Origin: Thermoplasmatales archaeon | GTDB taxonomy: Archaea > Thermoplasmatota > E2 > DHVEG-1 | NCBI GenBank assembly: GCA_041305025.1 | Contig: JBFYMG010000057.1 | Location: 1-58,192 of the forward strand | Length of the DNA: 58,192 bases | Direction: 5' to 3' | In this document: piece after piece, positions 1 to 58,192 of the stretch | How the letters are laid out: each line of letters begins with the position of its first letter | Numbering within the stretch: position 1 is the stretch's first letter | Translations under genes and position numbers: made by a program | Notes under the pieces: generated by a model | What the model was told of the DNA's origin: nothing | Seen by the model: the letters and a program-made list of their open reading frames with translations, nothing else | The model's database searches: none

Positions 1-273
1 TGTGACCATTGCATCAACGACCATGTCGCCTCCTGAACCATTATTCCAAATCGTGAAATAGTTGTTGTTTGTTTGTGCTGAGGCATTGGCCCAGACACTA
101 CTGAATGCATAAGAATAAGGGCTTATATCGATTGATGAGTTTCCATCTGGATCAAAAGTTATTGTAACAGTATCTGTAGTATCTGCATATACAATTTCAG
201 ATACTGGTGCAAAAGTTGCAAATGCAATCATGAATACAACTAGACATACTATTAGTACCTTATTTACATCCAT
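1..273 (-). CDS. Small secreted beta-rich protein, putative pilin/filament subunit; 3' end beyond the window edge; paralog of 467..1000
   Basis: Not in the ORF track. Manual translation from ATG at 273: MDVNKVLIVCLVVFMIAFATFAPVSEIVYADTTDTVTITFDPDGNSSIDISPYSYAFSSVWANASAQTNNNYFTIWNNGSGGDMVVDAMVT. It aligns residue for residue with 467..1000 and has the same upstream aaggatgggat element. Confidence 0.9.
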   Translation of the reverse strand, partial: MDVNKVLIVCLVVFMIAFATFAPVSEIVYADTTDTVTITFDPDGNSSIDISPYSYAFSSVWANASAQTNNNYFTIWNNGSGGDMVVDAMVT

Positions 274-466
274 TTTTCATCCCATCCTTTGACTAAATAA
301 AATAATAGAAAAGGTAAGTTAAATGTCTTTTTGGCATCTAATTAAACATCAGGATATGCAGATGCATATGTATACTAAAATACAAATCATAGTAAATAGA
401 AACCTGGGGACTTTATAAAAATTTAAAGAGAATTATGAAGGATAGTTTTACTATATTATTAACTAT

Positions 467-1000
467 TTAAGTTGGTGCAGTGCCGCGGAAAGTTACAACT
501 ACAGTTTGTGAGGTTATGTTCGAAGTGATGTTGGATATAGTTAACCTAAAACCAAAGTTTTGACTGCCTGCAGCACCCCTATCAAGAGCGCTAGAAACCT
601 GGGCCCAATAATGTTCTGAAATATAAGTAGAATTTGTAACAGTACCTCTGCGTATGCGAAGTGAATAGGTATCATCTGTTTGAGTGCCTGTTGCACCGAC
701 TGCGTTATTTAAGCCAAGTGCATCAGTTGTGACTTGTGCATCAACAACACAGTTATCTATAGAGCCATTATTCCAAATAGTGAAATAGTTGTTGTTTGTT
801 TGCTTAGAAGCGTTGGCCCAGACACTACCAAAGGCGTAAGAATAAGGCTGTATATCTATTGATACGTTACCCATTGGATCAAACGTTAAGGTAACAGTAT
901 CGGTAGTACCTGCCAATACGATTTTTGATATTGGTGCAAAAGTTGCAAAAACCATCGTAAATATAACTAGGCATATTATCAATATTTTTTTAGCATCCAT
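467..1000 (-). CDS. Small secreted beta-rich protein, putative pilin/filament subunit (177 aa)
   Basis: Signal peptide ending IVLA, then GTTDTVTLTFDP. Thr/Asn/Ser-rich alternating beta pattern, no C-terminal anchor. The pilin function is inferred. Confidence 0.85.
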   Translation of the reverse strand: MDAKKILIICLVIFTMVFATFAPISKIVLAGTTDTVTLTFDPMGNVSIDIQPYSYAFGSVWANASKQTNNNYFTIWNNGSIDNCVVDAQVTTDALGLNNAVGATGTQTDDTYSLRIRRGTVTNSTYISEHYWAQVSSALDRGAAGSQNFGFRLTISNITSNITSQTVVVTFRGTAPT

Positions 1001-1231
1001 TTTTTATCCCATCCTTTTTACCAATCAACAGTATACAAGATTTATATCTTGTTTCTGTCATTGCATCCCATCATTCTTCTGCTCTCCGCATCACAAATTA
1101 TAATGCATAGAGTGCAACTTTATAATAAAGTAGTGGTTTTTATAAGTTTCGTTTTCTTTGTTATGCTAAATGCGGGAAACGCAAAAGATTTGACAAAACA
1201 AAATATTAAAAAATTTTTTAAGATATTAGTT

Positions 1232-2554
1232 TTATTGTTCTTTTTGATTGTCATTATCAGATATTTTCAGAATTTCATCAACTTTTGAATCTATGTTTTC
1301 TTCTTCATTTTTATTTTCAGGATCTTCTTCCACAAGTATAGTTATCTTGTAACCGTTGGGTAGGAATAGCAATGAAACAATAATTGCAATAATTATTGCA
1401 ATGATTAAAAATAGTAAAAATGGGAATGGCAGCTCTCTTTCTTTTTCGGGTTCCGGTTCCGTGGGTTTCTGCCTATCACTTATTATGGCTTTTGTCGCGG
1501 TTAGATTATTTAGATTGTTGTTGTCTGTTACTTTAAGAATTACAGTATATTCCCCGGGTTTGGCGTACGAATGTATTGGATTTTCTAAATAGGAAATGTT
1601 CCCATCACCGAATTCCCAGAAATAGCTAATTATTAGTCCATCTGGATCGTAGGTGCCTGTACTATTGAAGGTAATGTTTTCATTAGTATATCCGTAATAC
1701 GGGCCATTTACTGCTGGAAGTGTAATATTTTTATTTATATATGTGTAGTAGTAAGAAGCGTTAATTTTTGGTATTGGAAGCTTTAGATTTGGTTCGAGTT
1801 GCATTATGTTTATGATGTATGAAGCTGTAGAGATATCTCCATCATCATCCTTTACATGCAATACTATGGTGTAATTTCCATGATGCTCGTAGCTATAAGT
1901 TATAACTTCGTCTTTTATCCAACCGGTATCAAAAATTGTATCATCTTCAAAGACCCACCGATACTCGTTTATATATCCATCTGAGTCATAGCTGTAAATG
2001 GCATAGAAGACTAGAGTTTCATTTATGTATGCATTATTTGGTCCAGTTATATTGGCTACTGGAGGTTTGTTTGGTTCAATTGGTGGAGCTGGAGGTGATG
2101 GCGGATAAGAGGGTTCTGCGCGAGTGGAAAAACAGAATATAGCTGTTTTAGAATCGTTGCCATCACTTACTATAACCCTCCAATAATACGTCGTAGAATA
2201 ATCTGCTGCCTGAAGATAATTCCAGTGATACGTTCCATTTAGTAATGAGGAATCTGTTTGCCTAAGAACCCAAACTCCCGTTGTATTTTCATACCAGTAG
2301 ATAATAAGGTAATCGTTGTCTGGATCACCAACTGTTATATGACATTTCACTTTTAAATTTACATTTACTGAATTATTTGTTGGATGTTCATTGTCTTGTA
2401 CTACTGGAGATTGATTTGGTATATTGGGATCAAAAGTGAAGCTGACTTGATCGTTAGCTAACACTGTTTGCATGGATATTGGAAAAAGTGTCAAAATGGC
2501 AACTATGATTGCAAAATAGTATGTCTTTACCTTTTTGCCATTCCTTCCTTTCAT
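1232..2554 (-). CDS. Surface protein: signal peptide, Ig-like domain, two PKD domains, C-terminal TM anchor
   Basis: PKD motifs (NKPPVANITGP..YSYDSDGYINEYRW; DPDGLIISYFWEFGDG..HSYAKPGEYTVILKVTD), Pro-rich linker, hydrophobic helix FLLFLIIAIIIAIIVSLLFL and an acidic tail. Confidence 0.9.
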   Translation of the reverse strand: MKGRNGKKVKTYYFAIIVAILTLFPISMQTVLANDQVSFTFDPNIPNQSPVVQDNEHPTNNSVNVNLKVKCHITVGDPDNDYLIIYWYENTTGVWVLRQTDSSLLNGTYHWNYLQAADYSTTYYWRVIVSDGNDSKTAIFCFSTRAEPSYPPSPPAPPIEPNKPPVANITGPNNAYINETLVFYAIYSYDSDGYINEYRWVFEDDTIFDTGWIKDEVITYSYEHHGNYTIVLHVKDDDGDISTASYIINIMQLEPNLKLPIPKINASYYYTYINKNITLPAVNGPYYGYTNENITFNSTGTYDPDGLIISYFWEFGDGNISYLENPIHSYAKPGEYTVILKVTDNNNLNNLTATKAIISDRQKPTEPEPEKERELPFPFLLFLIIAIIIAIIVSLLFLPNGYKITILVEEDPENKNEEENIDSKVDEILKISDNDNQKEQ

Positions 2555-2643
2555 CTCGTTTCCGTCCGTTTTGGTATTTAAGTATATTGATAATCTATAC
2601 CACGATACAATTTGTCACTGTTTGTATTTAAAGGTAATCTGTT

Positions 2644-2674
2644 AAAATGACAGGTTGACAAAATGACAGGCTGA
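2644..2674. repeat. Short direct repeat aaaatgacagg(t/c)tga x2, containing TGACA at 8-nt spacing; possible regulator site
   Basis: Read directly: TGACA at 2648, 2656 and 2664 and TGA at 2672, in the intergenic region upstream of the 1232..2554 gene. Confidence 0.55.
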
Positions 2675-2746
2675 AAAAATTACAAAACAAAAGAGGTAAT
2701 AAAAATACTAATAAAAATTCTTGAAAAAGATAGAATGATACAATTT

Positions 2747-5700
2747 TTATTTTATAATAGATTTGAACGTAACTGTTACAGTCATATTAATATCTGACAT
2801 AGTTGACGCGGTAGCCATTAACATCTTCAAGTCAAAGGTCTGAGTACCGGTTGTCGCAATATTGCTGGAAAAGACAGCGTATGTTTCATTTATATATTTC
2901 CAAGGCTCAGCACCTGTTTTACGTCGAAGGCTGAAATTATTTTCGCTTTGTTCCTGAGTGAGATTCCATGTGAAACCGGTTGAAGAATTGACTGCATCGC
3001 TTGCCTTGATTTGTACACTTACATCAACATTTCCATTGTTAGTAAAAGTAAAATATGAACCAGTTGTCTCGTTTATACCACCTTCCGAGGGTCTTCCGAT
3101 ATCCCACGTTGAAGGTGATACATCACATGATAGAACTGTCCAAGACAAATCTGTACTTTCATAATATTTAATAGTCGTTGAATTAGCATATATAAAAGCG
3201 TATCCAGCATAAGGGCGATTAGTTCCATTGGGATTTTCAGCCCATATCAAATTTGGATAGTAAAAATTATATGCCATACTATATGTAAGATTTGTTGGTT
3301 GATACCATCTCGTTGATTTATACTCACTAAATCGTAGATCAAGAGCCGAGTCACCAGCATATTTCTGACCATACCAAACAACTTTTAAGTCATTAAGTCC
3401 CGTCGTAACAGATATAGAAGGATTATATTGATTGCCAGTGTATTCTGATATGTTATATGGTGCTGACCAAGTTGTTGTTTTTTTGGTATAACGAATCTGA
3501 GTGACAGATCCTCCAGACCACTTTCCATACCAGACAACGTGCAAATAATCATCGCCGTCAATAGCTATACAAGGATAAGTCTGGTCGTTAGAATTAGAAT
3601 CAACAGATATAGTAACAGCTGCACTCCATATTCCTCTTCCGTTTTCAGTACTATAACGTATCTCAATACCGCCTGCTCCACCCATAGTACTATGCCAAAC
3701 CACGTGAACAAAATCGTTAGAATCAATTGCCATGGAAGGAGCAGTGCCAGTTTCAAATAGGCTATAAGTTGTTACATTTGAAGGCCATGACCAAGTCATA
3801 CCACGATTTGTGGAGTTACAATAGCGGATTTCATAATTGGCCCCTGTACCACTATATCTACCATACCAGACCACATGCAGTTTATCTGTACTATCAACAG
3901 CCATACAAGGATACATCTGAGATAGAAGACTGTCCCCCTTTGTTAGATACCTCGTTGTTCCCCAACTCGCACCGCCATCGGTAGAGCGCATATAAGTTAT
4001 CCCGCCATTGCCCGCTCCTCCCCCGCCATCCTTTGAGCTATTAAAGACTACATGTAAGTAATCATAGCTATCTACAGCTATAGATGGGCCTCTATGACTT
4101 ATAGTGGCTGAAGCAGTAAGCGTATATTCAGTCCAGTTTACGCCATCGTCAGTCGATTTGGCACACATAATGTTGCTCGCCCCTCCATAGGTTCTGTTGT
4201 AAACACAATATAGATAGCCGTTGGAATCTCTAGCCAATTTTCGTTGACCAGGATATTGCAGGCTAAGACCAGTTGGTGAAGTGTCTAATTTAACGGTATA
4301 CCCCATCGTGAAACTGTATGTAGTATAATTTGTATTAGTTCCATCTGAAAGAGTCACGCGCCAATAATATATAGTTCCAAAATTACTGTAGTTTGTGTTG
4401 GTTTGCCTTACTATTGTTCCTGTTTCATTTTCGATTTTGACTGTACATGACCATCCATCATGACCTGTTCCAACCCATGCGATGTAATAGAAATCGCTTC
4501 CCATTGAGACCATCGGAGCAAAACCCATATTATCCGTTGAATCAAACTCCAAGGAATCGTATTCAATGTCAGGAATTTGGCCATCGTCTTTAATTTTTAT
4601 TGTTTTCATCCAGCCATCACCGTCTGTTCCCTGATATGTTATAACATAGAGATTATTTTCTAGCGATGAAATAAATGGATACGCACAATCTGCAGTATCA
4701 AACTCAAGTGTTCCACCTGAAAACCAAGATTTTGTTATTGCACCTGCGTCTGAAATTCTAGTAGTATTGCATCTACCATCACCGGCAACGTCACGATATG
4801 CAATTGCAAAACAGTTTGAACTTCCTAATTTTTTTATAAAAGGATATGACACTTGTGTGTCAAATGTCCACGAATCAACATAAGCACCGCCAATATTGCC
4901 TCCAGAATCAATATCGTATGTTGTAAGATAGCCGTAATTGGTTCCTCGATCATTATAAACTATTGCAACCGTATCTGAATCAACCATACACATTCTTGGG
5001 TATACGCCTTCAATAGCTCCATTAACAGCCTGAATATCAATAGGACCATTAATAGTAATTTTATTATCGACAGTAAAGGTTTCTAAATATAAACGTCTAC
5101 CCGCCGAATCAGTGTGAGCAACAACAAAAGTATTTCCAGTGACACGAACTACATCTATTCTAGTTTGCTCAGATCCGGAAGAAAAATATGTTAAAGTTAG
5201 AGAGGCGCCAATAGATTTTGTTATAATTCCTGTTGTTGAAATATCAACTGTTATTACAGTATCCCTAGAAGTTACGTTATTATAATAAACAATAATATAT
5301 GTGTTATCACCCCAATACAGTATTCTTGGATATGACCCACCTTTTGTATCAAATGTATAAGAATCTACACAACTACGATTGACGGAACCATTGCTATTCC
5401 AGACCTTAGTTGTATTAATCAAGCCTTTGCTACCAATTCCACAATTGACAATTGCATAATATGAAAATGTTGCGTCCGATCCAACTTTTATAACATCAGG
5501 ATATTCGCCCCACTGCTTATTGTATTCCCGTGAACTGGTTACAGATGTATTTATCGCACCGTAACTCATCACTTGATTGGTCGCACTTGACCTATTAGCA
5601 CCGAATTGAACCCAAGAACCACTTGAATTTGATGACCATGTAACATTTAACATATCACCGATGTCTGAAACAGTCACACTCAATTGCACTGGTGCAGTAA

Positions 5701-8700
5701 CTCCAGTAGCGCCATCTGCCGGAGAGGGATTTGAGATTTGTGGAACCTGGTTTGCATAAATCTGATAAGTACAAGCCCAACCATCAGTATTCGGACCTGA
5801 GTATACTGTCAAGAAATAATTTCCTGCACAATAGATTGTAGCCGGTCTTGTATAACAGTCGGTACTAAAGGTTAGCGTATCTATTACTGTTCCACTATAT
5901 GCACCAAGACCATACGTGTTTATTGCCATGGTAACAGTTACGCCATCTGAAGCACTATTTCGATAGGATATTCCATAGATAGCACGATCTGCAGCTGAAC
6001 TGTACGAAACATTAAAAATATATGGATAATAAACGGTGTCACTGCCAGCAAACTCAAGAGTCCCGCCTGAAACCCATGACTTAGTAATAGCACCTGCACC
6101 TGAAATTTGAGTGATATTACATCTACCATCTGAATCAGAATCAACGTATGCGATTGCAAAAAAGTAAGTATCTACTACAAAAGAAGAAGTGCCTACTTTT
6201 TTTATGAAAGGATAATAAGCATTGTAGCGGTCAAATTCCCAACTACTTGTATTTGATGCAGCAATAGTACCAGTTGCTGTTATGTCACGAGTGCCCATAT
6301 GTCCGTCTGTGTTCTTACCAGAATAAACCCACACAAATGTGTTTGAATCCACTGCTTCCAAAGTTGCTGTAGGCATTTTTGAAATCGTATTGTCAATTGT
6401 GACATTTCCTAGTGCCGTTATTACCCCGGCATTTGTTATGTTATATGATTTTAACCTAAAATAATATGCATAATTACAATATGCAATAACAAAGATATTT
6501 GAAGTTGTACTTACTCCCATCTTTAAAACTGACGTTATGTTTGCGCCATTTAGTGTTTTACCCAAATACTCAGACCTTACATCACCACTAATCTTGGATT
6601 GCTGTATAGTTCCGTTTGTATCCCAGACTCTGAATGTAAAAGCATATATGAAACGCCCAACATTATTCGGGCCACCATTACAATAGAAACAAGCATAGAT
6701 GTTTCCATAGACCTTTTGAACAAATATCGAACCAACCGCGTTCGTCGTGGTGTTGAACGTCCATGATGATACGTTTGTTGAACGGATCGTACCATTGTTG
6801 TTCCATACTCTTATTGTATTCAATGAACCATGAAAATTTGTGGTTCCTGCACCTATAAGATAATATTCACTGTTGTTTACTCGTACTGCTGATACGTTCT
6901 TCCCAGTCTGTGGATTCCATTCAAATGAACTTGTAGTTTGGTCTGCGATAAGACCATAGGTAGGGTCAAGTTCGATATGCGTACCAAAAGGAATGTTATT
7001 TCTTTGTATTCTGAATTGGAATTTGCCGTCAATAATATTATTGTCAAATGACAGTCCTGAAAGCCTAGATACATCGCTGTAATCGTATCTAAGAGTAAAC
7101 TGATGATCAAACGCTGTATATTTTATATCAAAAGTTTTACTATCATCGTCATAACTATAATCATCAACAGGAATATCTATTGTAAGAGTAAGACTATAAT
7201 TTGCACGAGGATTAACAGTTGCAGTAAAATCAAGAGTGAATTTCTTTGATTTTTCTGTAACGTCTTTGTAGTTTATGGTCAAGCCGCCAACATCTTCCCA
7301 TTGGTCATTAATATGTGCTTGTAAATTCCATACAGTATGACCAAAAAGATAAACCCATGCTTTTTGATAATTCATCTTTGACGAAATAAACGAACCGGCT
7401 TGGCCTGTCTTTTGTTCCCAAAAATCATCATAAATTTTTGTTGTAATATTTGTATTTGTTTTAGCATTCGCACTTGCATAGTCATCTGACCATTGTTGTA
7501 AAGTTCCCCATGTCGTATAACTCCATGCCACATAATAATAGTTTATTGACTGACTCAGTCTGGTGTCAGAGTATTTCTTCTCTGTACCATCATATACTAA
7601 GGCACCATCATTTCTATTAGTTGGATATGAGCCAATCTTACGAACAATATATGTATTGTTTGCACCAACACCTTTACTCCACGATAAATCAATTCTTGAT
7701 TCGCCAAAAGTTTTTGCAAAAAAGTCGGTTGGTTGCAGTGGTTTAGGTAAAGAGGTATTAGTTTCTGTTTCACCTCCAGTACTTTCATTGGTGCTTTCTT
7801 GTTCTGAGACATCGCATTCACTAATCATACTTTTATTTTCATAACCAACAGCAGAACAAGATACGTTATATTCGTAGATTCCACTTTTATCAAAAGATTT
7901 ACTATAGATGTATAAATTGTTTGCATAGTCCATAATTACTGGTTCGGTCCAACCTTCCTCGTTGAAAGAGATAAGGCACACAGCATTTTCGATACTTTGA
8001 TTAAAACTACTATAATCGGCATAAAACGTTATCATATCATTTGCATATCTCTTTTCATAATCTGTATCATCCCAAATAATTAGATTCGAAACAATAGTCT
8101 CGTTTGTTGTTTCGTTATCATCATTTTCAGGTGGAATTGTTTCATTCGAAGGCGGTATAGTCTCATTCGAAGATCCATTTTCGAATATCGGAACATCAGA
8201 ATTAGCAGTTCCTCCAGTCTCATTTTTTATATCATCCAGAGGCAAAACGCTCCAATCAATCATCGAACTATATTGTGTTTTGTTTGCATCTATTGCTTTG
8301 ATAGTTGCAAAATATTCACCTGCCTTTGCATCACGAACAACCCACTTTGCCTGCCATAACTTATCATTAGTAGAATTGTCAGCTAACGACAAATCTATAG
8401 TTTCAATGCCGCCCATATCGGCAGTGACTGAGCGGACATTGTTGGAGGCGGGAATTGTTACATTTATGAATATTGTATCGCCATCGTGAACGCTTTGCGA
8501 AGAAAAAGAAATAGAAACACCTGAATTTTCATCATTACCATACAAGTATGGCAAGCTAGAAGGAATTACAACAAAGATCAAAATAAAGGACAATATTACT
8601 GCCAAAATCTTTCTTGAGGGCAACTTTTTTTTATATATTTTGAGAGAGTTCTTAGTTATTGCCTCTCTAAAAATTTCATCTGAGGATTTCTTTTTTTCAA

Positions 8701-8824
8701 ATTTTGCATCTAATTTAGAACATTCATTCTTAGATATAGCATCATCAACTAGAATATTTATATCATCAACTAATTCAGCAAGTTTTTTTTGTTCTTTTTC
8801 TGTTAGAGTTTTATCTGAAAACAC
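2747..8824 (-). CDS. Giant multidomain surface protein/adhesin (2025 aa): N-terminal TM/signal, Ig-like, FN3, two repeat propeller-like regions, BNR/Asp-box propeller, C-terminal pilin-like domain
   Basis: TM segment ILAVILSFILIFVVIP. FN3 motif (PTDFFAKTFGESRIDLSWS..YYYVAWSY). Asp-boxes KSTDDGVNW, RSTDGGASW, NSTNRGMTW. Internal duplication. GTG start preceded by ggggag. Confidence 0.88.
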   Translation of the reverse strand: MFSDKTLTEKEQKKLAELVDDINILVDDAISKNECSKLDAKFEKKKSSDEIFREAITKNSLKIYKKKLPSRKILAVILSFILIFVVIPSSLPYLYGNDENSGVSISFSSQSVHDGDTIFINVTIPASNNVRSVTADMGGIETIDLSLADNSTNDKLWQAKWVVRDAKAGEYFATIKAIDANKTQYSSMIDWSVLPLDDIKNETGGTANSDVPIFENGSSNETIPPSNETIPPENDDNETTNETIVSNLIIWDDTDYEKRYANDMITFYADYSSFNQSIENAVCLISFNEEGWTEPVIMDYANNLYIYSKSFDKSGIYEYNVSCSAVGYENKSMISECDVSEQESTNESTGGETETNTSLPKPLQPTDFFAKTFGESRIDLSWSKGVGANNTYIVRKIGSYPTNRNDGALVYDGTEKKYSDTRLSQSINYYYVAWSYTTWGTLQQWSDDYASANAKTNTNITTKIYDDFWEQKTGQAGSFISSKMNYQKAWVYLFGHTVWNLQAHINDQWEDVGGLTINYKDVTEKSKKFTLDFTATVNPRANYSLTLTIDIPVDDYSYDDDSKTFDIKYTAFDHQFTLRYDYSDVSRLSGLSFDNNIIDGKFQFRIQRNNIPFGTHIELDPTYGLIADQTTSSFEWNPQTGKNVSAVRVNNSEYYLIGAGTTNFHGSLNTIRVWNNNGTIRSTNVSSWTFNTTTNAVGSIFVQKVYGNIYACFYCNGGPNNVGRFIYAFTFRVWDTNGTIQQSKISGDVRSEYLGKTLNGANITSVLKMGVSTTSNIFVIAYCNYAYYFRLKSYNITNAGVITALGNVTIDNTISKMPTATLEAVDSNTFVWVYSGKNTDGHMGTRDITATGTIAASNTSSWEFDRYNAYYPFIKKVGTSSFVVDTYFFAIAYVDSDSDGRCNITQISGAGAITKSWVSGGTLEFAGSDTVYYPYIFNVSYSSAADRAIYGISYRNSASDGVTVTMAINTYGLGAYSGTVIDTLTFSTDCYTRPATIYCAGNYFLTVYSGPNTDGWACTYQIYANQVPQISNPSPADGATGVTAPVQLSVTVSDIGDMLNVTWSSNSSGSWVQFGANRSSATNQVMSYGAINTSVTSSREYNKQWGEYPDVIKVGSDATFSYYAIVNCGIGSKGLINTTKVWNSNGSVNRSCVDSYTFDTKGGSYPRILYWGDNTYIIVYYNNVTSRDTVITVDISTTGIITKSIGASLTLTYFSSGSEQTRIDVVRVTGNTFVVAHTDSAGRRLYLETFTVDNKITINGPIDIQAVNGAIEGVYPRMCMVDSDTVAIVYNDRGTNYGYLTTYDIDSGGNIGGAYVDSWTFDTQVSYPFIKKLGSSNCFAIAYRDVAGDGRCNTTRISDAGAITKSWFSGGTLEFDTADCAYPFISSLENNLYVITYQGTDGDGWMKTIKIKDDGQIPDIEYDSLEFDSTDNMGFAPMVSMGSDFYYIAWVGTGHDGWSCTVKIENETGTIVRQTNTNYSNFGTIYYWRVTLSDGTNTNYTTYSFTMGYTVKLDTSPTGLSLQYPGQRKLARDSNGYLYCVYNRTYGGASNIMCAKSTDDGVNWTEYTLTASATISHRGPSIAVDSYDYLHVVFNSSKDGGGGAGNGGITYMRSTDGGASWGTTRYLTKGDSLLSQMYPCMAVDSTDKLHVVWYGRYSGTGANYEIRYCNSTNRGMTWSWPSNVTTYSLFETGTAPSMAIDSNDFVHVVWHSTMGGAGGIEIRYSTENGRGIWSAAVTISVDSNSNDQTYPCIAIDGDDYLHVVWYGKWSGGSVTQIRYTKKTTTWSAPYNISEYTGNQYNPSISVTTGLNDLKVVWYGQKYAGDSALDLRFSEYKSTRWYQPTNLTYSMAYNFYYPNLIWAENPNGTNRPYAGYAFIYANSTTIKYYESTDLSWTVLSCDVSPSTWDIGRPSEGGINETTGSYFTFTNNGNVDVSVQIKASDAVNSSTGFTWNLTQEQSENNFSLRRKTGAEPWKYINETYAVFSSNIATTGTQTFDLKMLMATASTMSDINMTVTVTFKSIIK

Positions 8825-8977
8825 CAGTTACTCCCCATCTACGCCTTCTAGTAGTACAGTATACTAATAAATAATTAGTTTTTAAGGTTTACCAACAATA
8901 TAAAATAAGAAAGATGACCAACATTCTAAAAACGATAACTTAATCAATACATTTCATGATTTTCCGCTCGGATTTCA

Positions 8978-9226
8978 ATGTTTGAAGCTAAAGTAAAAAT
9001 CGGACTTAAAAAAGGCGTTTCAGATCCTGAAGGAGCAAATACACTAAAGGCCTTACATCTGTTAGGTTTCAACACAGTAAAAGAAGCAAAGACCATCAGA
9101 ACTATTGATCTTTTAATCGATGGTAAAAATGAGAACGAAGTGAAAAAGAAAGTAGAAGAGATGTGCCAAAGATTGCTAACAAACCCAGTTATCCATACAT
9201 ATGAAATAGAAGTGAAAGAAAAATAA
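8978..9226 (+). CDS. purS: Phosphoribosylformylglycinamidine synthase subunit PurS
   Basis: KKGVSDPEG and LLTNPVIHTY motifs, 82 aa, directly upstream of purL. Confidence 0.95.
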   Translation: MFEAKVKIGLKKGVSDPEGANTLKALHLLGFNTVKEAKTIRTIDLLIDGKNENEVKKKVEEMCQRLLTNPVIHTYEIEVKEK

Positions 9227-9253
9227 GAAATACTGCTTGGGGAGTGTAAAAAC

Positions 9254-11605
9254 TTGAATCTAGAAAGTCTATTTGAAAAAAAGAATGTACCTTTTAATCT
9301 GCATGACGTAGATCTTTTTTCTGCTACAGACGAGCAACTCAAAGAAATCAGCAACAAGATGGGACTGGCACTCGCCCTTGATGAAATGAAACGTATAAAA
9401 AAATACTTCCAGGACAAAAACCGTTTACCAACTGAAGTAGAGTTGCAGGCACTTGGTCAGGCATGGTCTGAACATTGCTGTTATAAATCCTCAAAAATTC
9501 CATTGAAAAAATATATCTATGGCGTTGCAGAGGACAAAATTGCCGCTCGTGAAGACGCAGGCGTTATAGAGTTTGATGATGATTATTATTACTGCGTAAA
9601 ACTTGAATCACACAATCATCCTTCAGCAATTGAGCCATATGGTGGTGCTGCTACAGGCATTGGTGGAGTTGTTCGAGATGTAGTCTGCATGGGCTCTCAA
9701 CCAATCGCTTTTTTAGATCCTTTATTTTTTGGTCCTTTAGATTATCCGGTAGAAAAATTACCGAGAGGAGTAAAGCATCCTCGTTTTTTATTCAAAGGTG
9801 TTGTTGATGGCATACGTGATTATGGAAATCGAATCGGAATTCCGACACTAGCTGGGTCCGTATATTTCCATGAAGGCTACTTGGGCAACTGTCTTGTTAA
9901 CGTTGGCTGCATTGGAATACTTAAGAAAAGTGAACTTATCCACAGCAAAGCCAAAGCACCTGGAAACATCTATGTTTACGTTGGTGGGAAAACAGGCAGA
10001 GATGGAATTCATGGAGTAACCTTTGCATCAGCAGAGTTAACAGACGAGAGTGAGGAAAGCAGCAGATCGGCAGTACAAGTCGGAGATCCCATTACAAAAG
10101 AACCGGTCATTCATGCAACACTAGAATGCAACGGAAAAGGATTACTAGAGGGACTTAAGGATTTTGGTGGTGGCGGACTATCTTGTGTTTGCGGGGAACT
10201 AGCTTACGAAGCAGGTTTTGGAGCTGAAATAAATCTTGACGATGTACCATTAAAAGAAGAAGGGCTCTCACCATGGGAGATATGGGTGTCTGAAAGCCAA
10301 GAACGAATGATGCTCATGGTTGATCCGAAAAACGTTGAAAAAGTGCTTCACATCTGCAAACAATGGGATGTTGCCGCAGTACCAATTGGTAAAGTAATAA
10401 AAGAAAAAATAACGCGTGTTTTTTACAAAGGAAACAAAATTCTTGAGATGGATATGGACTTTTTAACTGGTGGTCCTGTCTACGATAGTTGCATTAGACC
10501 GGTTGTTCTACCAAAACCAGATGAAAAAGAAAAAGATTTTACAATGCCTGATCCAAACAGTATGTTAAAGAAGCTGCTTAGTTCACCAAACATTGCATCA
10601 AAAGAATGGGTGATACGTCAATATGATCATGAGGTACGAGGTAACACAGTAATTAAACCGCTTCAAGGTAAAATAAGCACTGAGACGCACGGTGACGCGG
10701 CTGTCGTAAAACCTCTTGAGGGCTCTTTCAAAGGAATTGCAGTCACCGCTGATGTTAACCCAAGTTTCATGGAAAAAGATCCGTACTGGGGTGCATGTGC
10801 TGCGGTTGATGAAGTTTGCCGAAACCTTGTCTCAGTCGGTGCTAGACCTGATTCACTTTTAGATTGTTTAAATTTTGGAAATCCTGAAAAACCTGAGCGA
10901 ATGGGAGAGTTTTATGAAGCTTGTCGAGGACTAGGCGATATGGCAAAACCACTTCACATGCCGTTTGCATCTGGAAATGTGAGTTTTTATAACGAATCCC
11001 TTGCATCATCTGTTCCACCAACGCCTGAACTCATGGGAATTGGCATAGTGCCTGATATCAGAAAGTGTGTTACTGTTGATTTCAAAGAAAAAGGAAATCC
11101 GACATACTTGGTTGGAAAGGCAACCGAGAAAGAACTGGGTGGCTCTGAGTATTATAAAATGCAAGGAGTTGGCGGTGGAAAGGTTCCGCGCACAGATGTG
11201 AAACTATTGAAAAAATGTATAGATGGAATTCTATCTGCAATTGATAAGGCATACATTGCTTCATGCCATGATATAAGTGAAGGTGGATTAGCAGTCTGTC
11301 TTTCTGAAATGACAATCGGTGGAGATATTGGTGCAGAAATAGACATATCAAAAATAGGAGACAAGTTACGAACGGATTTCAAACTCTTTTCAGAATCAAA
11401 CACAAGATGGATCGTGGAAGTTAAAAAAGAAAAACAAAAAGATTTTGAAAAAATCCTGGAAAAGAAAAATACACCGTTTATACAAATCGGTGAAACCAAT
11501 GGAAAAAATCTAGTGATAAAAGACAACAAAAAAACAGTGGTTGATCTTGACGTAAAAGTTCTGCGAGACTGCTGGAAAAATCCAATCTGGAACATCATGG
11601 GTTAA
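9254..11605 (+). CDS. purL: Phosphoribosylformylglycinamidine synthase subunit PurL
   Basis: WSEHCCYKSS, KLESHNHPSAIEPYGGAATGIGG, DFGGGGL, SESQERM and SGNVSFYN motifs. Confidence 0.97.
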   Translation: MNLESLFEKKNVPFNLHDVDLFSATDEQLKEISNKMGLALALDEMKRIKKYFQDKNRLPTEVELQALGQAWSEHCCYKSSKIPLKKYIYGVAEDKIAAREDAGVIEFDDDYYYCVKLESHNHPSAIEPYGGAATGIGGVVRDVVCMGSQPIAFLDPLFFGPLDYPVEKLPRGVKHPRFLFKGVVDGIRDYGNRIGIPTLAGSVYFHEGYLGNCLVNVGCIGILKKSELIHSKAKAPGNIYVYVGGKTGRDGIHGVTFASAELTDESEESSRSAVQVGDPITKEPVIHATLECNGKGLLEGLKDFGGGGLSCVCGELAYEAGFGAEINLDDVPLKEEGLSPWEIWVSESQERMMLMVDPKNVEKVLHICKQWDVAAVPIGKVIKEKITRVFYKGNKILEMDMDFLTGGPVYDSCIRPVVLPKPDEKEKDFTMPDPNSMLKKLLSSPNIASKEWVIRQYDHEVRGNTVIKPLQGKISTETHGDAAVVKPLEGSFKGIAVTADVNPSFMEKDPYWGACAAVDEVCRNLVSVGARPDSLLDCLNFGNPEKPERMGEFYEACRGLGDMAKPLHMPFASGNVSFYNESLASSVPPTPELMGIGIVPDIRKCVTVDFKEKGNPTYLVGKATEKELGGSEYYKMQGVGGGKVPRTDVKLLKKCIDGILSAIDKAYIASCHDISEGGLAVCLSEMTIGGDIGAEIDISKIGDKLRTDFKLFSESNTRWIVEVKKEKQKDFEKILEKKNTPFIQIGETNGKNLVIKDNKKTVVDLDVKVLRDCWKNPIWNIMG

Positions 11606-11607
11606 TT

Positions 11608-11805
11608 TTGAATATTCTGAAAGCAAAATATGAATTGGAAGATAAAAGCAAGGTAATTGATCTTATGGCACAACAATATGAAAAAGAAATTCCCGAGCCA
11701 GAACTTCGTCCAGAATATATTGAAAAGATGAAGAAGAGACAGAAAGAAAAAACTATAGAAATTGGCAGTACAAAAGATTTTAAAAAGAGATATGGAATAA
11801 AATAA
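11608..11805 (+). CDS. DUF2683-like small protein (putative antitoxin-like), apparently 5'-truncated
   Basis: LNILKAKY-L-DKS..EPELRPEYIEK..K..IG....KKRYG matches my recollection of DUF2683. The usual first ~15 residues are missing and no toxin gene follows. Confidence 0.55.
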   Translation: MNILKAKYELEDKSKVIDLMAQQYEKEIPEPELRPEYIEKMKKRQKEKTIEIGSTKDFKKRYGIK

Positions 11806-11847
11806 GAACAAAAACATTAAATCAATGTAGAGAGATTGCTTCAACAA

Positions 11848-11903
11848 GTGATGACCGAACCCTTGCTGAGCCGAAAGGCCATGATGAAGATCTTGAGTGC
11901 TGA
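11848..11903 (+). ncRNA. Box C/D 2'-O-methylation guide sRNA
   Basis: C box GTGATGA (11848-54), 11-nt guide, D' CTGA (11866-69), GCC-GAAA-GGC hairpin spacer, C' ATGATGA (11881-87), 12-nt guide, D CTGA (11900-03). Canonical order and spacing, intergenic. Confidence 0.9.
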
Positions 11904-11911
11904 AAAACTAT

Positions 11912-12361
11912 TTAACAGATATGCTTAGCAAGCATATCTGCAATTTTTTCTAAAAAAAGAGCGTCTTGTTTACTAAAAGCATTTGAAACATCAGAATCTA
12001 TGTCGATTTCGCCAACAATTTTATTATTGCTCTTTATTGGTACAACTATTTCAGAATTTGTAGAAACAAAACACGCCAAATATCTGTTATCTTTATTTAC
12101 ATCTGGTATTAGCTCTGTTTTACCGCTTTGAGCCGCAGAACCACATATGCCTTTTCCAATTGTTATCTTCGTATGCTCTGTTGCATGATCTCCTCTCCAC
12201 GGGCCAAGTATCAAATCATTTCCTTTTACAATATAGATTCCTACCCAACTGTATCTCTCAAAATTTTCATACAAATAATTTACAACTTTTTGCAAAAGAT
12301 TAGAATTCTTACTATCTGCAATCATTTTTATAATTTCGCACTCTGCGACATCGTAATCCAA
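11912..12361 (-). CDS. msrC: GAF-domain protein, free methionine-(R)-sulfoxide reductase-like
   Basis: WVGIY..LILGPWRG..I.IGKGICG.AA..DV..D.RY.AC...TNSEIVVP..GEIDIDS. Confidence 0.8.
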   Translation of the reverse strand: MDYDVAECEIIKMIADSKNSNLLQKVVNYLYENFERYSWVGIYIVKGNDLILGPWRGDHATEHTKITIGKGICGSAAQSGKTELIPDVNKDNRYLACFVSTNSEIVVPIKSNNKIVGEIDIDSDVSNAFSKQDALFLEKIADMLAKHIC

Positions 12362-12375
12362 ACATCATCACATCC

Positions 12376-13605
12376 TTAGTAATCAAGAAGACTTTTTTGA
12401 GTGTCTTTCGGCTGTAAGGTAATTTTGGTATCTATTCCATCTCCAGGAAGTTCTATAGTTCCGTACTGCCCACCACCGCCTGGTCTGATGATTACTTTTT
12501 TTTCACGGAAGGCTTGTATTGCTTCAGTAATTGCTGGTGCAGTAAACTTTGCTATTTCGGAAATTTCGGCATCAATTAGTACATTTATCTCACTGCCAAA
12601 AACTGATATCAATTCATTCCATCGCGTAGATACCGCCCGTGTAAACGGAGTATGTTGACCGATAGCTTTTGTAATAATTTCAGATAAAGGAATTAAATGC
12701 ACATAAGGTGGTCTGTGATCTGGATGATGCGGTTCAAAAAAGTCGGCCATCTCATTGATTCGATCTTTTACGCCTTTTTTAATTTGTTTTCCGCAGCTAC
12801 ATCTCCATCTTCTCTTAATAGCCTCATCCAAAGTATAATGGGTGTAGCAGGAGAGGCATGCTGACTCGTGGTACTTGCCTTCTTGAGGTGGTAAACCAAC
12901 ATTAAGAACGGGCTTATTTCCACCAACTCTCAAAATTGCTTTTTTAATTTCATTAAATGTAGCATCTTTTAATTCAAAACGAGTAAATTCACGAGCGAGA
13001 CGAACAGGGTGGGGGCTATGTGAGTCAGAGTTTGTTAAAAATGTGAGTCGATTTAACTCTTGTATCTTATCAGCAAAATCAGTATCAGCAGATAGTCCCA
13101 GTTCTACAAATGAAACATAGTCTGCCAGATCACCATAGCAATCTTTCAAAGAATCATGATACGCATATATCGCAGTCCATGGTGTGAAAGCGTGAGCTGG
13201 ACCTATAAGAGCATCAACGTCTTTAGCAATGGATGCGAGTTCTTCACCGCCCATGTTCACATTGGGTCGTCCATCAGTCTCAATATTTTTTGATTTAGAT
13301 TTTATCCTCTCTTTGAAAGTTTCAACTGCAGAAATGCTTGGGAAATAGAACAAGTGATGTACACGCATCTGGTCCTCAATTTCAGTACTTAAAATGAATC
13401 GTGTGCCGTTGAGCTCAAACGTTCCCTCATCGACAACAGCACAAGATTTTATCTCTTTCATCCATCCGCTGTGAAGACAGTCACCCGTAGCAACAATTTG
13501 AATCCCCTTTCGTGGAGACTCCACAGAAAGAGTATCAATACTCATCTTGTCGCTGGTAGCACCGGAGAATCTGGAATGAATATGAAGATCGGCATTCACC
13601 AGCAT
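12376..13605 (-). CDS. Endonuclease Q family (PHP domain, TIGR00375-like) DNA repair protein
   Basis: ADLHIHSRFS, GPAHAFTP, ELGLSAD, TNSDSHS, GKYH..C..C..C.CG zinc finger, GGGGQYG. Confidence 0.9.
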   Translation of the reverse strand: MLVNADLHIHSRFSGATSDKMSIDTLSVESPRKGIQIVATGDCLHSGWMKEIKSCAVVDEGTFELNGTRFILSTEIEDQMRVHHLFYFPSISAVETFKERIKSKSKNIETDGRPNVNMGGEELASIAKDVDALIGPAHAFTPWTAIYAYHDSLKDCYGDLADYVSFVELGLSADTDFADKIQELNRLTFLTNSDSHSPHPVRLAREFTRFELKDATFNEIKKAILRVGGNKPVLNVGLPPQEGKYHESACLSCYTHYTLDEAIKRRWRCSCGKQIKKGVKDRINEMADFFEPHHPDHRPPYVHLIPLSEIITKAIGQHTPFTRAVSTRWNELISVFGSEINVLIDAEISEIAKFTAPAITEAIQAFREKKVIIRPGGGGQYGTIELPGDGIDTKITLQPKDTQKSLLDY

Positions 13606-13626
13606 GGCATTCCTTTCTTACGTTGC

Positions 13627-15387
13627 TTACTCTTTTTTTTGTTCTTCTGCTGGCACTGGGGTTTTTGGTTTTTTATTCTTTTTTTGTTTCTCAAACTGCC
13701 TCTGTTCAAAGAACGTACTTCTAGCAACCAATTCCAGTACACCTGCGACAATAACGATAATACCGGCAAACAGGAGTAGGTAAAGTCCCAACCCAAATCC
13801 CCACTTGAGGTACACCTGGCCGCCAGCAACATCCTGGATTAACACAGTTTTTTCGCCACCGAAAGGAGCAGATGCCATAGCATTCACTGTGCTACTTAGC
13901 TCAAACTCCCCGGTAGAACCACTGGGGACCATCAAAGGAATGATACTAGCTAAAACCATAACCACGACAAATACGGCAATAAACGGGACAAGGAGACGCA
14001 CGCCACGTCCAATGTACTTCCGACCAAGTTTTTTACTCTGTGCGATACCAACAGTAGCAAGAATAAGAAATACGAGACTGATTGCAATCAAGAGGGAAAA
14101 TGGAAGCGAAAATGATCCCATGGGAGTGGGACCGCTACTTTCAGGAAGAGTTACTTGAACTCCTTGTAACCCATCAATCTTAAGTAAATCCGTTAGTCCT
14201 ATTCTTGAAGAGGTTGAAGTTGTAACATTCACCGAAACAGCATACCATGGAAGTAACAATCCGACAACAGCAAGAATTAAACCAACAATACAAAGGATGT
14301 TGCCGATGCTTTTCGCGTTTACGCCATCGATGTAAAGCATGGAGACGATCCGAGGACCAAGACCGTACCGCTTATATCGACGATAGATTAAGAAGATGGT
14401 AACAAGAAGCGTTAATGTGGTAAGAATTACAAAAAGCATGATAAAGTTATACATCAACCACTCTACTAAAAAGAGGTTGTCATTGGCTTGAGGCAGTGCT
14501 TCACCCCATTGAAGTGGGGAGTTCCACATATTACCGCTCTCCCTAAACTGTGGGCCTTCAGGACCAGCTTCCCCCAGAATAGACGATTGCACTGCTTGTT
14601 CTGTGCCATCGCCAGCTTCGCCCCAACGTCCGCCAAAATTGAGCCACGCTTGTGATTCAAGAATTTCTAAATTATATTCCGCTGGTTTGAGAACGAGCCC
14701 ATTATTACCAACATGGTCACTGGCAATTCCAAGCATTCCGGAGTAAGACCTAAGATAGTTTGCATGGCTGCCTCGTGCAACATACACTTTAAAGTTGTCC
14801 CCTTCTCGATCCGCCTGATTCCACGTCGCCCTTTGTCCAGAGTGGTGTTGACTGTACATAACTTCAACAGGTTGCCCGTTTGAGAGAAGGACCTGGACCA
14901 TTTCCCAATCGCCTTCATGCTTGTTTAAATCTCCATCATTAAACGCATAAAAGAACCAGTATTGAATGACGCTGTTGGCGTTATCTACATGAGCATAAAC
15001 TGTATACCCAAGCGCCCCCATCTTGCTTTGATAATCAGCTATGATGCTGTCATCTTTCACGGTTCCTATCTGGTTATCAAGGTAGTAATCAGCAGTCGCA
15101 TACGCTGCAATAAACGATGCATCTGGAGATGTAGAAATCGGTACCTGGCCATCAACCTGATAAAGGTATGAATTATCAAGTGCATACGAGACATCAACTG
15201 GATAGCATTTCTCATTCTGTTCAAAATATAGTATTGGTGCATATTGCTGCGCAAGATCTGCATCAGCTGCACTTGCAACATTACCAAAACTTGTACAAAC
15301 AAGCATTCCTACAAATAGCATTAAAATAAATGCGGCTGTCTTCTGCTTCATATATCTTTTTCGAGAACTAATTAATGATTTTACCAT
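13627..15387 (-). CDS. Membrane protein with an extracellular Vps62/DUF946-like domain and C-terminal TM helices
   Basis: Signal peptide; YAPILYF, IQYWFFYAFND, HEGDWE, YSQH, VARGSHANY, FGGRWG and GPEGP motifs; about 4 hydrophobic helices. Confidence 0.75.
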   Translation of the reverse strand: MVKSLISSRKRYMKQKTAAFILMLFVGMLVCTSFGNVASAADADLAQQYAPILYFEQNEKCYPVDVSYALDNSYLYQVDGQVPISTSPDASFIAAYATADYYLDNQIGTVKDDSIIADYQSKMGALGYTVYAHVDNANSVIQYWFFYAFNDGDLNKHEGDWEMVQVLLSNGQPVEVMYSQHHSGQRATWNQADREGDNFKVYVARGSHANYLRSYSGMLGIASDHVGNNGLVLKPAEYNLEILESQAWLNFGGRWGEAGDGTEQAVQSSILGEAGPEGPQFRESGNMWNSPLQWGEALPQANDNLFLVEWLMYNFIMLFVILTTLTLLVTIFLIYRRYKRYGLGPRIVSMLYIDGVNAKSIGNILCIVGLILAVVGLLLPWYAVSVNVTTSTSSRIGLTDLLKIDGLQGVQVTLPESSGPTPMGSFSLPFSLLIAISLVFLILATVGIAQSKKLGRKYIGRGVRLLVPFIAVFVVVMVLASIIPLMVPSGSTGEFELSSTVNAMASAPFGGEKTVLIQDVAGGQVYLKWGFGLGLYLLLFAGIIVIVAGVLELVARSTFFEQRQFEKQKKNKKPKTPVPAEEQKKE

Positions 15388-15495
15388 TATATTGCCTCCA
15401 CCCCATACGATATTCCAATAGGTTATTTAACCCTTCTTAAAAAATCAGTGTTTTCTCCATATATAGTAACATTTATTAGGCGCTACTCCATATGA

Positions 15496-17730
<2,235 letters not shown>

Positions 17731-17741
17731 GGTGATGAAAG

Positions 17742-20207
17742 ATGGCTGAGATTAATAAGAAAAACGACCAACCACGCGATATTAACGAGGAAATGAAACG
17801 TGCTTTTATTGATTATTCCATGAGTGTGATTATGAGCCGGGCTCTTCCGGATATTCGTGATGGGTTAAAACCGGTTCATCGAAGAATTTTACATGCGATG
17901 AACGAAATGGGAATGGGCTATGAGAAATCATATAAGAAATCTGCTAGAGTAGTTGGAGAAGTGCTCGGTAAGTACCACCCGCATGGTGACCAAGCTGTGT
18001 ATGATTCGCTAGTTCGAATGGCTCAGGATTTCTCCTTACGATATCCATTGATTGCTGGTCAAGGTAATTTTGGTTCGGTTGATGGGGATTCCGCTGCTGC
18101 CATGAGATATACAGAAACAAAAATGGCAAAGATCACAAAACTGATGCTGCAGGATATCGAAAAAGAGACAGTGGAATGGCGTGATAATTTTGATGGCACC
18201 TTAAAAGAACCTGAGGTTCTTCCAGCGAGCTTACCAAATCTTCTCGTAAATGGATCATCCGGTATCGCGGTTGGTATGGCCACTAACATGGCACCCCACA
18301 ACATCTCCGAGGTTATTGATGGCATCATCCGAATGATCGATACCCCTGAGGTCTCAACAACAGAGTTAATGGATATCATCAAAGGCCCTGATTTTCCCAC
18401 GGGTGGAATTATCTATGGTCGTGGTGGAATCCTTTCTGCATATTCCACGGGACGCGGCTCACTTGTTGTCCGTGCGAAAACTTCCATTGAGGAAGGCGAA
18501 CAAAAAAATAAAATCATTGTTCATGAGCTGCCGTATCAGGTTAATAAATCTGTTCTTCTGCAAACAATCGCTGAGCTTGTCAAAGATAAGAAAATCGAGG
18601 GCATTTCTGATCTTCGTGATGAAAGTGATAGAAAAGGCATGCGTATTGTCATTGAGCTGAAACGAGACGCTATCGATGATGTTGTGTTGAATCAGTTGTT
18701 TGAACATACTGAGTTACAATCTTCATTTGGTGTGTTGAATCTTGCGATTGTCAAAGGCGAGCCAAAGGTTCTGATGCTCAAAGAAATCATTCAGCACTAC
18801 ATTGAGTATCGGATTGAAATTATCACCCGGCGAACAACATATGATCTGAAGAAAGCCAAAGAGAAAATGCATATCCTGGAAGGCCTTGTGATCGCCCTGA
18901 AGAATATCGATGAAGTCATTAAGATCATCCGGCAGAGCAAAGAAGTTGATGAAGCAAAAGATCGGTTGATGAAACGCTTTAAGCTATCTGAAATCCAAGC
19001 AAAAGCAATTCTTGACATGAGATTACAGAAATTGACTGGAATGGAGATAGAATCATTAGAAAAGGAGTACGAAGAGACAAAACAACTCATTGAACAATTG
19101 GAAATTTTACTTCATGACAAACAGAAAATATTGGCCGAAATTAAAAGAGAATTGCTAGAATTAAAAGAGAAGTTCGGTGACGCAAGGAGAACACAAATCG
19201 TAGAAGGAGAAGTAGGCATTGAAATAGAAGATCTTATACCAAAACAAGAAGTCGTCGTAACAATTACTGACAGTAGTTACATAAAACGTATTCCGGTCGA
19301 AACATACCGAACGCAACATCGTGGCGGAAAAGGACTCATGGGCATGGAAACGAAAGAAGAAGACATCGTTGTTGACTCATTCATCACTTCAACACACGAC
19401 TACATCATGTTTTTCACAAATTACGGTAGAGTTTACTGGTTGAAAGGATACAAAATCCCTGAGGGGAGCAGACATGCCAAAGGTAAAGCAATAATAAACT
19501 TACTACCGCGACTGGAAGAGGGAGAATACGTCGAAACAGCCATACCAATCCACGAGTTTGACGATAAACACTACCTTGTTTTTGTAACCAAGAAAGGCAT
19601 AATCAAAAAAACCACCCTTTCAGAGTATGGCAATATCCGAGTCAACGGAATCCGAGCGATTAATCTAGAGGAGGGCGACGAATTAATTAGTACCAAACTA
19701 TCAAATGGAGACCAGATCATTATGATTGCAACTGCAAACGGCCAAGCATGCAGATTCAATGAAACAGAAGCACGATCCATGGGACGAGTGACACATGGAG
19801 TTATAGGAATAAGACTCAATAAAGGAGATAAAGTCGTCTCCATGGAAATTGTTGAAAAAGACGGAGGAGATTTGCTAACAATTACTGAAAACGGCTTTGG
19901 AAAACGATCTGCAATCCAAGACTATCGGATGACACATAGAGGCAGCAAAGGCGTAAAAACAATTGTCACAAATAAACGAAATGGACAAGTCATATTTGTA
20001 CGAGAAGTCACTGATGCTGATGAAATTATGTTAACGAGCAAGAACGGCATGATGGTACGGGTTCCCGTTAAGGACATCAGGAAGCAGGGCAGAAACACCA
20101 TGGGCGTAAGAATTATGAGGCTTAACGAAGGAGATAGAGTAGTTTCAGTTGCAAAAATAATAGAAACAGCAGACGATAATAAAAATGAGGAGAATATTGA
20201 AGGTTAG
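17742..20207 (+). CDS. gyrA: DNA gyrase subunit A
   Basis: [31 protein letters not shown] (catalytic Tyr), GyrA-box QHRGGKG and C-terminal pinwheel repeats. Confidence 0.97.
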
Positions 20208-20381
20208 ATAATTTATCAATGATTCGCTGAAGAATCATTTAATAGCTTTTATTATTTTTAACTTTATTTATCATGGTCACAATAAATAGAATGTTTACCA
20301 AAGACCATTACAATAAAGTTGATGCTCTTTGCTTTAAAAAAACAAGCGTTCTCATTAAAAGTTATGTTGGTAAATGTTAAT

Positions 20382-20948
20382 TCAGTATTTTTTAAAGCCA
20401 ATCCAACGTGGAGTTTTCTTCGTATAATTTTTGTATTTTTCGCCATATTTTTCAAGGCAAAATTTTTCTTCGTATTTAACAAATAAAACTATAATTATCA
20501 TATAGACAAACGTTATTATTAGAAAAATCCAGGAGTTTGATATCAATCCTATTCCAATATACGCAAAGAAAAATGAGAGATACATCGGATTTCTTGAGTG
20601 TTTATACATACCTGTCGTCACAAGTTCATCTGCCGGTGTTTTTATCCAGCTTATACAAGCACTGCTAACAATAATTATTCCGATAGCCCATAAAACAATT
20701 CCTAAATAGAAAAAAATCGAATCAAAAACTATTGGTAAGAAAAAACTTAAAATAATTGCAAGTATAAAAAAAATTGAGGAAAGGTCATATATAAATCTAA
20801 AAAAACCATCTCTTTTAATTTTTTTTTTGGATGAATCTTCTGGCCTATTCTTTTTTTTATAAACAAAAGGAAGAATTGTTATTATAAGATAAACTATGAG
20901 CAAGATATATGCGTTTATTAAACCTAATTCAAAGTTATTATATATCAA
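20382..20948 (-). CDS. ICMT/PEMT-family membrane methyltransferase
   Basis: LVTTGMYKHSRNPMY and EE..C...YG..Y..Y...TPRW motifs, multiple TM helices, TTG start after aaggtt. Confidence 0.88.
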   Translation of the reverse strand: MIYNNFELGLINAYILLIVYLIITILPFVYKKKNRPEDSSKKKIKRDGFFRFIYDLSSIFFILAIILSFFLPIVFDSIFFYLGIVLWAIGIIIVSSACISWIKTPADELVTTGMYKHSRNPMYLSFFFAYIGIGLISNSWIFLIITFVYMIIIVLFVKYEEKFCLEKYGEKYKNYTKKTPRWIGFKKY

Positions 20949-21310
20949 TTTTTAACCTTGCTTTATTTTTTATATATTTTGTTTTCCCCAGCATATACTA
21001 ACGTTAATTATAAATAATTACCCTTTCAGCATCTCCTAAAATTATTTCTGTTTCATTTTTTATAAAATCCTTTGTAAAAAATTTACAGTTTTTATAAAAT
21101 ACAACTTTATCTGATTCATATACTGGTTTTTCATATCGAATTTTTTAGTTTAATCATTAACGGGTATTCTTCCAATTTATTTAGAACAACCTGCAATAAA
21201 CCCTTTTGTTTTTTGTCTTTATTGAAAAAAGGAGTGAAAATAAAAAAAAGTAAGATTATTTTTGATACGGTTAAATAAAGAAATAAATTAGAGTTGTTTT
21301 TTATTTTCAA

Positions 21311-21337
21311 CCAGTTGGTTAGCAATTACCCAACTGG
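21311..21337 (-). terminator. 8-bp stem-loop overlapping the stop codon of the precursor ORF (terminator or stabiliser)
   Basis: ccagttgg (21311-18) is the exact reverse complement of ccaactgg (21330-37), with an 11-nt loop. Confidence 0.5.
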
Positions 21338-21412
21338 ACACTCTGGAACATGTAGAGATCCGTATGTTATTTCCTTATTTACAGATTTCATTTTTGGTTT
21401 CGTGTATTTCAT
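21326..21412 (-). CDS. Putative RiPP precursor peptide, 28 aa: MKYTKPKMKSVNKEITYGSLHVPECPVG
   Basis: Manual translation. SD-like aggttgat just upstream, own BRE/TATA, YxxP motif in a Lys-rich leader, and location inside the rSAM/PqqD cluster. Confidence 0.8.
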   Translation of the reverse strand: MKYTKPKMKSVNKEITYGSLHVPECPVG

Positions 21413-21448
21413 TTTTTATCAACCTTATTAATTTTATATGTTTTTCTT

Positions 21449-21465
21449 TATATAAATAGTTTTCC
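21449..21465 (-). promoter_or_regulatory. Archaeal BRE/TATA promoter for the precursor ORF
   Basis: The minus strand reads GGAAAACTA-TTTATATA, ending 37 nt upstream of the ATG at 21412. Confidence 0.6.
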
Positions 21466-21506
21466 TTACATTTATTACCACATTTATAGACGATTTAGAA
21501 AATTAT

Positions 21507-22520
21507 TCAGATAAACTTTCTATAACTTAGATCTTTTAAAAACATTATTATTTGTATAATGAGAAATACGGTAGGTATTATCGACATTGTTAGAAATGAT
21601 AAAGAAGAATATACGAAAAATGGCCACAACATCGTTGAAATTGGAAGGAAAAAATTTATGTTTTTTTGTCTTAAATCAAAATCTTTTATTTTCTCATGTC
21701 TTAACCATAAAATCATAAGAACTGGAAACACCACTAGAAAGGAAAAAGTAATAATATCTAAATAAAAATTATAAACACATAAAACTAATAACAAAATCCA
21801 TAAGATAATAGCTACATGAATTGTCCAGTTATAGCCAAGTATCACATTAGTGGGTTTTATTCCAAATTCCTCATCTGTTTTAATATCCCGCCAACTGATA
21901 ATTAAAGTATAAGAAATGACGGGGATGCCCATTATCAATCCAAGAGCGAAAATATCCATACTTAGCTTCGCTCCAGTAGTCAACCATCCTAAAACAAAAG
22001 GTAAAGAACCGAAAATTAACATGTTTGAAATCATGTCTATCAGTGGTTTGGTTTTAAATCTAACAGGAGGTGCAGAATACGAAAATGTGATAATAACAAG
22101 AATCAAACCCACAATAAAAAGTGTAAAATCAAAATAATACCATAGAAAATATAAACCAATAAAAGAACAAATAATTGATGATATAAACATTTCTTTATCT
22201 GAAATATATTTGAATACCCACACATTATGTTTTCTTGCAAATATATCAAGTTTTTTATCAAATAAAAAATTAGTAAAGCCACTAATAAATTCAGCCAATA
22301 TTAGAAAAAATATCATTATCAAAGTAGGATAAAACAAAAAATCTTTTATTGCCCACCATTCTCCCAGCAACAAAAATGAAATAGTAATAGGAACTGTTGG
22401 AATGCGGGAGGCAATAAGATAAGCAAGAAATTTTCTTTTTAAATAGTTTAAGCGTGGATTTTTGATATTTTTATCGTCGAATTTTTTTCCCCAATAAAAT
22501 TCTTCGAAATTTTTAACCAT
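21507..22520 (-). CDS. UbiA-family prenyltransferase (copy 1)
   Basis: NFLFDKKLD and DIKTD Asp-rich motifs, YSAPPVRFKTKP, about 9 TM helices. Confidence 0.9.
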   Translation of the reverse strand: MVKNFEEFYWGKKFDDKNIKNPRLNYLKRKFLAYLIASRIPTVPITISFLLLGEWWAIKDFLFYPTLIMIFFLILAEFISGFTNFLFDKKLDIFARKHNVWVFKYISDKEMFISSIICSFIGLYFLWYYFDFTLFIVGLILVIITFSYSAPPVRFKTKPLIDMISNMLIFGSLPFVLGWLTTGAKLSMDIFALGLIMGIPVISYTLIISWRDIKTDEEFGIKPTNVILGYNWTIHVAIILWILLLVLCVYNFYLDIITFSFLVVFPVLMILWLRHEKIKDFDLRQKNINFFLPISTMLWPFFVYSSLSFLTMSIIPTVFLIIQIIMFLKDLSYRKFI

Positions 22521-22597
22521 ATGAATCAGCCGTTTTTTTTTCTTTCATGCAATACTTTTTAAGCTTTTTATACTTACTAAAATATTGAACAGATATT

Positions 22598-23638
22598 ATG
22601 AATAATAGTGCCACAGCAGATTCGTATAGTAATGACATAAACATTGACGGTTTTAAAATAAGAATAGATGATTTTATAGAAGAAAGAATACTTCCGGATT
22701 ATTTCAATTCACCCTTTATTGGACAATGGGAAATTACAAGAGAATGCAACCTTAGATGCATATTTTGTTATAACAATTCCGGAGAAAAACTACCTAATGA
22801 ATTAACACACAAACAAAAAATAAACGTTGCAAAACAGATTGTGGGGGAAAAAATATATCGAATGTGTATAAGCGGAGGAGAACCAATTCTTTGCGAGTCT
22901 TTTTGGGATATCGCTAAAATTTTAAAACAAGGAAAAATCTTCTGCAATACCATAACTAATGGATGGTATGTCAGCGAAGAAAATGCATCTTTATATGCCA
23001 AATATTTTAAAAATATTCAGATCAGTTTAGATGGCAGAAAAAAAGAGACGCACGATAAACTACGGGGTAAAAAAGGTAGTTGGGAAAAAGCCGTTAATGC
23101 CTGTAAACTAATCAAAGATAATGGAGGAAAAATATCAATTGCAACAGTTGTAACTCCAATTAATCTACATGAGATTGAAGAATTAATTGATTTTTCATAT
23201 AGCATGGGTGCAATGGATATAAAACTTGAGGAAGTGATATTTACAGGTAGGGCATCAAACATAACTTATGATATTTCTTTATCTGAAAAACAATCATCTG
23301 AACTAGCAAAAATAATAAAACATAAAAAAAATGAATACAATGAAAAATTGTTTAATGTCGATATCGTACCTAAGACTCAATATAATTATGTTAGGGGTTT
23401 TACAAAAATCCCGCCAGTCTCAATATATATTTCGCCAACTGGCACATGCGCAATCGACCCGGTTCTTCCTTTCTCGGGTGGTTCTTTAAAAGAAAAAAAT
23501 CTAAAGGAAATTTGGAGCAACCTTAAAAAAATTCATAAAAATAAAGATTTCATAAATTATTCACTGAAAGTAAAAACAGGAAAAGATTTTAAAAATATTG
23601 ATAATATCCCTTACTTCAATGGTGAATTACATGATTGA
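22598..23638 (+). CDS. Radical SAM enzyme, PqqE/MftC-like peptide-modifying type, with a degenerate SPASM/twitch tail
   Basis: WEITRECNLRCIFC, ISGGEP, TITNG, QISLDG..HD..RG..GSW; overlaps a PqqD gene. Confidence 0.9.
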   Translation: MNNSATADSYSNDINIDGFKIRIDDFIEERILPDYFNSPFIGQWEITRECNLRCIFCYNNSGEKLPNELTHKQKINVAKQIVGEKIYRMCISGGEPILCESFWDIAKILKQGKIFCNTITNGWYVSEENASLYAKYFKNIQISLDGRKKETHDKLRGKKGSWEKAVNACKLIKDNGGKISIATVVTPINLHEIEELIDFSYSMGAMDIKLEEVIFTGRASNITYDISLSEKQSSELAKIIKHKKNEYNEKLFNVDIVPKTQYNYVRGFTKIPPVSIYISPTGTCAIDPVLPFSGGSLKEKNLKEIWSNLKKIHKNKDFINYSLKVKTGKDFKNIDNIPYFNGELHD

Positions 23639-23924
23639 TAAAAATCTTAAACCAAAACTTGCAAAAGACATAGTATACAAAGAAGAAGGAAAAAAAGGGG
23701 AAACTATAAGCATGGCGAGTTACATAGGTGGCCCAATTAGACTTTTAAACCCTATTGCTAGTAAAACCGTTAAACTCTTAGATGGAAAACATACAATTCA
23801 AGAGATTATAACAGAAATATATGAATCATTTGAGGATACTGATTTAAAAACAGTAGAAAACGATATAATAGAATTTTTATTAGACCTTGAAAAAAAGAAA
23901 ATCATAGAACCATTAAAAAATTAA
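23631..23924 (+). CDS. PqqD-family RiPP recognition element (97 aa)
   Basis: LN..A......LDGKHT..EI...I...F......VE.DI.EFL..L.KKKII pattern. ATG at 23631 after ggtga, overlapping the rSAM stop. Confidence 0.9.
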   Translation: MIDKNLKPKLAKDIVYKEEGKKGETISMASYIGGPIRLLNPIASKTVKLLDGKHTIQEIITEIYESFEDTDLKTVENDIIEFLLDLEKKKIIEPLKN

Positions 23925-23930
23925 AAACAA

Positions 23931-24908
23931 TTACCCTTTAACATATTTTGTAAAGATAATAATGTCATAAATTATAAAAAATATCCAAATCATTAAAAAG
24001 AAAATTGGGAAAATATTTTTTGAAAAAAAACTTAACAAAATTAAGATAGCGCCTGCAAAAAATAAAGTGCTTAAACCCCCGACTATATTTACCAACAATT
24101 TACGATTATTTCTATAAACAAAAGCAAGGATTATAAGAGGAATATAAGCCAAAAGAGAAATTGTCAATAAATCCGTAATTTCAAAAAAATAGATCGCTAT
24201 AAATAAATCGAGTATGTATATGACACTCCCCACTATGAGAGAATTTTTTAAACCTATAATATTGCAAGAAGTTCTTATGCCCAATTCCTTATCCATCTCT
24301 ATATCAGTTGTTGTATAGAAAAAGAAAATATGTGAAATAATTAAAAAAAGAATTAAAAAATAAAAAATAGACTCAAAGGTTAAAGAATTTAGTGTTATCA
24401 TCCATCCCATAAAAAAAGGAATCGACCCGCCTAGTGCATTCATTAAACAATCAAATGGTGGTTTTGTTTTAAGTCTAATTGGGGGAGTAGAATAAAATAT
24501 ACCTATTACAACTATTAAAAATCCCAACAAAAAAACCTCAATGTTTATAAAAAAATATAGCAATAACAGAGGAATAAATGATAAAAAAACGGACATAACC
24601 AGCATTTCTTTTGTAGAAATATATTGAAATACTTTAACAATAGGTTTTCTTGCGAATATATCAATTTTTTTATCAAAGACGATATTTATCATAGAGCCTG
24701 CCGAAAAAATTCCTAAAAGCGCCAATAATACAATCACACTTTCAACAACTGGGAATTTTTGTATAGAATACCATTCACCTAAAAGAAAAAAAACTGATAC
24801 AATAAACCAACAAGATAACCTAAACGAATTAATGTAAGAAATAAATTTATTTTTTAAAAAACGGGATTTTGAGTTTTGCTTTTTCTCAACCATCTGCATC
24901 AAGTCCAT
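23931..24908 (-). CDS. UbiA-family prenyltransferase (copy 2)
   Basis: NIVFDKKID and DIEMD motifs, YSTPPIRLKTKP, multiple TM helices; clear paralog of 21507..22520. Confidence 0.9.
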   Translation of the reverse strand: MDLMQMVEKKQNSKSRFLKNKFISYINSFRLSCWFIVSVFFLLGEWYSIQKFPVVESVIVLLALLGIFSAGSMINIVFDKKIDIFARKPIVKVFQYISTKEMLVMSVFLSFIPLLLLYFFINIEVFLLGFLIVVIGIFYSTPPIRLKTKPPFDCLMNALGGSIPFFMGWMITLNSLTFESIFYFLILFLIISHIFFFYTTTDIEMDKELGIRTSCNIIGLKNSLIVGSVIYILDLFIAIYFFEITDLLTISLLAYIPLIILAFVYRNNRKLLVNIVGGLSTLFFAGAILILLSFFSKNIFPIFFLMIWIFFIIYDIIIFTKYVKG

Positions 24909-25007
24909 TAGTTTTTTACTTAAATAACTTATCTTAAGTTCGAAATTTTGTATAATTCAAAAAGTGTATAAACTTTAATAGTAAGATAGAATATTATATC
25001 GCTAGAG

Positions 25008-26276
25008 ATGAATAAAGACAAAGACGACGAAAAAAATTTATTAAACAAATCTTCTAAAGAAGGACATATAATTGATAATGTACCATTTGTGGGCCAAGAA
25101 AACAGTATTTTTTGTTCATATGCTTGTCAAACAATGATTATAAAATATTATAATCGAAATGTTAACTTAGACGATTTTGTTTTTAACTCAGGAGTAAGTT
25201 ATTCGTTAGGCTATGCTAAAGATTATTTTAATTACTTTCCAACTTGTGGTACTTTTTTATCACAATGGCCACTCGACAGAAATTTTGTCGCTAATCTTTA
25301 TGGTTTAGAATTCGAAACCTGGTTTCCAACTGATTTAAGCAATTCAACATCTGAAATCTGGAATACGTATTGGGAAAAAATAAAATCATATCTCAAAAAT
25401 GATATTCCTGTATCTACATCAGTAGATTTAGTATCTCTACCTGCCTTTAGAGAACTCATCAACAATCAGTTGTGGATAAATGCAAAAAAAATCCCAAATT
25501 TCTCATGGAGCTTAGTTTCAACTGCCCATGAAATAGTAATTGTTGGATTCGATGAAGGAAAAAAATTGATTTACTACAATGATCCTGTTTCATTAAATCT
25601 TGGCAATGTTGATAATGGAATATATGCATCTGCTCCTTTGGATGTTTTTGCAAGATCAGTAGCTAATGCAAAAGTTGGTAATTTTTTTCCCAACTTCATC
25701 ATCAACACATATAAGGAAAAAAAACCTGCTTCATCTGATGAGATTATTTTTAGAAAATCACACGATAGAAATATCCAAAAACTTAGAGGAAATCCTTTAT
25801 TTTATGATGAGAAGTGGCGAAAATATCCTCTTGGCATAAATGCATTAAATGAAATAATTAAAAATTTTGAAAATATGAATAAAGAGAAAAATAAAGAATT
25901 AATATCAACATACAAATTAGATAGTGTTAAAAAAGCTTTTATGAAAAAGATTTCCTCAATTTTTACTAAAAAATCAGGTTCTCAATACCTAATTGATTCA
26001 TTTATAAATATTTATGATATTTTTTCTACTGAAAAAAAACATGCTTATGACTATTTAAAAAATAAATCTATAAATTCAAAAGAGTTACAAAATGAAATAG
26101 ATCTATTTGGTAAAGAAATGGAGAAATGGCAAGAAATTTCAAAATTTTATTCACGTTTTTACAAAGAATTAGTGCTTCCAACAAAAAACAATAAAATTCA
26201 AAAATTTAATGAAAAATTAGTTTCAAATATTTCAGATATAATAGATATCGAAAAAAGAATAGCAGATATTTATTAA
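25008..26276 (+). CDS. C39-like (BtrH_N/C39_2-type) cysteine peptidase
   Basis: NVPFVGQENSIFCSYACQTM (Gln/Cys) and HEIVIVGFD..IYYNDP (His/Asp) papain-like triad pattern; no signal peptide. Confidence 0.8.
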   Translation: MNKDKDDEKNLLNKSSKEGHIIDNVPFVGQENSIFCSYACQTMIIKYYNRNVNLDDFVFNSGVSYSLGYAKDYFNYFPTCGTFLSQWPLDRNFVANLYGLEFETWFPTDLSNSTSEIWNTYWEKIKSYLKNDIPVSTSVDLVSLPAFRELINNQLWINAKKIPNFSWSLVSTAHEIVIVGFDEGKKLIYYNDPVSLNLGNVDNGIYASAPLDVFARSVANAKVGNFFPNFIINTYKEKKPASSDEIIFRKSHDRNIQKLRGNPLFYDEKWRKYPLGINALNEIIKNFENMNKEKNKELISTYKLDSVKKAFMKKISSIFTKKSGSQYLIDSFINIYDIFSTEKKHAYDYLKNKSINSKELQNEIDLFGKEMEKWQEISKFYSRFYKELVLPTKNNKIQKFNEKLVSNISDIIDIEKRIADIY

Positions 26277-26307
26277 AAAATAGTTAACTAGATCAGTAGG
26301 AATAAAC

Positions 26308-27168
26308 ATGGATAATATAAAAATTGATATAAACGGGGTGTCGGAGACGCTTTTTTTTATCTTATATGCAAGAGCTATAGAAAGTCAATCAAAAGACCCA
26401 ATTATACAGGACCAAAAATCTGCTGAAATCGTTAAAATCCTTGATAAATTTCTTTCAGAATCAAATTCAAAAACACTTAAAAAACTTTATAACCGTAGGC
26501 TTTCAAAATATTATGTAATTTTAAAAGCCTTAAGAACAAAAAAATTTGATGATTATGTTAAAGACTTTTTATCAAAAAATCCAAATGGAATCATTGTAAA
26601 CATGGGATGTGGATTGGACACAAGATTTTATCGTATTGACAACGGAAAAGTAGAATGGTATGATATAGATTTACCACAAGTAATAGAGTTAAAAAAATAT
26701 TTCCTAAAAGAAAATGAAAGGTACCATTTCATAAGTTCTTCATTACATGATTTTAATTGGATGGATGTTTTATCAAAACATAAAGACCAATCTTTTATGT
26801 TTCTTGCTGAAGGAGTCTTTCAATACTTTTATGAAAATGAAGTAAAATCACTAATAGTTGAATTGCAAAAAAAATTTCCGGGATGTGAAGTTGCATTTGA
26901 TGTGACAAGCATGTGTATGAAAAGAAAACAAAATAACAGATTATTTAATGCCTATTTTAAATTCATGACAGGTTTAAATCAAGATGTAAATATTAACTTT
27001 GGGATTAAAAAAAGTCAAGAGATTTCATCTTGGAATGATGGCATTGAATTATTAGATGAATGGAGTTTTTTTGATAGGGAAATAGAAAAATTAAAATTTT
27101 TTAAGTTATACAAATTTTTAGAATCTGTAAGAAGAACAGATTGGATTGTTCGCTATAAATTGATTTAG
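26308..27168 (+). CDS. Class I SAM methyltransferase, LCM/TcmP-like
   Basis: GVSETL...YARA.ES, RT..FD, IVNMGCGLDTRFYR, WYDIDLP.VI, FLAEGV. Confidence 0.88.
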   Translation: MDNIKIDINGVSETLFFILYARAIESQSKDPIIQDQKSAEIVKILDKFLSESNSKTLKKLYNRRLSKYYVILKALRTKKFDDYVKDFLSKNPNGIIVNMGCGLDTRFYRIDNGKVEWYDIDLPQVIELKKYFLKENERYHFISSSLHDFNWMDVLSKHKDQSFMFLAEGVFQYFYENEVKSLIVELQKKFPGCEVAFDVTSMCMKRKQNNRLFNAYFKFMTGLNQDVNINFGIKKSQEISSWNDGIELLDEWSFFDREIEKLKFFKLYKFLESVRRTDWIVRYKLI

Positions 27169-27313
27169 TTTTTTAATATCGTTGGTTGTTTTGTCGAAAG
27201 ATTTTTTATTATTTTATTAAAAAAATTATCTTTTCATTTTAAAAAACATAGATTTGATGTTTTAAAAACGTTAATAAATATATTACACATTATAAAGGCG
27301 GAGGCAAATAAGT

Positions 27314-29818
27314 ATGAAAAAAATTTTATCGATTGTTTTAGTAGGAATATTAATTTTGAGTGGAATTCAAGTTGTTGCTATCACAAGCAATACAAATACC
27401 GATGTAAAAGCCGATGCTAAATCTGAGATGATCATAAAGGCATTTTCAACACCAACAATAAAAGACAGTGACAATAGCTACATCGAAGTTAATCTTAAAG
27501 ATGCATCATCTTATTTGATGAGCCCTGGTCAGCCCAAGCTGCCAAAGGTTGTTGAATCTTTTGAATTACCTTTTGGTGCTAAAAATATTAAAGTGGAAGT
27601 GGCACCAGGTACTATTGTTGAACAGAAAATTACAAAAGAAATATGTCCTGCGCCTGCTATGCTTCCATTGATAGCTGATGAAAATACAGTTAGTTTTACC
27701 CAAGAAAAGGATTTAAAAACATACAGCAGCGATGATCCTTATCCCTCCAATTGGTACAGCTATAATGTTAGGTGTGGTTTAAACAAGGACAACGAAAGAG
27801 TAATTAATGTTATAGTTGACATTTATCCAGTAAGATATGTTCCATCCAAAGGAATTATTTACACTACGGAAAGTAGCGACATAAAGATAACTTATGAGGA
27901 AACCGACAGACAAATTTTCAATGGAGTTACAGAATATGATCTTGTAATTATTGCACCCTCTAAGTTTAAAAATCAACTTAAAAGGTTAGTGGATCATAAA
28001 AATAGCGTAGGAATAAGTACCTTTATTAAAACAACCGAAGAAATTTACAAAGAATACTCTGGCCGTGACAAACCAGAGAAAATAAAATATTTTATAAAAG
28101 ATGCAATTGAGAAAAACAATATCATATATGTTCTCCTTGTTGGTGGTTTGAAATCACAGATTTACGCTAAACCAAGAGATGACGCAAATCAGGGTACAAG
28201 AGGATGGTACGTACCGGTACGTTACACCAATCTTTATGACAATCCAAAATTCCCACTCGCCGAAAAATACTATGATCCAGGCATAATAAGCGATTTGTAC
28301 TATGCTGATATATATGATGGAAATGGAAATTTCAGCAGCTGGGATACAAACAATGACGATATATTTGCTGCATGGGGCAAACCAGGTGTGAAAAACGACA
28401 CAGGAATAGATTTACAACCTGATGTGTGCCTAGGTAGACTTGCATGCACAAGTAGAAGAGAAGTAAAAACAGTTGTTGATAAAATAATAAAATACGAAAC
28501 TAGTTCTGTTAGCACAACTGATTGGTTTAATAAAATGACAGTTGTGTCAGGCGATGGATTTATTGATCAACAGGATCTAAATATTAAATGGGACACAACA
28601 GGTTTAATAAACGGATATTACACAATATATGCACAGAGTATAAACGATGAAAATTTGGAAGGCCCTGTTGATACAATATCAATAAGGATAGATAGAAGAC
28701 TTGAAACTAAAATTACTTTTAATCATGATGACAACCTAAATCCTGCACTTAAAAATGGTTATCCTGCACCCCCTATAGCTGAATTGGTTTCCATATCACC
28801 TGACGACATACTAGGCTACAGTGACTATACATATACTCCTAATGAAGGAGAAGCATATGGTAATGATTTCAATCACTGGGCAAACATTAGCTACATAGAT
28901 GGTATCCTAACAATAAGGGGTAAATCATATGATCCGCAGCCCTATGGAAATCTTACAAATATTCATGTGTGGATTAAAAACCAAGATGGCATAGTTATTT
29001 TTTCGGAGTGGAGAAACAACACTGAGATGTATTATGAGGGAGAATGGACAACCGGTGAAAAAGAGTTATCAGGAAGAGGTGGAGCCCTTTACTACATACC
29101 CAGTAGCTTTGAAAGAAACATACTTTGGACTTCAAATGGCAGATTGACAGGACAAAAAGATGTTCTTAAAGCTATAAATGAAGGTTGTGGTTTTCTTTTC
29201 ATGTCAGGTCATGGTAGCCCAAATGTTTGGGCTGATCACTACCCGGGTGTTCCTGGAAACCGCAAATATGGAAGCGTCACTGGTCTGCAGGTTTCAACCG
29301 TCAAACCATGGCGTCCTTTTTATTCAAGACCAGCTTTCCCGATTGATACTCTTTCAAACGATGAAAAACTGCCGATCGCAGTGATTGGTGGTTGTCACAA
29401 CAGCCAGTTTAATGTCTCTTTAATTCCTGCATTATACGATATTCTTCCAACCTATCTTAAGTTCCTACCAAAAATATCTATGTGGACATATGGTAGCGCT
29501 GTTCCAGAATGTTTCAGCTGGCGTCTGATAAGCAACCCACATGGTGGCGCAATAGCGACAATAGGCAATACTGGTCTTGGTTATGGTATGCCAGGCAAGG
29601 ACTTAACCATAGGCGGTGGTGACGGATGGATCACTATAGAGTTCTTCAAACAATACGGAACGGAAAATCAGACAATACTTGGAAAAGCACACACTCAGAC
29701 AATTATAAGTTATATACATAACTTTGATATGAATGATCTTGAAGCAGGTCATCCTAAAACAGTGCAACAATGGGTTTTACTGGGAGATCCCACTTTAAAG
29801 ATAGGCGGGTACAGCTAA
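27314..29818 (+). CDS. Secreted C25 (gingipain-family) cysteine peptidase with propeptide
   Basis: Signal peptide, propeptide (PGQPKLP), YVLLVGG, SDLYYAD, GRL, catalytic SGHG and GGCHN, LLGDPTL. Confidence 0.9.
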   Translation: MKKILSIVLVGILILSGIQVVAITSNTNTDVKADAKSEMIIKAFSTPTIKDSDNSYIEVNLKDASSYLMSPGQPKLPKVVESFELPFGAKNIKVEVAPGTIVEQKITKEICPAPAMLPLIADENTVSFTQEKDLKTYSSDDPYPSNWYSYNVRCGLNKDNERVINVIVDIYPVRYVPSKGIIYTTESSDIKITYEETDRQIFNGVTEYDLVIIAPSKFKNQLKRLVDHKNSVGISTFIKTTEEIYKEYSGRDKPEKIKYFIKDAIEKNNIIYVLLVGGLKSQIYAKPRDDANQGTRGWYVPVRYTNLYDNPKFPLAEKYYDPGIISDLYYADIYDGNGNFSSWDTNNDDIFAAWGKPGVKNDTGIDLQPDVCLGRLACTSRREVKTVVDKIIKYETSSVSTTDWFNKMTVVSGDGFIDQQDLNIKWDTTGLINGYYTIYAQSINDENLEGPVDTISIRIDRRLETKITFNHDDNLNPALKNGYPAPPIAELVSISPDDILGYSDYTYTPNEGEAYGNDFNHWANISYIDGILTIRGKSYDPQPYGNLTNIHVWIKNQDGIVIFSEWRNNTEMYYEGEWTTGEKELSGRGGALYYIPSSFERNILWTSNGRLTGQKDVLKAINEGCGFLFMSGHGSPNVWADHYPGVPGNRKYGSVTGLQVSTVKPWRPFYSRPAFPIDTLSNDEKLPIAVIGGCHNSQFNVSLIPALYDILPTYLKFLPKISMWTYGSAVPECFSWRLISNPHGGAIATIGNTGLGYGMPGKDLTIGGGDGWITIEFFKQYGTENQTILGKAHTQTIISYIHNFDMNDLEAGHPKTVQQWVLLGDPTLKIGGYS

Positions 29819-29911
29819 AACTTTTTTTTCTTCATATAATTTTTTTACAAAAACAATTAATAGGTTAACACATGTTTTACAATTAAATATTGATCAAAGT
29901 GAAAAGAGGCG

Positions 29912-30538
29912 ATTGTTTCGGCAATAGAACAAATTAAAGTTGGTCCAGATAATTTCAGTTACATCATCTACTGTCCAATTAGTAAGAAAGCTGCAGTTGT
30001 TGATCCTGGTCTTGATGCATCTAGCGCACTTAAATTCATATCATCTAAAAACTTGAAGTTAGAATACATCATTATTACCCATTATCATAGTGATCATTCC
30101 TCCGAAAGCCAAAGAATCAAGAATTTGATTCCCTCATCAAAAATTGCTGCTTCTGAACAGGATGGAAAAATGTTGGATGCGAAACCCGAGATAATTGTTT
30201 CAGATGGGAGTCGATTGAAACTTGGAAACATTGATATTGACTTTATATTAACACCTGGACATACTCCCGGCAGCATATGTATAATTGTTGATAACAAAGC
30301 ATTGCTAACTGGCGATACGCTCTTCATTGGAAATTGTGGAAGAACTGATTTGCCCGGTGGCAATCTAGCTCAGATGTATGAGAGTCTGCATGAAAAGATC
30401 ATGTCCCTTCCAAATCATTTGATTATTTATCCTGGACACGACTATGGTGACAAACCATTTGATACGCTTCGAAACCAGAAGATGAAAAATATAACTTTGC
30501 TGGCCAAAAATCTGGATGAATTTTCAAAAATACCTTAA
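29912..30538 (+). CDS. MBL-fold hydrolase (glyoxalase II-like); start codon uncertain
   Basis: THYHSDH, TPGHTPG, TGDTLF..GRTD, YPGHDY. The conserved N-terminus (GPDNFSYII..AAVVDPG) lies upstream of the track's TTG at 30053. Confidence 0.88.
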   Translation: MVSAIEQIKVGPDNFSYIIYCPISKKAAVVDPGLDASSALKFISSKNLKLEYIIITHYHSDHSSESQRIKNLIPSSKIAASEQDGKMLDAKPEIIVSDGSRLKLGNIDIDFILTPGHTPGSICIIVDNKALLTGDTLFIGNCGRTDLPGGNLAQMYESLHEKIMSLPNHLIIYPGHDYGDKPFDTLRNQKMKNITLLAKNLDEFSKIP

Positions 30539-30595
30539 CTTTTTTTATAGTGATAAATTTAGTTAAAAAAGAAAAAGAAGGAGGAGAAAATTGTG

Positions 30596-33520
30596 TTACT
30601 TACCACCTTCATTTAATGGATCATATGGATTGAGTGCTGGATCTCCAAATAACATATACTCCTGATATGATGTATATTTGTTCTTCATCATATATGGATC
30701 TTCCAAGGCCGCGCTCTCCATTAAATTCGAATAAGTATTTCTTATCTGAACATCTTCTGCTAAATCTCCCGTATTTACTAGCGGTGGAGACCACCATAGT
30801 TCCCAGTCTGCATCCTGCGGAATGTACTTATTTTTAGCATCCCTTAAGGCCTTTCCGAAAGTAGCATCATCGTTTGTTATTGAATCAAGCATATCTGAAT
30901 ATATAAGGAAGCCAAAGTGATCGTCCGGATAAATGCCGTTCTTGGCGTTACGTTTTGCTTTTATGTATGACGCCAAAACTGAGAGATGAGTATCGACCTG
31001 TCTTTTCTTAGGCTCAAGATAACCTCCAGCAATATTTGATCCTGTTGGAGATGCAATAAGAGTCGCTACACCTGCATGCAAGAATGATTGGCCAAGGCTA
31101 CCTTTGGGATACATTCCATCTATTTTTCCACAGATACAACTCTCAAGCCATACGAAAGATGGACCTAATTTCATGGTCTCTACTTGTCGAGTATTGTATT
31201 GACAATGGGCCGCAAGAGAGGAACCAGGTCCTGTGCTAGGAGATACAACTTCCAATACCTTTTTCATCATAAACTTTGCTATGGGGCCTCCTATACCTGA
31301 GGATATTAAGTCAATACCATCCATGGCAAGAATGGCCATATTACCATGTCCATTTAAAAACGCAAAGTTAGCATCTTCTATCATCTTCCCGCCCGTTACA
31401 GCTCCTTCTCCGACGAGTTTTCTAATCATTGGCTTGAAGAATAACAATTTATTATAAGCTGCTGATTCATATTTAATCTTATTAAGAGCTTCATCGCTAA
31501 ATCCTTGTAAACCTGCTTGCTCTTTATAGGCTTGGTATACAGTTGTAAATCCCCATGTTTCTTTTGCATCTACAACCATTTTTTCCAACATTATTTCGCC
31601 ATAACCTGTCTCTAGTTTCATTGGCTCACCAGCATGGCCTGCGCCAAGTAACTTAGCTATTGGATACTTAATTGGAGGTTGCTGGAAATCTTGACCTTCA
31701 CCAACTAATACTGTAAAGGTGTCTTTCCAATCACCTAACTTCTCAATGATATCAGAGTAAAAGATGTTCCTAGCAATTAAAGCGCTGGCGTCTTGAGCAT
31801 CCCAGCCAGTTATACGCCCTACAATATTTTCTTGATATGGATACTTTGTAAAAACATCGTTTGCGAGGTTAGACCAATCATAGAGCGTTGGATCAATATT
31901 ACCATAAACTACATCGCTGGGGGTACCAACGCCCCAACCATACTGTCCATTCCAGTAATCAACGGGTTCAAGATAATTCTGATAAATAAAGTTAGGCAGA
32001 ACTGTGCCATCACCTACTAGTGCAATATAAACGGGAAATGCATCATAATGATCACGTAAAGTTTTGATATCTCTATCATCTACAAGTTCAATATCTGCAA
32101 TTTTGGCTAATACATCATTTAATGGTTTGTGAATTACATCAAAAAAATGCGTGTTTGCTTTATCTGTTATCCTAGGATTCCTTCGAGGCATATAGAAACC
32201 TGGACTGGTAGTTCCTTCATCGGTTAATACATCATCATCAGCAGTGAAAGCAAACTCAGGTTTAGCAAATACAATTCCATGATGATAAGCTGTTAAATAT
32301 GGTGCTAACGATGAAAGACCCTTCATCATTGGATAAACTGGATTTTCAAGTTTTTCCACAACAACATTTGCCGTAACTCTGCCTTGCTTCAAAGTTAGCC
32401 ATTGCCCTTTGCATCTAACTGTGTACTCTACGCCTCCACGACCATACAACACTGTTTCACCATATATCATATCTGTGATTAAATTGCCATTTGCATCTCT
32501 TTCTGCTATGCCGCCTGTTGCAGTTGAGCCTGAAAAGCCTTCATTAGTTTGAAGAGGTGAAGGTATATCAGGAAGATTTGCACCAACAGTGAAAGTTACA
32601 GAATCGCCGAGTTCATCTACATTCTCACAATCAAGATTTATTCCTTCAAATTTTATGAGAGCATATTTGTAATCATTCGGTATTTTAAAAGTGCCTAAAG
32701 TATATGCTCCTCCCTTAAGTAGAGCCTGGCCGATTCTTGTGCTAGAACCAGACGGGATCGTCATTGGTCCAAAAGAAAATGAAACAGCATCTAAAACCTT
32801 TGGTGGCCACGCATCTCTTGGATTTGCAAGAGTAATATAATCGATGTCACCAAATTTCTCTTGGACTAATTCAATGGATGCATCAACAATTTCATCAACA
32901 TCATCAAATTTTATGTAATCTCCATAACCATCTACATCACCGCAAACAAGCGAGTATTTAACACCTAGATCTTGGAGAACTTTATTTACATCTTGGTCGA
33001 GTTCATCAGTAACTATGATGGGCATGGTAAGATACGAAGCCAATGGAGCAGCTACAACACCCAGATCATAACCAGTTTCATTATTCTCTATTATGAGAAC
33101 TCCATCGCTGTGATCCCAATATTCCTTTGCAATTTGAAGAGAACATTCCTTTGCGGAAGTACCTTCTTTCGCGGGAATTTGTATTTTACCTGATTGCATA
33201 TCTAACTGATCATATAATTTAGTAACAGCTGATGATGGATCATCTAAATTTACTACTAAAAAAGGTTTTGTATGCTGTACGCCCTCGGTGTCATAGTGGA
33301 CAGCCAATGGTGTCGCAATAAGAGCATAAAATGGACTACAATCCAAAACGGATATTGCATCTGGCGCATTAGAAGATAAAACGCCGGAAACACTGAATAC
33401 TTCTTCTAGATTTGCCTCTACTTTTTTTGTTTCTTGAGGAGCCCAGTAATAGACTCCAATTGAAGCCATTACTAATATTAATACTCCAAATAAAACTATT
33501 AACTTATCATTCTTTTTCAT
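30596..33520 (-). CDS. Large membrane-anchored C25-like cysteine peptidase relative (974 aa)
   Basis: N-terminal TM, IALVGD, VGRITG, FLNGHG, WLESCICG and LFGDPAL echo the C25 catalytic layout. Confidence 0.65.
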   Translation of the reverse strand: MKKNDKLIVLFGVLILVMASIGVYYWAPQETKKVEANLEEVFSVSGVLSSNAPDAISVLDCSPFYALIATPLAVHYDTEGVQHTKPFLVVNLDDPSSAVTKLYDQLDMQSGKIQIPAKEGTSAKECSLQIAKEYWDHSDGVLIIENNETGYDLGVVAAPLASYLTMPIIVTDELDQDVNKVLQDLGVKYSLVCGDVDGYGDYIKFDDVDEIVDASIELVQEKFGDIDYITLANPRDAWPPKVLDAVSFSFGPMTIPSGSSTRIGQALLKGGAYTLGTFKIPNDYKYALIKFEGINLDCENVDELGDSVTFTVGANLPDIPSPLQTNEGFSGSTATGGIAERDANGNLITDMIYGETVLYGRGGVEYTVRCKGQWLTLKQGRVTANVVVEKLENPVYPMMKGLSSLAPYLTAYHHGIVFAKPEFAFTADDDVLTDEGTTSPGFYMPRRNPRITDKANTHFFDVIHKPLNDVLAKIADIELVDDRDIKTLRDHYDAFPVYIALVGDGTVLPNFIYQNYLEPVDYWNGQYGWGVGTPSDVVYGNIDPTLYDWSNLANDVFTKYPYQENIVGRITGWDAQDASALIARNIFYSDIIEKLGDWKDTFTVLVGEGQDFQQPPIKYPIAKLLGAGHAGEPMKLETGYGEIMLEKMVVDAKETWGFTTVYQAYKEQAGLQGFSDEALNKIKYESAAYNKLLFFKPMIRKLVGEGAVTGGKMIEDANFAFLNGHGNMAILAMDGIDLISSGIGGPIAKFMMKKVLEVVSPSTGPGSSLAAHCQYNTRQVETMKLGPSFVWLESCICGKIDGMYPKGSLGQSFLHAGVATLIASPTGSNIAGGYLEPKKRQVDTHLSVLASYIKAKRNAKNGIYPDDHFGFLIYSDMLDSITNDDATFGKALRDAKNKYIPQDADWELWWSPPLVNTGDLAEDVQIRNTYSNLMESAALEDPYMMKNKYTSYQEYMLFGDPALNPYDPLNEGGK

Positions 33521-33752
33521 TTTTTATCCCCCAAATCATATAATTCTATAATAACTGAGTATATTTACATCTTTCTATATAATATTTTCCATTATATTTA
33601 TTTGTTTTATACTATATATATTTATCTGCTCATTTAGATAAATATGCCAATTTAATTGCGCACCTGCCACATGGTTCAAGTTTTCTTTACACAACATGCA
33701 ATACCTTTAATAAGCAAATATCTTATTACCAAAAAATCCGGAGTGTTATATT

Positions 33753-34124
33753 ATGACTGAGGAAGACTTATCTCCACAATTACGAGATCAAATAAACAGA
33801 TTACAACAACTGAGAGCACAGCTTCAAATGATAATGCAACAGCGTCAACAAGTTGAAATAAGAATGCGAGAAGTTGACGAAGCATTGGAAGAACTAGATA
33901 AAACAGAAGACAAAACACCCGTCTACAAGAGCATAGGCGCAATACTTATAAAAACGAAAGGAAAGGGCGAAGTTACAAAAGAATTGAAATCTGATAAAGA
34001 ATCGTTGGATTTAAGAAAGGCCACTCTCGACAAACAAGAGGGAAGAGTTAAAGAAAAACTAAATGAGATGCAGAGTAAAGTTCAGAATGCTCTTAACATG
34101 CCGGGCGGCGAAAAGGAAAATTGA
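33753..34124 (+). CDS. pfdB: Prefoldin beta subunit
   Basis: Coiled-coil arms around VYKSIGAILIK, 123 aa. Confidence 0.93.
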   Translation: MTEEDLSPQLRDQINRLQQLRAQLQMIMQQRQQVEIRMREVDEALEELDKTEDKTPVYKSIGAILIKTKGKGEVTKELKSDKESLDLRKATLDKQEGRVKEKLNEMQSKVQNALNMPGGEKEN

Positions 34125-34142
34125 TCTTGTTCCAATCTAAAC

Positions 34143-34487
34143 GTGGACATCATGGCGATATTAAAAGAAAAATATCATTCTGCTTATGATGATTTCAGAA
34201 CAGGATTTTTCTGTAAGCTTTCTTTGTTTTTAGGATTTGCCCTATTGATTGTTTATATTTTTTTAAGAGTTAGTTCTTTACTTATAAATCAAAATGATAC
34301 TAGTTTTCTTCGATTGATTTATGATGTATCTAAGTCAGGTTATGTCGACTCTTTAATGGCCTTTTCCATCTTGCTCATTGGAGTTGGATTTATTTTGTAT
34401 TTTTTACATTGTCAATTTGCAAAACTGGGCAAAGTAGCAGATGAAATTGAGAGCGAGATAAAAAACGAAGAACTCGATCAAAACTAA
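34143..34487 (+). CDS. Small two-TM membrane protein, function unknown
   Basis: Two hydrophobic helices; fills the gap between pfdB and uppS. Confidence 0.7.
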   Translation: MDIMAILKEKYHSAYDDFRTGFFCKLSLFLGFALLIVYIFLRVSSLLINQNDTSFLRLIYDVSKSGYVDSLMAFSILLIGVGFILYFLHCQFAKLGKVADEIESEIKNEELDQN

Positions 34488-34491
34488 GTTT

Positions 34492-35280
34492 TTATTTCCC
34501 AAATCTTCTCTGTCTTTGTTGATATGTTTGTATTGCCTTTAAAAAATCTCTTTTTTGTAATGCTGGCCAATACACATCTGAAAAGTATAATTCAGAGTAT
34601 GCCAATTGCCATAACAAGAAGTTCGATATTCTTTCTTCCCCGGAAGTTCTGAGTATCAGATCTGGATCAGGCAATCCATTTGTATATAGATTTGAGGAGA
34701 CAGTTGGTTCTTTTATGTCCTCTATTTTTAGGTTGCCTTTTTTGACTTCTTTTGCTATATTTTGTATCGCACGTATTATTTCTTCTCGGCCACCATATGC
34801 AAGCGCTATGTTGAGTGAGTGGTTGTCGTAATTTTTTGTTTTATCCATGATATATTTGGCAGAGTCTCTTATGTCCTTTGGGAGGGAATCTAGGTGCCCA
34901 AGTACCCTTACTTTTACTTTGTTTTTGTGTATGCGGGAGTCTTTTGCAGCCTTGTCCAATTCTTCTTTGCATAGGTTCATGAGTGTTTCTACTTCCTCGT
35001 TGCTTCTTTCAAAGTTCTCTGTGGAAAAAGCATAAAGTGTTAGATTTTTTATTCCGAGTTCAAAACACCATTCCAGCACTTCCCTTATTTTATCCCTTCC
35101 AAAAAGATGGCCTGCACTAGGACTTAGACCTAAATTTGTTGCAAAACGTCGGTTTCCATCCATTATTATTGCAACGTGTTGTGGTCGAGGGTACTTCTTT
35201 ACTTCATCATATAGTTTGTAGTCCCGAAACTCATTCACCTTTTTAGAGACATGGCCGTAGAAATCTGAGTTGAATACCAT
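34492..35280 (-). CDS. uppS: cis-prenyltransferase (polyprenyl diphosphate synthase); may extend upstream
   Basis: PQHVAIIMDGNRR, YAFSTENFER, YGGREEI, DPDLILRTSGEERISNFLLWQ. Confidence 0.95.
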   Translation of the reverse strand: MVFNSDFYGHVSKKVNEFRDYKLYDEVKKYPRPQHVAIIMDGNRRFATNLGLSPSAGHLFGRDKIREVLEWCFELGIKNLTLYAFSTENFERSNEEVETLMNLCKEELDKAAKDSRIHKNKVKVRVLGHLDSLPKDIRDSAKYIMDKTKNYDNHSLNIALAYGGREEIIRAIQNIAKEVKKGNLKIEDIKEPTVSSNLYTNGLPDPDLILRTSGEERISNFLLWQLAYSELYFSDVYWPALQKRDFLKAIQTYQQRQRRFGK

Positions 35281-35523
35281 TGCAGCTAGTTTTCTTGCAA
35301 CGCTACTGCGTATTGCATATTCTTCAAACTCATTGAGTTTTTTCCCCGCAAGTGCTTTTAATGGTGATTTTTTAGTAGTTATGTACCTCGCCCCATTTTT
35401 GCCGTTATATGTTTTTTATGCTTTATATATGTTAAGATTCGTAATTTTTATTGTTTTAAACTCGATAGATATCCTTTTATAACAAAAAGATATTGCACCT
35501 TTTCACGATTTAAAGGTGATAGC

Positions 35524-35730
35524 CTGGGAAACATAAGACAAACATTCATAAAAAACATTGCAATTCAACTGATAAAGTCGTATCCAGAGCAATTTGTTGC
35601 CAATGATTTTCAGCACAATAAAGAAAAGGTTGATGAATTAACCGACGTTAGCACTAAATTGATGAGAAATCGCATAGCTGGATACGTAACTAGGCACCTC
35701 TCATCCCAGAGGAAAGGAAAAGCATCTTAA
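35524..35730 (+). CDS. rps17e: 30S ribosomal protein S17e with a CTG start codon
   Basis: Not in the ORF track. (M)GNIRQTFIKNIAIQLIKSYPEQF..DFQHNK..V...STKLMRNRIAGYVTR; SD aaggtga 5 nt before CTG. Confidence 0.93.
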   Translation: MGNIRQTFIKNIAIQLIKSYPEQFVANDFQHNKEKVDELTDVSTKLMRNRIAGYVTRHLSSQRKGKAS

Positions 35731-35782
35731 CCCATTTTTAGGTAACAACCCAATATTTATTTTATGAGAGGCAAATTTCTGT

Positions 35783-36480
35783 ATGGGTGAATCCATAGAA
35801 AAAATAGATAGCGCTCTGCTTGATCTGCGCAATGGTAAATTCATTTTAGTTTACGACAATGAGAGCCGGGAAGGGGAAACGGACATAGTTATTGCTTCAG
35901 AATTCGCCGCTCCAGAGTCCGTAAGAACTATGAGAAAGGATGGAGGCGGACTTATTTTCCTTATGATCTCCAGTGAGATTGCAAATAAGCTAAAACTTCC
36001 GTTTCTGGCAGATTTGTTCTCAGACATAGATGCTAGATATCCTGTTTTAAAAGAACTAATTCCAAATGATATTCCATACGATACAAAATCTTCGTTTTCG
36101 CTCTACATTAATCATAGGGATACATTCACGGGCATAACTGACATAGATAGAAGTTTAACGATGAGAAAGTTTGCCGAACTTACAAAAAAAATAGATGCAA
36201 TTGATGATGGACTTGCAACCAAAATGTTTGGAAAAGAGTTTAGATCTCCGGGCCACATTCCCATATGTATAGCTGCAAAGAAACTTTTGTCAGAGCGATC
36301 TGGACACACAGAGTTGATTGTTTCTCTTTTGAAAATGGGTGGCCTTACTCCAATTGGAAGCGGCTGTGAGATGATGGGTGATGACGGCAAAGCTTTGTCA
36401 AAAAGTAAGGCCAAACAATACGCAAATGACAATGGACTAGTTTTTTTAGAGGGAAAAGATATAGTGAGGGCGTGGAAACA

Positions 36481-36493
<13 letters not shown>
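35783..36493 (+). CDS. ribB: 3,4-dihydroxy-2-butanone-4-phosphate synthase
   Basis: DNESREGETD, HRDTFTGITD.DR, FRSPGH, RSGHTE. Confidence 0.95.
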
Positions 36494-37403
<910 letters not shown>

Positions 37404-37416
37404 GGGAGGCAAAAGA

Positions 37417-37839
37417 ATGGAAAAAGAAGGAAAAGTTAGATTGGGTGCTGTTGTTTCTGAGTTCAACTACGAAATAACAATGATGATGCTCGAGCGAGCA
37501 AAGGAGCATGCACAGTTTCTTGGAGCAGAAATAACCCAGATTGTAAAAGTACCCGGTGTATTTGATATGGGTCTACCCATAAAGATGATGCTCAAGCGAA
37601 AGGACATCGACGGTGTTGTGGCCCTTGGAGCAGTAATTGAAGGCGAAACAGAGCACGACGACATAGTAATACAGCATGCGGCAAGAAAGATAGCAGATCT
37701 ATCAATAGAGTACGATAAACCCGTTGGCCTTGGTATTACTGGTCCGGGTATGTCAAGACTACAAGCCCAAGATCGAATCGATCGGGCAAAAGCAGCAGTG
37801 GAAGCTGTAGTAAAACTACATAGAAGATTAAATCTTTAA
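37417..37839 (+). CDS. ribH: 6,7-dimethyl-8-ribityllumazine synthase
   Basis: VVSEFNYEIT, VPGVFD, LGAVIEGETEHD, PVGLGITGPG. Confidence 0.95.
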   Translation: MEKEGKVRLGAVVSEFNYEITMMMLERAKEHAQFLGAEITQIVKVPGVFDMGLPIKMMLKRKDIDGVVALGAVIEGETEHDDIVIQHAARKIADLSIEYDKPVGLGITGPGMSRLQAQDRIDRAKAAVEAVVKLHRRLNL

Positions 37840-37852
37840 AAAATGAGTTTTA

Positions 37853-38392
37853 CTACTTCTTTATTTTTTTATCTTTATCCAGCATTTTGAAAACAGATGG
37901 TAAGTGAATATTATAGGATCCGTCTTTCTGTATGATAATTGGTTCTTCTTCAAGTAGACCTTTAAGATTGATATTGTATCTTCCAGATTGTTCTACATCT
38001 ATTGTCCCGGGACTGTCTGATTCTTCAGATTCTAATTTTTCTAAGAGCTCTTTACGTTTTTCGTCTGCTGTAGCATCTGTTTCTTTCTTCTTAATGGTTG
38101 TTTTTTCTTTTTCAGATAGATGAAGGTCAATTGCTTTGCGAATATCCTTTGCTTTTATAGTTACCCATTTGTCGGATTTACTGACAATTTTCCCGTTTTC
38201 CGCTCCAATTACTTCTATTATTGTAGAGTTTAAGTCTTTAACTACTTCGTTGGCTATGATATTTCTTTCCTCTTCAGTTAATGGTTTTTTGGTGAAAAAA
38301 AATCTATTTCCTCCACAATCTGAGCAGCCTTTCAAAAGCTCAGGGGATCCTTTATCAAATGTTTGTCCGCATTTAAGACACTGATGAGGCAT
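37853..38392 (-). CDS. oapC: OapC/ArvC-family Zn-ribbon protein (DUF2072)
   Basis: MPHQCLKCG..F..GS..LLKGCSDCGGNRFFF, and C-terminal G.Y.INL..LL..EP.II..DGSY.I.L. Confidence 0.88.
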   Translation of the reverse strand: MPHQCLKCGQTFDKGSPELLKGCSDCGGNRFFFTKKPLTEEERNIIANEVVKDLNSTIIEVIGAENGKIVSKSDKWVTIKAKDIRKAIDLHLSEKEKTTIKKKETDATADEKRKELLEKLESEESDSPGTIDVEQSGRYNINLKGLLEEEPIIIQKDGSYNIHLPSVFKMLDKDKKIKK

Positions 38393-38769
38393 TATTTTGC
38401 TCCTTTACCGGCTATTATCATGGTTTGAATTATGTGACTATCTTTGCTTATTGTTTTTAACAGGTCAGCAGGACCAATCACGGTCATGCGAGGTTTTTTC
38501 ATAATACCTAAAAATTTCTGAATAAACGAGGGTTTGTCTTCTCCATATCCATCCATCTCAATGCCGATAAAGGTGTCTTGTTCGATTTCTTTCATTGTTT
38601 GTTCTATAAGTGTTGCTTGCTCAATTGAAGTAAGGCCCTGTTCCAATATCAGTATTTTTCCATTTCGAACCTCATCAAGTATGAATCTTAGCCGCTCAGG
38701 AGATGAAAGCTGTTCTAGTTTTTGACGGGATACAAGGTTAACTGCGATTCCGCTGTCTCTTTTAATCAT
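38392..38769 (-). CDS. oapB: OapB/ArvB-family protein (DUF2073)
   Basis: ILDEVRNG.ILILE.GL...EQ..LIE.TM.EI..D.FIGIE, RMTVIGPA; gene order with oapA and oapC. Confidence 0.88.
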   Translation of the reverse strand: MIKRDSGIAVNLVSRQKLEQLSSPERLRFILDEVRNGKILILEQGLTSIEQATLIEQTMKEIEQDTFIGIEMDGYGEDKPSFIQKFLGIMKKPRMTVIGPADLLKTISKDSHIIQTMIIAGKGAK

Positions 38770-38774
38770 CTGAA

Positions 38775-39428
38775 CTACCTCCTCTTTTTCCTTCTTTTAC
38801 TGAAATGAGTTACCATTGTACTGTACAAGTTTTCTGCGTTATAACCGGTTAGTGCACTGATTGGCACAACAGGATGTTGAGGAAAAGCGGATTTAAGCGT
38901 AGCTGGGCTTGCGTCCTCTGCATCTATCTTGTTTGCAGCTATTAAAACAGGCAGATTGCGTGCCTCAAGATTTCCAAGAATGGTTACGTTTACCTGTGTG
39001 AATGGATCCTGTGTTGCATCCATCACAAGAACGACGCCGTCAATATCTTCAAGCCATCTTATGGACTCTATAACACCCTCGGTGGCCTCTTTTGCCCTTT
39101 GCTTTGCTTCGTCCTTGTTCAAACCAAATGTGTTCATGAATTCCTTATAATCAACTTTAGTAGCAATACCGGGAGTATCAACAATATCCATCATAAGAGA
39201 CGAGTGCCCGTTTTCCACTTTCACATTTCTTTTCCATTTGGCTCGTCGTGTTTCATGAGGAATTTCTGAGACACTTCCCATGATATCTCCAGTCCAATCA
39301 CGCAAGATACGATTCGCAAGCGTGGTCTTTCCAACATTTGGTGGACCGTAAATACCTATCCTTGCATGTTTTTTACCAAAAATCCTCTGTATAATGGACG
39401 CAAAACTGCCTTTGCCAAACAATCCCAT
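38775..39428 (-). CDS. oapA: Era-like GTP-binding protein OapA/ArvA
   Basis: GPPNVGKTT, PHETR, DTPG, ANKID, ISAL. Confidence 0.9.
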   Translation of the reverse strand: MGLFGKGSFASIIQRIFGKKHARIGIYGPPNVGKTTLANRILRDWTGDIMGSVSEIPHETRRAKWKRNVKVENGHSSLMMDIVDTPGIATKVDYKEFMNTFGLNKDEAKQRAKEATEGVIESIRWLEDIDGVVLVMDATQDPFTQVNVTILGNLEARNLPVLIAANKIDAEDASPATLKSAFPQHPVVPISALTGYNAENLYSTMVTHFSKRRKKRR

Positions 39429-39651
39429 CCCTTTCTTCCCTCCTAGTAATTAGGTTTTTTAATTGAGAATAGTATAACTTTAGTAGTTTATTAGTTTAAT
39501 GGTAATATTTTAGTTCAAGAAAAATAATGGCAATTTGAGGATTATAAAATAGAAAATAAATCTAAATTTGATAAATAAAATGGCAATCCTTAAATATCAA
39601 CTAATTCATTCTTGTACCTTGAATTCATTTAATTTGGGAGGCATAATAATT

Positions 39652-40566
39652 ATGGTAAGAGAGGATATGAAAAGCGGAGAAACTGAGCATATAAGTTCCA
39701 TTAAAGAAAGATTACGCCATGTAGCAGATGAAATTGATACCATTAAAGATTCTTTTTCTAAAAACACACAAGACTTGGCAAGAATCCAGAGTATGCTTGA
39801 CATAGGAAATCTGGAAGAAATCAGTGGTGTAATCGAAAATTTTGAAAGTCGTATTTCAGAGGTGGAACGCAAGAGGGAAGAAGCAGTTGAGGGAGCAAGA
39901 AGATACAGCGAAGAGCTTGAAAAAGAAAAAGAGCGACTCATCAAACTATGGGACGCCTATAAGAACCAAGAAGAAGAGCTTTCAAACACCGAGAAGAGAA
40001 TTTCCGAGTTTGAAAATAAAGTAAGAGAAACTGAAGCTTCAAAAAGAGAGTTAGAAAGTGATCTTACATCTCGGATAAACACACTTACCATGAAACTTGA
40101 GGAAAACGAGAACAATGCAAGAAAGTTTGACGAGTACAAATATAAATGCGAAGAATTCGACAGCGTACGTGATCAATTAGAAAAAGAGATTTGCAGCTTA
40201 AAAAATGAACTGGACACAAAAGATGATACGGTGATGTCTCTACAGAAGCAGGTTGATGAGTTGGAAGGATACAAAGAGTACGCAGGGTACAAAGGCAAAC
40301 TGGAGGATGTATCTGTACAGTATGAGAAAGAAAAAGAGAGACTCACAAAGTTGTATCACCTCTACGAAGAGACCGAAGCTGAGTGCAAAACTCTAAAGCA
40401 AGAGGTTAAAAACTGGGAGAACTGGTTTGACTCCAACAGAGAAATATTTGACCGCCTGTTTTCAATGAGCCCACCTGGTGCCGCAAAGGAAATATCTACG
40501 GTTCCTCCAATGGCAGATGAAATGCCGGAGACAAAAACAAAAAGGAAATTACGATTTAGAAGATAA
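39652..40566 (+). CDS. Long coiled-coil protein of unknown function
   Basis: E/K-rich heptads with an internal repeat (ELEKEKERLIKLWDAY / QYEKEKERLTKLYHLY). ATG at 39652 follows gggagg, so it is preferred over the track start at 39568. Confidence 0.85.
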   Translation: MVREDMKSGETEHISSIKERLRHVADEIDTIKDSFSKNTQDLARIQSMLDIGNLEEISGVIENFESRISEVERKREEAVEGARRYSEELEKEKERLIKLWDAYKNQEEELSNTEKRISEFENKVRETEASKRELESDLTSRINTLTMKLEENENNARKFDEYKYKCEEFDSVRDQLEKEICSLKNELDTKDDTVMSLQKQVDELEGYKEYAGYKGKLEDVSVQYEKEKERLTKLYHLYEETEAECKTLKQEVKNWENWFDSNREIFDRLFSMSPPGAAKEISTVPPMADEMPETKTKRKLRFRR

Positions 40567-40581
40567 ATAAATTTCCTTTTT

Positions 40582-42690
40582 TTATTCTATTTTTACTACA
40601 CTAGTTCCATCTTCATTTTCACTTACATTTATCACATTTTCAACATAGTTTTTCACATCATCAATATGAGTAATGAGGAAAATCTGTCTGAATTTTGATG
40701 ACAAACCATTCAATGCCTTCATGATATTCTGTCTTCTAATCATATCCTGAGATCCAAATATCTCATCAAGTATTATGAAATTGAATATGCCGCCTGCACG
40801 CTCGGTTATAACCTCTGAAATAGCCAATCGCAGACATAGATTGGCTAAATCTTCTTCACCCCCTGAAAAACGTTGTATGCTGTAAGAGTTGCCGCCATCA
40901 TAAATCATTATATTGTAGTTTTCATCGAGTTCCATCTGTTGGTATTTCCCATCTGTGAGCCGTTCAAAATAATCGGATGCATAGGACGACAACGTGGGTT
41001 GTATTCTAGATATCAAATGAGACCTAAAAGACGACATAACTTCACTGAGCGTACCAAGTTGCTGCGCATCTTTCTTTTCATCTTTTATTTTCTTTTTGAA
41101 TTCTTCCAGTTCAGTTATCTTTTCTTGCAGATTTTTAATCCTTTGAGCAATAAGGTTTTTTTCGCCATCTTTTTTTTCTAGTTCCAACTTTGAATCTCCG
41201 AGTGCTTCCTTTTTATAGGTTAACAATTCCAAAGAAGACTGATATTTTTTATAAAATTCGTTAACCTGATTTTTAACAGATTCGTATTCTGCAATAGCAA
41301 AGTCCATTGTTCCTATATTCTTTGATTGTTTCTCTTTGTTTTCTAGATCTGTTTTTTCTCTTTTTATTTCCGCCAAAATGTTATCAATTGTTGCATCTAT
41401 TCTTTCTTTTTCTCTCAATTGGGCTTGCAGGTAATTTCTTTTCTTTTCAAAAGCCTGTTTCTCACGAGAAAACTTATCTTTTACTTCCAAAGCCGTCTTA
41501 ATATTTTTCAGAATAGATTCTACCTTGCCTGCTTTTTCTTGTTTTTCTTTGTCAAAATTTTTCAAAAGTTTATTGTGTTGTTCACCCAAAAGTCTGTCAC
41601 AAGTAGGGCATTTTGCGCTAGGCCCTAACTTCAAAATATTTTTTTTCTTGATTTCTATATCAGATATATTTTCGTTGAGGTTTTCCGCAAGTGTTTTTTC
41701 CTGCTCGATTTTTTTAACTAATTTTTCTATTTCTTCATCTGTTAATCTAAGTTTTTTTTCAACTTCTTTTACATCTGCATCCAGTTTTTCAAAACCTTTT
41801 GTTTTTTTACGTTGCGCTTCTATGATTTTTTGTCTTTCGGTTAGCTTTGATTGCAAATTTTTAATTTCCAAATCTAGCTTTTTTTTGCTTTCGAAAAGGG
41901 TTTTTTTCTCAGCTAATTTTTCTTTTAAAAGGTTTATTTTTTCGTACTCTTTTTTGTTGGATGTGCAATTTTTTTCAAGGGTTTCTACTTCTTTTTTTAA
42001 AGATTGGATTTTTTCTTTATTCTCTTTTATTAACTCATCCAAGTCTTCTTTTTTCTTGATTAAGCTTTTTATTTCATCATCATAACTTTCTATTTTGCTT
42101 TTCCCAGTTTTTTCATCTGTAATATCTTGGCTGAGTTTTTCAATAAGTGTATCTTTGTTTTTTTTGTCGGCTCTTATCTCTTTTACAACCTCATCCAATT
42201 CATCTATGCCAAGCATTTTCAATATCAGGGGTCGTCTTTCGCTAGCATTCATCGCCGATAAAACGTTCAACTCTTTTTGTTTGGCAAATATCGACGTGAA
42301 AAACGATTTGAAATCCATTCCTAGCCGTTTCTGTATGTATTTGCTTGCTATTTCTGCACCACTGGCCGCAAGCTTATCATTTATCATGACAGATGCTGAA
42401 GCAGACAGATTTTTACCAGACATCTCACGAACTATTCTGTATTTGTCGTCTTCAAAAATAAAGTCTAGCTCCACTCTACAAGGATCTGAATCTACAGCAT
42501 CTTCCCGTTTTATCTGATCTGCTGAAGTCCTTGCGGCAACGGGGCCGTATAGCACCCAGGCAATGGCCTCAAAGATGGTTGATTTTCCAACACCGTTGAG
42601 TCCTATAACACCAATTATGCCGTCAGGAAACTCTACAACGGAATTTTTGAATTTTCTATAATTTACTAGCGTAAGGGTCTTGAGAATCAT
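40582..42690 (-). CDS. rad50: Rad50/SbcC ATPase
   Basis: GLNGVGKST Walker A, CPTC zinc hook, FSGGE signature, ILDEIFGSQD, LITH. Confidence 0.93.
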   Translation of the reverse strand: MILKTLTLVNYRKFKNSVVEFPDGIIGVIGLNGVGKSTIFEAIAWVLYGPVAARTSADQIKREDAVDSDPCRVELDFIFEDDKYRIVREMSGKNLSASASVMINDKLAASGAEIASKYIQKRLGMDFKSFFTSIFAKQKELNVLSAMNASERRPLILKMLGIDELDEVVKEIRADKKNKDTLIEKLSQDITDEKTGKSKIESYDDEIKSLIKKKEDLDELIKENKEKIQSLKKEVETLEKNCTSNKKEYEKINLLKEKLAEKKTLFESKKKLDLEIKNLQSKLTERQKIIEAQRKKTKGFEKLDADVKEVEKKLRLTDEEIEKLVKKIEQEKTLAENLNENISDIEIKKKNILKLGPSAKCPTCDRLLGEQHNKLLKNFDKEKQEKAGKVESILKNIKTALEVKDKFSREKQAFEKKRNYLQAQLREKERIDATIDNILAEIKREKTDLENKEKQSKNIGTMDFAIAEYESVKNQVNEFYKKYQSSLELLTYKKEALGDSKLELEKKDGEKNLIAQRIKNLQEKITELEEFKKKIKDEKKDAQQLGTLSEVMSSFRSHLISRIQPTLSSYASDYFERLTDGKYQQMELDENYNIMIYDGGNSYSIQRFSGGEEDLANLCLRLAISEVITERAGGIFNFIILDEIFGSQDMIRRQNIMKALNGLSSKFRQIFLITHIDDVKNYVENVINVSENEDGTSVVKIE

Positions 42691-43826
42691 TTTTTCTCTT
42701 CTCTAGATTCTATTTTTTGGATATATCCCAAACCAAGTTTCAGCAAGGTTTCTTTTTCCTCGATGCTTTGCGCTCTGAGAAATACTTCAAATTCGTTTGC
42801 AAGTGCATCTATCTTTGATGTTTCGCTTGCCTTTGAGCCTCCTTCTTTGATTACATTTGCTTTTATTTCATAGTGAACTGCTTCACTACTTTGCGCTCTT
42901 ATTGTGCTAAAATCAATTCCTCGATAAATATGGGAAGGTATGCTATCCAGTACTATTCGGAAAACTTTGCCCGATGGTTCTATTTCTTTAATTGTCTTTT
43001 TTATACATTTCATTACTTCATCCAAAGACAGGTTTGAACAATTTATGGGACCCGGATCTACCATAGGTCTGTTTTTTAAAGCAACGAAATTGTGTTTGAT
43101 TTTTCCATCTTTTAATTCAAGCTCTATGAATCCCTTTTGTTCTCCTGCATCTGAAAAAGTAAAACATTCTGTTGCTCCAGAATAAAAAGCGTTTTCGGAG
43201 ACTTTTACGTATTTGTGATAATGTCCTAAAGCCACATAATCAAAATTTGATTTAAGATATTGCGTTGGTATGATAAGTTCATTGAATTCATTCATGCTGA
43301 ATTCTTTTATGCCTTTCACGCCACCATGCACAAGAAGTATGTTGTAATCGGCATTTGTTTCAGGTTTGAGTTTCTTTAAATTGTCATTGAATTCTTGTTT
43401 TGTAGTTGTCTGAGGAATTGCATGAATTGTTATTTTATTGCCATCTATTTCAAAAGGAATTGTTTCGTAATTGGCGTTGTATATTGGATAAACATTTTCT
43501 ATGTGATCTAGTATGCTAAAAATGTGCCCTGTTTCTTTGAGTTTTGGGTGTTCGTGGTTTCCAGCTATTATCACAAAAGGTATTTCTTGTTTTGAGAGAC
43601 GCAGTATCTGATGTATGGCAAAGGTTATTGCTCTATTTGTTGGTCGTACTGAGTCAAATAAATCCCCTGCATGGACAACAAGGTCTGGTTTTGATTTAAG
43701 CGCGCAGTCGATAAACTGCTTAAAAGCATCATAAACATCCATCTCGCGTTGATTTACTCCATCCTCAGTTACACGACGGTAGGCAGAATAGCCAAGATGT
43801 GTGTCAGCAACATGTAAAATCTTCAT
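42687..43826 (-). CDS. mre11: Mre11/SbcD nuclease
   Basis: HVADTHLG, HAGDLFD, AGNHE, LLVHG, ALGHYH. Confidence 0.93.
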   Translation of the reverse strand: MKILHVADTHLGYSAYRRVTEDGVNQREMDVYDAFKQFIDCALKSKPDLVVHAGDLFDSVRPTNRAITFAIHQILRLSKQEIPFVIIAGNHEHPKLKETGHIFSILDHIENVYPIYNANYETIPFEIDGNKITIHAIPQTTTKQEFNDNLKKLKPETNADYNILLVHGGVKGIKEFSMNEFNELIIPTQYLKSNFDYVALGHYHKYVKVSENAFYSGATECFTFSDAGEQKGFIELELKDGKIKHNFVALKNRPMVDPGPINCSNLSLDEVMKCIKKTIKEIEPSGKVFRIVLDSIPSHIYRGIDFSTIRAQSSEAVHYEIKANVIKEGGSKASETSKIDALANEFEVFLRAQSIEEKETLLKLGLGYIQKIESREEKK

Positions 43827-43830
43827 CCTA

Positions 43831-45225
43831 TCATTTTCTACGTGCTAGTTTTAAAGAAACAACATCACAAGCAAGTGTGACTGCATCAAGCGTTGGTGCA
43901 ATAGGCGGAGCATAAGCAGTTTCAAGTTTTCTAAAAGTTTCGGCATCCATTTCATTTAAAATGGCACATGCAAACGTATTGATTCGCTGTGCTGCATTGA
44001 AGCCAACTGCTTGAGCTGCTAGTATTTTGCCTGTTTCTTGATGTGCAATAACCTTTACAGAAATTGGTTTACCGCCTGGGAAATACTCTGGCAAAGATGA
44101 GCCATTAAATTTTCCCGAAACGGTGGATATATTTTGCATACGGCTTGTAGTTGGTCCGACTGCCGCAATTTCCAATCCAAAAAACTCAGAAGTACATGTT
44201 TGTAAAACGCCCTGCGGTAATTTGTAGTTTCCACCCGCTGCGTTTGTACCAGCAGCGACACCTTGCCTTACACCAATGCTGCCCAGTCCTATCAGAACCG
44301 GTTGTTTTGTCACAAAATCCTTGTATTCTGTACAGTCGCCAACTGCATAGATATTTTTTACACTAGTCTCAGATTTATCATTTACAACTATACCACCGGT
44401 TTTACCTATTTCACAACCTACACTTTTAGCCAAAGTAACATCAGGTTTACAACCTGTGGCAATAATCAAAAGATCTGTATCTATTTTCTTTTCTTCACGG
44501 GTCTGGTTATTCTTTATGACGATCGTAGTTATGTTATTGTTTTTACTTTCAATTTTTGTCGCAAGAGAATTCAAATGTAATGCGATATTCTTGATTATTT
44601 CCCCAAAGATAATCTCTTTCATATCTTCGTCAAGTGTATTTGGTAAAACGCCTGGAAGAGCTTCTACAATTGTAACGCCCATTCCTTTTTTATGCAAAGA
44701 GTCTGCCATCTCAAGTCCGATCAATCCTGCTCCAATAATTGTTGCTTTCTTTCCGCTCTTTACAAAAGAGGAAATCTGCTGTGCGTCATCGATGGTTCTG
44801 AGGATGTGAACACCGCCGACTAATTTTTCATTCTCTCGAATATTTTGTATTGGAGGAATAAAAGGTTTTGCACCTGTTGCCATTATCAATGAATCGTATG
44901 ATTGTTCAAGTGTCTCCTTTCCTTTTTTTGCAATGACAACTTGTTTTTTAGTATCGATTTTCTCAATCGTTGTATCCAAGTGAAGAGCAATACCTGCTTT
45001 CTTGAACCATTCCTCTGAAAATTCAACTAAGCCGTCAAAACTGGGTATATCTCCAGATATAACATAGGGCAAACCGCATTTAGAGTATTGAGGATATTTT
45101 CCTTTTTCAAAAACCGTGATTATAGCTTTTCTATCGGTCTTACGTGCGAACTGAGCAGCTGTCCCTCCGCTTGCACCACAACCAATTATCACTATATTTC
45201 TGTCCAGACTCAAATAAAACCCCAT
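43831..45225 (-). CDS. CoA-disulfide reductase/NADH oxidase-family flavoprotein
   Basis: GCGASG, YSKCGLPY redox Cys, IGAGLIGLE, YAVGDC, AYAPP. Confidence 0.9.
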   Translation of the reverse strand: MGFYLSLDRNIVIIGCGASGGTAAQFARKTDRKAIITVFEKGKYPQYSKCGLPYVISGDIPSFDGLVEFSEEWFKKAGIALHLDTTIEKIDTKKQVVIAKKGKETLEQSYDSLIMATGAKPFIPPIQNIRENEKLVGGVHILRTIDDAQQISSFVKSGKKATIIGAGLIGLEMADSLHKKGMGVTIVEALPGVLPNTLDEDMKEIIFGEIIKNIALHLNSLATKIESKNNNITTIVIKNNQTREEKKIDTDLLIIATGCKPDVTLAKSVGCEIGKTGGIVVNDKSETSVKNIYAVGDCTEYKDFVTKQPVLIGLGSIGVRQGVAAGTNAAGGNYKLPQGVLQTCTSEFFGLEIAAVGPTTSRMQNISTVSGKFNGSSLPEYFPGGKPISVKVIAHQETGKILAAQAVGFNAAQRINTFACAILNEMDAETFRKLETAYAPPIAPTLDAVTLACDVVSLKLARRK

Positions 45226-45322
45226 TAAGTCAAAGCAATGCTTTTTAAAAACGTTTTTGATTAATTCTAGAAATAGCCAAATTGGTCAAAAAGAAGATTA
45301 AAAAAATATGAAAGCGGGTTGT

Positions 45323-46213
45323 TTATTTTTCTGATTTTTTTGTTTTCTTTGCTACCGCTTTTTTTGGTTTTGTTTTTGGTTTTGCTTCTTTCTTCTCTGT
45401 CTTTTTAGCTGGTTTTTTTGCTTTGGCTTTTTTCTCTGTTTTAACTTTGGGTGCCTCAGCAGGTTTTTCCTCTGAAGCTTCTTCTTTTATCTCTGGTTCT
45501 CCCTCGGGAGCCAATTCTTTTTCTGCTTTCTTTGTTTTCTTTTTTTCTTTTGTCTCTGGCTCAGCAATTTCTTGTGGTTCTTCCTTGATCTCTGGTTTTT
45601 TATCCTCCATAATAATTGTCGGAGGGGAAACGAGTTCTGACTTGTATATCTCAATTCTCTTAACAGGATAGAAACCTTTACAATTTTTATATATGTCGCT
45701 GCCTGTTTTTCCATCAAGAATGGCCTTTATAAATTCGGATAATGTGCTAGTAGTTCCTTGATCAAAAAGTGTTTTTTTCATGGCTTCGCGAACTACTTTC
45801 TTTTGTGAGTTCTGTATACGTTTGTCTGTTGTGGCAAATGGTTTTACTCGAAGAACTGCCCCATCTCGTGTGGTAATGTCGTACACACCATCAACCTTTG
45901 ATTTTCGTCTTCGTATCATTCTTCTCAAGTAATCTGATGTAAGCGTATGACCAACGAACTGTGTGTAAGCATTTGTTTCTTCCACTTTGTTTACTCTAAA
46001 AAATAATTTTATGTGCGATTTTCTAAAATCATTTGTCAAATCTTGAAGTGATATCTCTGCTATCCGACCCATCACGCTGCTGGGGCCATCTGCTAGAGTA
46101 TCAGCTATTTGAACACTATCAAACGTTGGTGGTGCAAGTACTGCGTACCAACCTTTTGATTTCCATTTATCTTTGATTTTTTTAACCGATGTTCTTGTTC
46201 TTGCCTTGGCCAT
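45323..46213 (-). CDS. rps3ae: 30S ribosomal protein S3Ae with a long E/K/A-rich C-terminal tail
   Basis: KDKWKSKGWY.V.AP, GR..EISLQDLTND, YLRRMIRRRKSKVD, YPVKRIEIYK. ATG at 46213 preferred. Confidence 0.95.
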   Translation of the reverse strand: MAKARTRTSVKKIKDKWKSKGWYAVLAPPTFDSVQIADTLADGPSSVMGRIAEISLQDLTNDFRKSHIKLFFRVNKVEETNAYTQFVGHTLTSDYLRRMIRRRKSKVDGVYDITTRDGAVLRVKPFATTDKRIQNSQKKVVREAMKKTLFDQGTTSTLSEFIKAILDGKTGSDIYKNCKGFYPVKRIEIYKSELVSPPTIIMEDKKPEIKEEPQEIAEPETKEKKKTKKAEKELAPEGEPEIKEEASEEKPAEAPKVKTEKKAKAKKPAKKTEKKEAKPKTKPKKAVAKKTKKSEK

Positions 46214-46362
46214 AATTATCACATTAATTCTTATCTGTAGAATTACAGAGTTGATTTTTTGGTAATGAAGTTCTCATACTTAAATTATACTGAGTACGGG
46301 AGTAGGCCAGAAAGTAGATGCCGACAAACGAAAAATGAGCGAAAAATTCAGTATTTTACTCC

Positions 46363-47160
46363 TTAAAAAGCATCTACAATTTTCATATTTTTGGCTTTAC
46401 CTATCTTAAATAGCTCATTTCTGAGTGCCTCATAATATTCCTTATTTTCGATTACGTTTTTCAAAAAAAGGTCATAAATTGCAGGGTCGCAAGATGTACT
46501 TCCTTTGATATTTTCCAAAATTCCTGGTTTTAGGTTAAATCCATCAGATATTATTTCTTCCGCACCGTTTTCGACAAAAGTATTAATTATTTTTTCTAAA
46601 TCTTCAATTTTGTTCGTTGGATAAACTGGTCCGAAAAATACTGTTGTTTTGATGCCTAAATCGTTGCATTTTTTCATTGTATTTAATCTTTCGCCGATAG
46701 GTGATGAAAAAGGCTCCAAAAGTTTTCGTTCAGTATCATTCAATGTTGCAATACTAAAGATCACTTCTGCATGTTTAAATTTTGAGATTAAATCGATGTC
46801 TCTTATTATAAGATCAGATTTTGTTTGAATGCAGACGGGAAAATCGTGCTTGAGAAGTTGCTCTAAACAATATCTTGTCAGTTTGTATTTTCTTTCAATA
46901 GGTTGATATGGATCCGTTACAGTTGAAATACCAACAACACCAGATTTTTTCTTTTTTAGTTCCTTTGACAAAATGAGAGGCATGTTTTTCCTAACTTCCA
47001 CAAAATTTCCCCATTTAATCCTAGGTATTCTTAGCACATTTGGCACATAACAATAGGCACAGTTGTGTTGGCATCCTCGATAAGGATTCAATGAATAATC
47101 CAGACCAGGTAATGAGGATGATGACAATGCCGATTTACATTCTACTTCAGTTATCTTCAT
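46363..47160 (-). CDS. Radical SAM protein, spore photoproduct lyase-like family
   Basis: LNPYRGCQHNCAYCY, STVTDPYQP.E, IQTKSDLI.RD, LEP; next to nreA. Confidence 0.88.
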   Translation of the reverse strand: MKITEVECKSALSSSSLPGLDYSLNPYRGCQHNCAYCYVPNVLRIPRIKWGNFVEVRKNMPLILSKELKKKKSGVVGISTVTDPYQPIERKYKLTRYCLEQLLKHDFPVCIQTKSDLIIRDIDLISKFKHAEVIFSIATLNDTERKLLEPFSSPIGERLNTMKKCNDLGIKTTVFFGPVYPTNKIEDLEKIINTFVENGAEEIISDGFNLKPGILENIKGSTSCDPAIYDLFLKNVIENKEYYEALRNELFKIGKAKNMKIVDAF

Positions 47161-47169
47161 AGTATCTAT

Positions 47170-48453
47170 CTAAAAATCCTCCAGTTTTTTCTGATAAAGC
47201 TGATTTTTTAAGACAGCACTATTCTTAATCCATCTTTGCAAAGGTATGTCCATTTTCTCAGAAATATGCACCAATGATTCATGTAAAGTATTGAATTTTT
47301 GGAAAGGTTGTTTGAGCGCTTTCCTAACGCTCTCACGAACATTCCACACTCCTATCGGCATAATGTATCCAGGATGTGCCTCACGCATAATCACGACTCC
47401 AGCCTGCCGCCTTTCCTGGTTCAACAACTCATTTACAGCCAGACGCGCCGCATAATAGCAACCACCGATTTCTGCATAGGTTGTTCGCCCTTCATAGAAT
47501 TCATAGCTGTTGAATATTGATATTGACGATCCGTAAGGATTCCATGTCGTATTTGGATACCACGCTTCGATAAGTTCGTATTGCCATTCGCTAGGGGTCA
47601 TCAGAACTATCCATCGATTGTCAAACTGATTATGCCGATAAATTCTGAACTCGTTGATCCAAGGATAGGTCTTTGTATTTTCCATTAAGTTTTCACCAAT
47701 GGAAGAATCGACGGCAGTAATGCTCCAACGAGTAGGAACAAAGCGCCTATATTTGTTGATGCCAAATGCACCTACGCTAAAGGCTTTTTGAATCTTGGAT
47801 ATCTCTACGCCGCCTTTGTATAAATCTAAAACGGCATTTCTTGCCTTTAAATCTGTGTCATAAAACGCCTTTTCTATGTGTTGCTCGTATTTTGGGTTAC
47901 TTATATCAAAAAATTTCAATGGCGCAGATGGGCCATGTGGTTGCACTTCGTCATAATATGCTATTTTTCCATAAGGTTTTTTTTCAAAGACCGCCTCAGC
48001 AAAAACACTGTTTTTTGAGAGTGCAAGCTCTCTTGTGAAATTTACAATCTTGCTTGAATTTTCGACATCGTTTACGTCAACAGTATATTTTCCTCTTATG
48101 AGCATCGAACGGAAATCGACGATATCATCGAGGCTTTTATCTAGCCACAACTCGGGCGTATCGATAAGGGAAGTATCACCCATAACTGGGGGAATCATCG
48201 GTCCAATTGAAACCTTGGGATAACCGAATCTACCGATAAAGACACTAGGCGGCGAGGAACCGGCCAATTTCACACCATCGATTAGAGGCGTTACTTTATC
48301 GCGTGAATGGAATTTTACAAGAACAGGACATCTAGTTTTACCGCAGAGCATCTTTGTACCGCGGCATAAACCGCATACGCTAGGCGACTCTTTTTTCGTA
48401 CTTGGTAAAATTTTCTTTTGATTTTTCAGATTAAATTTATTGCTATGCACCAT
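47170..48453 (-). CDS. nreA: Nre-family archaeal DNA repair protein
   Basis: N-terminal C..C.G..MLCGK.RCP, GSSPPSVFIGRFGYP, FVPTRWSITAVD, C-terminal PIP box QKKLEDF. Confidence 0.92.
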   Translation of the reverse strand: MVHSNKFNLKNQKKILPSTKKESPSVCGLCRGTKMLCGKTRCPVLVKFHSRDKVTPLIDGVKLAGSSPPSVFIGRFGYPKVSIGPMIPPVMGDTSLIDTPELWLDKSLDDIVDFRSMLIRGKYTVDVNDVENSSKIVNFTRELALSKNSVFAEAVFEKKPYGKIAYYDEVQPHGPSAPLKFFDISNPKYEQHIEKAFYDTDLKARNAVLDLYKGGVEISKIQKAFSVGAFGINKYRRFVPTRWSITAVDSSIGENLMENTKTYPWINEFRIYRHNQFDNRWIVLMTPSEWQYELIEAWYPNTTWNPYGSSISIFNSYEFYEGRTTYAEIGGCYYAARLAVNELLNQERRQAGVVIMREAHPGYIMPIGVWNVRESVRKALKQPFQKFNTLHESLVHISEKMDIPLQRWIKNSAVLKNQLYQKKLEDF

Positions 48454-48576
48454 AATCTCATTATCTTTTTTATTTTAAATACCTGCCCCTCAGATGACTG
48501 AAAGTATGTGTTTTATTTATTGGTTTCTACTCAAAATACTTATCTATTAGATATTGCATTTCAGCGCTCGTTAATT

Positions 48577-49224
48577 ATGACGCCAGAAAAAGTCGAAAGT
48601 GAAAGAAGAAGATCCAGACCTGTAGAAAAACCAAAAAAGGTAGCTGTAATTAAAAGAAACAAGACAAGAGTTGGTATTGTTTTAGTAATCATTGCAATTG
48701 TGATAATTGCTGCTTTGGCTGTAATTTATATTCATCCTGCAAAAAACCGGATCGCAGTTATAGATACAACAATGGGCACAATAAGGGTCGAACTCTATGA
48801 AGATAAAATGCCGATAACCACAGCGAATTTCATTAAACTTGCAAACGATGGGTTTTACAATGGTGTGATTTTTCATAGAATTGGTGAAGGTTTCATGATA
48901 CAAACAGGAGGATATCTCCCAGATGGAACACAGAAATCTAGTCCTTATGAAAACATAGAGTTTGAGACAAGCGACGTCACACATGTCGATGGAGCAATTT
49001 CAATGGCAAGCACTGGAGCAAAAGTAGGAGGTAGTGCTGAATTTTTTATTTGCGATGGCACACAATCTTTTCTTGATGGCAATTATGCTGCTTTTGGAGT
49101 AACTATCCAAGGGCTTGATGTTGTAAAAGATATCGCTACTCAACCTCACCCAGATGGCGGTGATGGAACTGGGAGGCCAATCACCGATATCATCATCAAT
49201 AGTATCACGATAGTCAATCAATAA
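48577..49224 (+). CDS. Membrane-anchored cyclophilin-type peptidyl-prolyl isomerase
   Basis: N-terminal TM, then FHRI..FMIQTGG, AISMA, FFIC, FLDGNYAAFG. ATG at 48577 preferred. Confidence 0.9.
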   Translation: MTPEKVESERRRSRPVEKPKKVAVIKRNKTRVGIVLVIIAIVIIAALAVIYIHPAKNRIAVIDTTMGTIRVELYEDKMPITTANFIKLANDGFYNGVIFHRIGEGFMIQTGGYLPDGTQKSSPYENIEFETSDVTHVDGAISMASTGAKVGGSAEFFICDGTQSFLDGNYAAFGVTIQGLDVVKDIATQPHPDGGDGTGRPITDIIINSITIVNQ

Positions 49225-49242
49225 ACACAGGGTTGATAAAAT

Positions 49243-49713
49243 ATGACAAATAGAAAAGCAATTTTTAATACAAATAAAGGCAGTTTTAAAATTGAACTTT
49301 TTGAAGACAAAGCACCGATTACGACAGCAAATTTCATTAAGCTAGTTGGTCAGGGATTCTACAACGGTCTTATTTTTCACAGGGTTATAGATGAATTTAT
49401 GATTCAAAGTGGATGCCCACATGGAACGGGGACCGGCGGACCTGGATACGCAATCAGAGATGAATTCCACAGAGATTTAAAACATGATTCGGCAGGAATA
49501 CTTTCAATGGCAAACGCGGGACCAAACACAGGAGGTTCACAGTTTTTCATAACAGTAGCACCAACACCCTGGCTTGACAGACATCACTCAGTCTTTGGTA
49601 AAGTGATTGAAGGTATAGACGTTGTGCATGCCATATCCAAAGTTCAAAAAGATGGAAGCGATAAACCGCTGAAAGATGTTGTTATAAATAGTATTACAGT
49701 TGAATCAAGATAG
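49243..49713 (+). CDS. Cytoplasmic cyclophilin-type peptidyl-prolyl isomerase
   Basis: [51 protein letters not shown]. Confidence 0.95.
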
Positions 49714-49724
49714 CAAGTGGTTTT

Positions 49725-50198
49725 ATGACTATTCTATCAGATAATGATATTAAGAATTCGATGAAACACAAAGAGCTTGACATAGAGCCTTTTAATGAAA
49801 AAAATCTAACACCAAACGGATACGACCTGTCAATCGATGAAGTTTACTTGCGTAAAACAGATCAACATATTAAAGAAGGCCAGGCAAAGATTCCGCCTCT
49901 TACTTGGTTTGCGATTAGCACAAAAGAATTTGTAAAGATGGGGTCACAGATTACCAGCCAGCTTTGGATAAGATCAAGTTACGCAAGAAAAGGGATCATG
50001 GCAAGTTTTGGAAAGGTTGATGCTGGGTTCCATGGAACATTGACAATAAGTTGTTTCAATTCAAATGATACAGAGCTAGAGATACCAATTGGAGACAGAT
50101 TTTGCCAGATTGTATTCGAACGAATGGAGTCGATGCCATCAGAGCTTTATGACAAAAAATCTGGGAATTACCAAAATCAGCGTGGAATAAAACTATAA
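49725..50198 (+). CDS. dcd: dCTP deaminase/dUTPase-family protein
   Basis: PNGYDL, RSSYARKG, VDAGFHGTLT, GDRFCQIVF, Y...SGNYQNQRG. Confidence 0.88.
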   Translation: MTILSDNDIKNSMKHKELDIEPFNEKNLTPNGYDLSIDEVYLRKTDQHIKEGQAKIPPLTWFAISTKEFVKMGSQITSQLWIRSSYARKGIMASFGKVDAGFHGTLTISCFNSNDTELEIPIGDRFCQIVFERMESMPSELYDKKSGNYQNQRGIKL

Positions 50199-50960
50199 GA
50201 CTTTACGGGCAAACGTAAGATATCCTGTGTGACCAAGCATATCAAAACTAGGTCTCGTACCATAAGTTGAAACCACCATTTCCCGCTGTATGTTTTCAAA
50301 TGTTTTCATCTCGATAAACTTCTGTTTCTCAAGCTCGCTCACCGTTTTTTCAACCTGAGATATTAAGGGGGAATAAGAACAAAAATATCCGCCGATCTTC
50401 AGCGCCTTCCATGCGTGTTTCACGACATTCCAAGGATTTGGTATATCTAGAATGACTGCATCTAAATCTTTTTCATCGATTTTTTTTGTAACATCCTTTA
50501 GTTTTGCTGTCACGTATTGCTCGAGTTCTGCTTTTTTGATATTTTTCATCGCATGTTCGATGAAATCTTCGCGGATGTCATAGGAAATTACTTTACCGTT
50601 TGGGGCAACAGCAGTAGCAAGTGCTATTGTTAGTGAGCCGGAGCCTATCCCTGCCTCCAGAACAGTTTGCCCGGATTCAATCGAGCAATTCATAAGGATG
50701 TGTGCAGCATCCCTCGGTAAAATGATTTGTGCAAGACGATTCAAACCCTGCAGTTTATCCTGTAGTGAAGGAGTCAAAATCCAAAATTTTTTATTTCCTA
50801 TCTCTAGTTGTTTTCCGTATTCTTTTTTGATGAGACTGGCTGGGTCTAGTACTCCGACGCCTTTGATTCTGTCTATTTTAGTTGCTGTATCTACAATAAT
50901 TTTCTTTAAATTTGAATCGATTAGGACAACAACATCATTTTTTTTGACGTATTTTTTCAT
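50193..50960 (-). CDS. trmI: tRNA (adenine-N1)-methyltransferase
   Basis: AQIILPRDA, VLEAGIGSGSLT, ILDIPNPW, RP...MLGHTGYLTFARK. Confidence 0.93.
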   Translation of the reverse strand: MKKYVKKNDVVVLIDSNLKKIIVDTATKIDRIKGVGVLDPASLIKKEYGKQLEIGNKKFWILTPSLQDKLQGLNRLAQIILPRDAAHILMNCSIESGQTVLEAGIGSGSLTIALATAVAPNGKVISYDIREDFIEHAMKNIKKAELEQYVTAKLKDVTKKIDEKDLDAVILDIPNPWNVVKHAWKALKIGGYFCSYSPLISQVEKTVSELEKQKFIEMKTFENIQREMVVSTYGTRPSFDMLGHTGYLTFARKVL

Positions 50961-52000
50961 CGGGTCCTCTCCGAAAAATCAACAATCGAACCAAAGCTTA
51001 AATCTTCGATGTCTAGTTGATCAAGCCATCTCTGTTTGCATGTACAATCAAGACCTTCAAAAACTTTTACATCTTGCTGCAAGGAAAACTTTGAGATTGC
51101 ATCAAGGATTTTATGATCGCATGCTGGACAGTTGTGCGCTCCGCGCCTGCTTCCACCGCCCGATATATCACATTTAATCAGGGCATCTGTTAGTTTTTTA
51201 CTTTGTTTAAGTATTTCTACGGCACTCCATAACCACGGAGGACGATATTGATTTCTTTTCCAGAGGTAGTCTACAACGGTATGGCGCTGTATGTTTGTCG
51301 GGTTAAATGATACGATATCAGTATAGGATTGGATGTCTTTAACAGTACAAATACTATCTTCGATAGATGCTTTTTCTGTGATAAACGGTGGTTTTACAAG
51401 CACATATGTTTTCAGTTTGAATTTATGTTTTTTTAAAAGTTTGGCGGCTTTTTTGTAGTCGTCAAACGTGAATCCTTTGTTAATTGAATGCTCTCGTAAA
51501 AAATCATTTGAGGTTTCAAGACCTATGCCTACCTCAAAAGTTTTTGATCGAACAAAATCTTTTATCTCTGATAATTTTTCATCTTTCACGTATTCCGGTC
51601 TTGATTCTACAGATATTTTATCTGCTCTTTCAGAAAGAGTGCAAAGGATTTTTTCCCTTATTTTTGGCGTAACTTCACTGTCATCCAAAAAACTGCCAGA
51701 GTTAAATATTTTGACGATTTTTTCTCCGGAATACCTCTTCATGACGGCCTCAAATTGTTTTAGCAAGTCGGCCTCAGATACTTTTTCCCACATGCTGTCG
51801 TTGAAATATCCGCACATTGTGCATCCGGATTTGAGAGCCCATGAACAACCTCTTGTCCTGAAAATAATAACATAGGCATCAACAGTTTTGCCATCTAAAA
51901 CATCTTTTTCAGACCAAGAGTGAACTGGTTTTGTTGGATCGCGTATCTTTGGCGTAAAATCTTTTTTGAGACTTTTACAAAATTGTATTAGTTCATTCAT
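50957..52000 (-). CDS. Archaeosine biosynthesis radical SAM protein RaSEA (TIGR01210-like)
   Basis: IIFRTRGCSWA..SGCTMCGY, FNSGSFLD, ESRPE, GLET, INKG, RPPWLWS, RGAHNC..CD. Confidence 0.9.
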   Translation of the reverse strand: MNELIQFCKSLKKDFTPKIRDPTKPVHSWSEKDVLDGKTVDAYVIIFRTRGCSWALKSGCTMCGYFNDSMWEKVSEADLLKQFEAVMKRYSGEKIVKIFNSGSFLDDSEVTPKIREKILCTLSERADKISVESRPEYVKDEKLSEIKDFVRSKTFEVGIGLETSNDFLREHSINKGFTFDDYKKAAKLLKKHKFKLKTYVLVKPPFITEKASIEDSICTVKDIQSYTDIVSFNPTNIQRHTVVDYLWKRNQYRPPWLWSAVEILKQSKKLTDALIKCDISGGGSRRGAHNCPACDHKILDAISKFSLQQDVKVFEGLDCTCKQRWLDQLDIEDLSFGSIVDFSERTR

Positions 52001-53196
52001 GTCTTTTTGTCTTTATTTTTGCGTTTGAAAATTAAAACGACTGCGATTAGCGAAATTATGAAGATTATTGCTTCAAAACCCGGTACTGAAACATATTTTA
52101 TCGTTGGCGATACTGCCACCGGTGGCGTTTCGGTTCCAACACCTGTTTCACCTGCGACTTCGAAGTAATACAACTGATTATCCTCAATTATATTGCTGAA
52201 TGTATTAGCCTCTACTTTAGCTTGAAACTTTTGCAAGGCATCTTTACTCATTTGGCCAGGGTTTGTGTCAGTTACAATATCAAAAGTATAGTTCTTTTCA
52301 GCAAATACTCGCATAGTTACATTTTTATCTTTTGGCCATCCTTCATATTTAGGATAGGTAACATAGTATTCTCCTTCTTTGTCGGTTACATCAATAGAAG
52401 TGCCGTTATCAAGCGTATAATAAAGTCTTGTTATGTCGGCATTTACTTTAAACTTAATCGAGGTTGCAGAGCCAACTCTTGGGCGTTTGATAGAATTATT
52501 AGCATCAAGAGGTTCTGGAACAATAATTGCATTATCACTGAAAGTAAAAGTACCTTGATGCTCAGTTTTATGGTTACTGCCGTCTTTAGCGGACAGCGTA
52601 AAACTTAATGTCGTTTCATTTTTTATGCTGTCGTTTTCATATGTGTATCTAAAAATATTATCTGTAAATTCGTAACCATCAGGACTTATTGTTTCACCAT
52701 TTATAGATAAAGTTATATCAGATTTTTGCACACCAAAATTGTCAGTTATTTTAGCAACTATTTTAACAGAGTTACCAAACTCTTGCATATCGGGTAGCAC
52801 TACTAAGCTGACTTTGGGTTTTTCATCGTCATAAAATGGAGTATTACAGAGCACCATTAGCACAATGAGCCATGTGAGAAAATAAATTCCATAGGTAGAA
52901 AACCACCCTTTCTTACCAAAATCGGCAAGATCAATATTGAGTCTGAGGAATATGTATTTTATCCATGCTGCATTGAACACGCCAACCAGCAAAACCAAAA
53001 GCCATCTATAAGATTCTCCACTTAAAAGCGCCCAGAAACCAAATGATACAACGGCCAGTAGCATACCGAATAAAAACGCGATAAATGTTGTTTTGATGTT
53101 TCTTCGTTCTCTACGCAGGAAACTTTCTTCATCAAACTTTGGAATTTTAAAGTCGATTTCTTCATCCACCGTTGTTTCTTTTCGCCTTTTCGCCAT
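51997..53196 (-). CDS. Membrane protein with an N-terminal TM bundle, an extracellular domain and a C-terminal PGF-CTERM-like sorting signal
   Basis: Hydrophobic helices in the first ~120 aa; C-terminus VPGFEAIIFIISLIAVVLIFKRK. Confidence 0.8.
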   Translation of the reverse strand: MAKRRKETTVDEEIDFKIPKFDEESFLRRERRNIKTTFIAFLFGMLLAVVSFGFWALLSGESYRWLLVLLVGVFNAAWIKYIFLRLNIDLADFGKKGWFSTYGIYFLTWLIVLMVLCNTPFYDDEKPKVSLVVLPDMQEFGNSVKIVAKITDNFGVQKSDITLSINGETISPDGYEFTDNIFRYTYENDSIKNETTLSFTLSAKDGSNHKTEHQGTFTFSDNAIIVPEPLDANNSIKRPRVGSATSIKFKVNADITRLYYTLDNGTSIDVTDKEGEYYVTYPKYEGWPKDKNVTMRVFAEKNYTFDIVTDTNPGQMSKDALQKFQAKVEANTFSNIIEDNQLYYFEVAGETGVGTETPPVAVSPTIKYVSVPGFEAIIFIISLIAVVLIFKRKNKDKKT

Positions 53197-53268
53197 CGGA
53201 GTGGGATATAGTTCTTATTTAAAGGTTTTTCCCATGTTGTATTCTTTTGTATGGAGATTTTACGCAGT

Positions 53269-54771
53269 TTACAGGAACTCGATTCCCTCTGGTAATTTGT
53301 CCAAATATTTTCTAAAAGCTTTAGGCCAATGCTCTGGATCGAGCCCTTTTTGTGCTAAAAATGCAGTAGTCCATCGTTCGAGACCAATTCCTGAGCATCC
53401 GCTCCATAGTTCGCTTTTTTGCGTCTTGATATTGAATGCAGAGATGTATTTGTCTCCCAAAATACTTAAGTTTTGGAACTCAAGCCACTCTGAATCTTTT
53501 CTGTTGCCACGGTACGGCATATACGCCTCAAAATCAATAGTTCCCGTATCCTGTTCACTTATTTCTCCAATTTTTCCCGCTTGCTGCATATACCAGGGAG
53601 TTACCCAGGCCATGCGCCATTCTAAATCGAAAATATCGTTAAACACGTGTTTGTATCTTTCTAAAAGTTTCTCACGAAGAGCAAGCAATTGTTCTCGTGT
53701 CCCAATATAAACTGGTTCAATACGGTGAAACTCATCAACACGTTCGATTCCATGACGTCCGCCAGATTCATACCTGCAACTGATGGCGGTTTTATCATAC
53801 ACTAACACAGGAAGTGACTTCTCCGCAATAGTTTTGCCTTTAAACGACCAGTAAATCATCGGGCACTGGGCGTAACAAATACCAGCAGTTGGTGTGCTCA
53901 GGTTTTTTACCAGCTCTTCAACAGGTATTTCTTTTGTGATTTTCGTGAGATCAATAAACCGCTCCCAATCTTTTGCATCACGTGTTTTTGGCTCCGCGAC
54001 ATAATAAAACTCGTAGGGCATTCCTTCCATATGGCCTGTTTTTATCCAGATATCAAACGGCTTGATGTGTGATTCAATGACTTCCTGAAAGCCGAGTGGT
54101 TTTAACACTTCTTCAATTGCAATTTCTTCCATGACTTTGAGAATTGCGGCAGCCTGCGGACGATAGAACCATTTGCCTTTTGTTGGGCCCTGCTTCAGCC
54201 AATCAAGCTTTTCCATTTCTTCCGTTGGATCTTTTGACCATACCGACTTTTTCTCGTCAGATTTCCAAATCAGTTTCCAAAACTCTGCTTTCCCTTCATA
54301 GTATTGATTCTGAACTTTCTCTTTCACAAGATTAATCATGCGGTCGATGTAGTTTCTCCGCAAAAATTCTTCTGACACATCTTTTAACAGGATTGTTGCT
54401 TGTTTTCCTACAATTTTTACATCAGCAAATGGAATTGTCACATCTTTAAGCGGTTCTTTCTCAAGCTCAAAGGTGATTGTGTATTTTTCAATAGTAATTT
54501 CTCGTACGCCGAGATGGTGTTTTTTGCCTAGTTCTTTGCTGAGCGCATTTTTTATCTGGAGAAGTGCGTTATGAGGCCGAAATGCTCCTTCTGAAACAAT
54601 AGTCAGGACGAGTTTTTTGCCATCAACCTTAAAATGTTCAATTGTTGCAAGTTTTTCCGGACCTTTTTTCAGAATGGTTTCATTTGTTGTATCAATAAAA
54701 TTCTCGATTTCTTTTGAAATTTTTGAGATATCATCGCTCAGAGTAAACGTTCCTTTTAAATCGAATTTCAT
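53269..54771 (-). CDS. serS: Serine--tRNA ligase, methanogen-type (atypical) SerRS
   Basis: YAQCP, YESGG.HGIERVDEFHRIE and WSGCSGIGLERW carry the Cys/Glu/Cys zinc ligands; the N-terminal domain is of the methanogen type. Confidence 0.92.
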   Translation of the reverse strand: MKFDLKGTFTLSDDISKISKEIENFIDTTNETILKKGPEKLATIEHFKVDGKKLVLTIVSEGAFRPHNALLQIKNALSKELGKKHHLGVREITIEKYTITFELEKEPLKDVTIPFADVKIVGKQATILLKDVSEEFLRRNYIDRMINLVKEKVQNQYYEGKAEFWKLIWKSDEKKSVWSKDPTEEMEKLDWLKQGPTKGKWFYRPQAAAILKVMEEIAIEEVLKPLGFQEVIESHIKPFDIWIKTGHMEGMPYEFYYVAEPKTRDAKDWERFIDLTKITKEIPVEELVKNLSTPTAGICYAQCPMIYWSFKGKTIAEKSLPVLVYDKTAISCRYESGGRHGIERVDEFHRIEPVYIGTREQLLALREKLLERYKHVFNDIFDLEWRMAWVTPWYMQQAGKIGEISEQDTGTIDFEAYMPYRGNRKDSEWLEFQNLSILGDKYISAFNIKTQKSELWSGCSGIGLERWTTAFLAQKGLDPEHWPKAFRKYLDKLPEGIEFL

Positions 54772-54799
54772 ATTAAAAATCCCTATAAATTATTGATTA

Positions 54800-55024
54800 T
54801 TAATGTTTATCCACAACTTCTTTGGCAACGGAGACACAAGCCAGATAATCATCCAGAGTATGAATAAGTGAAGAAACGGACTTGCTTTCAATGTGTGCTT
54901 CAAGTCGTTTTCCTTTTGCTTGTGATTTAATAAAATCAAAATTGTCAATTTCTACCGATTTTAGAACTTTTTTTGCTTTTTCAGCATCATCAAATTCTAT
55001 AACTACATTGCATGAGGCTTTCAT
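54800..55024 (-). CDS. pcc1: KEOPS complex subunit Pcc1
   Basis: A.KVLKSVEIDN..SLIHTLDDYLACVSVA; sits in the conserved rps15-recJ-pcc1 order. Confidence 0.88.
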   Translation of the reverse strand: MKASCNVVIEFDDAEKAKKVLKSVEIDNFDFIKSQAKGKRLEAHIESKSVSSLIHTLDDYLACVSVAKEVVDKH

Positions 55025-56376
55025 GGTTTTCCACCTTTCATCTGCTGAGTAATAATTTTATCAACTGTAACTAAAAATTCTTCTTCTTTTTTCAAGGCAA
55101 TAGTTGCACCTGCTGCAATTTTATGACCGCCACCATGACCGTTTAGTGGAGCTGCTGCTTCTTTCATTGCTGAACCTAGATCAAGCCCATTATTTACCAG
55201 ATATTGATTTCCTCTGCTGGAAACGTGTATCTCATCATTTTTTCGTGCCAAAGAAATCAGAGGTTTTTCTTTATCAAAGATAAAATTCATTGCAATACCT
55301 CCTACTACACCACCCAATGAAGAATCATTGCTATGGAAAAAACGTATGCTTTTTTTCTCTTTAGCACCGTCTTTTTCTAGCCGTAACAATTCGTCAAGAA
55401 TCTTTTGCTTATACTCTTTTTCAAGTTTTATCGCTTCATCAAGGGCTTTTTTGTCATTGAGGCATATCGCCAGTCCAAGGCCTCGGTTTCCTCCCTTTCC
55501 GCACGCATCAAGCAAGTCTGCAAAACGCTCTAGTTAACATTGCAAAAGATCAGACCAATATCGTTCTCTTATAACTGTGTCGATGATGTTTTTTTCGCAA
55601 CCATTTTTTATCAATTTAAAAAGAAGAATCGACTGAAGTTGCTTTTTCTTATTATCATCAAGCTCCTCGATTTTTGTGTTTTTTTCAAGGTGCAACTTTT
55701 CCAATAATTTTGATATGCCTTCGTTGTCTCCTGATAAACCAGTATAATACGGATCAATGGAATAATACAAACCATCTGCCAGTGATTTGCCATTAAGTTT
55801 GATTCCGACACTTTGCTTTAGATAACCATTTTTTAGTGCTTCGTCAAGAATTGTTTTATTGTACCCTTTCACCCCACCGATATATTGCTTATCGCCAATT
55901 GCACCGGCTATTGCCAATGGTGCTAAGTCAGCATTTCCGAAATCTAGGGTTTTTGCAACGGAAAAACTAAGCGTAGCGCCGCATGCCTCGTAATTGCCAT
56001 CGATACCACATAAATTCGCATTAATCTGAAGAACATCATTGCTGTCCGGTTTTGATTTAAGATACTGGTGATGATCAATAATTATTACTTTGCAACCAAA
56101 TTTTTCCATGGTTTCTATCTGGCCGCTACCCATATCAGAAAAAATAATCATCTCGTTTTGTTCTTGTTTAACTCGTTCTAACCCTTGTGTAAAAGGATTT
56201 CTCATGAGTGTTGCATGAAAATCATAACCCGCCCGATGCAGTGCAGTGCACATTATGCCAGCAGATGTGATTCCATCAGCATCATAGTGAGAAACAACTC
56301 TAATTCTAGTTGCTTTTGGCATCGATAAAATCATTTCTGATGCTTTTTTGCTAAGTTCTAAAATATCATCTGCCAT
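55021..56376 (-). pseudogene. DHH-family RecJ/GAN-like nuclease interrupted by one in-frame TAA (55534-55536)
   Basis: SHYDADG, SDMGSG, IDHH and AIGD motifs before the stop; GGGH.IAAGA (DHHA1) after it in the same frame (..DLLQC*LERFADLLDACGK..). Confidence 0.8.
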
Positions 56377-56424
56377 AGTCAATGCTAATAGTATAATGCG
56401 TTTATCATCTAAAAATATAGATGC

Positions 56425-56880
56425 TTATTCAAACATCAGTTTTGCTTGCTCAGGAGTGTATTTCCAGTCTTTCGGAAGTCTGCCTTGTGTATGATAATAT
56501 TTTGTAAGACGTCTTATTTTTGATTCTATGAGCGAAAGGTTTCTTTGATTCTTCAGATCTTTTTTATGATCCTCGATGTGTTTTTTTAATTGTAAGGTTC
56601 TGCTAATAAGATTTCTTAAATCCTCAGGAATTTCTGGTTTTATGTTATTTTCTTCAAGGATCTTGGCCACTTTTTTTCCTGTTGCAACCTTTATGTCTGG
56701 CACAGCGTATTGATCTCTTAGAATAAGGCCAATTTCGCTGGTGGATTTTCCATTATTTGAAAGTTCTAATACAAGGGATTCTATTTCTCTGGGGTTTAAC
56801 GAACTCCAATCAGGGTGTTTTTTTCGAAGTAGACGGGTGGATCCCGCTATCCCTTTTCTTCTTGCGTGAATTCTTGCCAT
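56425..56880 (-). CDS. rps15: 30S ribosomal protein S15 (S13e-type)
   Basis: MARIHARRKG.AGS, S.IGLILRDQY, PEDL.NL, LIESKIRRL.KYY. Confidence 0.96.
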   Translation of the reverse strand: MARIHARRKGIAGSTRLLRKKHPDWSSLNPREIESLVLELSNNGKSTSEIGLILRDQYAVPDIKVATGKKVAKILEENNIKPEIPEDLRNLISRTLQLKKHIEDHKKDLKNQRNLSLIESKIRRLTKYYHTQGRLPKDWKYTPEQAKLMFE

Positions 56881-56964
56881 TGTCTTTTACTCCATAAAGT
56901 AAGAGTTCTGAATAAGCTAGTAATATATAAAATTAAAGGTTGAAAAAGGGCATAGAACCAAAAT

Positions 56965-57978
56965 TTATTCATTTTCGTAGAATTTTTTCATATCATCAAG
57001 AGACATGGGTTCGTAATCAAACGCGTGACCTGCGCTGCCAAATTTTATATAACGCTCCATTACAATCTTTTTCATTGCATCTCTTGACGGTCCCAAATAT
57101 TTTCTCGGGTCAAATTGCTCAGGATGTTCTTTCAGGAACTTTCTGATAGTGGCAGTTACTGCAAGTCTTAGATCGGTATCAACATTTACCTTTCTCACCC
57201 CTGCTTTAATTCCTTCCTGAATTGCCCATAAAGGAACTCCATATGTTTCTGGGATTGCACCGCCATATTTATTTATCTGAGCGATCAATTCTTGTGGTAC
57301 TGATGATGAACCGTGCATTACCATATGCAAGTCTGGGCAAAGCTCGTGGATTTTTCTAATAATGTCCATTGCAAGTAGGTTTTTATCTGGAGATGGTTTG
57401 ATTTTGAATTTGTACGCACCATGACTTGTTCCTATTGCAACAGCTAGCGCATCAACATTTGTTTTTTCTACAAACTCTTTTACTTGGCCAGGGTCTGTTA
57501 ATTTTTCTCGTCCAGAACCTATTCCGTCTTCAATTCCACCCAGACAACCGAGTTCCCCTTCAACTGTTATTCCGAGAGGATGAGCAATGTTTACTACCTT
57601 TCTTGTGATTTCGATGTTGCTATCAAAATCTCTTGGTGTTTTTCCATCTTTTTGTAAGGATCCATCCATCATAACAGATGAAAAACCTAGATCAATTGCT
57701 GTTTGACATATTTCTACACTTGTTCCGTGATCAAGATGAAGTGCTATAGGAATTTTTGGATATTTTTCAATACAAGCATTCATAATGTTTCTCAAAAATA
57801 TCAGATCAGAATACTCTAGCGCTCCTTTTGATGCGGCCATAATGACAGGAGATTTTACTTCTTCAGCACCGCTCATAATAGCTTGCGATTGTTCCATGTT
57901 GTTTACATTAAAATGTGGCACTCCGTAGCCTTTTTTTGCTGCTTCATCCAGTATTTGCCTCATTGGAACTAGTGGCAT
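56965..57978 (-). CDS. fba: Class II fructose-bisphosphate aldolase (bacterial type)
   Basis: HLDHG, SVMMDGS, VEGELG, AIGTSHGAYK, VMHGSS, KVNVDTD, DPRKYL. Confidence 0.94.
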   Translation of the reverse strand: MPLVPMRQILDEAAKKGYGVPHFNVNNMEQSQAIMSGAEEVKSPVIMAASKGALEYSDLIFLRNIMNACIEKYPKIPIALHLDHGTSVEICQTAIDLGFSSVMMDGSLQKDGKTPRDFDSNIEITRKVVNIAHPLGITVEGELGCLGGIEDGIGSGREKLTDPGQVKEFVEKTNVDALAVAIGTSHGAYKFKIKPSPDKNLLAMDIIRKIHELCPDLHMVMHGSSSVPQELIAQINKYGGAIPETYGVPLWAIQEGIKAGVRKVNVDTDLRLAVTATIRKFLKEHPEQFDPRKYLGPSRDAMKKIVMERYIKFGSAGHAFDYEPMSLDDMKKFYENE

Positions 57979-57989
57979 ATTTTTTCACC

Positions 57990-58192
57990 TCATACTTCAT
58001 AAAATATTTTTGCTTCATCAAGTCTTTCTTTTGGAACTGTCTTTAATTTTCCAACAGCTGCTTCGAGGGGTACTGAAACTATTTCAATTCCTTGGAGGGC
58101 TACCATTTTTCCGAACTCGCCGTTTTCTATCATGTCTGCTGCACGGATTCCAAGACGTGTTGCTAAATTGATATCAAATGCTGTTGGTGTCC
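57990..58192 (-). CDS. pfkA: PfkA-family 6-phosphofructokinase, C-terminal fragment at the window edge
   Basis: Manual translation: TPTAFDINLATRLGIRAADMIENGEFGKMVALQGIEIVSVPLEAAVGKLKTVPKERLDEAKIFYEV*; directly upstream of fba. Confidence 0.8.
   Translation of the reverse strand, partial: TPTAFDINLATRLGIRAADMIENGEFGKMVALQGIEIVSVPLEAAVGKLKTVPKERLDEAKIFYEV

Follow-up and report, generated by a model that had tools for sequence, protein, structure and literature searches.

The window, that is, the whole stretch of DNA analysed here, comprises 58,192 nucleotides of a contig from an uncultured Thermoplasmatales archaeon. At its beginning, four genes encoding exported proteins lie on the minus strand, namely a giant surface protein, a protein with PKD domains and a transmembrane (TM) segment, and two small proteins, termed pilin 1 and pilin 2 below, with the following features.

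2747..8824, minus strand: giant surface protein, candidate tip or adhesin, 2025 aa
8735..8764, minus strand: short cytoplasmic motif INILVDDAI of the giant protein, aa 21-30
8540..8608, minus strand: hydrophobic segment of the giant protein, aa 73-95, followed by LPYLYG and then ND
2750..3133, minus strand: C-terminal pilin-like domain of the giant protein, aa 1898-2025, candidate acceptor-only domain without a TFDP strand
1232..2554, minus strand: PKD/TM protein, candidate donor-only membrane anchor, 440 aa
2426..2455, minus strand: N-terminal extension NDQVSFTFDP of the anchor, aa 34-43, preceding the first Ig-like domain
1358..1432, minus strand: TM helix of the anchor, aa 375-399, by reading of the sequence
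1268..1297, minus strand: cytoplasmic tail motif NIDSKVDEIL of the anchor, aa 420-429
467..1000, minus strand: pilin 1, 177 aa, with a Sec-type signal peptide (aa 1-30), an N-terminal strand and a beta-sandwich body
875..910, minus strand: N-terminal strand of pilin 1, GTTDTVTLTFDP, aa 31-42, candidate donor strand
1..273, minus strand: pilin 2, N-terminal 91 aa
148..183, minus strand: candidate donor strand of pilin 2, DTTDTVTITFDP

Only 91 residues of pilin 2 are available because its gene runs off the window end, and the gene cluster itself extends past that end. An earlier note on this DNA described the four genes as a candidate operon, co-directional and coding for exported proteins. Their shared direction is borne out, whereas their status as an operon is not established, because they are separated by gaps of ~190-230 bp.

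Signal peptide cleavage is predicted after VLA in pilin 1 and in the PKD/TM protein and after VYA in pilin 2, leaving mature N-termini that start with GTTDTVTLTFDP, NDQVSFTFDP and DTTDTVTITFDP, respectively. In the 20,564 residues of all window ORFs that are 90 aa or longer, the tetrapeptide TFDP occurs three times, against 0.14 occurrences expected, and the three occurrences are found in adjacent genes, at residue 39-40 and 6 to 9 residues past the predicted cleavage site in every case. The motif is non-random and fixed in position, in agreement with the earlier claim that the two small proteins and the PKD/TM protein have a common strand after cleavage. Its presence in homologs of the anchor had been set as a test of that claim, and the strand is indeed kept at eight of eight loci (the window and all seven related anchor genes recovered), reading QVSFTFDP in the window, QINLSFDP in L004, EITLGFKP in L006, QIIVSFDP in L010, QIIVSFNP in L011, QISISFDP in L012 and QIGLTFAP in L014. 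A D-to-N difference occurs in parallel in both partners at L011, with TFNP in the pilin and SFNP in the anchor, while the similar cluster L010 has FDP in both.

The giant protein is composed of an N-terminal cytoplasmic extension (72 aa), a TM segment, to be read as a signal-anchor or else as an extended signal peptide, and a pilin-like domain at the C-terminus. It carries 56 N-glycosylation sequons (6 are found in the body of pilin 1) and three Asp-box motifs (S-x-D/N-x-G-x-x-W) between aa 1557 and 1678. Its last 128 residues align with residues 46-172 of pilin 1 (30% identity, BLASTP E=1e-7) and match the profile of the small protein's family at E=1.4e-42, and the alignment opens directly after the sequence TFDPMGN. 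The giant protein was previously proposed to end in the body of a small protein devoid of its strand, and the two domains are indeed homologous by sequence.

This family is unannotated and comprises 363 cluster representatives, about half of which are small proteins made of a signal peptide, a strand and the body, the rest being large proteins with the body at their extreme C-terminus. Architectures were counted in the listed members with a profile match, 152 in all. The small architecture accounts for 73 of them, with the pattern h-x-h-x-h-x-P in 67, and 71 have other sequence ahead of the domain. In 68 of these 71 large members the domain ends at most 4 residues from the C-terminus, and F[DN]P was found upstream of it in a single one, P0027, which is a pilin with a long N-terminal extension.

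The candidate anchor contains, in order, a signal peptide, the N-terminal strand, an Ig/FN3-like domain, a Pro-rich linker, two PKD domains (Pfam), the TM helix and an acidic cytoplasmic tail. A motif of the INILVDDAI type, located before the TM segment in 15 of the 20 complete giants of the family, recurs in the cluster's other single-pass proteins, i.e., the anchor and the beta-helix/TM proteins, where it sits in the cytoplasmic tail. The corresponding regular expression matched seven times in 68.7k residues, each time in a cluster protein. This common VDxLL-type motif hints at a cytoplasmic organiser that would co-localise the giants, the anchors and the beta-helix proteins.

As the earlier note had suggested looking for, the parts list co-occurs in related genomes, where it is kept as a syntenic cluster across Thermoplasmatales MAGs, together with genes for a beta-helix/TSP3/TM protein and a small RHH protein. 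Genes for C25 peptidases were also observed near the clusters.

The component that we regard as the most telling is encoded just past the window end and lay outside the view of the earlier note. In every relative with sequence at that position, the product of the gene immediately after the pilin gene(s) combines a signal peptide with a single Ig-like domain and a C-terminal TM helix. This holds for all seven distinct loci (L001, L002, L003, L006, L007, of which L008 and L009 are duplicate contigs, and L010-L013), and L006 and L010-L013 have two such paralogues per cluster. The AF2 model of this protein (pLDDT 87.8, with the helix at residues 177-205) gave 172 PDB matches at E<=1e-3 in Foldseek, headed at ~1e-7 by the chaperones of chaperone-usher systems, Caf1M, FimC, CsuC, PapD, SafB and FaeE, to which ~135 residues of the single Ig-like domain align. 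A basic residue in the G strand is conserved in 69 of 71 PapD-like members, within the motif ExAV[RK]h[YF]IxTP (compare ISRIKLYYRP in FimC), whereas only ~50 of 71 have a basic residue in the A strand. The protein has one domain and a TM helix, versus the two domains (PF00345/PF02753) and the Arg8/Lys112 pair of the classical chaperone. It has no Pfam match and none that is significant to PF00345, and comparison with FimC by hhalign gave a probability of 2%, without a significant sequence match.

The fold of the pilin was approached in the same way. In the AF2 model of the monomer (pLDDT 94.5), residues 1-17 lie outside any beta-sheet, and the strand stands apart from the protein's own sheet, as the earlier note would have it. 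Donor-strand-exchange subunits account for 36 of the best 50 PDB matches in Foldseek, a count to be read knowing that the PDB is redundant in chaperone-usher pilins, and these include cannulae/CanA, Hyper2, AbpA, TasA, the 0406 thread, FimA/F/G, PapA/E, CsuE, SafA and CfaB. All of the matches are weak (TM 0.35-0.54), the best being cannulae 9h8b (E=3e-3, TM 0.47), Hyper2 9bab (TM 0.53), AbpA 7ueg, TasA 8aur and thread 7pnb, with the Fim, Pap, Csu and Saf pilins at E values of 0.02 to 0.2. The Foldseek comparison proposed earlier hence places the pilin, weakly, beside the expected subunits.

These observations lead us to favour, with reasonable confidence, a reading in which this conserved archaeal cluster, whose proximal part lies in the window, serves to build a surface fibre or tether by donor-strand complementation, without an usher and probably aided by membrane-anchored PapD-like chaperones. 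The parts list of a donor-strand filament put forward in the earlier note gains support, at the level of sequences and models, from the strand in the eight anchors, the homology of the C-terminal domain, the weak Foldseek matches and the AF2 monomer. Strand insertion, subunit order, chaperone function and fibre length are what we infer from them. All components would be exported by Sec. The small pilins, with an Ig-like or jelly-roll body and an N-terminal strand of ~12 residues with alternating hydrophobics (h-T-h-T-F-D-P), would each insert this strand into the body of the subunit before it. The distal, adhesin end would be formed by the giant protein, which could only accept a strand, because it has the same body at its extreme C-terminus without the TFDP strand. 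Conversely, the PKD/TM protein could only donate, because it has the strand alone, ahead of spacer domains and a C-terminal TM helix, and it would cap the last pilin and secure the assembly in the membrane. Single-domain PapD-like/TM proteins, one or two in number, may retain subunits at the membrane after export until the strands are exchanged. Two findings that speak against this reading are that the PapD-like protein is single-domain, without a significant sequence match to PF00345 or FimC, and that the giant is missing from the matching position in the close relative L014.

An unlikely variant, albeit one with several observations on its side, is that strand complementation serves as a non-covalent dock in a short stoichiometric tether and not in a long filament. 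The strand of the anchor, directly or via one or two pilin spacers, would then plug into the C-terminal domain of the giant, which its N-terminal TM segment would likewise fix in the membrane, resulting in a surface loop fixed at both ends or in a cell-cell bridge. The cytoplasmic motif that the giant has in common with the tails of the anchor and the beta-helix/TM proteins argues for a functional, membrane-embedded N-terminus. Moreover, the domain is about as frequent at the C-terminus of other proteins (71) as in small pilins (73), and each locus has only one or two pilin genes. However, tandem duplicates of the pilin gene occur in the window, L002 and L014, in line with a major subunit; the conserved LPxLYG[DN] after the hydrophobic segment of the giants could be a releasing cleavage site; and L014, a close relative, has the anchor and the pilins but no giant adjacent at the matching position.

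It is likewise improbable that no strand is exchanged and that the cluster encodes independent Ig-like surface glycoproteins, the strand being a signal for processing, glycosylation or sorting, or no more than the opening strand or linker of each mature protein, and the PapD-like proteins being generic surface domains of the MSP/ASH type. Several results do count against strand exchange: the pilin by itself is modelled confidently as an eight-strand sandwich, the N-terminal half of its body has a faint sequence similarity to ASH/HYDIN/"choice-of-anchor D" Ig repeats, which are complete, non-polymerising domains, every Foldseek match of the pilin lies above E=1e-3, and the PapD-like fold is also that of the non-chaperones OCRL, CEP192 and hydin. 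In some large proteins, a strand directly upstream of the C-terminal domain (TTIKYY, NKITIAE) could also complement it in cis. Nevertheless, this explanation does not account for the absence of the TFDP-type motif from the C-terminal domain of 68 large proteins, for the conservation of the strand alone in an otherwise unrelated TM protein at eight of eight loci, or for the strict adjacency of the pilin-like and PapD-like folds. In addition, we know of no archaeal signal-peptidase determinant located 6-9 residues after the cleavage site.

A chaperone-free, self-assembling fibre of the TasA superfamily type (compare ABP, threads and cannulae), in which the PapD-like/TM and beta-helix/TM proteins would have no part in assembly, fits the presence of CanA, Hyper2, AbpA, TasA and the 0406 thread among the top Foldseek matches and the fact that the archaeal donor-strand-exchange filaments described so far are all chaperone-free (PMC12518558), but appears quite improbable given that Pfam Peptidase_M73 (PF12389) is matched by 0 of 68 scanned family members even at E<=1, that the signal peptidase I (SipW-type) gene frequently adjacent in that superfamily (PMC12518558) is absent from the window cluster, L006 and L010-L013, and that a PapD-like gene directly follows the pilin gene(s) wherever that position can be read.

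The cluster looks like a chaperone-aided donor-strand-exchange pilus, a machinery that has so far been described only in bacteria. We tentatively suggest, with some reserve, that a genuine chaperone-assisted, usher-free pilus of this kind may exist in archaea of the Thermoplasmatales group, marine-sediment lineages included. If so, the PapD-like chaperone, the strand-only anchor and the adhesin-fused acceptor would have parallels both in the chaperone-usher pili of bacteria and in the Pam pilus of CPR bacteria, and the module of chaperone and donor-strand exchange would predate the outer-membrane usher, or be more mobile than it, and extend beyond bacteria.

Among known systems, the type V pilus of Bacteroidia was considered and rejected. 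Type V pilins are lipoprotein precursors from which a gingipain-type protease removes the N-terminal strand, and C-terminal strands are exchanged, which makes the earlier description of these pili as inserting an N-terminal strand inexact. In the archaeal cluster, the signal peptides lack a lipobox Cys and the strand that is conserved lies at the N-terminus; no Arg/Lys cleavage site conserved after it was seen, despite the C25 peptidase genes nearby.

With the TasA superfamily (TasA/TapA, AbpA, AbpX, CanA/CanX and the Saci_0406 thread), the archaeal cluster has in common Sec export and a body of the jelly-roll or Ig-like type preceded by an N-terminal strand, which in the archaeal case is a candidate donor. 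The archaeal anchor has an analogue in TapA, whose TasA-like N-terminal strand is proposed to serve in nucleating or anchoring TasA fibres. However, the family profile retrieved no TasA, AbpA or CanA chain from the PDB at E<=10, the fibres of this superfamily are chaperone-free whereas the archaeal cluster has PapD-like proteins, and only in the latter is the acceptor domain fused to giant proteins. The haloarchaeal Tat-fimbriae, or Tat-dependent bundling pili, are also archaeal fibres formed by strand donation from several subunit types (PMC11821415, PMC12337348), but they belong to another lineage and are exported by Tat, whereas the signal peptides of the cluster are of the Sec type, without twin arginine.

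The chaperone-usher pili (Fim, Pap, Caf, Csu) have, like the proposed archaeal system, an N-terminal donor strand with alternating hydrophobics, a two-part tip adhesin with a C-terminal pilin domain lacking the strand, and an accessory protein of PapD-like fold; the archaeal one, with Foldseek matches at ~1e-7, also conserves a basic residue in the last strand. Cells of this archaeal group are bounded by a single membrane. In contrast to chaperone-usher pili, the archaeal system has neither usher nor periplasm (the window and the syntenic clusters L006 and L010-L013 contain no usher-like gene), its chaperone-like protein is single-domain and membrane-anchored, and its base would be a donor-only TM anchor instead of a terminator subunit. 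No similarity to chaperone-usher components was detected at the sequence level.

The closest known system is the Pam pilus of the CPR bacterium Ca. Mycosynbacter amalyticus, solved by cryo-EM, whose pilins were described as CPR-exclusive (bioRxiv 10.64898/2026.03.03.709456, a 2026 preprint). The two systems belong to different domains of life. Pam pilins have two domains (an N-terminal sandwich, a linker donor strand and a truncated Ig), whereas the archaeal ones are single-domain proteins that carry the strand at the mature N-terminus and match no Pam entry of NCBIfam. PamC and PamD are two-domain, versus the single domain of the archaeal PapD-like proteins; the archaeal tip is fused to adhesins of up to ~3200 aa, and the archaeal cluster adds the beta-helix/TSP3/TM and small RHH proteins. 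The archaeal anchors match the NCBIfam model of PamR (NF058578) at 13-30.5 bits (E 1.6e-7 to 0.033), at profile positions 204-290 only, and are not members, because the best score is 30.5 bits against a cutoff of 300. Even so, the Pam pilus is proposed to have a matching parts list. Both systems would operate by Sec export in a single-membrane cell without an outer-membrane usher. The tip PamT has a pilin domain without a donor strand, like the C-terminal domain of the archaeal giant, and Pam pilins are joined by donor-strand exchange, as those of the archaeal cluster probably are. The anchor PamR, in which an additional beta-strand at the N-terminus precedes FnIII-type domains and a C-terminal TM helix, is analogous to the archaeal anchor, and PamC and PamD are PapD/FimC-like with a C-terminal TM helix, as are the archaeal PapD-like proteins.

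The first 8.8 kb of the window contain four co-directional genes on the minus strand, which the earlier note had read (window 1-8824) as a candidate donor-strand-exchange (DSE) filament operon:

8824..2747, minus strand: giant surface protein, 2025 aa, candidate adhesin or tip
2554..1232, minus strand: candidate anchor, 440 aa, with two PKD domains (Pfam) and a C-terminal TM segment
1000..467, minus strand: pilin 1, 177 aa
273..1, minus strand: pilin 2, a paralogue of pilin 1, of which the first 91 aa are encoded before it runs off the window

The anchor and both pilins carry a Sec-type signal peptide, followed 6-9 residues later by TFDP within a strand of alternating residues (GTTDTVTLTFDP and DTTDTVTITFDP in the small proteins, NDQVSFTFDP in the anchor). 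Among all window ORFs of at least 90 aa, TFDP occurs three times, against 0.14 expected, and all three occurrences are those of the anchor and the two pilins. The last 128 residues of the giant align with pilin 1 from residue 46 on, directly past ...TFDPMGN (30% identity, E=1e-7). Both observations at the root of the earlier note, a post-signal strand shared within a co-directional gene group and a giant ending in a pilin-like body devoid of that strand, are thus confirmed. Because the intergenic gaps of the cluster are of ~190-230 bp, its co-transcription is not established. An Rfam scan of the window gave no RNA family match.

No significant family was assigned to the pilins by Pfam and NCBIfam searches with the window proteins, by a Pfam search with 68 family members or by two PDB profile searches. 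A word-indexed search with the small protein returned three relatives only, while an exhaustive profile search identified 363 cluster representatives at E<=1e-3. The 152 listed members matched by the profile include a small class (73 members, ~160-185 aa), made of a signal peptide, an N-terminal strand and the body, and a large class (71 members), in which other sequence precedes the pilin-like domain. The pattern h-x-h-x-h-x-P is found in 67 of the 73 small members and F[DN]P in 41. In the large class, the domain ends at most 4 residues from the C-terminus in 68 of 71 proteins, the profile match mostly begins at the strand position or just past it, and F[DN]P lies upstream of the domain in a single member, P0027, in fact a pilin with a long extension at its N-terminus. 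Since both classes, body with strand and strand-less C-terminal body, are found across the family, this arrangement is a family-wide rule and not a peculiarity of the window.

The N-terminal strand of the window's anchor is also present in anchor homologues. A homologue search with the first 170 aa of the anchor gave no match, and the homologues are genes read from related loci (numbered within L001-L014); the strand is retained in every locus with a readable anchor gene.

N-terminal strand of the anchor in the window and in related loci
Window: QVSFTFDP
L004: QINLSFDP
L006: EITLGFKP
L010: QIIVSFDP
L011: QIIVSFNP
L012: QISISFDP
L014: QIGLTFAP

In L011, the pilin has TFNP and the anchor SFNP, while in the similar cluster of L010 both have FDP; this D-versus-N parallel is a single, anecdotal case. 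The L004 anchor contains repeated Ig/FN3-like modules, each beginning with P-x-I-x-x-x-P-x-N-x-S, hence the strand lies outside the first domain and is a true N-terminal extension.

A common gene order is found in L006 (CP070836, a Thermoplasmatales MAG chromosome), L010 (CP070798), L011 (CP070724) and the metagenomic L012 and L013:

First: large protein with a C-terminal pilin-like domain
Second: PKD/TM protein
Third: one or two pilins
Fourth: Ig+TM protein of ~200-250 aa, with a signal peptide, one Ig-like domain and a C-terminal TM segment
Fifth: small protein of ~60 aa, ribbon-helix-helix-like in L002
Sixth: beta-helix (NosD)/TSP3/TM protein of ~720 aa
Seventh: second paralogue of the Ig+TM protein

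L013 deviates: the C-terminal domain there belongs to a small protein of 263 aa, and the sole PKD protein of the locus lies downstream of the cluster. In L001-L003, the short contigs closest to the window (pilins 50-81% identical), the pilin or pilins are followed by the Ig+TM protein. Consequently, the Ig+TM gene is very probably missing from the window solely because the contig stops inside pilin 2. The named members of the Ig+TM family all come from Thermoplasmatales MAGs or single cells of sediment origin, and the window PurL falls in the same cluster as a protein of a "Euryarchaeota archaeon" MAG at >90% identity. In L014 (1-2700), a close relative with a PurL >90% identical, the anchor (SDQIGLTFAP) comes directly after purS and precedes two tandem pilins; no giant gene intervenes, suggesting that the adhesin gene is variable or sited elsewhere.

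The mature pilin, modelled with AF2 from a 68-sequence alignment (pLDDT 94.5), forms an eight-strand sandwich in which residues 1-17, including the N-terminal strand, belong to no sheet. Foldseek gave no PDB match below E=1e-3; 36 of the best 50 matches are DSE-fibre subunits, a count inflated by PDB redundancy and with TM-scores of only ~0.26-0.55. These include the Pyrodictium cannulae, CanA, Hyper2, AbpA, TasA and the Sulfolobus 0406 thread, as well as FimA/F/G/I, PapA/E, CsuE, SafA, CfaB, MyfA and PsaA. For the Ig+TM protein, AF2 modelled the L002 orthologue (P0154) with a single beta-sandwich and, at residues 177-205, a helix (pLDDT 87.8); Foldseek gave 172 matches at E<=1e-3. The best (~1e-7) are the chaperones of chaperone-usher systems Caf1M, FimC, CsuC, PapD, SafB, FaeE, SfaE, DraB and YadV, aligned over ~135 columns at 3-5 Å; eukaryotic PapD-like/ASH domains are also among the matches. 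A basic residue is found in the last strand of 69 of 71 members, within the motif ExAV[RK]h[YF]IxTP, which resembles the G1 strand of FimC (ISRIKLYYRP). At the sequence level, Pfam, NCBIfam and PDB searches with the PapD-like protein gave no match, and hhalign comparisons of the PapD-like family with E. coli FimC and of the pilin family with E. coli FimA were not significant.

The N-terminal half of the pilin body also matches, by profile search, the multi-repeat proteins P0099, P0129, P0140 and P0146 (e.g., ...DFG.V.VG....FT..N.G...L), which look like ASH/HYDIN/"choice-of-anchor D" Ig repeats. Both the pilin body and the PapD-like domain may derive from this Ig class, as the match hints. Downstream of a pilin gene of L005, an AT-rich stretch (830-1104) is packed with degenerate repeats of AATATGAATCATATA.

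A distant archaeal cluster (L007 7766-12919, also L008 and L009) combines a pilin with a PapD-like/TM protein bearing a CxxC...CxxC insertion. In several of its proteins, a different strand, DTEYFDLGVNVTL, stands after the signal peptide in 1-4 tandem copies; these include a 207-aa protein with three copies directly before a pilin-like body, and four proteins of this type end in a common h-h-I-I-P-N-P-G...W motif. These proteins could be multivalent donors and the motif a C-terminal signal.

The analysis shows the architecture, conservation, synteny and folds; the mechanism proposed here is inferred as regards insertion of the strand, the order of the subunits, the chaperone role and the length of the fibre. 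Once exported by Sec, pilin-type domains would be kept on the outward-facing side of the membrane by the membrane-anchored PapD-like proteins, and each pilin would complement the preceding subunit with its N-terminal strand. The giant, devoid of the TFDP strand, would come first and sit at the distal end, while the anchor, contributing a strand only, would complement the last pilin and tie the assembly to the membrane. This overall mechanism, an usher-free, chaperone-associated DSE assembly, is considered moderately probable; the earlier reading is supported and can be extended. The chief risk to this interpretation is that the pilin-like domain is complete as an Ig domain by itself, the strand serving some other purpose.

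A rival to the long filament is a short assembly tethered at both ends; such double tethering had been raised as an aside in the earlier note. Complete giants typically have a ~60-110 aa N-terminal extension ahead of the hydrophobic segment, and in 15 of 20 it carries the strict motif (D/N)(I/V)(D/E)xx(V/I)DxhL. The form (D/N)(I/V)(D/E)xx(V/I)Dx(L/I)(L/I) is common to the cytoplasmic ends of the single-pass proteins of the cluster, including the C-terminal tails of the window anchor, of beta-helix/TM proteins and of one PapD-like protein. By regular expression, it was found in 7 proteins among 242 ORFs, all from the cluster:

Window 8735-8764: giant
Window 1268-1297: anchor
L006 11720-13918: cluster protein
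L010 and L011 7804-9975: one cluster protein each
L013 3478-4209 and 4758-6848: two cluster proteins

The sharing of this motif between the giant N-terminus and cytoplasmic tails argues that the former is a functional cytoplasmic element, in favor of the second tether. However, a conserved LPxLYG[DN] directly follows the N-terminal hydrophobic segment in several giants (window 8527-8545, i.e., giant aa 94-99; P0052, P0059, P0076 and P0104), and this candidate processing site could be cleaved and decide whether the giant stays membrane-anchored. Hence the double tether is kept as a rival to the long filament.

Gingipains, which are C25 peptidases, mature type V pilins in Bacteroidia, and extracellular C25 peptidases are reportedly a general trait of such protein-degrading sediment archaea. 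The window has two Peptidase_C25 (gingipain-family) genes, at 27314-29818 (plus strand) and 30596-33520 (minus strand), one with a C25 propeptide, and in three related loci a C25 gene is either adjacent to the pilus cluster or at most ~4 kb away from it (L010 10645-13566, L011 10646-13546 and L013 11042-12856). A role in pilin maturation was not adopted, as no conserved basic cleavage site was seen in the pilins. Region 20001-28000 of the window has a low GC content (0.28 vs ~0.37 elsewhere) and holds genes for two UbiA prenyltransferases, a radical SAM protein, a C39-like peptidase and an LCM-type methyltransferase; an acquired island or a lipid/peptide-modification cassette may explain this block. 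A type IV pilin reading was rejected, since the hydrophobic segment belongs to an ordinary cleaved signal peptide with a beta-strand after it rather than to a class III signal. Also rejected were Tat export (the twin arginine is absent) and sortase, archaeosortase or type V assembly (the pilins have neither a C-terminal sorting signal nor a lipobox).

PapD-type chaperone-assisted pilus assembly is regarded as a feature of diderm bacteria and, to our knowledge, every archaeal strand-exchange fibre described (bundling pili, threads, cannulae and Tat-fimbriae) either lacks a chaperone or has none that is known. A DSE-type pilin family alongside membrane-anchored PapD-like proteins in archaea would matter for this reason; literature searches turned up no archaeal pilus described as PapD-like or chaperone-assisted. 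If true, the mechanism would define a fifth, mechanistically distinct class of archaeal fibre, either linked by evolution to chaperone-usher and Pam pili or strikingly convergent with them. Several hundred proteins without annotation, among them adhesins of >2000 aa, would gain a function in uncultured archaea that are abundant in sediments, and a concrete, testable model would be at hand for the tethering of giant proteins to the archaeal cell.

The known archaeal DSE fibres (ABP, threads, cannulae, AbpX and Tat-fimbriae) are members of the TasA superfamily or resemble it and, as described, assemble without chaperones (PMC12518558). In contrast, the pilin family described here has no match to the TasA/Peptidase_M73 profile, and no signal peptidase gene neighbours its clusters. 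Of known systems, the closest is the CPR-bacterial Pam pilus, which has a strand-less tip (PamT), DSE pilins, two PapD/FimC-like chaperones, each with a C-terminal TM helix, and an anchor, PamR, that combines an N-terminal strand with FnIII domains and a TM segment at the C-terminus (bioRxiv 10.64898/2026.03.03.709456). That 2026 preprint extended PapD-type assembly to CPR and called the Pam pilins CPR-exclusive (bioRxiv 10.64898/2026.03.03.709456). The archaeal anchors give weak matches to the NCBIfam PamR model (E 1.6e-7 to 0.033), far under its 300-bit cutoff. Unlike in the Pam system, the host is an archaeon, the pilins are single-domain with an N-terminal rather than internal strand, the chaperone-like protein is single-domain, the acceptor domain is fused to adhesins of up to ~3200 aa and the cluster includes extra conserved genes. 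The cluster is best described as an archaeal variant of usher-free, chaperone-associated DSE assembly, built from unannotated protein families.

Follow-up and report, generated by a model that had tools for sequence, protein, structure and literature searches.

Positions 20382-27168 of a 58,192-nt Thermoplasmatales archaeon sequence (GCA_041305025.1 JBFYMG010000057.1:1-58192; the whole stretch is called the window below) very probably hold a new kind of gene cluster, which makes a modified, probably lipid-tagged and methylated peptide from a 28-residue ribosomal peptide. An earlier note on this DNA had proposed a new archaeal RiPP system, and that reading is strongly supported by a conserved precursor found with a radical SAM (rSAM) enzyme and a PqqD protein, and by the mobility of the gene set as a unit. 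For the full explanation, in which the product is an rSAM-modified, prenylated and methylated lipopeptide, we estimate a probability of about 0.6, with the enzymatic steps predicted from family membership and co-occurrence.

Gene Content and Genomic Context

The source organism is an uncultured archaeon, and the block is AT-rich and comprises seven genes. Its GC content was 0.271, vs 0.402 and 0.370 in the flanks, and the block was AT-richer than its flanks at seven of the eight loci compared. Every enzyme gene listed in the earlier note (ICMT-like methyltransferase, two UbiA proteins, rSAM with PqqD, C39_2 protein and LCM enzyme) was present and intact, and the precursor ORF, which the note had mentioned without coordinates, was located on the minus strand. 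The features are:

20382-20948, minus strand: integral-membrane ICMT/PEMT-family methyltransferase, 188 aa (Pfam PEMT, 1.5e-12)
21326-21412, minus strand: precursor peptide gene, 28 aa, MKYTKPKMKSVNKEITYGSLHVPECPVG (homologous small ORFs, HMM E = 2.9e-17)
21418-21424, minus strand: Shine-Dalgarno-like GGTTGAT, 5 nt upstream of the precursor ATG, identical in L166
21507-22520, minus strand: UbiA-family membrane prenyltransferase paralog 1, 337 aa (Pfam UbiA, 6e-19)
22598-23638, plus strand: radical SAM peptide maturase, 346 aa (Pfam Radical_SAM, 1.8e-25)
23631-23924, plus strand: stand-alone PqqD-family RRE, 97 aa from ATG (Pfam PqqD, 9.7e-10)
23931-24908, minus strand: UbiA-family membrane prenyltransferase paralog 2, 325 aa (Pfam UbiA, 2e-27)
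25008-26276, plus strand: cytoplasmic papain-like enzyme, N-terminal C39_2 and C-terminal helical domain, 422 aa (Pfam Peptidase_C39_2, 1.6e-13)
26308-27168, plus strand: soluble LCM/TIGR00027-type SAM-dependent (carboxyl) O-methyltransferase, 286 aa (Pfam LCM, 6.5e-21)

The longest PqqD ORF (23598-23924) starts at a TTG at 23598, and the likely start is the ATG at 23631 (ATGATTGA), which lies 8 nt inside the rSAM gene, in line with the overlap reported earlier; through these 8 nt PqqD is probably translationally coupled to the rSAM. No exporter gene was found within 20382-27168, the same result as in the earlier note. The block also contained no CaaX protease gene (Rce1/Ste24), and its proteins included neither soluble protein prenyltransferase subunits nor a carrier protein.

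The same ICMT-to-LCM block was flanked by gyrA and C25 peptidases in the window, by an ABC transporter and transposases in L166, and by saccharopine dehydrogenase and a beta-propeller gene in L173; overall, the enzyme set travels as a unit in at least four different genomic contexts. The UbiA, C39_2 and rSAM families are small and were found on the same contigs, and the source annotation of their members gave nothing beyond generic family names. Of 185,579 species genomes, a single one, a Thermoplasmatales MAG, contained a close relative. UbiA, LCM, YcaO, extra rSAM and glycosyltransferase genes vary between clusters, as tailoring enzymes of RiPP clusters do, and the extras seen in other clusters were YcaO, a SPASM rSAM, a B12-rSAM, glycosyltransferases, a sulfotransferase and a geranylgeranyl-reductase-like gene.

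A Conserved Precursor Peptide

The 28-aa ORF at 21326-21412 is more than a chance reading frame. The earlier note had named the absence of a conserved small ORF from homologous clusters as a refutation; on the contrary, each of the 12 distinct close-family clusters that had sufficient flanking sequence contained a homologous ORF. The precursor was convincing in ten of the 12, with weak candidates in the other two (L004 and L172). Precursor ORFs were present in the window, L001 (two), L002 (two), L006, L166, L167, L169, L170 and L173, and divergent forms in L097 and L168. An HMM trained on six of these ORFs was used to scan 83,014 small ORFs from 2.03 Mb of retrieved loci, and matches at E < 1e-6 were confined to loci with a close-family rSAM, four of which had been held out. 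When the DNA of the window was aligned with that of L166, the small ORF and its Shine-Dalgarno site formed the main island of identity, other intergenic DNA being barely alignable; a stretch of about 25 nt directly 3' of the precursor stop was also conserved. Searches of Pfam and NCBIfam returned no family match for the precursor, and the PqqA and MftA models did not match it.

Residues 1 to about 19 form a conserved leader (consensus MKYxKPKMxxVDKE..G.) in which Glu14 is nearly invariant and which ends in small residues (G-S, G-A or A-G). Position 21 of the family precursors is aromatic (Y/H/W), and the tail is hypervariable, at 7-12 residues. In the window the core is LHVPECPVG: position 21 is His, and the last four residues, C-P-V-G, resemble a CaaX box.

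The Radical SAM Enzyme and PqqD

The rSAM and PqqD genes always occurred together, and PqqD overlapped or abutted the rSAM in every close-family locus with room. The CX3CX2C motif of the rSAM consists of C50, C54 and C57, and its C-terminal domain is degenerate and SPASM/Twitch-like, without conserved auxiliary-cluster cysteines in two alignments. By sequence, the best solved relatives were SkfB (1.4e-22) and then PqqE (1.4e-10). Fold matching of an AF2 model (pLDDT 90) placed SkfB and SuiB first, with PqqE and CteB among the first 30 matches; viperin-like enzymes and DesII are scattered among them. Scores against the specific NCBIfam models were all far below their cut-offs. Because the SPASM/Twitch cysteines are not conserved, a sactipeptide-type or PqqE-type enzyme was ruled out, and a thioether-forming one was ruled out because most cores have no conserved Cys. 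As the enzyme lacks the auxiliary clusters of most RiPP cross-linking rSAMs, its reaction is not predictable.

UbiA-Family Prenyltransferases

The two UbiA proteins are paralogs with 33% identity. The NxxxDxxxD, YSxPPxRxKTKP and DIxxD motifs are invariant in both lineages, with the Asp-rich and basic motifs intact. Orthologs of paralog 1 adjoin the rSAM in most related loci. The best solved relative of paralog 2 was AfUbiA (4tq3, 3.6e-6), and its clade is rare and isolated, with 18 representatives at E ≤ 1e-30 among 1.84 billion. Among the matches listed, UbiA relatives lie on contigs whose lengths equal those of the contigs with the rSAM family. Copy number varied from zero to two per cluster. 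Within the close family, L168 has no UbiA and L167 and L004 have one each, so the pathway is not defined by prenylation. From their co-occurrence with the precursor and rSAM, prenylation of the peptide by these enzymes is plausible. Known UbiA acceptors are small aromatics, lipids, haem and chlorophyllide; we know of no UbiA-superfamily enzyme that acts on a peptide, all characterised ones using non-peptide acceptors. In the literature searched, no paper joined UbiA to PqqD, RiPP precursors or peptide prenylation.

The Papain-Like C39_2 Protein

The earlier note had described a C39-like peptidase, and the catalytic set (Q30, C36, H174 and D192) is indeed invariant in 30 homologs; however, the predicted two-domain fold (AF2, pLDDT 88) is nearest to the CtaG ligase and not to a proven leader peptidase. 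CtaG chains were the sole PDB fold matches at E ≤ 0.001 (E = 1.5e-6, TM 0.48/0.60), and the match spans the papain-like and helical domains, with 409 aligned columns at 11% identity. Because its fold is closest to this ligase, the protein may transfer as well as hydrolyse, and we treat it as a putative enzyme, presumed to process the leader and possibly a transacylase.

It could instead act mainly as a transacylase or ligase like CtaG, BtrH and AsbE, forming a thioester with part of the peptide and passing it to an amine or hydroxyl, in which case the peptide would be cyclised or joined to another molecule rather than undergo simple leader hydrolysis. The CtaG match over both domains points this way, as do the BtrH_N domain carried by some C39_2 family members and the Cys-His-Asp residues and bipartite architecture shared by these three transacylases (PMC12865890). 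We nevertheless find the idea doubtful: the block lacks the carrier protein that such enzymes need, the TM scores are only moderate, a RiPP pathway needs leader removal, for which the block offers no other protease-like gene, and the small residues that end the leader resemble those of double-glycine leaders. The ligase reading bears on this single step and can be true together with the main explanation. For leader processing, a cleavage site near the small-residue junction is a guess.

Methyltransferases and the CaaX-Like Tail

The ICMT-like protein scored slightly below Pfam ICMT (23.3 bits vs a cut-off of 24) and below the cut-off of NCBIfam isopcys_mtase (5.8e-14), with MddA as its second NCBIfam match (3e-7). 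Its best solved relative was the Methanosarcina ICMT (Ma-ICMT; 4a2n, E = 7e-8), with residues 16-180 aligned to 11-188, nearly full length. Among related loci, orthologs occurred only in L166 and L173, such that the gene was found in all three clusters whose peptides end in CPVG, CPIA or CPVA (window, L166 and L173) and was missing from nine clusters with Cys-free peptides. In all three peptides the Cys stands exactly four residues from the C-terminus, with V or I at a2, and the rest of the core differs. The rSAMs of the ICMT-containing clusters are 86-87% identical to that of the window, and because the three clusters are each other's closest relatives, the correlation amounts to roughly a single evolutionary event. 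The ICMT-like methyltransferase of the earlier note was present, but it is an accessory tailoring enzyme, outside the conserved core and found only with Cys-containing CaaX-like peptides, which gives the note's proposal of a carboxyl-methylated product a more specific form.

CaaX-like methylation of the peptide is plausible. The enzyme might also S-methylate the Cys thiol or another group rather than a prenyl-cysteine carboxylate, the CaaX likeness then being coincidental. MddA is a methanethiol S-methyltransferase of the same superfamily, the block holds neither a CaaX protease nor protein prenyltransferase subunits, and C-terminal methylation could already be the work of the LCM enzyme. This we regard as possible though unlikely, given that an ICMT ortholog, aligned almost end to end, is the best solved relative and that the Cys position and a2 residue are fixed in three of three peptides. 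The LCM enzyme matched TIGR00027 slightly below cut-off (2.1e-24), had LCMT1/Ppm1 as best solved relatives (1e-7) and was present in L001, L006, L166, L167, L169, L170 and L173.

Alternative Readings of the Cluster

Two unrelated functions might lie side by side, with the rSAM, PqqD, small ORF and papain-like enzyme making a peptide, and the UbiAs and ICMT/PEMT-like enzyme acting only on archaeal membrane lipids or quinones. Such a division would suit the non-peptide acceptors of all characterised UbiA enzymes, the membership of phospholipid methyltransferases in the PEMT family, and a geranylgeranyl-reductase-like gene, typical of archaeal lipid synthesis, in L172. It is improbable, however, given that the UbiA clade is small and its members, among the matches listed, share contigs with the rSAM family; that the UbiA genes are interleaved with rSAM, PqqD and precursor on both sides and move with them across contexts; and that the presence of the ICMT-like gene tracks the C-terminal CP[V/I][G/A] of the peptide.

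A redox cofactor, one of the products suggested in the earlier note, would share the PqqD/PqqE-like pair with PQQ, and PqqE ranks second by sequence among the solved relatives of the rSAM. As in PQQ or mycofactocin synthesis, the rSAM and PqqD would cross-link conserved residues and the rest of the peptide would be discarded; near-invariant Glu14 and the aromatic at position 21 recall the Glu and Tyr of PqqA. UbiA enzymes and methyltransferases are the standard kit of quinone biosynthesis, and here they would give a membrane-anchored, quinone-like, prenylated head group. The variable peptide counts against this product, since a cofactor would need fixed atoms: the aromatic switches between Y, H and W, the tail is hypervariable, and two different precursors can occur within one cluster. 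Moreover, the precursor matches neither the PqqA nor the MftA model, no PqqB, PqqC or PqqF was found among the block's proteins, PqqE and MftC have SPASM clusters that the rSAM lacks, and some gene clusters have no UbiA. The cluster is also very rare, AT-rich and set in several genomic contexts, which is unexpected for core energy metabolism. Given the hypervariable peptide tail, we judge a redox-cofactor product to be unlikely.

Comparison With Known Systems

Like PqqE/PqqD, SkfB, SuiB/streptide, CteB and MftC/MftB, the archaeal system has a short precursor with a conserved leader, and a PqqD-family RRE that adjoins the rSAM and is probably translationally coupled to it. Unlike them, its rSAM has no conserved SPASM/Twitch auxiliary-cluster cysteines and its precursor matches no known precursor family; the UbiA, LCM and ICMT-like tailoring set occurs in none of the PQQ, SkfB, streptide, CteB and mycofactocin systems. 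The SynChlorMet cassette (NCBIfam ScmA-ScmF), defined by bioinformatics only, likewise joins a short peptide, a PqqD relative and rSAM enzymes. Matches to it were weak and all far below the curated cut-offs (PqqD to ScmD, 7.4e-7; rSAM to ScmE, 6e-23; precursor to ScmA, E = 0.15), and ScmE and ScmF, unlike the archaeal rSAM, are SPASM enzymes.

In eukaryotic CaaX processing, as of yeast a-factor, Cys is prenylated, aaX is removed and ICMT methylates the product. The window, L166 and L173 peptides resemble such substrates in ending Cys-Pro-[Val/Ile]-[Gly/Ala], with an ICMT-family membrane methyltransferase and prenyltransferases encoded alongside, and the product to be expected, like a-factor, would be a short peptide that carries a prenyl group and a methyl ester and is released from a longer precursor. 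In contrast, the candidate prenyltransferases are integral-membrane UbiA enzymes rather than members of the soluble alpha/beta type, neither Rce1 nor Ste24 is encoded in the block, the ICMT-like protein falls below curated ICMT thresholds, and most peptides of the wider family are Cys-free. Soluble prenyltransferases of RiPPs include the cyanobactin F-type ABBA enzymes (PagF/LynF) and ComQ, which acts in the ComQ/ComX system. The proposed logic is similar in that a ribosomal peptide would gain an isoprenoid on a side chain, whether of Tyr, Trp, His or another residue, but the block has no ABBA- or ComQ-type enzyme and its candidates belong to the unrelated UbiA membrane superfamily. The C39_2 protein shares with CtaG, BtrH and AsbE the papain-like N-domain, helical C-domain and Cys-His-Asp triad (PMC12865890), and differs in its 11% identity, its lack of a carrier-protein partner and its ribosomal rather than thiotemplated context.

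Proposed Pathway

In the prenylated, methylated lipopeptide pathway that we favor, PqqD would bind the leader and hand the peptide to the rSAM which, with its SAM-cleaving cluster only, would abstract a hydrogen and introduce the family-defining modification, most likely at or beside the aromatic Y/H/W at position 21. One or both UbiAs may then attach an isoprenoid chain, for which an aromatic side chain would be the most natural acceptor and Cys another possible one in the window cluster. The C39_2 enzyme would cut off the leader near the G-S, G-A or A-G junction, and the LCM enzyme would methylate a carboxylate, probably that of the C-terminus. In the C-P-V-G subtype of the window, the ICMT-like enzyme may act on a Cys-dependent group and methylate either the thiol or, once trimming has exposed it, a prenyl-cysteine carboxylate. 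Such a pathway would yield a lipopeptide that is small, hydrophobic and associated with the membrane, and it would do so with membrane enzymes that had no earlier link to peptide natural products. A hypervariable core, together with the rarity and mobility of the cluster, makes a signalling or antagonistic role more likely for this product than that of a housekeeping cofactor.

A compact gene block in an ordinary archaeal chromosome

Seven intact protein genes make up the block at 20382-27168, together with a single small ORF. This bears out the inventory of an earlier note, which from the sequence alone had proposed an archaeal RiPP system built of a radical SAM enzyme (rSAM), a PqqD protein, twin UbiA prenyltransferases, a peptidase and two methyltransferases. 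The seven protein genes are as follows.

Protein genes of the block (coordinates, strand, assignment)
20382-20948 (-), PEMT/ICMT-superfamily integral-membrane methyltransferase (ICMT-like), 188 aa; Pfam PEMT 1.5e-12, ICMT 23.3 bits against a cut-off of 24
21507-22520 (-), UbiA-1, UbiA-family prenyltransferase, 337 aa; 33% identical to UbiA-2
22598-23638 (+), radical SAM enzyme, 346 aa; Pfam and NCBIfam matches
23631-23924 (+), PqqD-family protein, 97 aa; ATG overlaps the rSAM stop by 8 nt (ATGATTGA)
23931-24908 (-), UbiA-2, UbiA-family prenyltransferase, 325 aa; Pfam UbiA
25008-26276 (+), Peptidase_C39_2 protein, 422 aa; Pfam
26308-27168 (+), LCM/TIGR00027 methyltransferase, 286 aa; Pfam and NCBIfam

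The GC content of the block is 27.1%, against 40.2% and 37.0% in its flanks. Around it the window is ordinary archaeal chromosome, with gyrB and gyrA directly upstream and genes for ribosomal protein S3Ae, Nre, Rad50/Mre11 and a SepRS-like protein elsewhere.

Several neighboring genes were recorded in passing, some of them also in the neighborhoods of rSAM homologs (handles beginning with L or P) that we compared with the window. The GyrB encoded at 15589-17730 (+) has a lysine-rich N-terminal extension of ~100 residues (KKKxK repeats) ahead of its ATPase domain, making it 713 aa long versus 638 aa for the L001 ortholog. Directly downstream of the cluster lie genes for two large Peptidase_C25 (gingipain/PorU-like) proteins, at 27314-29818 (+) and 30596-33520 (-), both with an N-terminal hydrophobic signal-like segment as judged by eye. 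In L001 and L006 the cluster is likewise followed by C25 genes, in L088 they come before it and in L171 they are found nearby, while clan-CD C11 peptidases occur in its vicinity in L002, L169 and the P0017 locus. This recurrence could reflect shared synteny or an extracellular processing partner. The 161-aa metallo-beta-lactamase-fold ORF at 30053-30538 (+) begins at profile position 43 of 196 and looks N-terminally truncated, or its start may have been mis-called. A cis-prenyltransferase of the undecaprenyl-diphosphate-synthase family (1.8e-84) is encoded at 34492-35280 (-), 7 kb from the cluster; it probably serves housekeeping dolichol synthesis and is a possible source of polyprenyl donor for the cluster. 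An ORF of 2025 aa at 2747-8824 (-), which had no Pfam match at E<=1e-5 and adjoins a PKD-domain protein gene (1232-2554, -), possibly encodes a giant surface protein. The 500-aa protein encoded at 53269-54771 (-) has both a tRNA_bind_4 domain and a class II aaRS core, and presumably resembles O-phosphoseryl-tRNA synthetase, an identity that, if true, would inform host taxonomy and physiology.

A conserved small ORF as probable precursor peptide

The earlier note had posited a precursor ORF but gave no coordinates for it. We located it as an ORF of 28 codons at 21326-21412 (-), MKYTKPKMKSVNKEITYGSLHVPECPVG, between the ICMT-like gene and UbiA-1, with a GGTTGAT site 5 nt 5' of its ATG. Homologs were sought in the fetched neighborhoods of rSAM homologs, and the census below covers those loci.

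Small ORFs related to the window precursor (locus, sequence)
L166: MKYSKPKMKSVDKEITYGSLHVAECPIA
L173: MKYTKPKMKSVDKEITYGSLHDPVYCPVA
L170: MKYEKPKMKSVDKEISYGTLHHTYPIGYT
L169: MKYTKPKMTNVNKEIVYGSLWIPFNPYTGAPM
L001: MKYQKPKMKDVDKEITYGSLYYRPSPIPH and MKYQKPKMKDVDKEVTYGSQYWILAVPSPD
L006: MKYQKPKMKDVDKEITYGSQYFVLAIPGPD
L002: MKYISPKMEDVDREVSSGAAYMLLAQTP and MKYISPKMEDVDKEVSSGAAYLLIQSSP
L167: MKYKKPEMKEINKEVSFAGLYAGIYPL

Longer small ORFs with the same start (MNYxKP...) were found directly upstream of the rSAM gene in L097 and L168, and weaker candidates in L172 and L004. In the precursor alignment M1, K2, Y3 and P6 are invariant and K7, M8, E14 and G18 nearly so. Position 21 is aromatic (Y, H or W) in the 11 precursors that align without insertion, and the weak L172 candidate has an HY pair shifted one residue further along. 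Residues 1-19 are conserved, whereas the last 7-12 form a hypervariable tail that has a Pro close to its end, so that the 28-aa ORF family has the conserved leader and variable core in a gene-encoded peptide by which RiPPs are generally recognized.

We trained an HMM on the first six peptides and searched with it the complete set of 83,014 small ORFs from the 2.03 Mb of fetched loci. Hits at E<1e-6 came from close-family loci (those of the nearest rSAM relatives) only, including L166, L167, L169 and L170, all of which lay outside the training set, while no hit from the ~150 unrelated rSAM loci was better than E 0.5. When the intergenic DNA of the window was aligned with that of L166, the Shine-Dalgarno site and small ORF formed the main block of identity and the rest was barely alignable; 4/9 substitutions within the ORF are synonymous. 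Given the HMM control and this DNA alignment, conservation of the small ORF is not due to chance. The only other intergenic stretch kept between the two loci is ~25 nt immediately after the precursor stop (21290-21325; columns ~350-405 of the alignment), CTCTAATTTATTTCTTTATTTTA, which could act as a T-rich terminator of archaeal type or have a regulatory role.

Eight precursors were scanned with Pfam and NCBIfam, and no family matched. The best NCBIfam score was to ScmA (E 0.15, not significant), and the PqqA models gave no match although the leader looks PqqA-like by eye. A 64-aa ORF at 21131-21325 (-) was also considered as the precursor and rejected in favor of 21326-21412 (-), as it had no family matches and no homologs. 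In Caldisericum sp. AR60 (L017, 11923-12018, +) a small ORF with a similar N-terminal motif (MKNYESPTIDF...), MKNYESPTIDFIEGYETEAGTEAPLNAVKEE, lies near a distant (30%) rSAM homolog. Such leaders near distant bacterial rSAMs come from a loose, unvalidated pattern scan; the MKY-type leader may extend to bacterial systems.

The radical SAM enzyme and its PqqD partner

In every close-family locus the rSAM gene is followed by an overlapping or adjoining PqqD gene. The window's PqqD-family protein passes the Pfam gathering score (PqqD, 9.7e-10) and represents the stand-alone RiPP recognition element (RRE) that generally accompanies the maturase of a RiPP cluster. The rSAM carries its CX3CX2C motif at C50, C54 and C57, and its C-terminal region is homologous to the SPASM/Twitch hairpin (YISPTGTCAxDPxLPFSGGSLKxKSLKEIW). 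No Cys after residue 116 is invariant or nearly invariant in the rSAM alignments, and the enzyme therefore probably has no auxiliary cluster. By sequence the best solved relatives are SkfB (1.4e-22) and PqqE (1.4e-10), and the AF2 model (pLDDT 90) is nearest in fold to SkfB and SuiB; PqqE and CteB also occur among the top 30 fold matches, interleaved with viperin-like enzymes and DesII. All specific NCBIfam rSAM models, StsB, SkfB and AlbA included, scored far below their cut-offs.

Comparison with known rSAM systems set the family apart from each. In PQQ biosynthesis terms, the rSAM scores 91.6 bits for PqqE against a cut-off of 381 and the PqqD protein 37.1 for TIGR03859 against 46; the PqqB and PqqC of that pathway have no counterpart domains among the block's proteins, and PqqE has SPASM auxiliary clusters whereas the window rSAM lacks conserved C-terminal cysteines. 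For mycofactocin, the rSAM reaches 104.7 bits with TIGR03962 (MftC; cut-off 265), and the precursor C-termini of the window family are unrelated to the Val-Tyr end of MftA. Sactipeptide and ranthipeptide systems have conserved core Cys donors and a SPASM/Twitch Fe-S cluster, which distinguishes them from the window family. Cys is missing from 9/12 MKY-type precursors, and since most cores have none, a thioether (sactipeptide) reading was dismissed. A three-residue cyclophane (triceptide-like) reading of the aromatic-X-X motif was likewise rejected, since X3 is not conserved and is sometimes Gly (no C-beta), and the enzyme lacks a SPASM domain. Lacking an auxiliary cluster, the rSAM probably performs chemistry unlike that of the known cross-linkers.

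The papain-like C39_2 protein

By inspection of its sequence, the C39_2 protein has no signal peptide or membrane segment. All 30 homologs compared share Q30, C36, H174 and D192. A Foldseek search of the PDB with its AF2 model (pLDDT 88) returned CtaG as the sole kind of significant neighbor (E 1.5e-6, TM 0.48/0.60), with both domains aligned. CtaG is a papain-like ligase which, with BtrH and AsbE, defines a class of bipartite-fold Cys-His-Asp transacylases (PMC12865890). The C39_2 model matches these ligases in its bipartite papain-like plus helical fold and its triad; they use a carrier-protein-bound acyl donor, however, and there is no carrier protein domain in the block. Double-glycine leader peptidases differ in another way, having a PF03412 domain and an ABC exporter, whereas the window protein matches PF13529 (C39_2) and the block has no ABC transporter. 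In the precursor alignment the leader ends in G-S, G-A or A-G, and double-glycine-type sites lie after GG, GA or GS; cleavage here is a prediction. The label of C39-like peptidase in the earlier note can thus be trusted only in part: no other protein in the block is a candidate for leader removal, but the only significant fold neighbor of this one is a ligase, and as modeled it may also transfer an acyl intermediate.

Two membrane prenyltransferases

Both UbiA genes pass the Pfam UbiA gathering score and belong to the UbiA superfamily on its usual criteria. Both paralog lineages keep the NxxxDxxxD, YSxPPxRxKTKP and DIxxD motifs, with N74/D78/D82, Y138-P141-P142-R144-K146-K148 and D201/D205 invariant, and so look catalytically competent. 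Neither reaches a specific NCBIfam equivalog cut-off, and AfUbiA is the best solved relative. In an exhaustive HMMER search for UbiA-2 among 1.84 billion representatives, 18 proteins reached E<=1e-30, a number that rose to 45 at E<=1e-10, followed by generic UbiA background. By this search the UbiA-2 clade is distinct and rare, and as far as contexts are visible it is tied to these clusters.

Full-text literature searches found no paper that connects UbiA enzymes with either RiPP precursors or PqqD. To our knowledge, and in agreement with published reviews, the prenylated RiPPs known so far use ABBA-type or ComQ-type enzymes. We give slightly better than even odds to the UbiAs acting on the peptide. 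If they do, they would represent a new enzyme superfamily for peptide lipidation and a source of new lipopeptide biocatalysts.

An ICMT-like gene is paired with CaaX-like peptides

The ICMT-like protein passes Pfam PEMT (48.3 bits against 25) and falls below the cut-offs for Pfam ICMT (23.3 against 24) and NCBIfam isopcys_mtase (52.4 against 160). Its best solved relative, over nearly the full length, is the Methanosarcina ICMT ortholog (Ma-ICMT, 4a2n; 7e-8), for which we know of no identified natural substrate. The LCM protein is closest among solved proteins to LCMT1/Ppm1, enzymes that methylate a C-terminal carboxylate.

The ICMT-like gene occurs in exactly three clusters (window, L166 and L173), and these alone have Cys-containing peptides; nine other clusters have neither. 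In 3/3 cases the Cys is fourth from the end (CPVG in the window, CPIA in L166, CPVA in L173), while the residues ahead of it vary (LHVPE, LHVAE and LHDPVY, respectively). Cys at -4 with an aliphatic residue (V/I) at a2 corresponds to the CaaX pattern of eukaryotes, and ICMT is the enzyme that finishes the CaaX pathway. The substrate feature of that pathway, a C-terminal Cys-aliphatic-aliphatic-X, is found in the window, L166 and L173 subtype only, whereas domains of its soluble alpha/beta protein prenyltransferase and its Rce1/Ste24-type aaX protease are absent from the block's seven proteins. The three clusters are closely related, with the rSAMs of the other two 86-87% identical to the window's, so the correlation between Cys and ICMT-like gene is close to one evolutionary event.

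Methylation of the Cys thiol, rather than of a prenyl-Cys carboxylate, is a real alternative for the ICMT-like enzyme, because its second-best NCBIfam match is the S-methyltransferase MddA. An a-factor-like prenyl-Cys methyl ester as the product is rather doubtful. The strict pairing of the enzyme with CaaX-like peptides provides a directly testable hypothesis for the role of prokaryotic ICMT homologs.

Related clusters vary in tailoring genes and location

Around the rSAM/PqqD pair, gene content varies. A C39_2-type gene is found in all close-family loci except L004, the most divergent subtype. UbiA is absent from L168, single in L004 and L167 and present in two copies in the other close-family loci. 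The LCM gene was found in the window, L001, L006, L166, L167, L169, L170 and L173, and sulfatase-family proteins are encoded in the L002 and L167 clusters. At L167 (3193-14450) the precursor MKYKKPEMKEINKEVSFAGLYAGIYPL is surrounded by genes for a YcaO enzyme, one UbiA, the sulfatase-family protein, an additional SPASM rSAM, a B12-binding rSAM in split form and LCM, so that other classic kinds of RiPP chemistry are also recruited by the family. At L172 (373-11191) two glycosyltransferases, a sulfotransferase and a geranylgeranyl-reductase-like gene are found beside the rSAM/PqqD and UbiA genes, the last addition hinting at isoprenoid-chain processing within the pathway. The P0017 locus, read from its gene list alone, adds glycosyltransferases, a B12-rSAM and a methyltransferase. 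A fixed core enzyme with an RRE, a varying tailoring set and a leader/core peptide are what a RiPP family usually consists of.

The exact seven-gene block is present in three different chromosomal contexts in all.

Chromosomal contexts of the seven-gene block (locus: upstream; downstream)
Window: gyrA; C25 peptidases
L166: ABC transporter; sulfotransferase, transposases
L173: saccharopine dehydrogenase; beta-propeller gene

The version without the ICMT-like gene lies between purP and thrS in L169, downstream of purP in L170 and after gyrA in L001. In 7/8 loci the block is AT-richer than its flanks, and it behaves as a horizontally mobile accessory unit.

The family is also rare. Among 5.8 billion proteins the rSAM family forms ~38 clusters at 90% identity, with source annotation never going beyond the generic 'MoaA/NifB/PqqE/SkfB family radical SAM enzyme'. 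A metagenome scan of 241 million records gave 12 close loci, most on contigs too short to include a precursor. One close locus (L006, from an uncultured Thermoplasmatales MAG) was found in a scan of 185,579 species-representative genomes, in which the other 79 loci had generic rSAMs (<=33% identical) with no UbiA, C39_2 or LCM nearby. The UbiA-2 and C39_2 families are as small as the rSAM family, and their members lie on contigs whose lengths equal those of the rSAM contigs.

A proposed pathway and its alternatives

Taken together, we consider this a genuine RiPP cluster with 21326-21412 (-) as its precursor, at a probability of about 85%. We infer all six steps of the following pathway. PqqD would bind the MKYxKPKM leader and hand the peptide to the rSAM, which would make the family-defining change, probably at or near aromatic position 21. 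The UbiAs would then attach an isoprenoid at the membrane, on the aromatic side chain and/or, in the window subtype, on Cys25. The papain-like enzyme would cut off the leader around G18-S19, LCM would esterify a carboxylate, and the ICMT-like enzyme would methylate a Cys-dependent group, yielding a small, hydrophobic, membrane-associated lipopeptide.

Two other readings were weighed against a lipopeptide. The peptide could be the source of a prenylated cofactor; we disfavor this, as the aromatic residue is variable and the tail hypervariable, two different precursors can occur in one locus, no PqqA or MftA model matches, and the distribution of the cluster is rare and mobile. Alternatively, the block could hold two unrelated systems side by side. 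Interleaving of the genes, co-occurrence of the UbiA clade with the rSAM family and the tracking of a peptide feature by the ICMT-like gene all speak against that, and we disfavor it too.

Full-text literature searches found nothing describing this system. The cluster belongs to a kind already known, the rSAM/RRE RiPP clusters; its new features are the family of precursors, an rSAM that probably has no auxiliary clusters, putative tailoring by membrane UbiA and ICMT-like enzymes, and a candidate processing enzyme resembling CtaG. Archaeal RiPPs described to date are few, and we know of none that combines a radical SAM enzyme and RRE with membrane prenyltransferases. The class is easy to mine and express, owing to its precursor signature, MKYxKPKM...KE..G.[YHW], and to enzyme families that are small and co-occur tightly.

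The furthest-reaching interpretation of the genuine RiPP cluster is that it represents the first RiPP class lipidated by integral-membrane UbiA prenyltransferases, with the window subtype a prokaryotic CaaX/a-factor analog whose C-P-V-G peptide is S-prenylated, trimmed and carboxyl-methylated by the ICMT homolog. We regard this as quite unlikely. If true, the CaaX/a-factor-like part would supply the first natural substrate for prokaryotic ICMT homologs, and would mean an independent archaeal origin of peptide prenyl-cysteine methyl esters.

Follow-up and report, generated by a model that had tools for sequence, protein, structure and literature searches.

The window, i.e., the whole stretch of 58,192 nucleotides analysed here, contains a low-GC island within an uncultured Thermoplasmatales genome, and a precursor peptide gene and the gene of a membrane methyltransferase (MT) sit at the edge of this island. 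The features of the locus are the following:

20382-20948 (-): MT, an integral-membrane SAM methyltransferase of the ICMT/PEMT superfamily; 188 aa, TTG start, five helices
21004-21144 (-): small-ORF remnant of 46 codons without a canonical start, between precursor and MT
21326-21412 (-): precursor peptide gene, product MKYTKPKMKSVNKEITYGSLHVPECPVG, 28 aa
21418-21470 (-): upstream signals of the precursor gene, with a TATA-like box TTTATATA at 21449-21456 and an SD-like GGTTGAT at 21418-21424
21507-22520 (-): UbiA-family membrane prenyltransferase 1 (UbiA1), 337 aa; Pfam UbiA 68.7 bits
22598-23638 (+): radical SAM enzyme (rSAM) with a PqqE/SkfB-like core, 346 aa; Pfam Radical_SAM 90 bits
23598-23924 (+): PqqD-family peptide chaperone (RiPP recognition element, RRE); Pfam PqqD 39 bits
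23931-24908 (-): UbiA-family membrane prenyltransferase 2 (UbiA2), 325 aa; Pfam UbiA 96.5 bits
25008-26276 (+): C39-like papain-fold cysteine peptidase, 422 aa; Pfam Peptidase_C39_2 51.8 bits
26308-27168 (+): LCM/TIGR00027-family SAM methyltransferase (LCMT-like), 286 aa; Pfam LCM 75.5 bits, TIGR00027 86 bits
34492-35280: cis-prenyl (UPP) synthase, the sole prenyl enzyme of the window besides the UbiAs (Pfam scan)

Translation of the precursor ORF confirmed the description given in an earlier note, of a peptide with a lone Cys fourth from the C-terminus: Cys25 is the sole Cys of MKYTKPKMKSVNKEITYGSLHVPECPVG and occupies position -4 of a C-terminus that reads Cys-Pro-Val-Gly. The product consists of a PqqA-like leader (MKYTKPKMKSVNKEITYGS) followed by a putative 9-aa core, LHVPECPVG, and we infer a cleavage site after G-S. 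The gene was found in 12 distinct loci, in which the leader is conserved with synonymous codon changes and both the TATA-like box and the SD-like GGTTGAT are retained. The homologues have in common the leader MKYxKPKMKxVxKE[IV]xYGS, with M1, K2, Y3, P6, M8 and E14 invariant in the alignment of 13 distinct precursors, while the cores are hypervariable, vary in length from 8 to 13 residues and are encoded in some loci by two precursor genes. In the window and in loci L001, L226 and L227, the block GTAA[GC]GAAAACTAT[TA]TATAT[AC]AAG and the GGTTGAT motif are kept, and the intergenic DNA around them has diverged. A search of GTDB genomes with the precursor DNA pattern returned nothing beyond two MAGs already known, and a 42-aa extended version of the ORF, used as query, matched only itself. 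This arrangement, a short peptide whose leader is conserved and whose core varies, encoded beside enzymes, corresponds to the precursor organization of an RRE-dependent radical-SAM RiPP.

Analysis of the neighbouring genes is consistent with this assignment. The prenyltransferases reported nearby in the earlier note were recovered by Pfam as the two UbiA genes, whose products both pass PF01040 and are polytopic membrane proteins with the NxxxDxxxD and DxxxD motifs of the UbiA superfamily; these Asp-rich motifs read NFLFDKKLD and DIKTD in UbiA1, intact in all orthologues, and NIVFDKKID and DIEMD in UbiA2, likewise intact in all loci. The rSAM contains an invariant CxxxCxxC motif (C50/C54/C57), which together with the PqqD-type RRE makes up the enzyme pair of an RRE-dependent RiPP, and its best PDB matches were SkfB (2e-36) and PqqE (2e-23). 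Only C50, C54, C57, C90 and C116 are invariant or near-invariant among its Cys residues; no SPASM/twitch region was detected in the enzyme, either as a Pfam SPASM match or as a conserved C-terminal Cys cluster, which sets it apart from the rSAM-SPASM maturases (sactipeptide, ranthipeptide, PqqE, MftC). NCBIfam matches of the chaperone were PQQ_PqqD, ScmD and GeoRSP PqqD. In the C39-like peptidase, which is conserved among clusters and is likely the leader peptidase, a Q-x5-C motif (QENSIFC) is readable. The LCMT-like enzyme belongs to the same LCM family as LCMT1/PPM1, the C-terminal leucine carboxyl methyltransferases of PP2A, which are also its best PDB matches (1e-7, 35 bits over ~65 residues), and it is present in most clusters of the family, those with the Cys included.

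The precursor always clusters with PqqD, a SPASM-less rSAM, UbiA and the C39-like peptidase, and two UbiAs occur in most loci. The island is a member of an undescribed RiPP-like cluster family, which is more novel than the Cys/MT pair itself. It is hyperdivergent and low in GC, and lies at conserved chromosomal sites: the cluster genes are 52-77% identical, compared with 89-95% for the adjoining flank gene, which suggests diversifying selection of the kind found at pheromone or bacteriocin loci. A virus-borne cluster was ruled out by 0 matches among viral contigs.

The cluster has a parallel in PQQ biosynthesis, as seen in the shared leader pattern K-[YW]-x-K-P...E-[IV]-T-Y, in the PqqD chaperone and in the rSAM core matching PqqE. 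However, the E-x-x-x-Y pair of PqqA is not kept, as the archaeal leader has E14-x-x-Y17, with F or S in place of Y17 in some precursors; the archaeal cluster also differs by a rSAM without SPASM and by the absence of PqqF and of PqqB and PqqC, neither of which occurs in any cluster. Given the hypervariable archaeal core, the product is no fixed cofactor, and a PQQ-like cofactor was ruled out on this ground and by the absence of pqqB/pqqC. An uncharacterised sister cassette of bacteria (Planctomycetota and others) encodes a precursor ending in ...MAQPYIRFT, PqqD, rSAM and a MenA-like UbiA. It resembles the archaeal cluster in its homologous leader (KWxKPxLxxV), its PqqD, its SPASM-less rSAM (~30-33% identical) and the adjoining UbiA, and differs from it by a Cys-free core that is nearly invariant across phyla, as in a cofactor, by a single UbiA of the MenA type and by the lack of C39, LCM and ICMT-like genes.

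The MT is encoded by the next co-directional gene after the precursor, 377 bp downstream in the window (172-378 bp among MT-bearing loci), and probably has its own promoter. This gene had been described as ICMT-like, and the description holds at the superfamily level. Against Pfam, the protein passed PEMT (PF04191, 48.3 bits, cut-off 25) and fell just short of ICMT (PF04140, 23.3 bits, cut-off 24); its top NCBIfam match, isopcys_mtase (NF040696), scored 52.4 bits, below the cut-off of 160, so that neither curated ICMT threshold was reached. The second NCBIfam match was MddA, at 30 bits compared to a cut-off of 270 and spanning only the shared SAM-binding C-terminus. The best PDB sequence match was the Methanosarcina 'ICMT' 4A2N (E=5e-8, full length), in which IRHPMY aligns with SRNPMY of the MT and the EE motif is kept; no member of the family alignment departs from these motifs. 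The top Foldseek match of the AF2 model (pLDDT 75.8) was ICMT 5v7p, and the protein has the multi-helix membrane fold and the C-terminal SAM motifs (R-[HN]-P-x-Y ... E-E) that define the ICMT family structurally. Judged from its sequence, the MT is an ICMT match at the superfamily level only, and the ICMT/PEMT superfamily also includes the thiol S-methyltransferase MddA, whose substrate is methanethiol, and the rhamnolipid carboxyl methyltransferase RhlM.

A Cys at -4 in a single small ORF is uninformative, because 7 of the 259 ATG-ORFs of 20-40 aa across the window share it, and conservation is what counts. The earlier note had proposed that this Cys and the ICMT gene should be conserved together, and had named the absence of the Cys from homologous precursors, or the lack of linkage to the methyltransferase, as evidence to the contrary. 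The comparison of distinct loci gave a divided answer. A precursor ending in C-P-[VI]-[AG] together with the MT occurs in 4/12 loci (the window, L001, L226 and L227), and all four loci with the Cys carry the MT; but the Cys is absent from the remaining 8/12 (L002/L088, L166, L162/163, L164/165, L230/231, L168, L084/L167 and L169), i.e., from most homologous precursors, and the MT is missing from those same clusters too. Loci L161, L081, L082, L228 and L229 were set aside in this scoring, as their contigs end before the precursor/MT side; L229, with a rSAM 78% identical to that of the window, is sister to the Cys clade.

The C-termini of the four MT-bearing loci are CPVG, CPIA, CPVA and CPVA, with the Cys encoded by both TGT and TGC. 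They agree with the Cys-aliphatic-aliphatic-X pattern of CaaX substrates, Cys at -4, with Pro as a1 and V/I as a2; Pro is atypical at a1, but this position is tolerant. L226 has one extra residue inserted before the Cys and the -4 register is unchanged, indicating that the distance to the C-terminus is the preserved feature. At the Cys column of the precursor alignment, before the conserved Pro, the residues C, I, S, V, Y, N, G and Q all occur; this hypervariability ruled out that Cys substitutes for a conserved Tyr nucleophile at this place. The MT moves with the cluster into three unrelated flanks (gyrA, saccharopine dehydrogenase and PurP). At the last of these, L227 (Cys and MT) and L164 (neither) share a PurP neighbour with 95% amino acid identity, and the difference between them is the MT plus a small ORF inserted beside the precursor. 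Read from the sequences, the comparison shows that the core of this clade gained a Cys at -4 and that the cluster gained the MT at the same time. The co-variation across clusters argues for a functional relationship, and Cys and MT are probably a functional pair; the pair is confined to a single terminal clade and counts as one evolutionary gain, and co-inheritance may also result from linkage alone.

As a rival explanation, the MT would be a passenger at the island edge that acts on a lipid or another cellular substrate, and the Cys one more variable residue. Relatives of the MT with at most 39% identity are indeed widespread in bacteria and archaea, with at least 574 in GTDB, in agreement with the caution already expressed that ICMT-like genes are common in prokaryotes, and 0 of the 79 loci inspected among them lay beside cluster genes; in addition, the pairing is known from a single clade and the MT lies behind an intergenic region of its own. 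However, the GC content of the MT gene (26.6%) is that of the island and not that of the gyrA flank (41%), the MT accompanies the cluster across the three flanks, and the allelic Cys-less variant at the PurP site is without MT. The identities also show a gap, from 57-84% among cluster-linked MTs to at most 39% in all others. This explanation was considered quite unlikely.

The Cys could instead be the donor of a thioether formed by the rSAM, of the sactipeptide or ranthipeptide type, an alternative that had been put forward together with the CaaX idea. Among PDB entries, the rSAM matches the sactisynthase SkfB best, and a PqqD-type RRE is present, but the rSAM is also conserved where the precursor has no Cys, in eight types of locus and in the cassette of bacteria, and it has neither a SPASM/twitch Cys motif nor a Pfam SPASM match. 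Because the enzyme is conserved without the Cys and lacks the SPASM cysteines, thioether formation on this residue is highly improbable.

The explanation ranked first, tentatively and with a minority of the probability, with S-methylation of the Cys and methylation of a different carboxylate behind it, is processing as in a CaaX peptide: a UbiA would S-prenylate Cys25, a protease would remove Pro-Val-Gly and the MT would methyl-esterify the prenyl-Cys alpha-carboxyl, resulting in an a-factor-like LHVPEC(prenyl)-OMe. As in eukaryotic CaaX peptides such as yeast a-factor, the peptide is short and its Cys never leaves position -4 in spite of the upstream indel, a2 being aliphatic (V/I) and X small (G/A) in 4/4 loci; an ICMT-fold membrane MT, for which ICMT is the best family-level and structural match, is encoded alongside prenyltransferases, all of them membrane enzymes of one cluster, and the co-variation of Cys and MT is perfect. 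The differences from the eukaryotic system are that the archaeal prenyltransferases are UbiA-fold membrane enzymes instead of soluble zinc alpha/beta heterodimers, that the peptide belongs to the leader-dependent RiPPs and is accompanied by rSAM and PqqD, and that the MT match is of superfamily level, below the ICMT thresholds. For 4A2N, the archaeal structural homologue of the MT, the methyl acceptor has itself not been determined (PMC11069360). The LCMT-like enzyme is retained in the Cys clade, which would be unexpected if trimming of the C-terminus were followed by re-methylation through another enzyme.

The search for further CaaX components was negative. A Pfam scan of the ORFs of at least 110 aa in the 58-kb window detected no aaX protease of the Rce1/CPBP or Ste24/M48 type and no FTase/GGTase-I, and only UbiA-fold enzymes and the cis-prenyl (UPP) synthase were present; as a conjecture, the C39-like peptidase might substitute for the aaX protease. 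Every Cys-less cluster contains both UbiA paralogs in intact form, so they predate the Cys, and no new prenyltransferase was gained with it. Their occurrence in Cys-less archaeal clusters and in the Cys-free bacterial cassette indicates that UbiA was not recruited for Cys prenylation. In NJ trees, no obvious long branch marked a shift of the UbiAs on the Cys-clade branch, UbiA1 being marginally more diverged than UbiA2. No precedent for S-prenylation by a UbiA-fold enzyme was found in the literature, and we know of no such enzyme. The proposal of an archaeal CaaX analogue using UbiA enzymes thus finds partial support in the co-variation of Cys and MT, and is weakened by the greater age of the UbiAs and by the lack of a CaaX protease and FTase in the window.

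A simpler use of the same two gained items would be thiol S-methylation, in which the MT, acting like MddA, turns the Cys of a prenylated, membrane-bound peptide into S-methyl-Cys. This is the most parsimonious explanation, with one new nucleophile and one new MT, because it requires no protease or new prenyltransferase and matches the two items gained. The second NCBIfam match of the MT is from the same superfamily, but that match to MddA is weak (30 bits compared to 270) and restricted to the SAM-binding C-terminus. S-methylation also gives no reason for the Cys to stay at a fixed distance from the C-terminus and not from the leader, an argument that is itself weak with four close relatives. 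Overall, S-methylation of the Cys was judged doubtful.

Esterification of another carboxylate was also weighed, i.e., of a clade-specific Glu/Asp side chain or of the untrimmed C-terminus, with a different role, or none, for the Cys. Each of the four Cys-clade cores has exactly one acidic residue (E24; D in L226), and most other cores have none. A model for such an activity is the ICMT-family RhlM of Paraburkholderia, for which gene knockouts and modelling implicate carboxyl methylation of a membrane-partitioning amphiphile other than a prenylcysteine (PMC11069360). Like the MT, RhlM is an ICMT-fold membrane methyltransferase encoded within the gene cluster of an amphiphilic secondary metabolite, but it is bacterial and acts on the carboxylate of a glycolipid instead of on a peptide (PMC11069360). 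Within the Cys clade, however, the acidic residue shifts (-5 in three loci, -7 in L226) and the Cys is fixed, and carboxyl methylation is already offered by the LCMT-like enzyme. Methylation of such a carboxylate therefore appears unlikely.

Taken together, the region probably represents the precursor gene and a clade-specific tailoring MT of an undescribed Thermoplasmatales cluster for a small lipidated ribosomal peptide. We infer the following order of events, with enzyme chemistries that are predicted: the leader would be bound by PqqD; the rSAM and the UbiAs would modify the core, for which the conserved aromatic at core position 2 is the best candidate site; the C39-like peptidase would cleave after the small-small pair G-S; and a carboxylate would be methyl-esterified by the LCMT-like enzyme. 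In the Cys clade, the membrane MT would then methylate a prenyl-peptide already in the membrane, dependent on the new Cys-containing C-terminus. The wider form of the CaaX-like explanation, a convergent and fully prokaryotic CaaX route to an a-factor-like lipopeptide, bolted recently onto an older UbiA/rSAM pathway at a polymorphic pherotype- or bacteriocin-like locus, is doubtful.

As a ribosomal peptide that is probably prenylated, the archaeal product invites comparison with known prenylated RiPPs, those of ComX/ComQ and of the cyanobactin F-type system, and the polymorphism of the locus beside conserved flanks resembles that of comQXP pherotypes. ComQ has an isoprenyl-diphosphate-synthase fold and the cyanobactin F-type enzymes are soluble ABBA prenyltransferases; to our knowledge, neither is UbiA-fold and neither pathway has a rSAM/PqqD step. 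UbiA goes unmentioned in a 2026 review on peptide prenylation (PMC13290415). The literature search retrieved no paper linking UbiA with PqqD, rSAM and precursor peptides, and nothing relevant on archaeal prenylated RiPPs or on the bacterial core motif. Should the peptide be the substrate of the UbiAs, this RiPP family would be the first, as far as found, to be lipidated by membrane prenyltransferases of the UbiA fold, and one of the first archaeal rSAM RiPPs whose logic can be tested. For the ICMT-like family, hardly any natural substrates are known outside eukaryotes (PMC11069360), and the Cys/MT sub-clade provides a concrete candidate substrate for a prokaryotic member. The single chromosomal site that is occupied by the cluster with and without the Cys + MT module amounts to a natural experiment. 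A possible role lies in strain discrimination, which at the chemical level has been little explored in uncultured Thermoplasmatota.

Finally, the small ORF between precursor and MT differs among the loci of the clade: the remnant at 21004-21144 (-) has an intact counterpart of 54 aa in the corresponding place of L227 (53% identity, E=1e-14), and in L001 and L226 this ORF is mostly deleted.

The precursor and the methyltransferase (MT) genes were verified as follows, and translation confirmed that the sole cysteine of the precursor stands fourth from the C-terminus, Cys(-4), as the earlier note had read it:

21326-21412, minus strand: precursor gene, translated to MKYTKPKMKSVNKEITYGSLHVPECPVG (28 aa)
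20382-20948, minus strand: MT gene, TTG start, 188-aa polytopic membrane protein, next co-directional gene after the precursor across a 377-bp AT-rich spacer

The observation of that note is thus correct, and its interpretation, an archaeal CaaX analogue using UbiA prenyltransferases and an ICMT-like enzyme, is partly supported. The two genes form the left edge of a low-GC island of about 7 kb (20208-27313; 26-31% GC), which is flanked by gyrB-gyrA (40-41% GC) on one side and a C25 peptidase gene (37%) on the other, in surroundings of 37-43%; the same sharp contrast occurs at seven other loci. The gene order is MT, decayed small ORF, precursor, UbiA1, radical SAM enzyme (rSAM), PqqD-family chaperone, UbiA2, C39-like cysteine peptidase and LCM-family methyltransferase. 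In its core the rSAM is similar to SkfB and PqqE, with no SPASM match in Pfam and no conserved C-terminal cysteines in the alignment, both UbiA proteins carry NxxxDxxxD and DxxxD motifs, and the closest solved structures to the LCM enzyme are PP2A C-terminal leucine carboxyl methyltransferases. The rSAM and PqqD frames overlap by 41 nt (23598-23638) when PqqD is taken from the first TTG, and the actual start of PqqD may be a later codon. The closest genomes are uncultured Thermoplasmatales MAGs.

Homologous loci were gathered from GTDB genomes, JGI metagenomes and assemblies with the rSAM as query, and a small leader profile revealed one or two precursor genes in all loci long enough. Alignment of the precursors showed a conserved leader, MKYxKPKMKxVxKE[IV]xYGS, with M1, K2, Y3, P6, M8 and E14 invariant, followed by a hypervariable core of 8-13 residues. 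Synonymous changes mark the coding region in the four closest loci; upstream, these loci share a TATA-like box and the SD-like GGTTGAT, whereas the adjacent intergenic DNA has diverged. The conserved leader, the synonymous changes, the upstream signals and the recurrence across loci establish that the peptide gene is real. The leader resembles that of PqqA (K-W-x-K-P ... E-V-T-x-Y), which is consistent with the PqqD and PqqE-like partners. Between precursor and MT, a 46-codon frame lacking a canonical start (21004-21144, minus strand) represents a decayed small ORF, whose counterpart at the equivalent place in L227 is intact and 54 aa long (53% identity). Most of the frame has been deleted in L001 and L226, and in the window it holds a Y-E-K-P stretch of faint leader likeness.

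The occurrence of cysteine and of the MT was compared across the loci.

Precursor tails and MT at the window and the collected homologous loci (L numbers)
Window: LHVPECPVG; MT present
L001: LHVAECPIA; MT present
L227: LHVSECPVA; MT present
L226: LHDPVYCPVA; MT present
L002/L088: QYFVLAIPGPD; MT absent
L166: LYYRPSPIPH, QYWILAVPSPD; MT absent
L164/165: LHHTYPIGYT; MT absent
L162/163: LWIPFNPYTGAPM; MT absent
L230/231: LWLPYGPTNPIL; MT absent
L168: LYAGIYPL; MT absent
L084/L167: AYLLIQSSP, AYMLLAQTP; MT absent
L169: divergent form; MT absent

Each of the four Cys-bearing precursors ends in C-P-[VI]-[AG] and is accompanied by the MT (72-84% identity to that of the window), while the precursors of the eight MT-less locus types are free of Cys throughout, so that Cys(-4) and MT co-vary perfectly (4/4 versus 0/8). 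The joint conservation proposed as a check therefore holds as co-variation, but not across the family, Cys being absent from eight locus types. The L226 core is one residue longer through an insertion upstream of Cys, which preserves the spacing to the C-terminus. In the rSAM tree the four Cys/MT loci (the Cys clade) fall in one terminal clade, which also includes contigs ending short of the precursor/MT side, nested among Cys-less clusters; the four-to-eight split hence does not amount to twelve independent observations, and the pairing is a derived state of single origin. One chromosomal site, beside purP, has variants with and without MT, small ORF and Cys:

L227:1-2330 against L164:4315-5639, L162 and L230: purP (DUF1246/DUF1297) flank comparison, L227 with Cys and MT, the others with neither

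There purP is 89-95% identical at the protein level, whereas the cluster genes reach only 52-77%. Taken from these comparisons, Cys and MT very probably form a functional pair; that the MT is a passenger gene ranks fourth among the explanations and is improbable.

From gene content, leader/core architecture, intact catalytic motifs and the Cys/MT co-variation, all directly observed, we infer a pathway in which PqqD would present the leader, the rSAM and UbiA enzymes would modify the core, with prenylation making it membrane-bound, and the C39-like peptidase (Q-x5-C motif) would cleave after the small-small pair G-S, a site equivalent to G-T, G-A or A-G in other precursors. A carboxylate would then be methylated by the LCM enzyme; the C-terminus is the sole carboxylate in many cores. 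In the Cys clade, the membrane MT would perform a further methylation dependent on the Cys-containing tail. This last step could be S-methylation of the thiol, which is favored by parsimony because the gain comprises exactly one nucleophile and one MT, and which ranks second as a doubtful candidate.

In Pfam, the MT passed PEMT (48 bits), also matched DUF1295 and fell just below the ICMT cut-off (23.3 bits against 24). Its top NCBIfam match was protein-S-isoprenylcysteine O-methyltransferase (52 bits; cut-off 160), followed by MddA (thiol S-methyltransferase) and LmtA (lipid A methyltransferase). The closest solved structure by sequence was the Methanosarcina acetivorans "ICMT" 4A2N (E=5e-8, full-length alignment), whose methyl acceptor is not established (PMC11069360); SAM-binding motifs are retained, SRNPMY corresponding to IRHPMY of 4A2N, along with the EE motif. 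The AlphaFold model (pLDDT 75.8) matched eukaryotic ICMT 5v7p best in Foldseek, and then steroid reductases of the same fold. Judged by sequence and model, the designation of this gene as ICMT-like is fair for superfamily and fold, but not for family. A CaaX-like final step, in which a resident UbiA would S-prenylate the Cys, the tail would be removed and the alpha-carboxyl methylated, draws support from these ICMT-type best matches and from the fixed -4 register, and ranks first, if only tentatively. As the case of RhlM indicates (PMC11069360), amphiphile carboxylates other than prenylcysteine can also serve as substrates of ICMT-family enzymes, and methylation of a clade-specific Glu/Asp or of an untrimmed C-terminus ranks third, as an unlikely route.

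The MT has the GC content of the island rather than of the flank, and travels with the cluster beside three unrelated neighbors, gyrA (window), a saccharopine dehydrogenase gene (L226) and purP (L227). Cluster-linked MTs form a tight group (57-84% identity), separated by an identity gap from other relatives (≤39%). At least 574 of the latter occur in GTDB, commonly in Dehalococcoidia and Bathyarchaeia among others, which bears out the caution that ICMT-like genes are widespread in prokaryotes, and none of the 79 non-cluster loci checked had an adjoining UbiA, rSAM, PqqD, C39 or LCM gene. The MT was thus taken up from a stand-alone family of wide occurrence, and within the Cys clade its linkage to the cluster is specific.

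The history of the UbiA genes weighs against the CaaX-like step. Both paralogs are present, intact and co-diversifying across all Cys-less clusters, and the rSAM enzymes next in similarity, at about 30-33% identity, come from Planctomycetota, Brocadiaceae, Omnitrophota, WOR-3, Bacillota and others. Their genes belong to a compact four-gene bacterial cassette, in which a precursor and PqqD are joined by one or two SPASM-less rSAM genes and a MenA-like UbiA:

L007:9389-11786: example of the bacterial cassette, also found in L004-L028 (e.g. L005, L012, L018)

Its precursor has a homologous leader (KWxKPxLxxV) and a nearly invariant, Cys-free tail, MAQPYIRFT, the pattern [KQR]W[QDE][KR]PxLEDVSxx[VI]MAQPYIRFT holding nearly invariant across phyla, a cofactor-like conservation. 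Conservation in the archaeal cores is highest at position 2, where an aromatic residue (H, Y or W) aligns roughly with the invariant Tyr of this precursor. No NCBIfam model or paper was found for the cassette. These Cys-less clusters and the Cys-free cassette show that the link of peptide, rSAM and UbiA is ancient and Cys-independent. Moreover, locus comparison showed no prenyltransferase gained alongside Cys, and the trees no obviously long branch for either UbiA at the base of the Cys clade. Cys itself lies in a hypervariable column before a conserved Pro rather than replacing a conserved nucleophile, the LCM enzyme, a plausible C-terminal carboxyl methyltransferase, is still present in the Cys clade, and neither an aaX protease (CPBP/Rce1, M48/Ste24) nor FTase/GGTase homologues were found among the Pfam-scanned ORFs of at least 110 aa in the window. 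Of the proposed CaaX analogue the Cys/MT pairing stands, whereas the UbiA genes predate the Cys; CaaX-type chemistry is one of several live options, and is not favored by UbiA gene history.

By analogy, the cluster appears to work partly like PQQ-type, RRE-guided rSAM maturation, and may work partly like CaaX processing. It belongs to neither, having no E-x-x-x-Y pair, PqqB, PqqC or SPASM domain in the first case, and no FTase or CaaX protease and an MT under the ICMT thresholds in the second. Known prenylated RiPPs involve ComQ-type or ABBA-fold enzymes. The literature search found no paper joining UbiA with PqqD, rSAM and precursor peptides, UbiA is absent from a 2026 review of peptide prenylation (PMC13290415), and in a survey of archaeal RiPPs neither a prenylated class nor a successful rSAM cluster is reported. 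Documented archaeal Cys lipidation consists of archaeol thioethers on N-terminal lipoboxes via AliA and AliB, and is unrelated to this cluster. The cluster family is new among RRE/rSAM RiPP pathways and deserves experimental follow-up.

A hyperdivergent cassette beside a conserved flank resembles pherotype or bacteriocin loci, and suggests that the product may act as a signal or toxin specific to the strain. The Cys/MT variant and a Cys-less one were both present in the same two samples, and some loci have two precursor genes. Distant clusters (L168, L167/L084, L169 and the P0017 contig) add YcaO, a sulfatase-family gene beside UbiA, a second rSAM with SPASM, split B12-rSAM genes, a geranylgeranyl-reductase (GGR)-like gene, glycosyltransferases and a sulfotransferase, some with two C39-like peptidases and two precursor genes.

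The remaining window is housekeeping: purL-like, prefoldin, UPP synthase, riboflavin, OapB/OapC, Rad50/Mre11-like, ribosomal protein and aminoacyl-tRNA synthetase genes. Further features were:

2747-8824, minus strand: 2025-aa ORF, GTG start, no Pfam match at E≤0.001, adjoining a PKD-domain protein (1232-2554)
27314-29818, plus strand, and 30596-33520, minus strand: two large Peptidase_C25 (gingipain/PorU-like) proteins beside the island
37853-38769, minus strand: origin-associated OapC and OapB, beside GTPase and Rad50/Mre11-like genes
51997-53196, minus strand: protein of 399 aa, archaeal EMC6-like domain, weak match to PGF-CTERM

In L002 and L166, the first C25 gene again accompanies gyrBA and the cluster in synteny, and is therefore probably a host gene outside the cluster. 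The window may lie near a replication origin.

Follow-up and report, generated by a model that had tools for sequence, protein, structure and literature searches.

A conserved short precursor peptide gene beside radical SAM, PqqD and UbiA prenyltransferase genes in uncultured Thermoplasmatales archaea, and its putative role in a lipopeptide pathway

The window analysed here, a 58,192-nucleotide stretch of DNA from a Thermoplasmatales archaeon, contains a low-GC island with genes for an ICMT-like methyltransferase, a UbiA-family prenyltransferase (UbiA-1), a radical SAM enzyme, a PqqD-family protein, a second UbiA-family prenyltransferase (UbiA-2), a C39-like peptidase and an LCM-type methyltransferase, and the question raised by this locus is whether a very short open reading frame among them encodes the peptide on which these enzymes act. 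The ORF lies between the ICMT-like gene and the gene for UbiA-1, from which the order continues as radical SAM-PqqD, UbiA-2, C39 and LCM. It occupies positions 21326..21412 on the minus strand (ATG at 21412-21410, TAA at 21328-21326), comprises 28 codons and a stop, and encodes MKYTKPKMKSVNKEITYGSLHVPECPVG, exactly as described in an initial annotation of this DNA. Its size alone is uninformative, since the surrounding 15 kb contains 183 ORFs of at least 20 AA.

What raises this ORF above chance is its conservation. With a leader HMM built from seven seeds, a search of 13,201 small ORFs beginning with ATG, drawn from 95 sequences (the window with related and unrelated loci, 0.97 Mb), recovered independent members adjoining orthologous radical SAM genes in L092 (E=1e-11) and L093 (E=2e-5), with no match below E=0.5 in the roughly 80 unrelated radical SAM loci. 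This negative control was made up of metagenome loci from a radical SAM alignment scan on generic radical SAM motifs, 78 of the 80 being unrelated. Against the six-frame translation of the window, the same HMM matched the precursor ORF at E=1e-16, the next best match being 0.55. For the leader codons of the window compared with those of L001, L092, L084, L087, and L096, pN was 0.04-0.13 and pS 0.38-1.1, giving a pN/pS of about 0.1 with synonymous sites near saturation, and for the more distant L088 and L093 the values were 0.25-0.27 and 0.49-0.70, respectively. These values show that the precursor frame is translated, with its start at M1. A chance ORF, or conserved non-coding DNA (a spacer or a regulatory RNA, for example), might be suspected in an AT-rich region where short ORFs abound and where antisense ORFs at 21294-21431 and 21364-21459 (plus strand) overlap the precursor, but we attach next to no weight to this explanation given that synonymous sites approach saturation while the amino acids are kept, that homologues occur at differing positions and orientations within their clusters, and that Rfam gave no match in the window. 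A tRNA scan of the window likewise found nothing. Comparative sequence evidence thus establishes the ORF as a translated, selectively constrained gene in the absence of any transcript, peptide or mass-spectrometric evidence, all sequences being from metagenomes or MAGs. A 64 AA ORF directly downstream (21131-21325, minus strand) was rejected as spurious, with no Pfam match and DNA that could not be aligned with L001.

In the spacer around the ORF, the DNA conserved between the window and L001 consisted of a promoter block, a Shine-Dalgarno-like site, the ORF itself, and a T-rich block, the remainder being unalignable. The archaeal promoter block TGTAAGGAAAACTATTTATATA (21449..21470, minus strand) combines a BRE-like purine run with the TATA box TTTATATA (21449-21456, minus strand) and ends 37 nt upstream of the ATG. 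An 18-mer spanning both elements, AAGGAAAACTATTTATAT (21450-21467, minus strand), occurs only once in the window, precedes the precursor unchanged in L001 and L084/L085, and has a variant with two mismatches in L097. The Shine-Dalgarno-like sequence AAGGTTGAT (21418..21426, minus strand) lies 5-6 nt before the ATG, and sites of this kind (GGTTGAT, AGGTTGG, AGGTTGAC or GGAGGA-type) were present 5-9 nt upstream of every family member. The T-rich, terminator-like block CTAATTTATTTCTTTATTT (21273..21291, minus strand; 35-53 nt after the stop) is identical in L001, and T-runs also follow the other precursors. A scan for bacterial sigma-70 promoters and hairpin terminators gave nothing above shuffle expectation and is not relevant to an archaeon. 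The promoter and Shine-Dalgarno signals that had been proposed for this gene therefore stand out as conserved against a diverged spacer, with the promoter function of the 21449..21470 block inferred without transcript data.

The family comprised 17 distinct homologous peptides (window, L001, L097, L092, L084, two in L087, L096, two in L088, L093, P0069, P0071, P0074, P0077, P0078, and P0079). A homologous peptide adjoins the orthologous radical SAM-PqqD pair in the window, L001, L097, L084/85, L092, L087, L096, L088, L093, and L089, while the sequences of L086 and L094 end before the expected precursor position. Every homologue with readable context had this pair alongside and nearly always UbiA genes as well; loci at or above 46% radical SAM identity carried one or two UbiA prenyltransferases, usually with the C39-like peptidase and the LCM methyltransferase. 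The most distant relatives were without UbiA, L091 in the sequence available and L005 in the stretch at 3-11.5 kb. The same gene set was found in four genomic contexts, beside gyrA, DUF1246/1297, an ABC transporter or saccharopine dehydrogenase, and cluster GC was below that of the flanks in all nine loci tested. Some loci contain tandem precursor copies, and in L089 a geranylgeranyl reductase adjoins the cluster. The system is rare, being present in only 2 of 185,579 GTDB species representatives, and the precursor family is known so far from uncultured archaea of the Thermoplasmatales alone. Neither NCBIfam nor Pfam contains a model for the precursor peptide, and our literature searches on UbiA with RiPPs, archaeal radical SAM RiPPs, and RiPPs of Methanomassiliicoccales or Thermoplasmata returned no description of this system, so that the peptide family is apparently undescribed.

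Mean pairwise identity among the 17 peptides was 72% in the leader and 33% in the core, a conserved leader joined to a hypervariable core that we read as a RiPP signature. The leader (codons 1-19 at 21356-21412, minus strand; MKYTKPKMKSVNKEITYGS) follows the consensus MKYxKPKM..VDKE[IV][TS]YG[STA]. Residues M1, K2, Y3, and P6 are invariant in all 17, and the start conforms to M-K-Y-x-[KS]-P-[KE]-[MI], with P6 followed by Lys or Glu and then by Met or Ile at position 8. In lasso and LPP systems, experiments have shown that binding to discrete RREs requires the motif [Y/W]xxPx[L/V/I/F/A] (PMC13381572). By motif alone and without binding data, the Y3/P6/hydrophobic-8 arrangement of the precursor fits this [Y/W]xxPx[hydrophobic] pattern. 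The initial annotation had proposed a hidden precursor with a YxxP leader serving the neighbouring radical SAM and PqqD genes, and had pointed to the basic leader, Y3-x-x-P6, and T16-Y17-G18. Those features are as it stated, the homologues near related radical SAM genes by which it could be checked were found in every related locus with enough sequence, and together with the division into conserved leader and hypervariable core they support the proposal. Its further reasoning from a lasso-style Thr at -2 did not hold, as position 16 is Thr, Ser or Val and neither a lasso cyclase nor a B2 protease is present. In some members Tyr17 is replaced by Ser or Phe. We considered X-Y-G chemistry of the splicease type at T16-Y17-G18 but give it low weight, since L088 and L093 lack the Y-G and the motif behaves as leader. 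ScmA resembles the leader only weakly (E=0.15).

Where the leader ends is a matter of inference. C39 peptidases cut after GG, GA or GS, and because the G-[S/T/A] junction at residues 18-19 resembles such a double-glycine-type site and a C39-like peptidase is encoded nearby, the data suggest cleavage after Ser19 to give the core LHVPECPVG (codons 20-28, 21329-21355, minus strand), a boundary that has not been observed. A cut at this point makes the invariant aromatic the second core residue of all members. The core of (G)SLHVPECPVG predicted earlier is left without support, since G18-[S/T/A]19 behaves as leader. With the boundary set after residue 19, cores across the family are 8-13 residues long, and core position 2 (residue 21) is His in four, Trp in five, and Tyr in eight peptides and nothing else. 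Pro falls within the last four core residues in 16 of 17. No Cys, Lys-Trp pair or Glu-Tyr pair is conserved in the 17 cores; Cys is absent from 13 and, in the other four (window, L001, L097, and P0077), always sits at -4 as C-P-x-x, with the ends CPVG, CPIA, CPVA, and CPGL. Common descent could account in part for shared traits such as the aromatic at core position 2, the sample being 17 peptides from one archaeal lineage.

The radical SAM peptide maturase (22598..23638, plus strand; 346 AA; Pfam Radical_SAM 1.8e-25) has its CxxxCxxC motif at C50/C54/C57 and 38 orthologues at 44-93% identity. Its C-terminal domain is of a degenerate SPASM/twitch-like type without the auxiliary-cluster cysteines, in which only C284 is conserved (24/27), and Pfam SPASM was not detected. 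With an AF2 model at a pLDDT of 84, the closest solved structures were the RiPP maturases SkfB, which ranked top in both sequence and fold, SuiB, PqqE, and CteB. No NCBIfam model reached its cut-off; the top matches included the StsB sactipeptide maturase, and the PqqE and MftC models were far below theirs. Because the SPASM/twitch cysteines are missing, the chemistry of this enzyme cannot be transferred from SkfB or PqqE. The PqqD-family RiPP recognition element (23631..23924, plus strand; 97 AA counted from M12 of the longest ORF) overlaps the radical SAM stop by 8 nt, and in related loci its orthologue always directly follows the radical SAM gene. It matches PF05402 at 9.7e-10 (39.1 bits against a cut-off of 23.4), with weak NCBIfam matches to PqqD, ScmD, and lasso PqqD, and for its RRE fold the Pfam match is the only evidence, as the single-sequence AF2 model (pLDDT 47.6) was unusable.

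The two prenyltransferases flank this pair on the minus strand. UbiA-1 (21507..22520; 337 AA; Pfam UbiA 6e-19) is an integral membrane protein whose best PDB match by sequence is chlorophyll a synthase (1.7e-5) and whose Asp-rich motifs, N84/D88/D92 and D212/D216, are invariant in 11 orthologues. UbiA-2 (23931..24908; 325 AA; Pfam UbiA 2e-27) has N75/D79/D83 and D202/D206 invariant in 12 orthologues. The predicted leader peptidase is a papain-like cysteine peptidase of the Peptidase_C39_2 family (25008..26276, plus strand; 422 AA; Pfam 1.6e-13) with C36, H174, and N191-D192-P193 invariant in 13 homologues, so that catalytic motifs are intact and invariant in both UbiA enzymes and the peptidase. 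It is followed by an LCM/TIGR00027-type SAM-dependent O-methyltransferase (26308..27168, plus strand; 286 AA; Pfam LCM 6.5e-21; TIGR00027 86 bits against a cut-off of 93.6) with an orthologue in eight related loci. The accessory ICMT/PEMT-superfamily membrane methyltransferase (20382..20948, minus strand; 188 AA) scored above the cut-off for Pfam PEMT (1.5e-12, 48 bits), just below it for Pfam ICMT (8.9e-5, 23.3 bits against 24), and well below it for the NCBIfam isoprenylcysteine O-methyltransferase (5.8e-14, 52 bits against 160). Its best PDB match, 4A2N, the Ma-ICMT of Methanosarcina (5e-8), aligned over the full length including the SAM-binding motifs. Among related loci its orthologues occur only in L001 and L097, so that all three Cys-core loci with readable context carry the gene and it is present only where the core ends in C-P-x-x. 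No exporter is encoded in the cluster of the window.

Taken together, we hold with good confidence that the ORF is the structural ('A') gene of a RiPP cluster that couples radical SAM and PqqD to UbiA, the chemistry itself being inferred, and that the product is probably a short peptide carrying an isoprenoid lipid. It seems likely, in the absence of binding data, that PqqD would bind the leader through Y3, P6, and M8 and present the peptide to the radical SAM enzyme, which would then modify the core. Any single guess at that modification is doubtful, although a redox-neutral reaction such as epimerisation, or one at the invariant aromatic, is favoured over a sactionine-type oxidative cross-link because the enzyme lacks auxiliary-cluster cysteines. 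The two membrane UbiA enzymes may attach isoprenoid chains. UbiA-family enzymes prenylate aromatic rings, hydroxyls, and carboxylates, and in RiPPs of the cyanobactin type prenyl groups are known to be attached to Tyr, Trp, and His. That a UbiA enzyme acts on the peptide is a possibility we rate slightly short of an even chance; the step rests only on strict gene linkage because no UbiA-family enzyme that accepts a peptide was found in the literature. Within that step, the His, Trp or Tyr at core position 2, the sole universally conserved core feature, is the most likely site, though our confidence in it is low. For leader removal after G18-S19, releasing LHVPECPVG, the C39-like peptidase may equally well be or not be the responsible enzyme, and our confidence in the exact bond is somewhat lower. 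The LCM-type enzyme could methylate a carboxyl group, perhaps the C-terminus, an assignment that remains speculative, and in the Cys-containing subclade to which the window belongs, the ICMT-like enzyme would act on the C-P-x-x end. The expected outcome is a short lipopeptide, rich in Pro and associated with the membrane, whose hypervariable core, together with the tandem precursors of some loci, suggests a role in antagonism or one akin to that of a pheromone.

A different division of the genes is possible, in which peptide, radical SAM enzyme, PqqD, and C39-like peptidase form the RiPP pathway and the UbiA, LCM, and ICMT-like enzymes belong to a separate, co-located lipid or quinone-type pathway that never touches the peptide. 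The acceptors known for UbiA-family enzymes are all small molecules or lipids, a peptide-prenylating member is absent from the literature that we found, and the relatives furthest removed from the radical SAM-PqqD-precursor unit, L091 and L005, lack UbiA in the available sequence. Yet the genes are interleaved, the whole low-GC island recurs as a unit in four unrelated contexts, and the presence of the ICMT-like gene follows the C-P-x-x end of the peptide; we therefore regard two separate pathways as unlikely, without dismissing them. A redox cofactor or lipid-soluble carrier, made in the manner of PQQ or mycofactocin from Tyr17 or the residue-21 aromatic and then prenylated and methylated like a quinone, would account for the radical SAM-PqqD-peptide architecture (with its PqqE and MftC matches in NCBIfam) and for UbiA and methyltransferase genes reminiscent of quinone pathways. 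Such a precursor is nonetheless highly improbable here, as residue 21 may be His, Trp or Tyr, Tyr17 gives way to Ser or Phe in part of the family, the cores are hypervariable and duplicated within loci, no invariant reacting residues of the PQQ and mycofactocin type (E..Y; C-terminal GVY) are seen in the 17 cores, and the system is rare and belongs to a compositional island, not to core metabolism.

Two readings that place the peptide in established RiPP classes fare still worse. Thioether linkage of a core Cys by the radical SAM enzyme, as in sactipeptides or ranthipeptides, would agree with SkfB as the top sequence and fold match, with StsB among the top NCBIfam matches, and with the one Cys in the core of the window, but 13 of 17 cores have no Cys although the radical SAM enzyme is conserved in all, and the auxiliary-cluster cysteines of SPASM/twitch thioether-forming enzymes are missing, which leaves this reading very little room. 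For a lasso peptide, the YxxP leader and discrete PqqD-type RRE could be cited, as could the Glu at position 7 that a core starting at G18 would have in the window and L001. Against it, Pfam detected no Asn-synthetase-like cyclase and no transglutaminase-like B2 protease in the cluster of the window or in related loci, the lasso pattern of Gly, Ala, Ser or Cys at position 1 with Asp or Glu at positions 7-9 fails in the other 15 peptides, which lack the acidic residue, and position 16 is not fixed as Thr. A four-residue tail is also too short to thread. With neither a cyclase nor a conserved acidic acceptor, the lasso reading was rejected and retains almost no credence.

For the lipidated RiPP that we prefer, the C-P-x-x ends raise a more specific possibility in the subclade of the window, namely an archaeal CaaX-like processing in which Cys25 would be S-prenylated by a UbiA-type enzyme, the last three residues removed, and the prenyl-Cys carboxylate methylated by the ICMT-like enzyme. 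We consider this improbable but worth retaining for the subclade; as a family-wide mechanism it was rejected, Cys being present in only four of the 17 cores.

To our knowledge, few RiPPs are known from archaea. The present analysis defines a coherent, conserved archaeal RiPP family with an identified precursor, for which we found neither a curated model nor a paper, and the strict linkage of that precursor to two UbiA prenyltransferases with intact motifs, in one relative also to a geranylgeranyl reductase and in one subclade to an ICMT-like enzyme, points to a ribosomal peptide lipidated with isoprenoid. If confirmed, this would add to the RiPP toolbox a new lipidation chemistry, carried out by enzymes of a family for which no peptide substrate is known, and would suggest that uncultured Thermoplasmatales use peptides as pheromones or in antagonism. 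We know of no described natural substrate for archaeal ICMT homologues; were the CaaX-like reading of the subclade true, the product would be an a-factor-like lipopeptide, archaeal ICMT enzymes would gain their first class of natural substrates, and UbiA enzymes that prenylate peptides would be known for the first time. Since the precursor has been identified, heterologous expression offers a direct test of the pathway.

Compared with SkfA/SkfB, PqqA/PqqD/PqqE, SuiA/SuiB, and ScmA/D/E/F, the system has the same short precursor with conserved leader and variable core and the same discrete PqqD RRE directly after the radical SAM gene, but unlike the SkfA/SkfB, PQQ, streptide, and SynChlorMet systems it is archaeal, coupled to UbiA, and equipped with a radical SAM enzyme devoid of auxiliary Fe-S cysteines. 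With lasso and LPP leaders it shares Y-x-x-P-x-hydrophobic near the leader N-terminus and a stand-alone PqqD-like RRE, although its motif starts at residue 3, directly after Met-Lys, and the cluster contains no lasso cyclase, B2 protease or LPP kinase. It also recalls ComX of Bacillus, with its ComQ-prenylated Trp, and F-type prenylation of Tyr, Trp or His in cyanobactins, in its short (6-13 AA) hypervariable ribosomal peptides, here with a predicted aromatic isoprenoid, and in pherotype-like diversification. In this case, however, the enzymes are integral-membrane UbiA proteins rather than the trans-IPPS-like ComQ or soluble ABBA enzymes, a radical SAM/PqqD step is added, and prenylation is undemonstrated. 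From eukaryotic CaaX processing (FTase/GGTase, Rce1/Ste24, and ICMT; yeast a-factor) the locus differs in the UbiA fold of its prenyltransferases, in Pro at the a1 position, in the restriction of Cys to a minority of members, and in an ICMT assignment short of the Pfam cut-off; Pfam found no FTase/GGTase alpha-beta prenyltransferase, Rce1/CPBP or Ste24 protease in the cluster, where the only peptidase is C39-like. What the two have in common, in the Cys-containing members, is a Cys exactly four residues from the C-terminus, an ICMT-like 5-TM enzyme, and, within the same cluster, the prenyltransferases.

The 28-codon ORF MKYTKPKMKSVNKEITYGSLHVPECPVG is present as the initial annotation described it, running from an ATG to a TAA stop on the minus strand (21326-21412). 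An ORF of this kind is no proof by itself, since ORFs of such size are frequent here, with 183 of at least 20 AA within 15 kb of AT-rich window sequence. A regex scan, followed by a leader HMM and then a protein-database search, yielded 17 distinct homologous peptides, and all those with readable context were located inside orthologous clusters. It had been proposed that homologues be sought near related radical SAM (rSAM) genes, and the leader HMM found them there. Among the related loci (numbered with L), the precursor follows the gene for UbiA-1, a membrane prenyltransferase, in L001, L097, L084 and L092, as in the window; it lies between the Peptidase_C39_2 (C39) and LCM-type methyltransferase genes in L087 and L096, after C39 in L088 and L093, and before the rSAM gene in L089, with two tandem copies in each of L087 and L088. 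The HMM matched only this ORF in the window (E=1e-16; runner-up 0.55), and some 80 unrelated rSAM loci gave no hit under E=0.5. Against Pfam and NCBIfam the peptide matched no model, the top score being ScmA (E=0.15).

Across the 17 peptides, mean identity was 72% for residues 1-19, the predicted leader, and 33% for the remaining 8-13 residues. M1, K2, Y3 and P6 are invariant and K7, M8, K13 and G18 nearly so. Leader codons of the window compared with L001, L092, L084, L087 and L096 gave pN of 0.04-0.13 and pS of 0.38-1.1, and with the distant L088 and L093 pN of 0.25-0.27 and pS of 0.49-0.70. These values point to strong purifying selection on the ORF frame from M1, which rules out a chance ORF, the antisense ORFs and an explanation by non-coding function alone. 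With homologues in orthologous clusters, a conserved leader and a hypervariable core, the reading as a precursor peptide is supported, and we consider it highly probable that this is the real RiPP precursor of the cluster. Public gene calls give longer precursors from upstream ATGs in L097 (6666-6794, minus strand, 42 AA) and L087 (10608-10742, minus strand, 44 AA); both starts precede the conserved MKY, the one in L097 falling between it and the conserved TATA block, and both are probably mis-calls.

Based on Pfam and NCBIfam, the surrounding genes encode an ICMT/PEMT-like membrane methyltransferase (20382-20948, minus), UbiA-1 (21507-22520, minus), the rSAM enzyme (22598-23638, plus), PqqD (23631-23924, plus), a second prenyltransferase, UbiA-2 (23931-24908, minus), C39 (25008-26276, plus) and an LCM-type methyltransferase (26308-27168, plus); no cluster protein reached the cut-off of a curated NCBIfam equivalog or subfamily model. 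The ORF lies inside a compositional island (20208-27313) with 26.8% GC against 37-38% in the flanks, immediately following gyrB/gyrA. Directly downstream of the precursor, a TTG-started 64-AA ORF (21131-21325, minus) is likely spurious, because Pfam gives no match for it and L001 shows no conservation of its DNA. Two large gingipain-like Peptidase_C25 proteins are encoded right after the cluster (27314-29818, plus; 30596-33520, minus), and orthologues of the first likewise follow it in L087 and L096; since GC is there again at genome level, both are probably conserved neighbours and not cluster members. Elsewhere in the window, a 2025-AA ORF (2747-8824, minus) had no Pfam match at E<=1e-5.

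The window is archaeal, carrying Nre, a methanogen-type seryl-tRNA synthetase N-domain and EMC6_arch, and archaeal promoter logic is therefore applicable. When the intergenic DNA from the ICMT-like gene to UbiA-1 was aligned with L001, the spacer matched at only a few spots: the ORF itself, an SD-like GGTTGAT (21418-21426, as AAGGTTGAT), a T-rich block CTAATTTATTTCTTTATTT (21273-21291), a block TGTAAGGAAAACTATTTATAT shifted by an indel, and a short SD-like stretch just ahead of the ICMT-like gene. The 18-mer AAGGAAAACTATTTATAT occurs once in the window (0.02 expected at up to two mismatches) and recurs ahead of the L001 and L084/85 precursors, with a two-mismatch version in L097. It can be read as a purine-rich BRE followed by a TATA box TTTATATA (21449-21456) that ends 37 nt before the ATG, so that by established archaeal promoter geometry transcription would start about 10-15 nt upstream of the ATG. 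The suggestion that the gene has its own promoter is thus backed by conservation, not by transcript data.

The leader segment Y3-x-x-P6-K-M agrees with the [Y/W]xxPx[L/V/I/F/A] motif, through which leaders of lasso and LPP pathways bind discrete RREs, as experiments have shown (PMC13381572). In each cluster the gene for PqqD, an RRE-type protein, begins before the rSAM gene has ended. By sequence and predicted fold (AF2 pLDDT 84), the nearest relatives of the rSAM enzyme are the peptide maturases SkfB, SuiB, PqqE and CteB. Its C-terminal domain lacks the SPASM/twitch cysteine set and has a lone conserved Cys, C284 (24/27), from which we infer that there is no auxiliary cluster; the reaction is unknown, and this inferred lack makes redox-neutral or other non-thioether chemistry more likely. 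Outside the CxxxCxxC motif, C90 never varies and C116, C169 and C284 hardly do. An rSAM enzyme without auxiliary-cluster cysteines is unusual among PqqD-partnered peptide maturases.

The rSAM reaction, peptide prenylation, methylation and possible CaaX-like processing all rest on inference from linked genes and conserved residues. Both UbiA enzymes are likely active, as their two Asp-rich motifs are invariant. His, Trp and Tyr are each known prenyl acceptors in other RiPPs. The 17 peptides share a single core feature: one of these three residues stands second in the core (residue 21), after L, Q or A, and we propose it as the lipidation site. The peptidase retains Cys36, His174 and Asp192. Of the 17 aligned peptides, 16 have G-[S/T/A] at the junction, which resembles double-glycine-type sites, and L093 has A-G (L089, a weak member outside the 17, has L-G). 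Cutting after residue 19 places the aromatic residue at position 2 throughout, which cutting after G18 does not, and the C39-like peptidase is accordingly predicted to release LHVPECPVG. The boundary then probably shifts downstream by one or two residues relative to the initial annotation, which began the core at (G)SLHVPECPVG.

Pro is among the last four residues in 16/17 cores. A carboxylate may be the methylation target of the LCM-type enzyme, an inference from its family, whose members act on PP2A at the C-terminal Leu and on polyketide carboxyl groups. Cys occurs in only four cores, each time at -4 and followed by Pro (CPVG, CPIA, CPVA, CPGL), and the three such loci with known context (window, L001 and L097) are the only ones with an ICMT-like gene (20382-20948, L001:5842-6405 and L097:5863-6429); the other related loci searched had neither. 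These three form one clade, so the correlation amounts to one evolutionary event plus the fourth peptide, the database homologue P0077 (...IPCPGL; context not known), whose leader is of another sub-type. The ICMT-like protein aligned from end to end with 4A2N, a structure of the Methanosarcina ICMT (E=5e-8), SAM-binding motifs included. The pattern suggests, without establishing it, either CaaX-like methylation of a prenyl-Cys carboxyl group or, in view of a weaker MddA hit, thiol S-methylation.

Among 5.8 billion proteins, 38 graded rSAM orthologues were found (44-93% identity); contexts were taken for 12, with DNA for 11. The set UbiA-1/rSAM/PqqD/UbiA-2/C39_2/LCM recurs in four distinct neighbourhoods (gyrA, DUF1246/1297, an ABC transporter and saccharopine dehydrogenase), and cluster GC was below that of the flanks in all nine related loci examined, which suggests a mobile accessory island acting as a single functional unit. 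Two independent scans of GTDB (185,579 species representatives), with the leader pattern and with PqqD patterns, detected the system in no more than two MAGs, each named 'uncultured Thermoplasmatales archaeon'. Clusters L088 and L093 have an extra sulfatase-family gene, in L093 (2509-13766; precursor MKYKKPEMKEINKEVSFAGLYAGIYPL) fused in operon with UbiA-1; L093 also adds a YcaO protein, a second rSAM/SPASM enzyme and a split B12-binding rSAM. At L089:3257-4393, a GGR_cat geranylgeranyl-reductase-like gene, a sulfotransferase and two glycosyltransferases flank a family member, which hints at a C20 isoprenoid as the lipid and at more tailoring. In the distant relative L005 (6893-10480; rSAM 38% identical), rSAM-PqqD is followed by two 52-53-AA precursors with long, hydrophobic cores, beginning MKYIKPEI and MKYLKPEI, and then by an ABC ATPase and an FtsX-like permease, with an HExxH membrane protease upstream. 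The part read (3-11.5 kb) contains no UbiA gene, and the MKYxKP start therefore reaches beyond the UbiA-linked family. Beside an unrelated rSAM gene, a 58-AA ORF (L076:5052-5228, plus) that carries the motif SYQKPKVEQVEL internally and is Cys-rich towards its C-terminus is probably a YxxP-type precursor from another family.

The system is outside every defined RiPP class. Neither the lasso class nor the lasso-flavoured details of the initial annotation, such as Thr at -2, could be retained, there being no cyclase, no B2 protease and no conserved acidic acceptor. The sacti/ranthipeptide class was rejected for want of a conserved Cys and of auxiliary-cluster cysteines, and the cofactor-precursor class because the core is hypervariable. 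A full-text literature search returned nothing linking UbiA enzymes to RiPPs and nothing on this archaeal cluster, and an occurrence count in a 2026 review of peptide prenylation gave zero mentions of UbiA. This archaeal rSAM/RRE RiPP system, coupled to membrane UbiA prenyltransferases, operates in the manner of a PqqD-dependent rSAM RiPP pathway.
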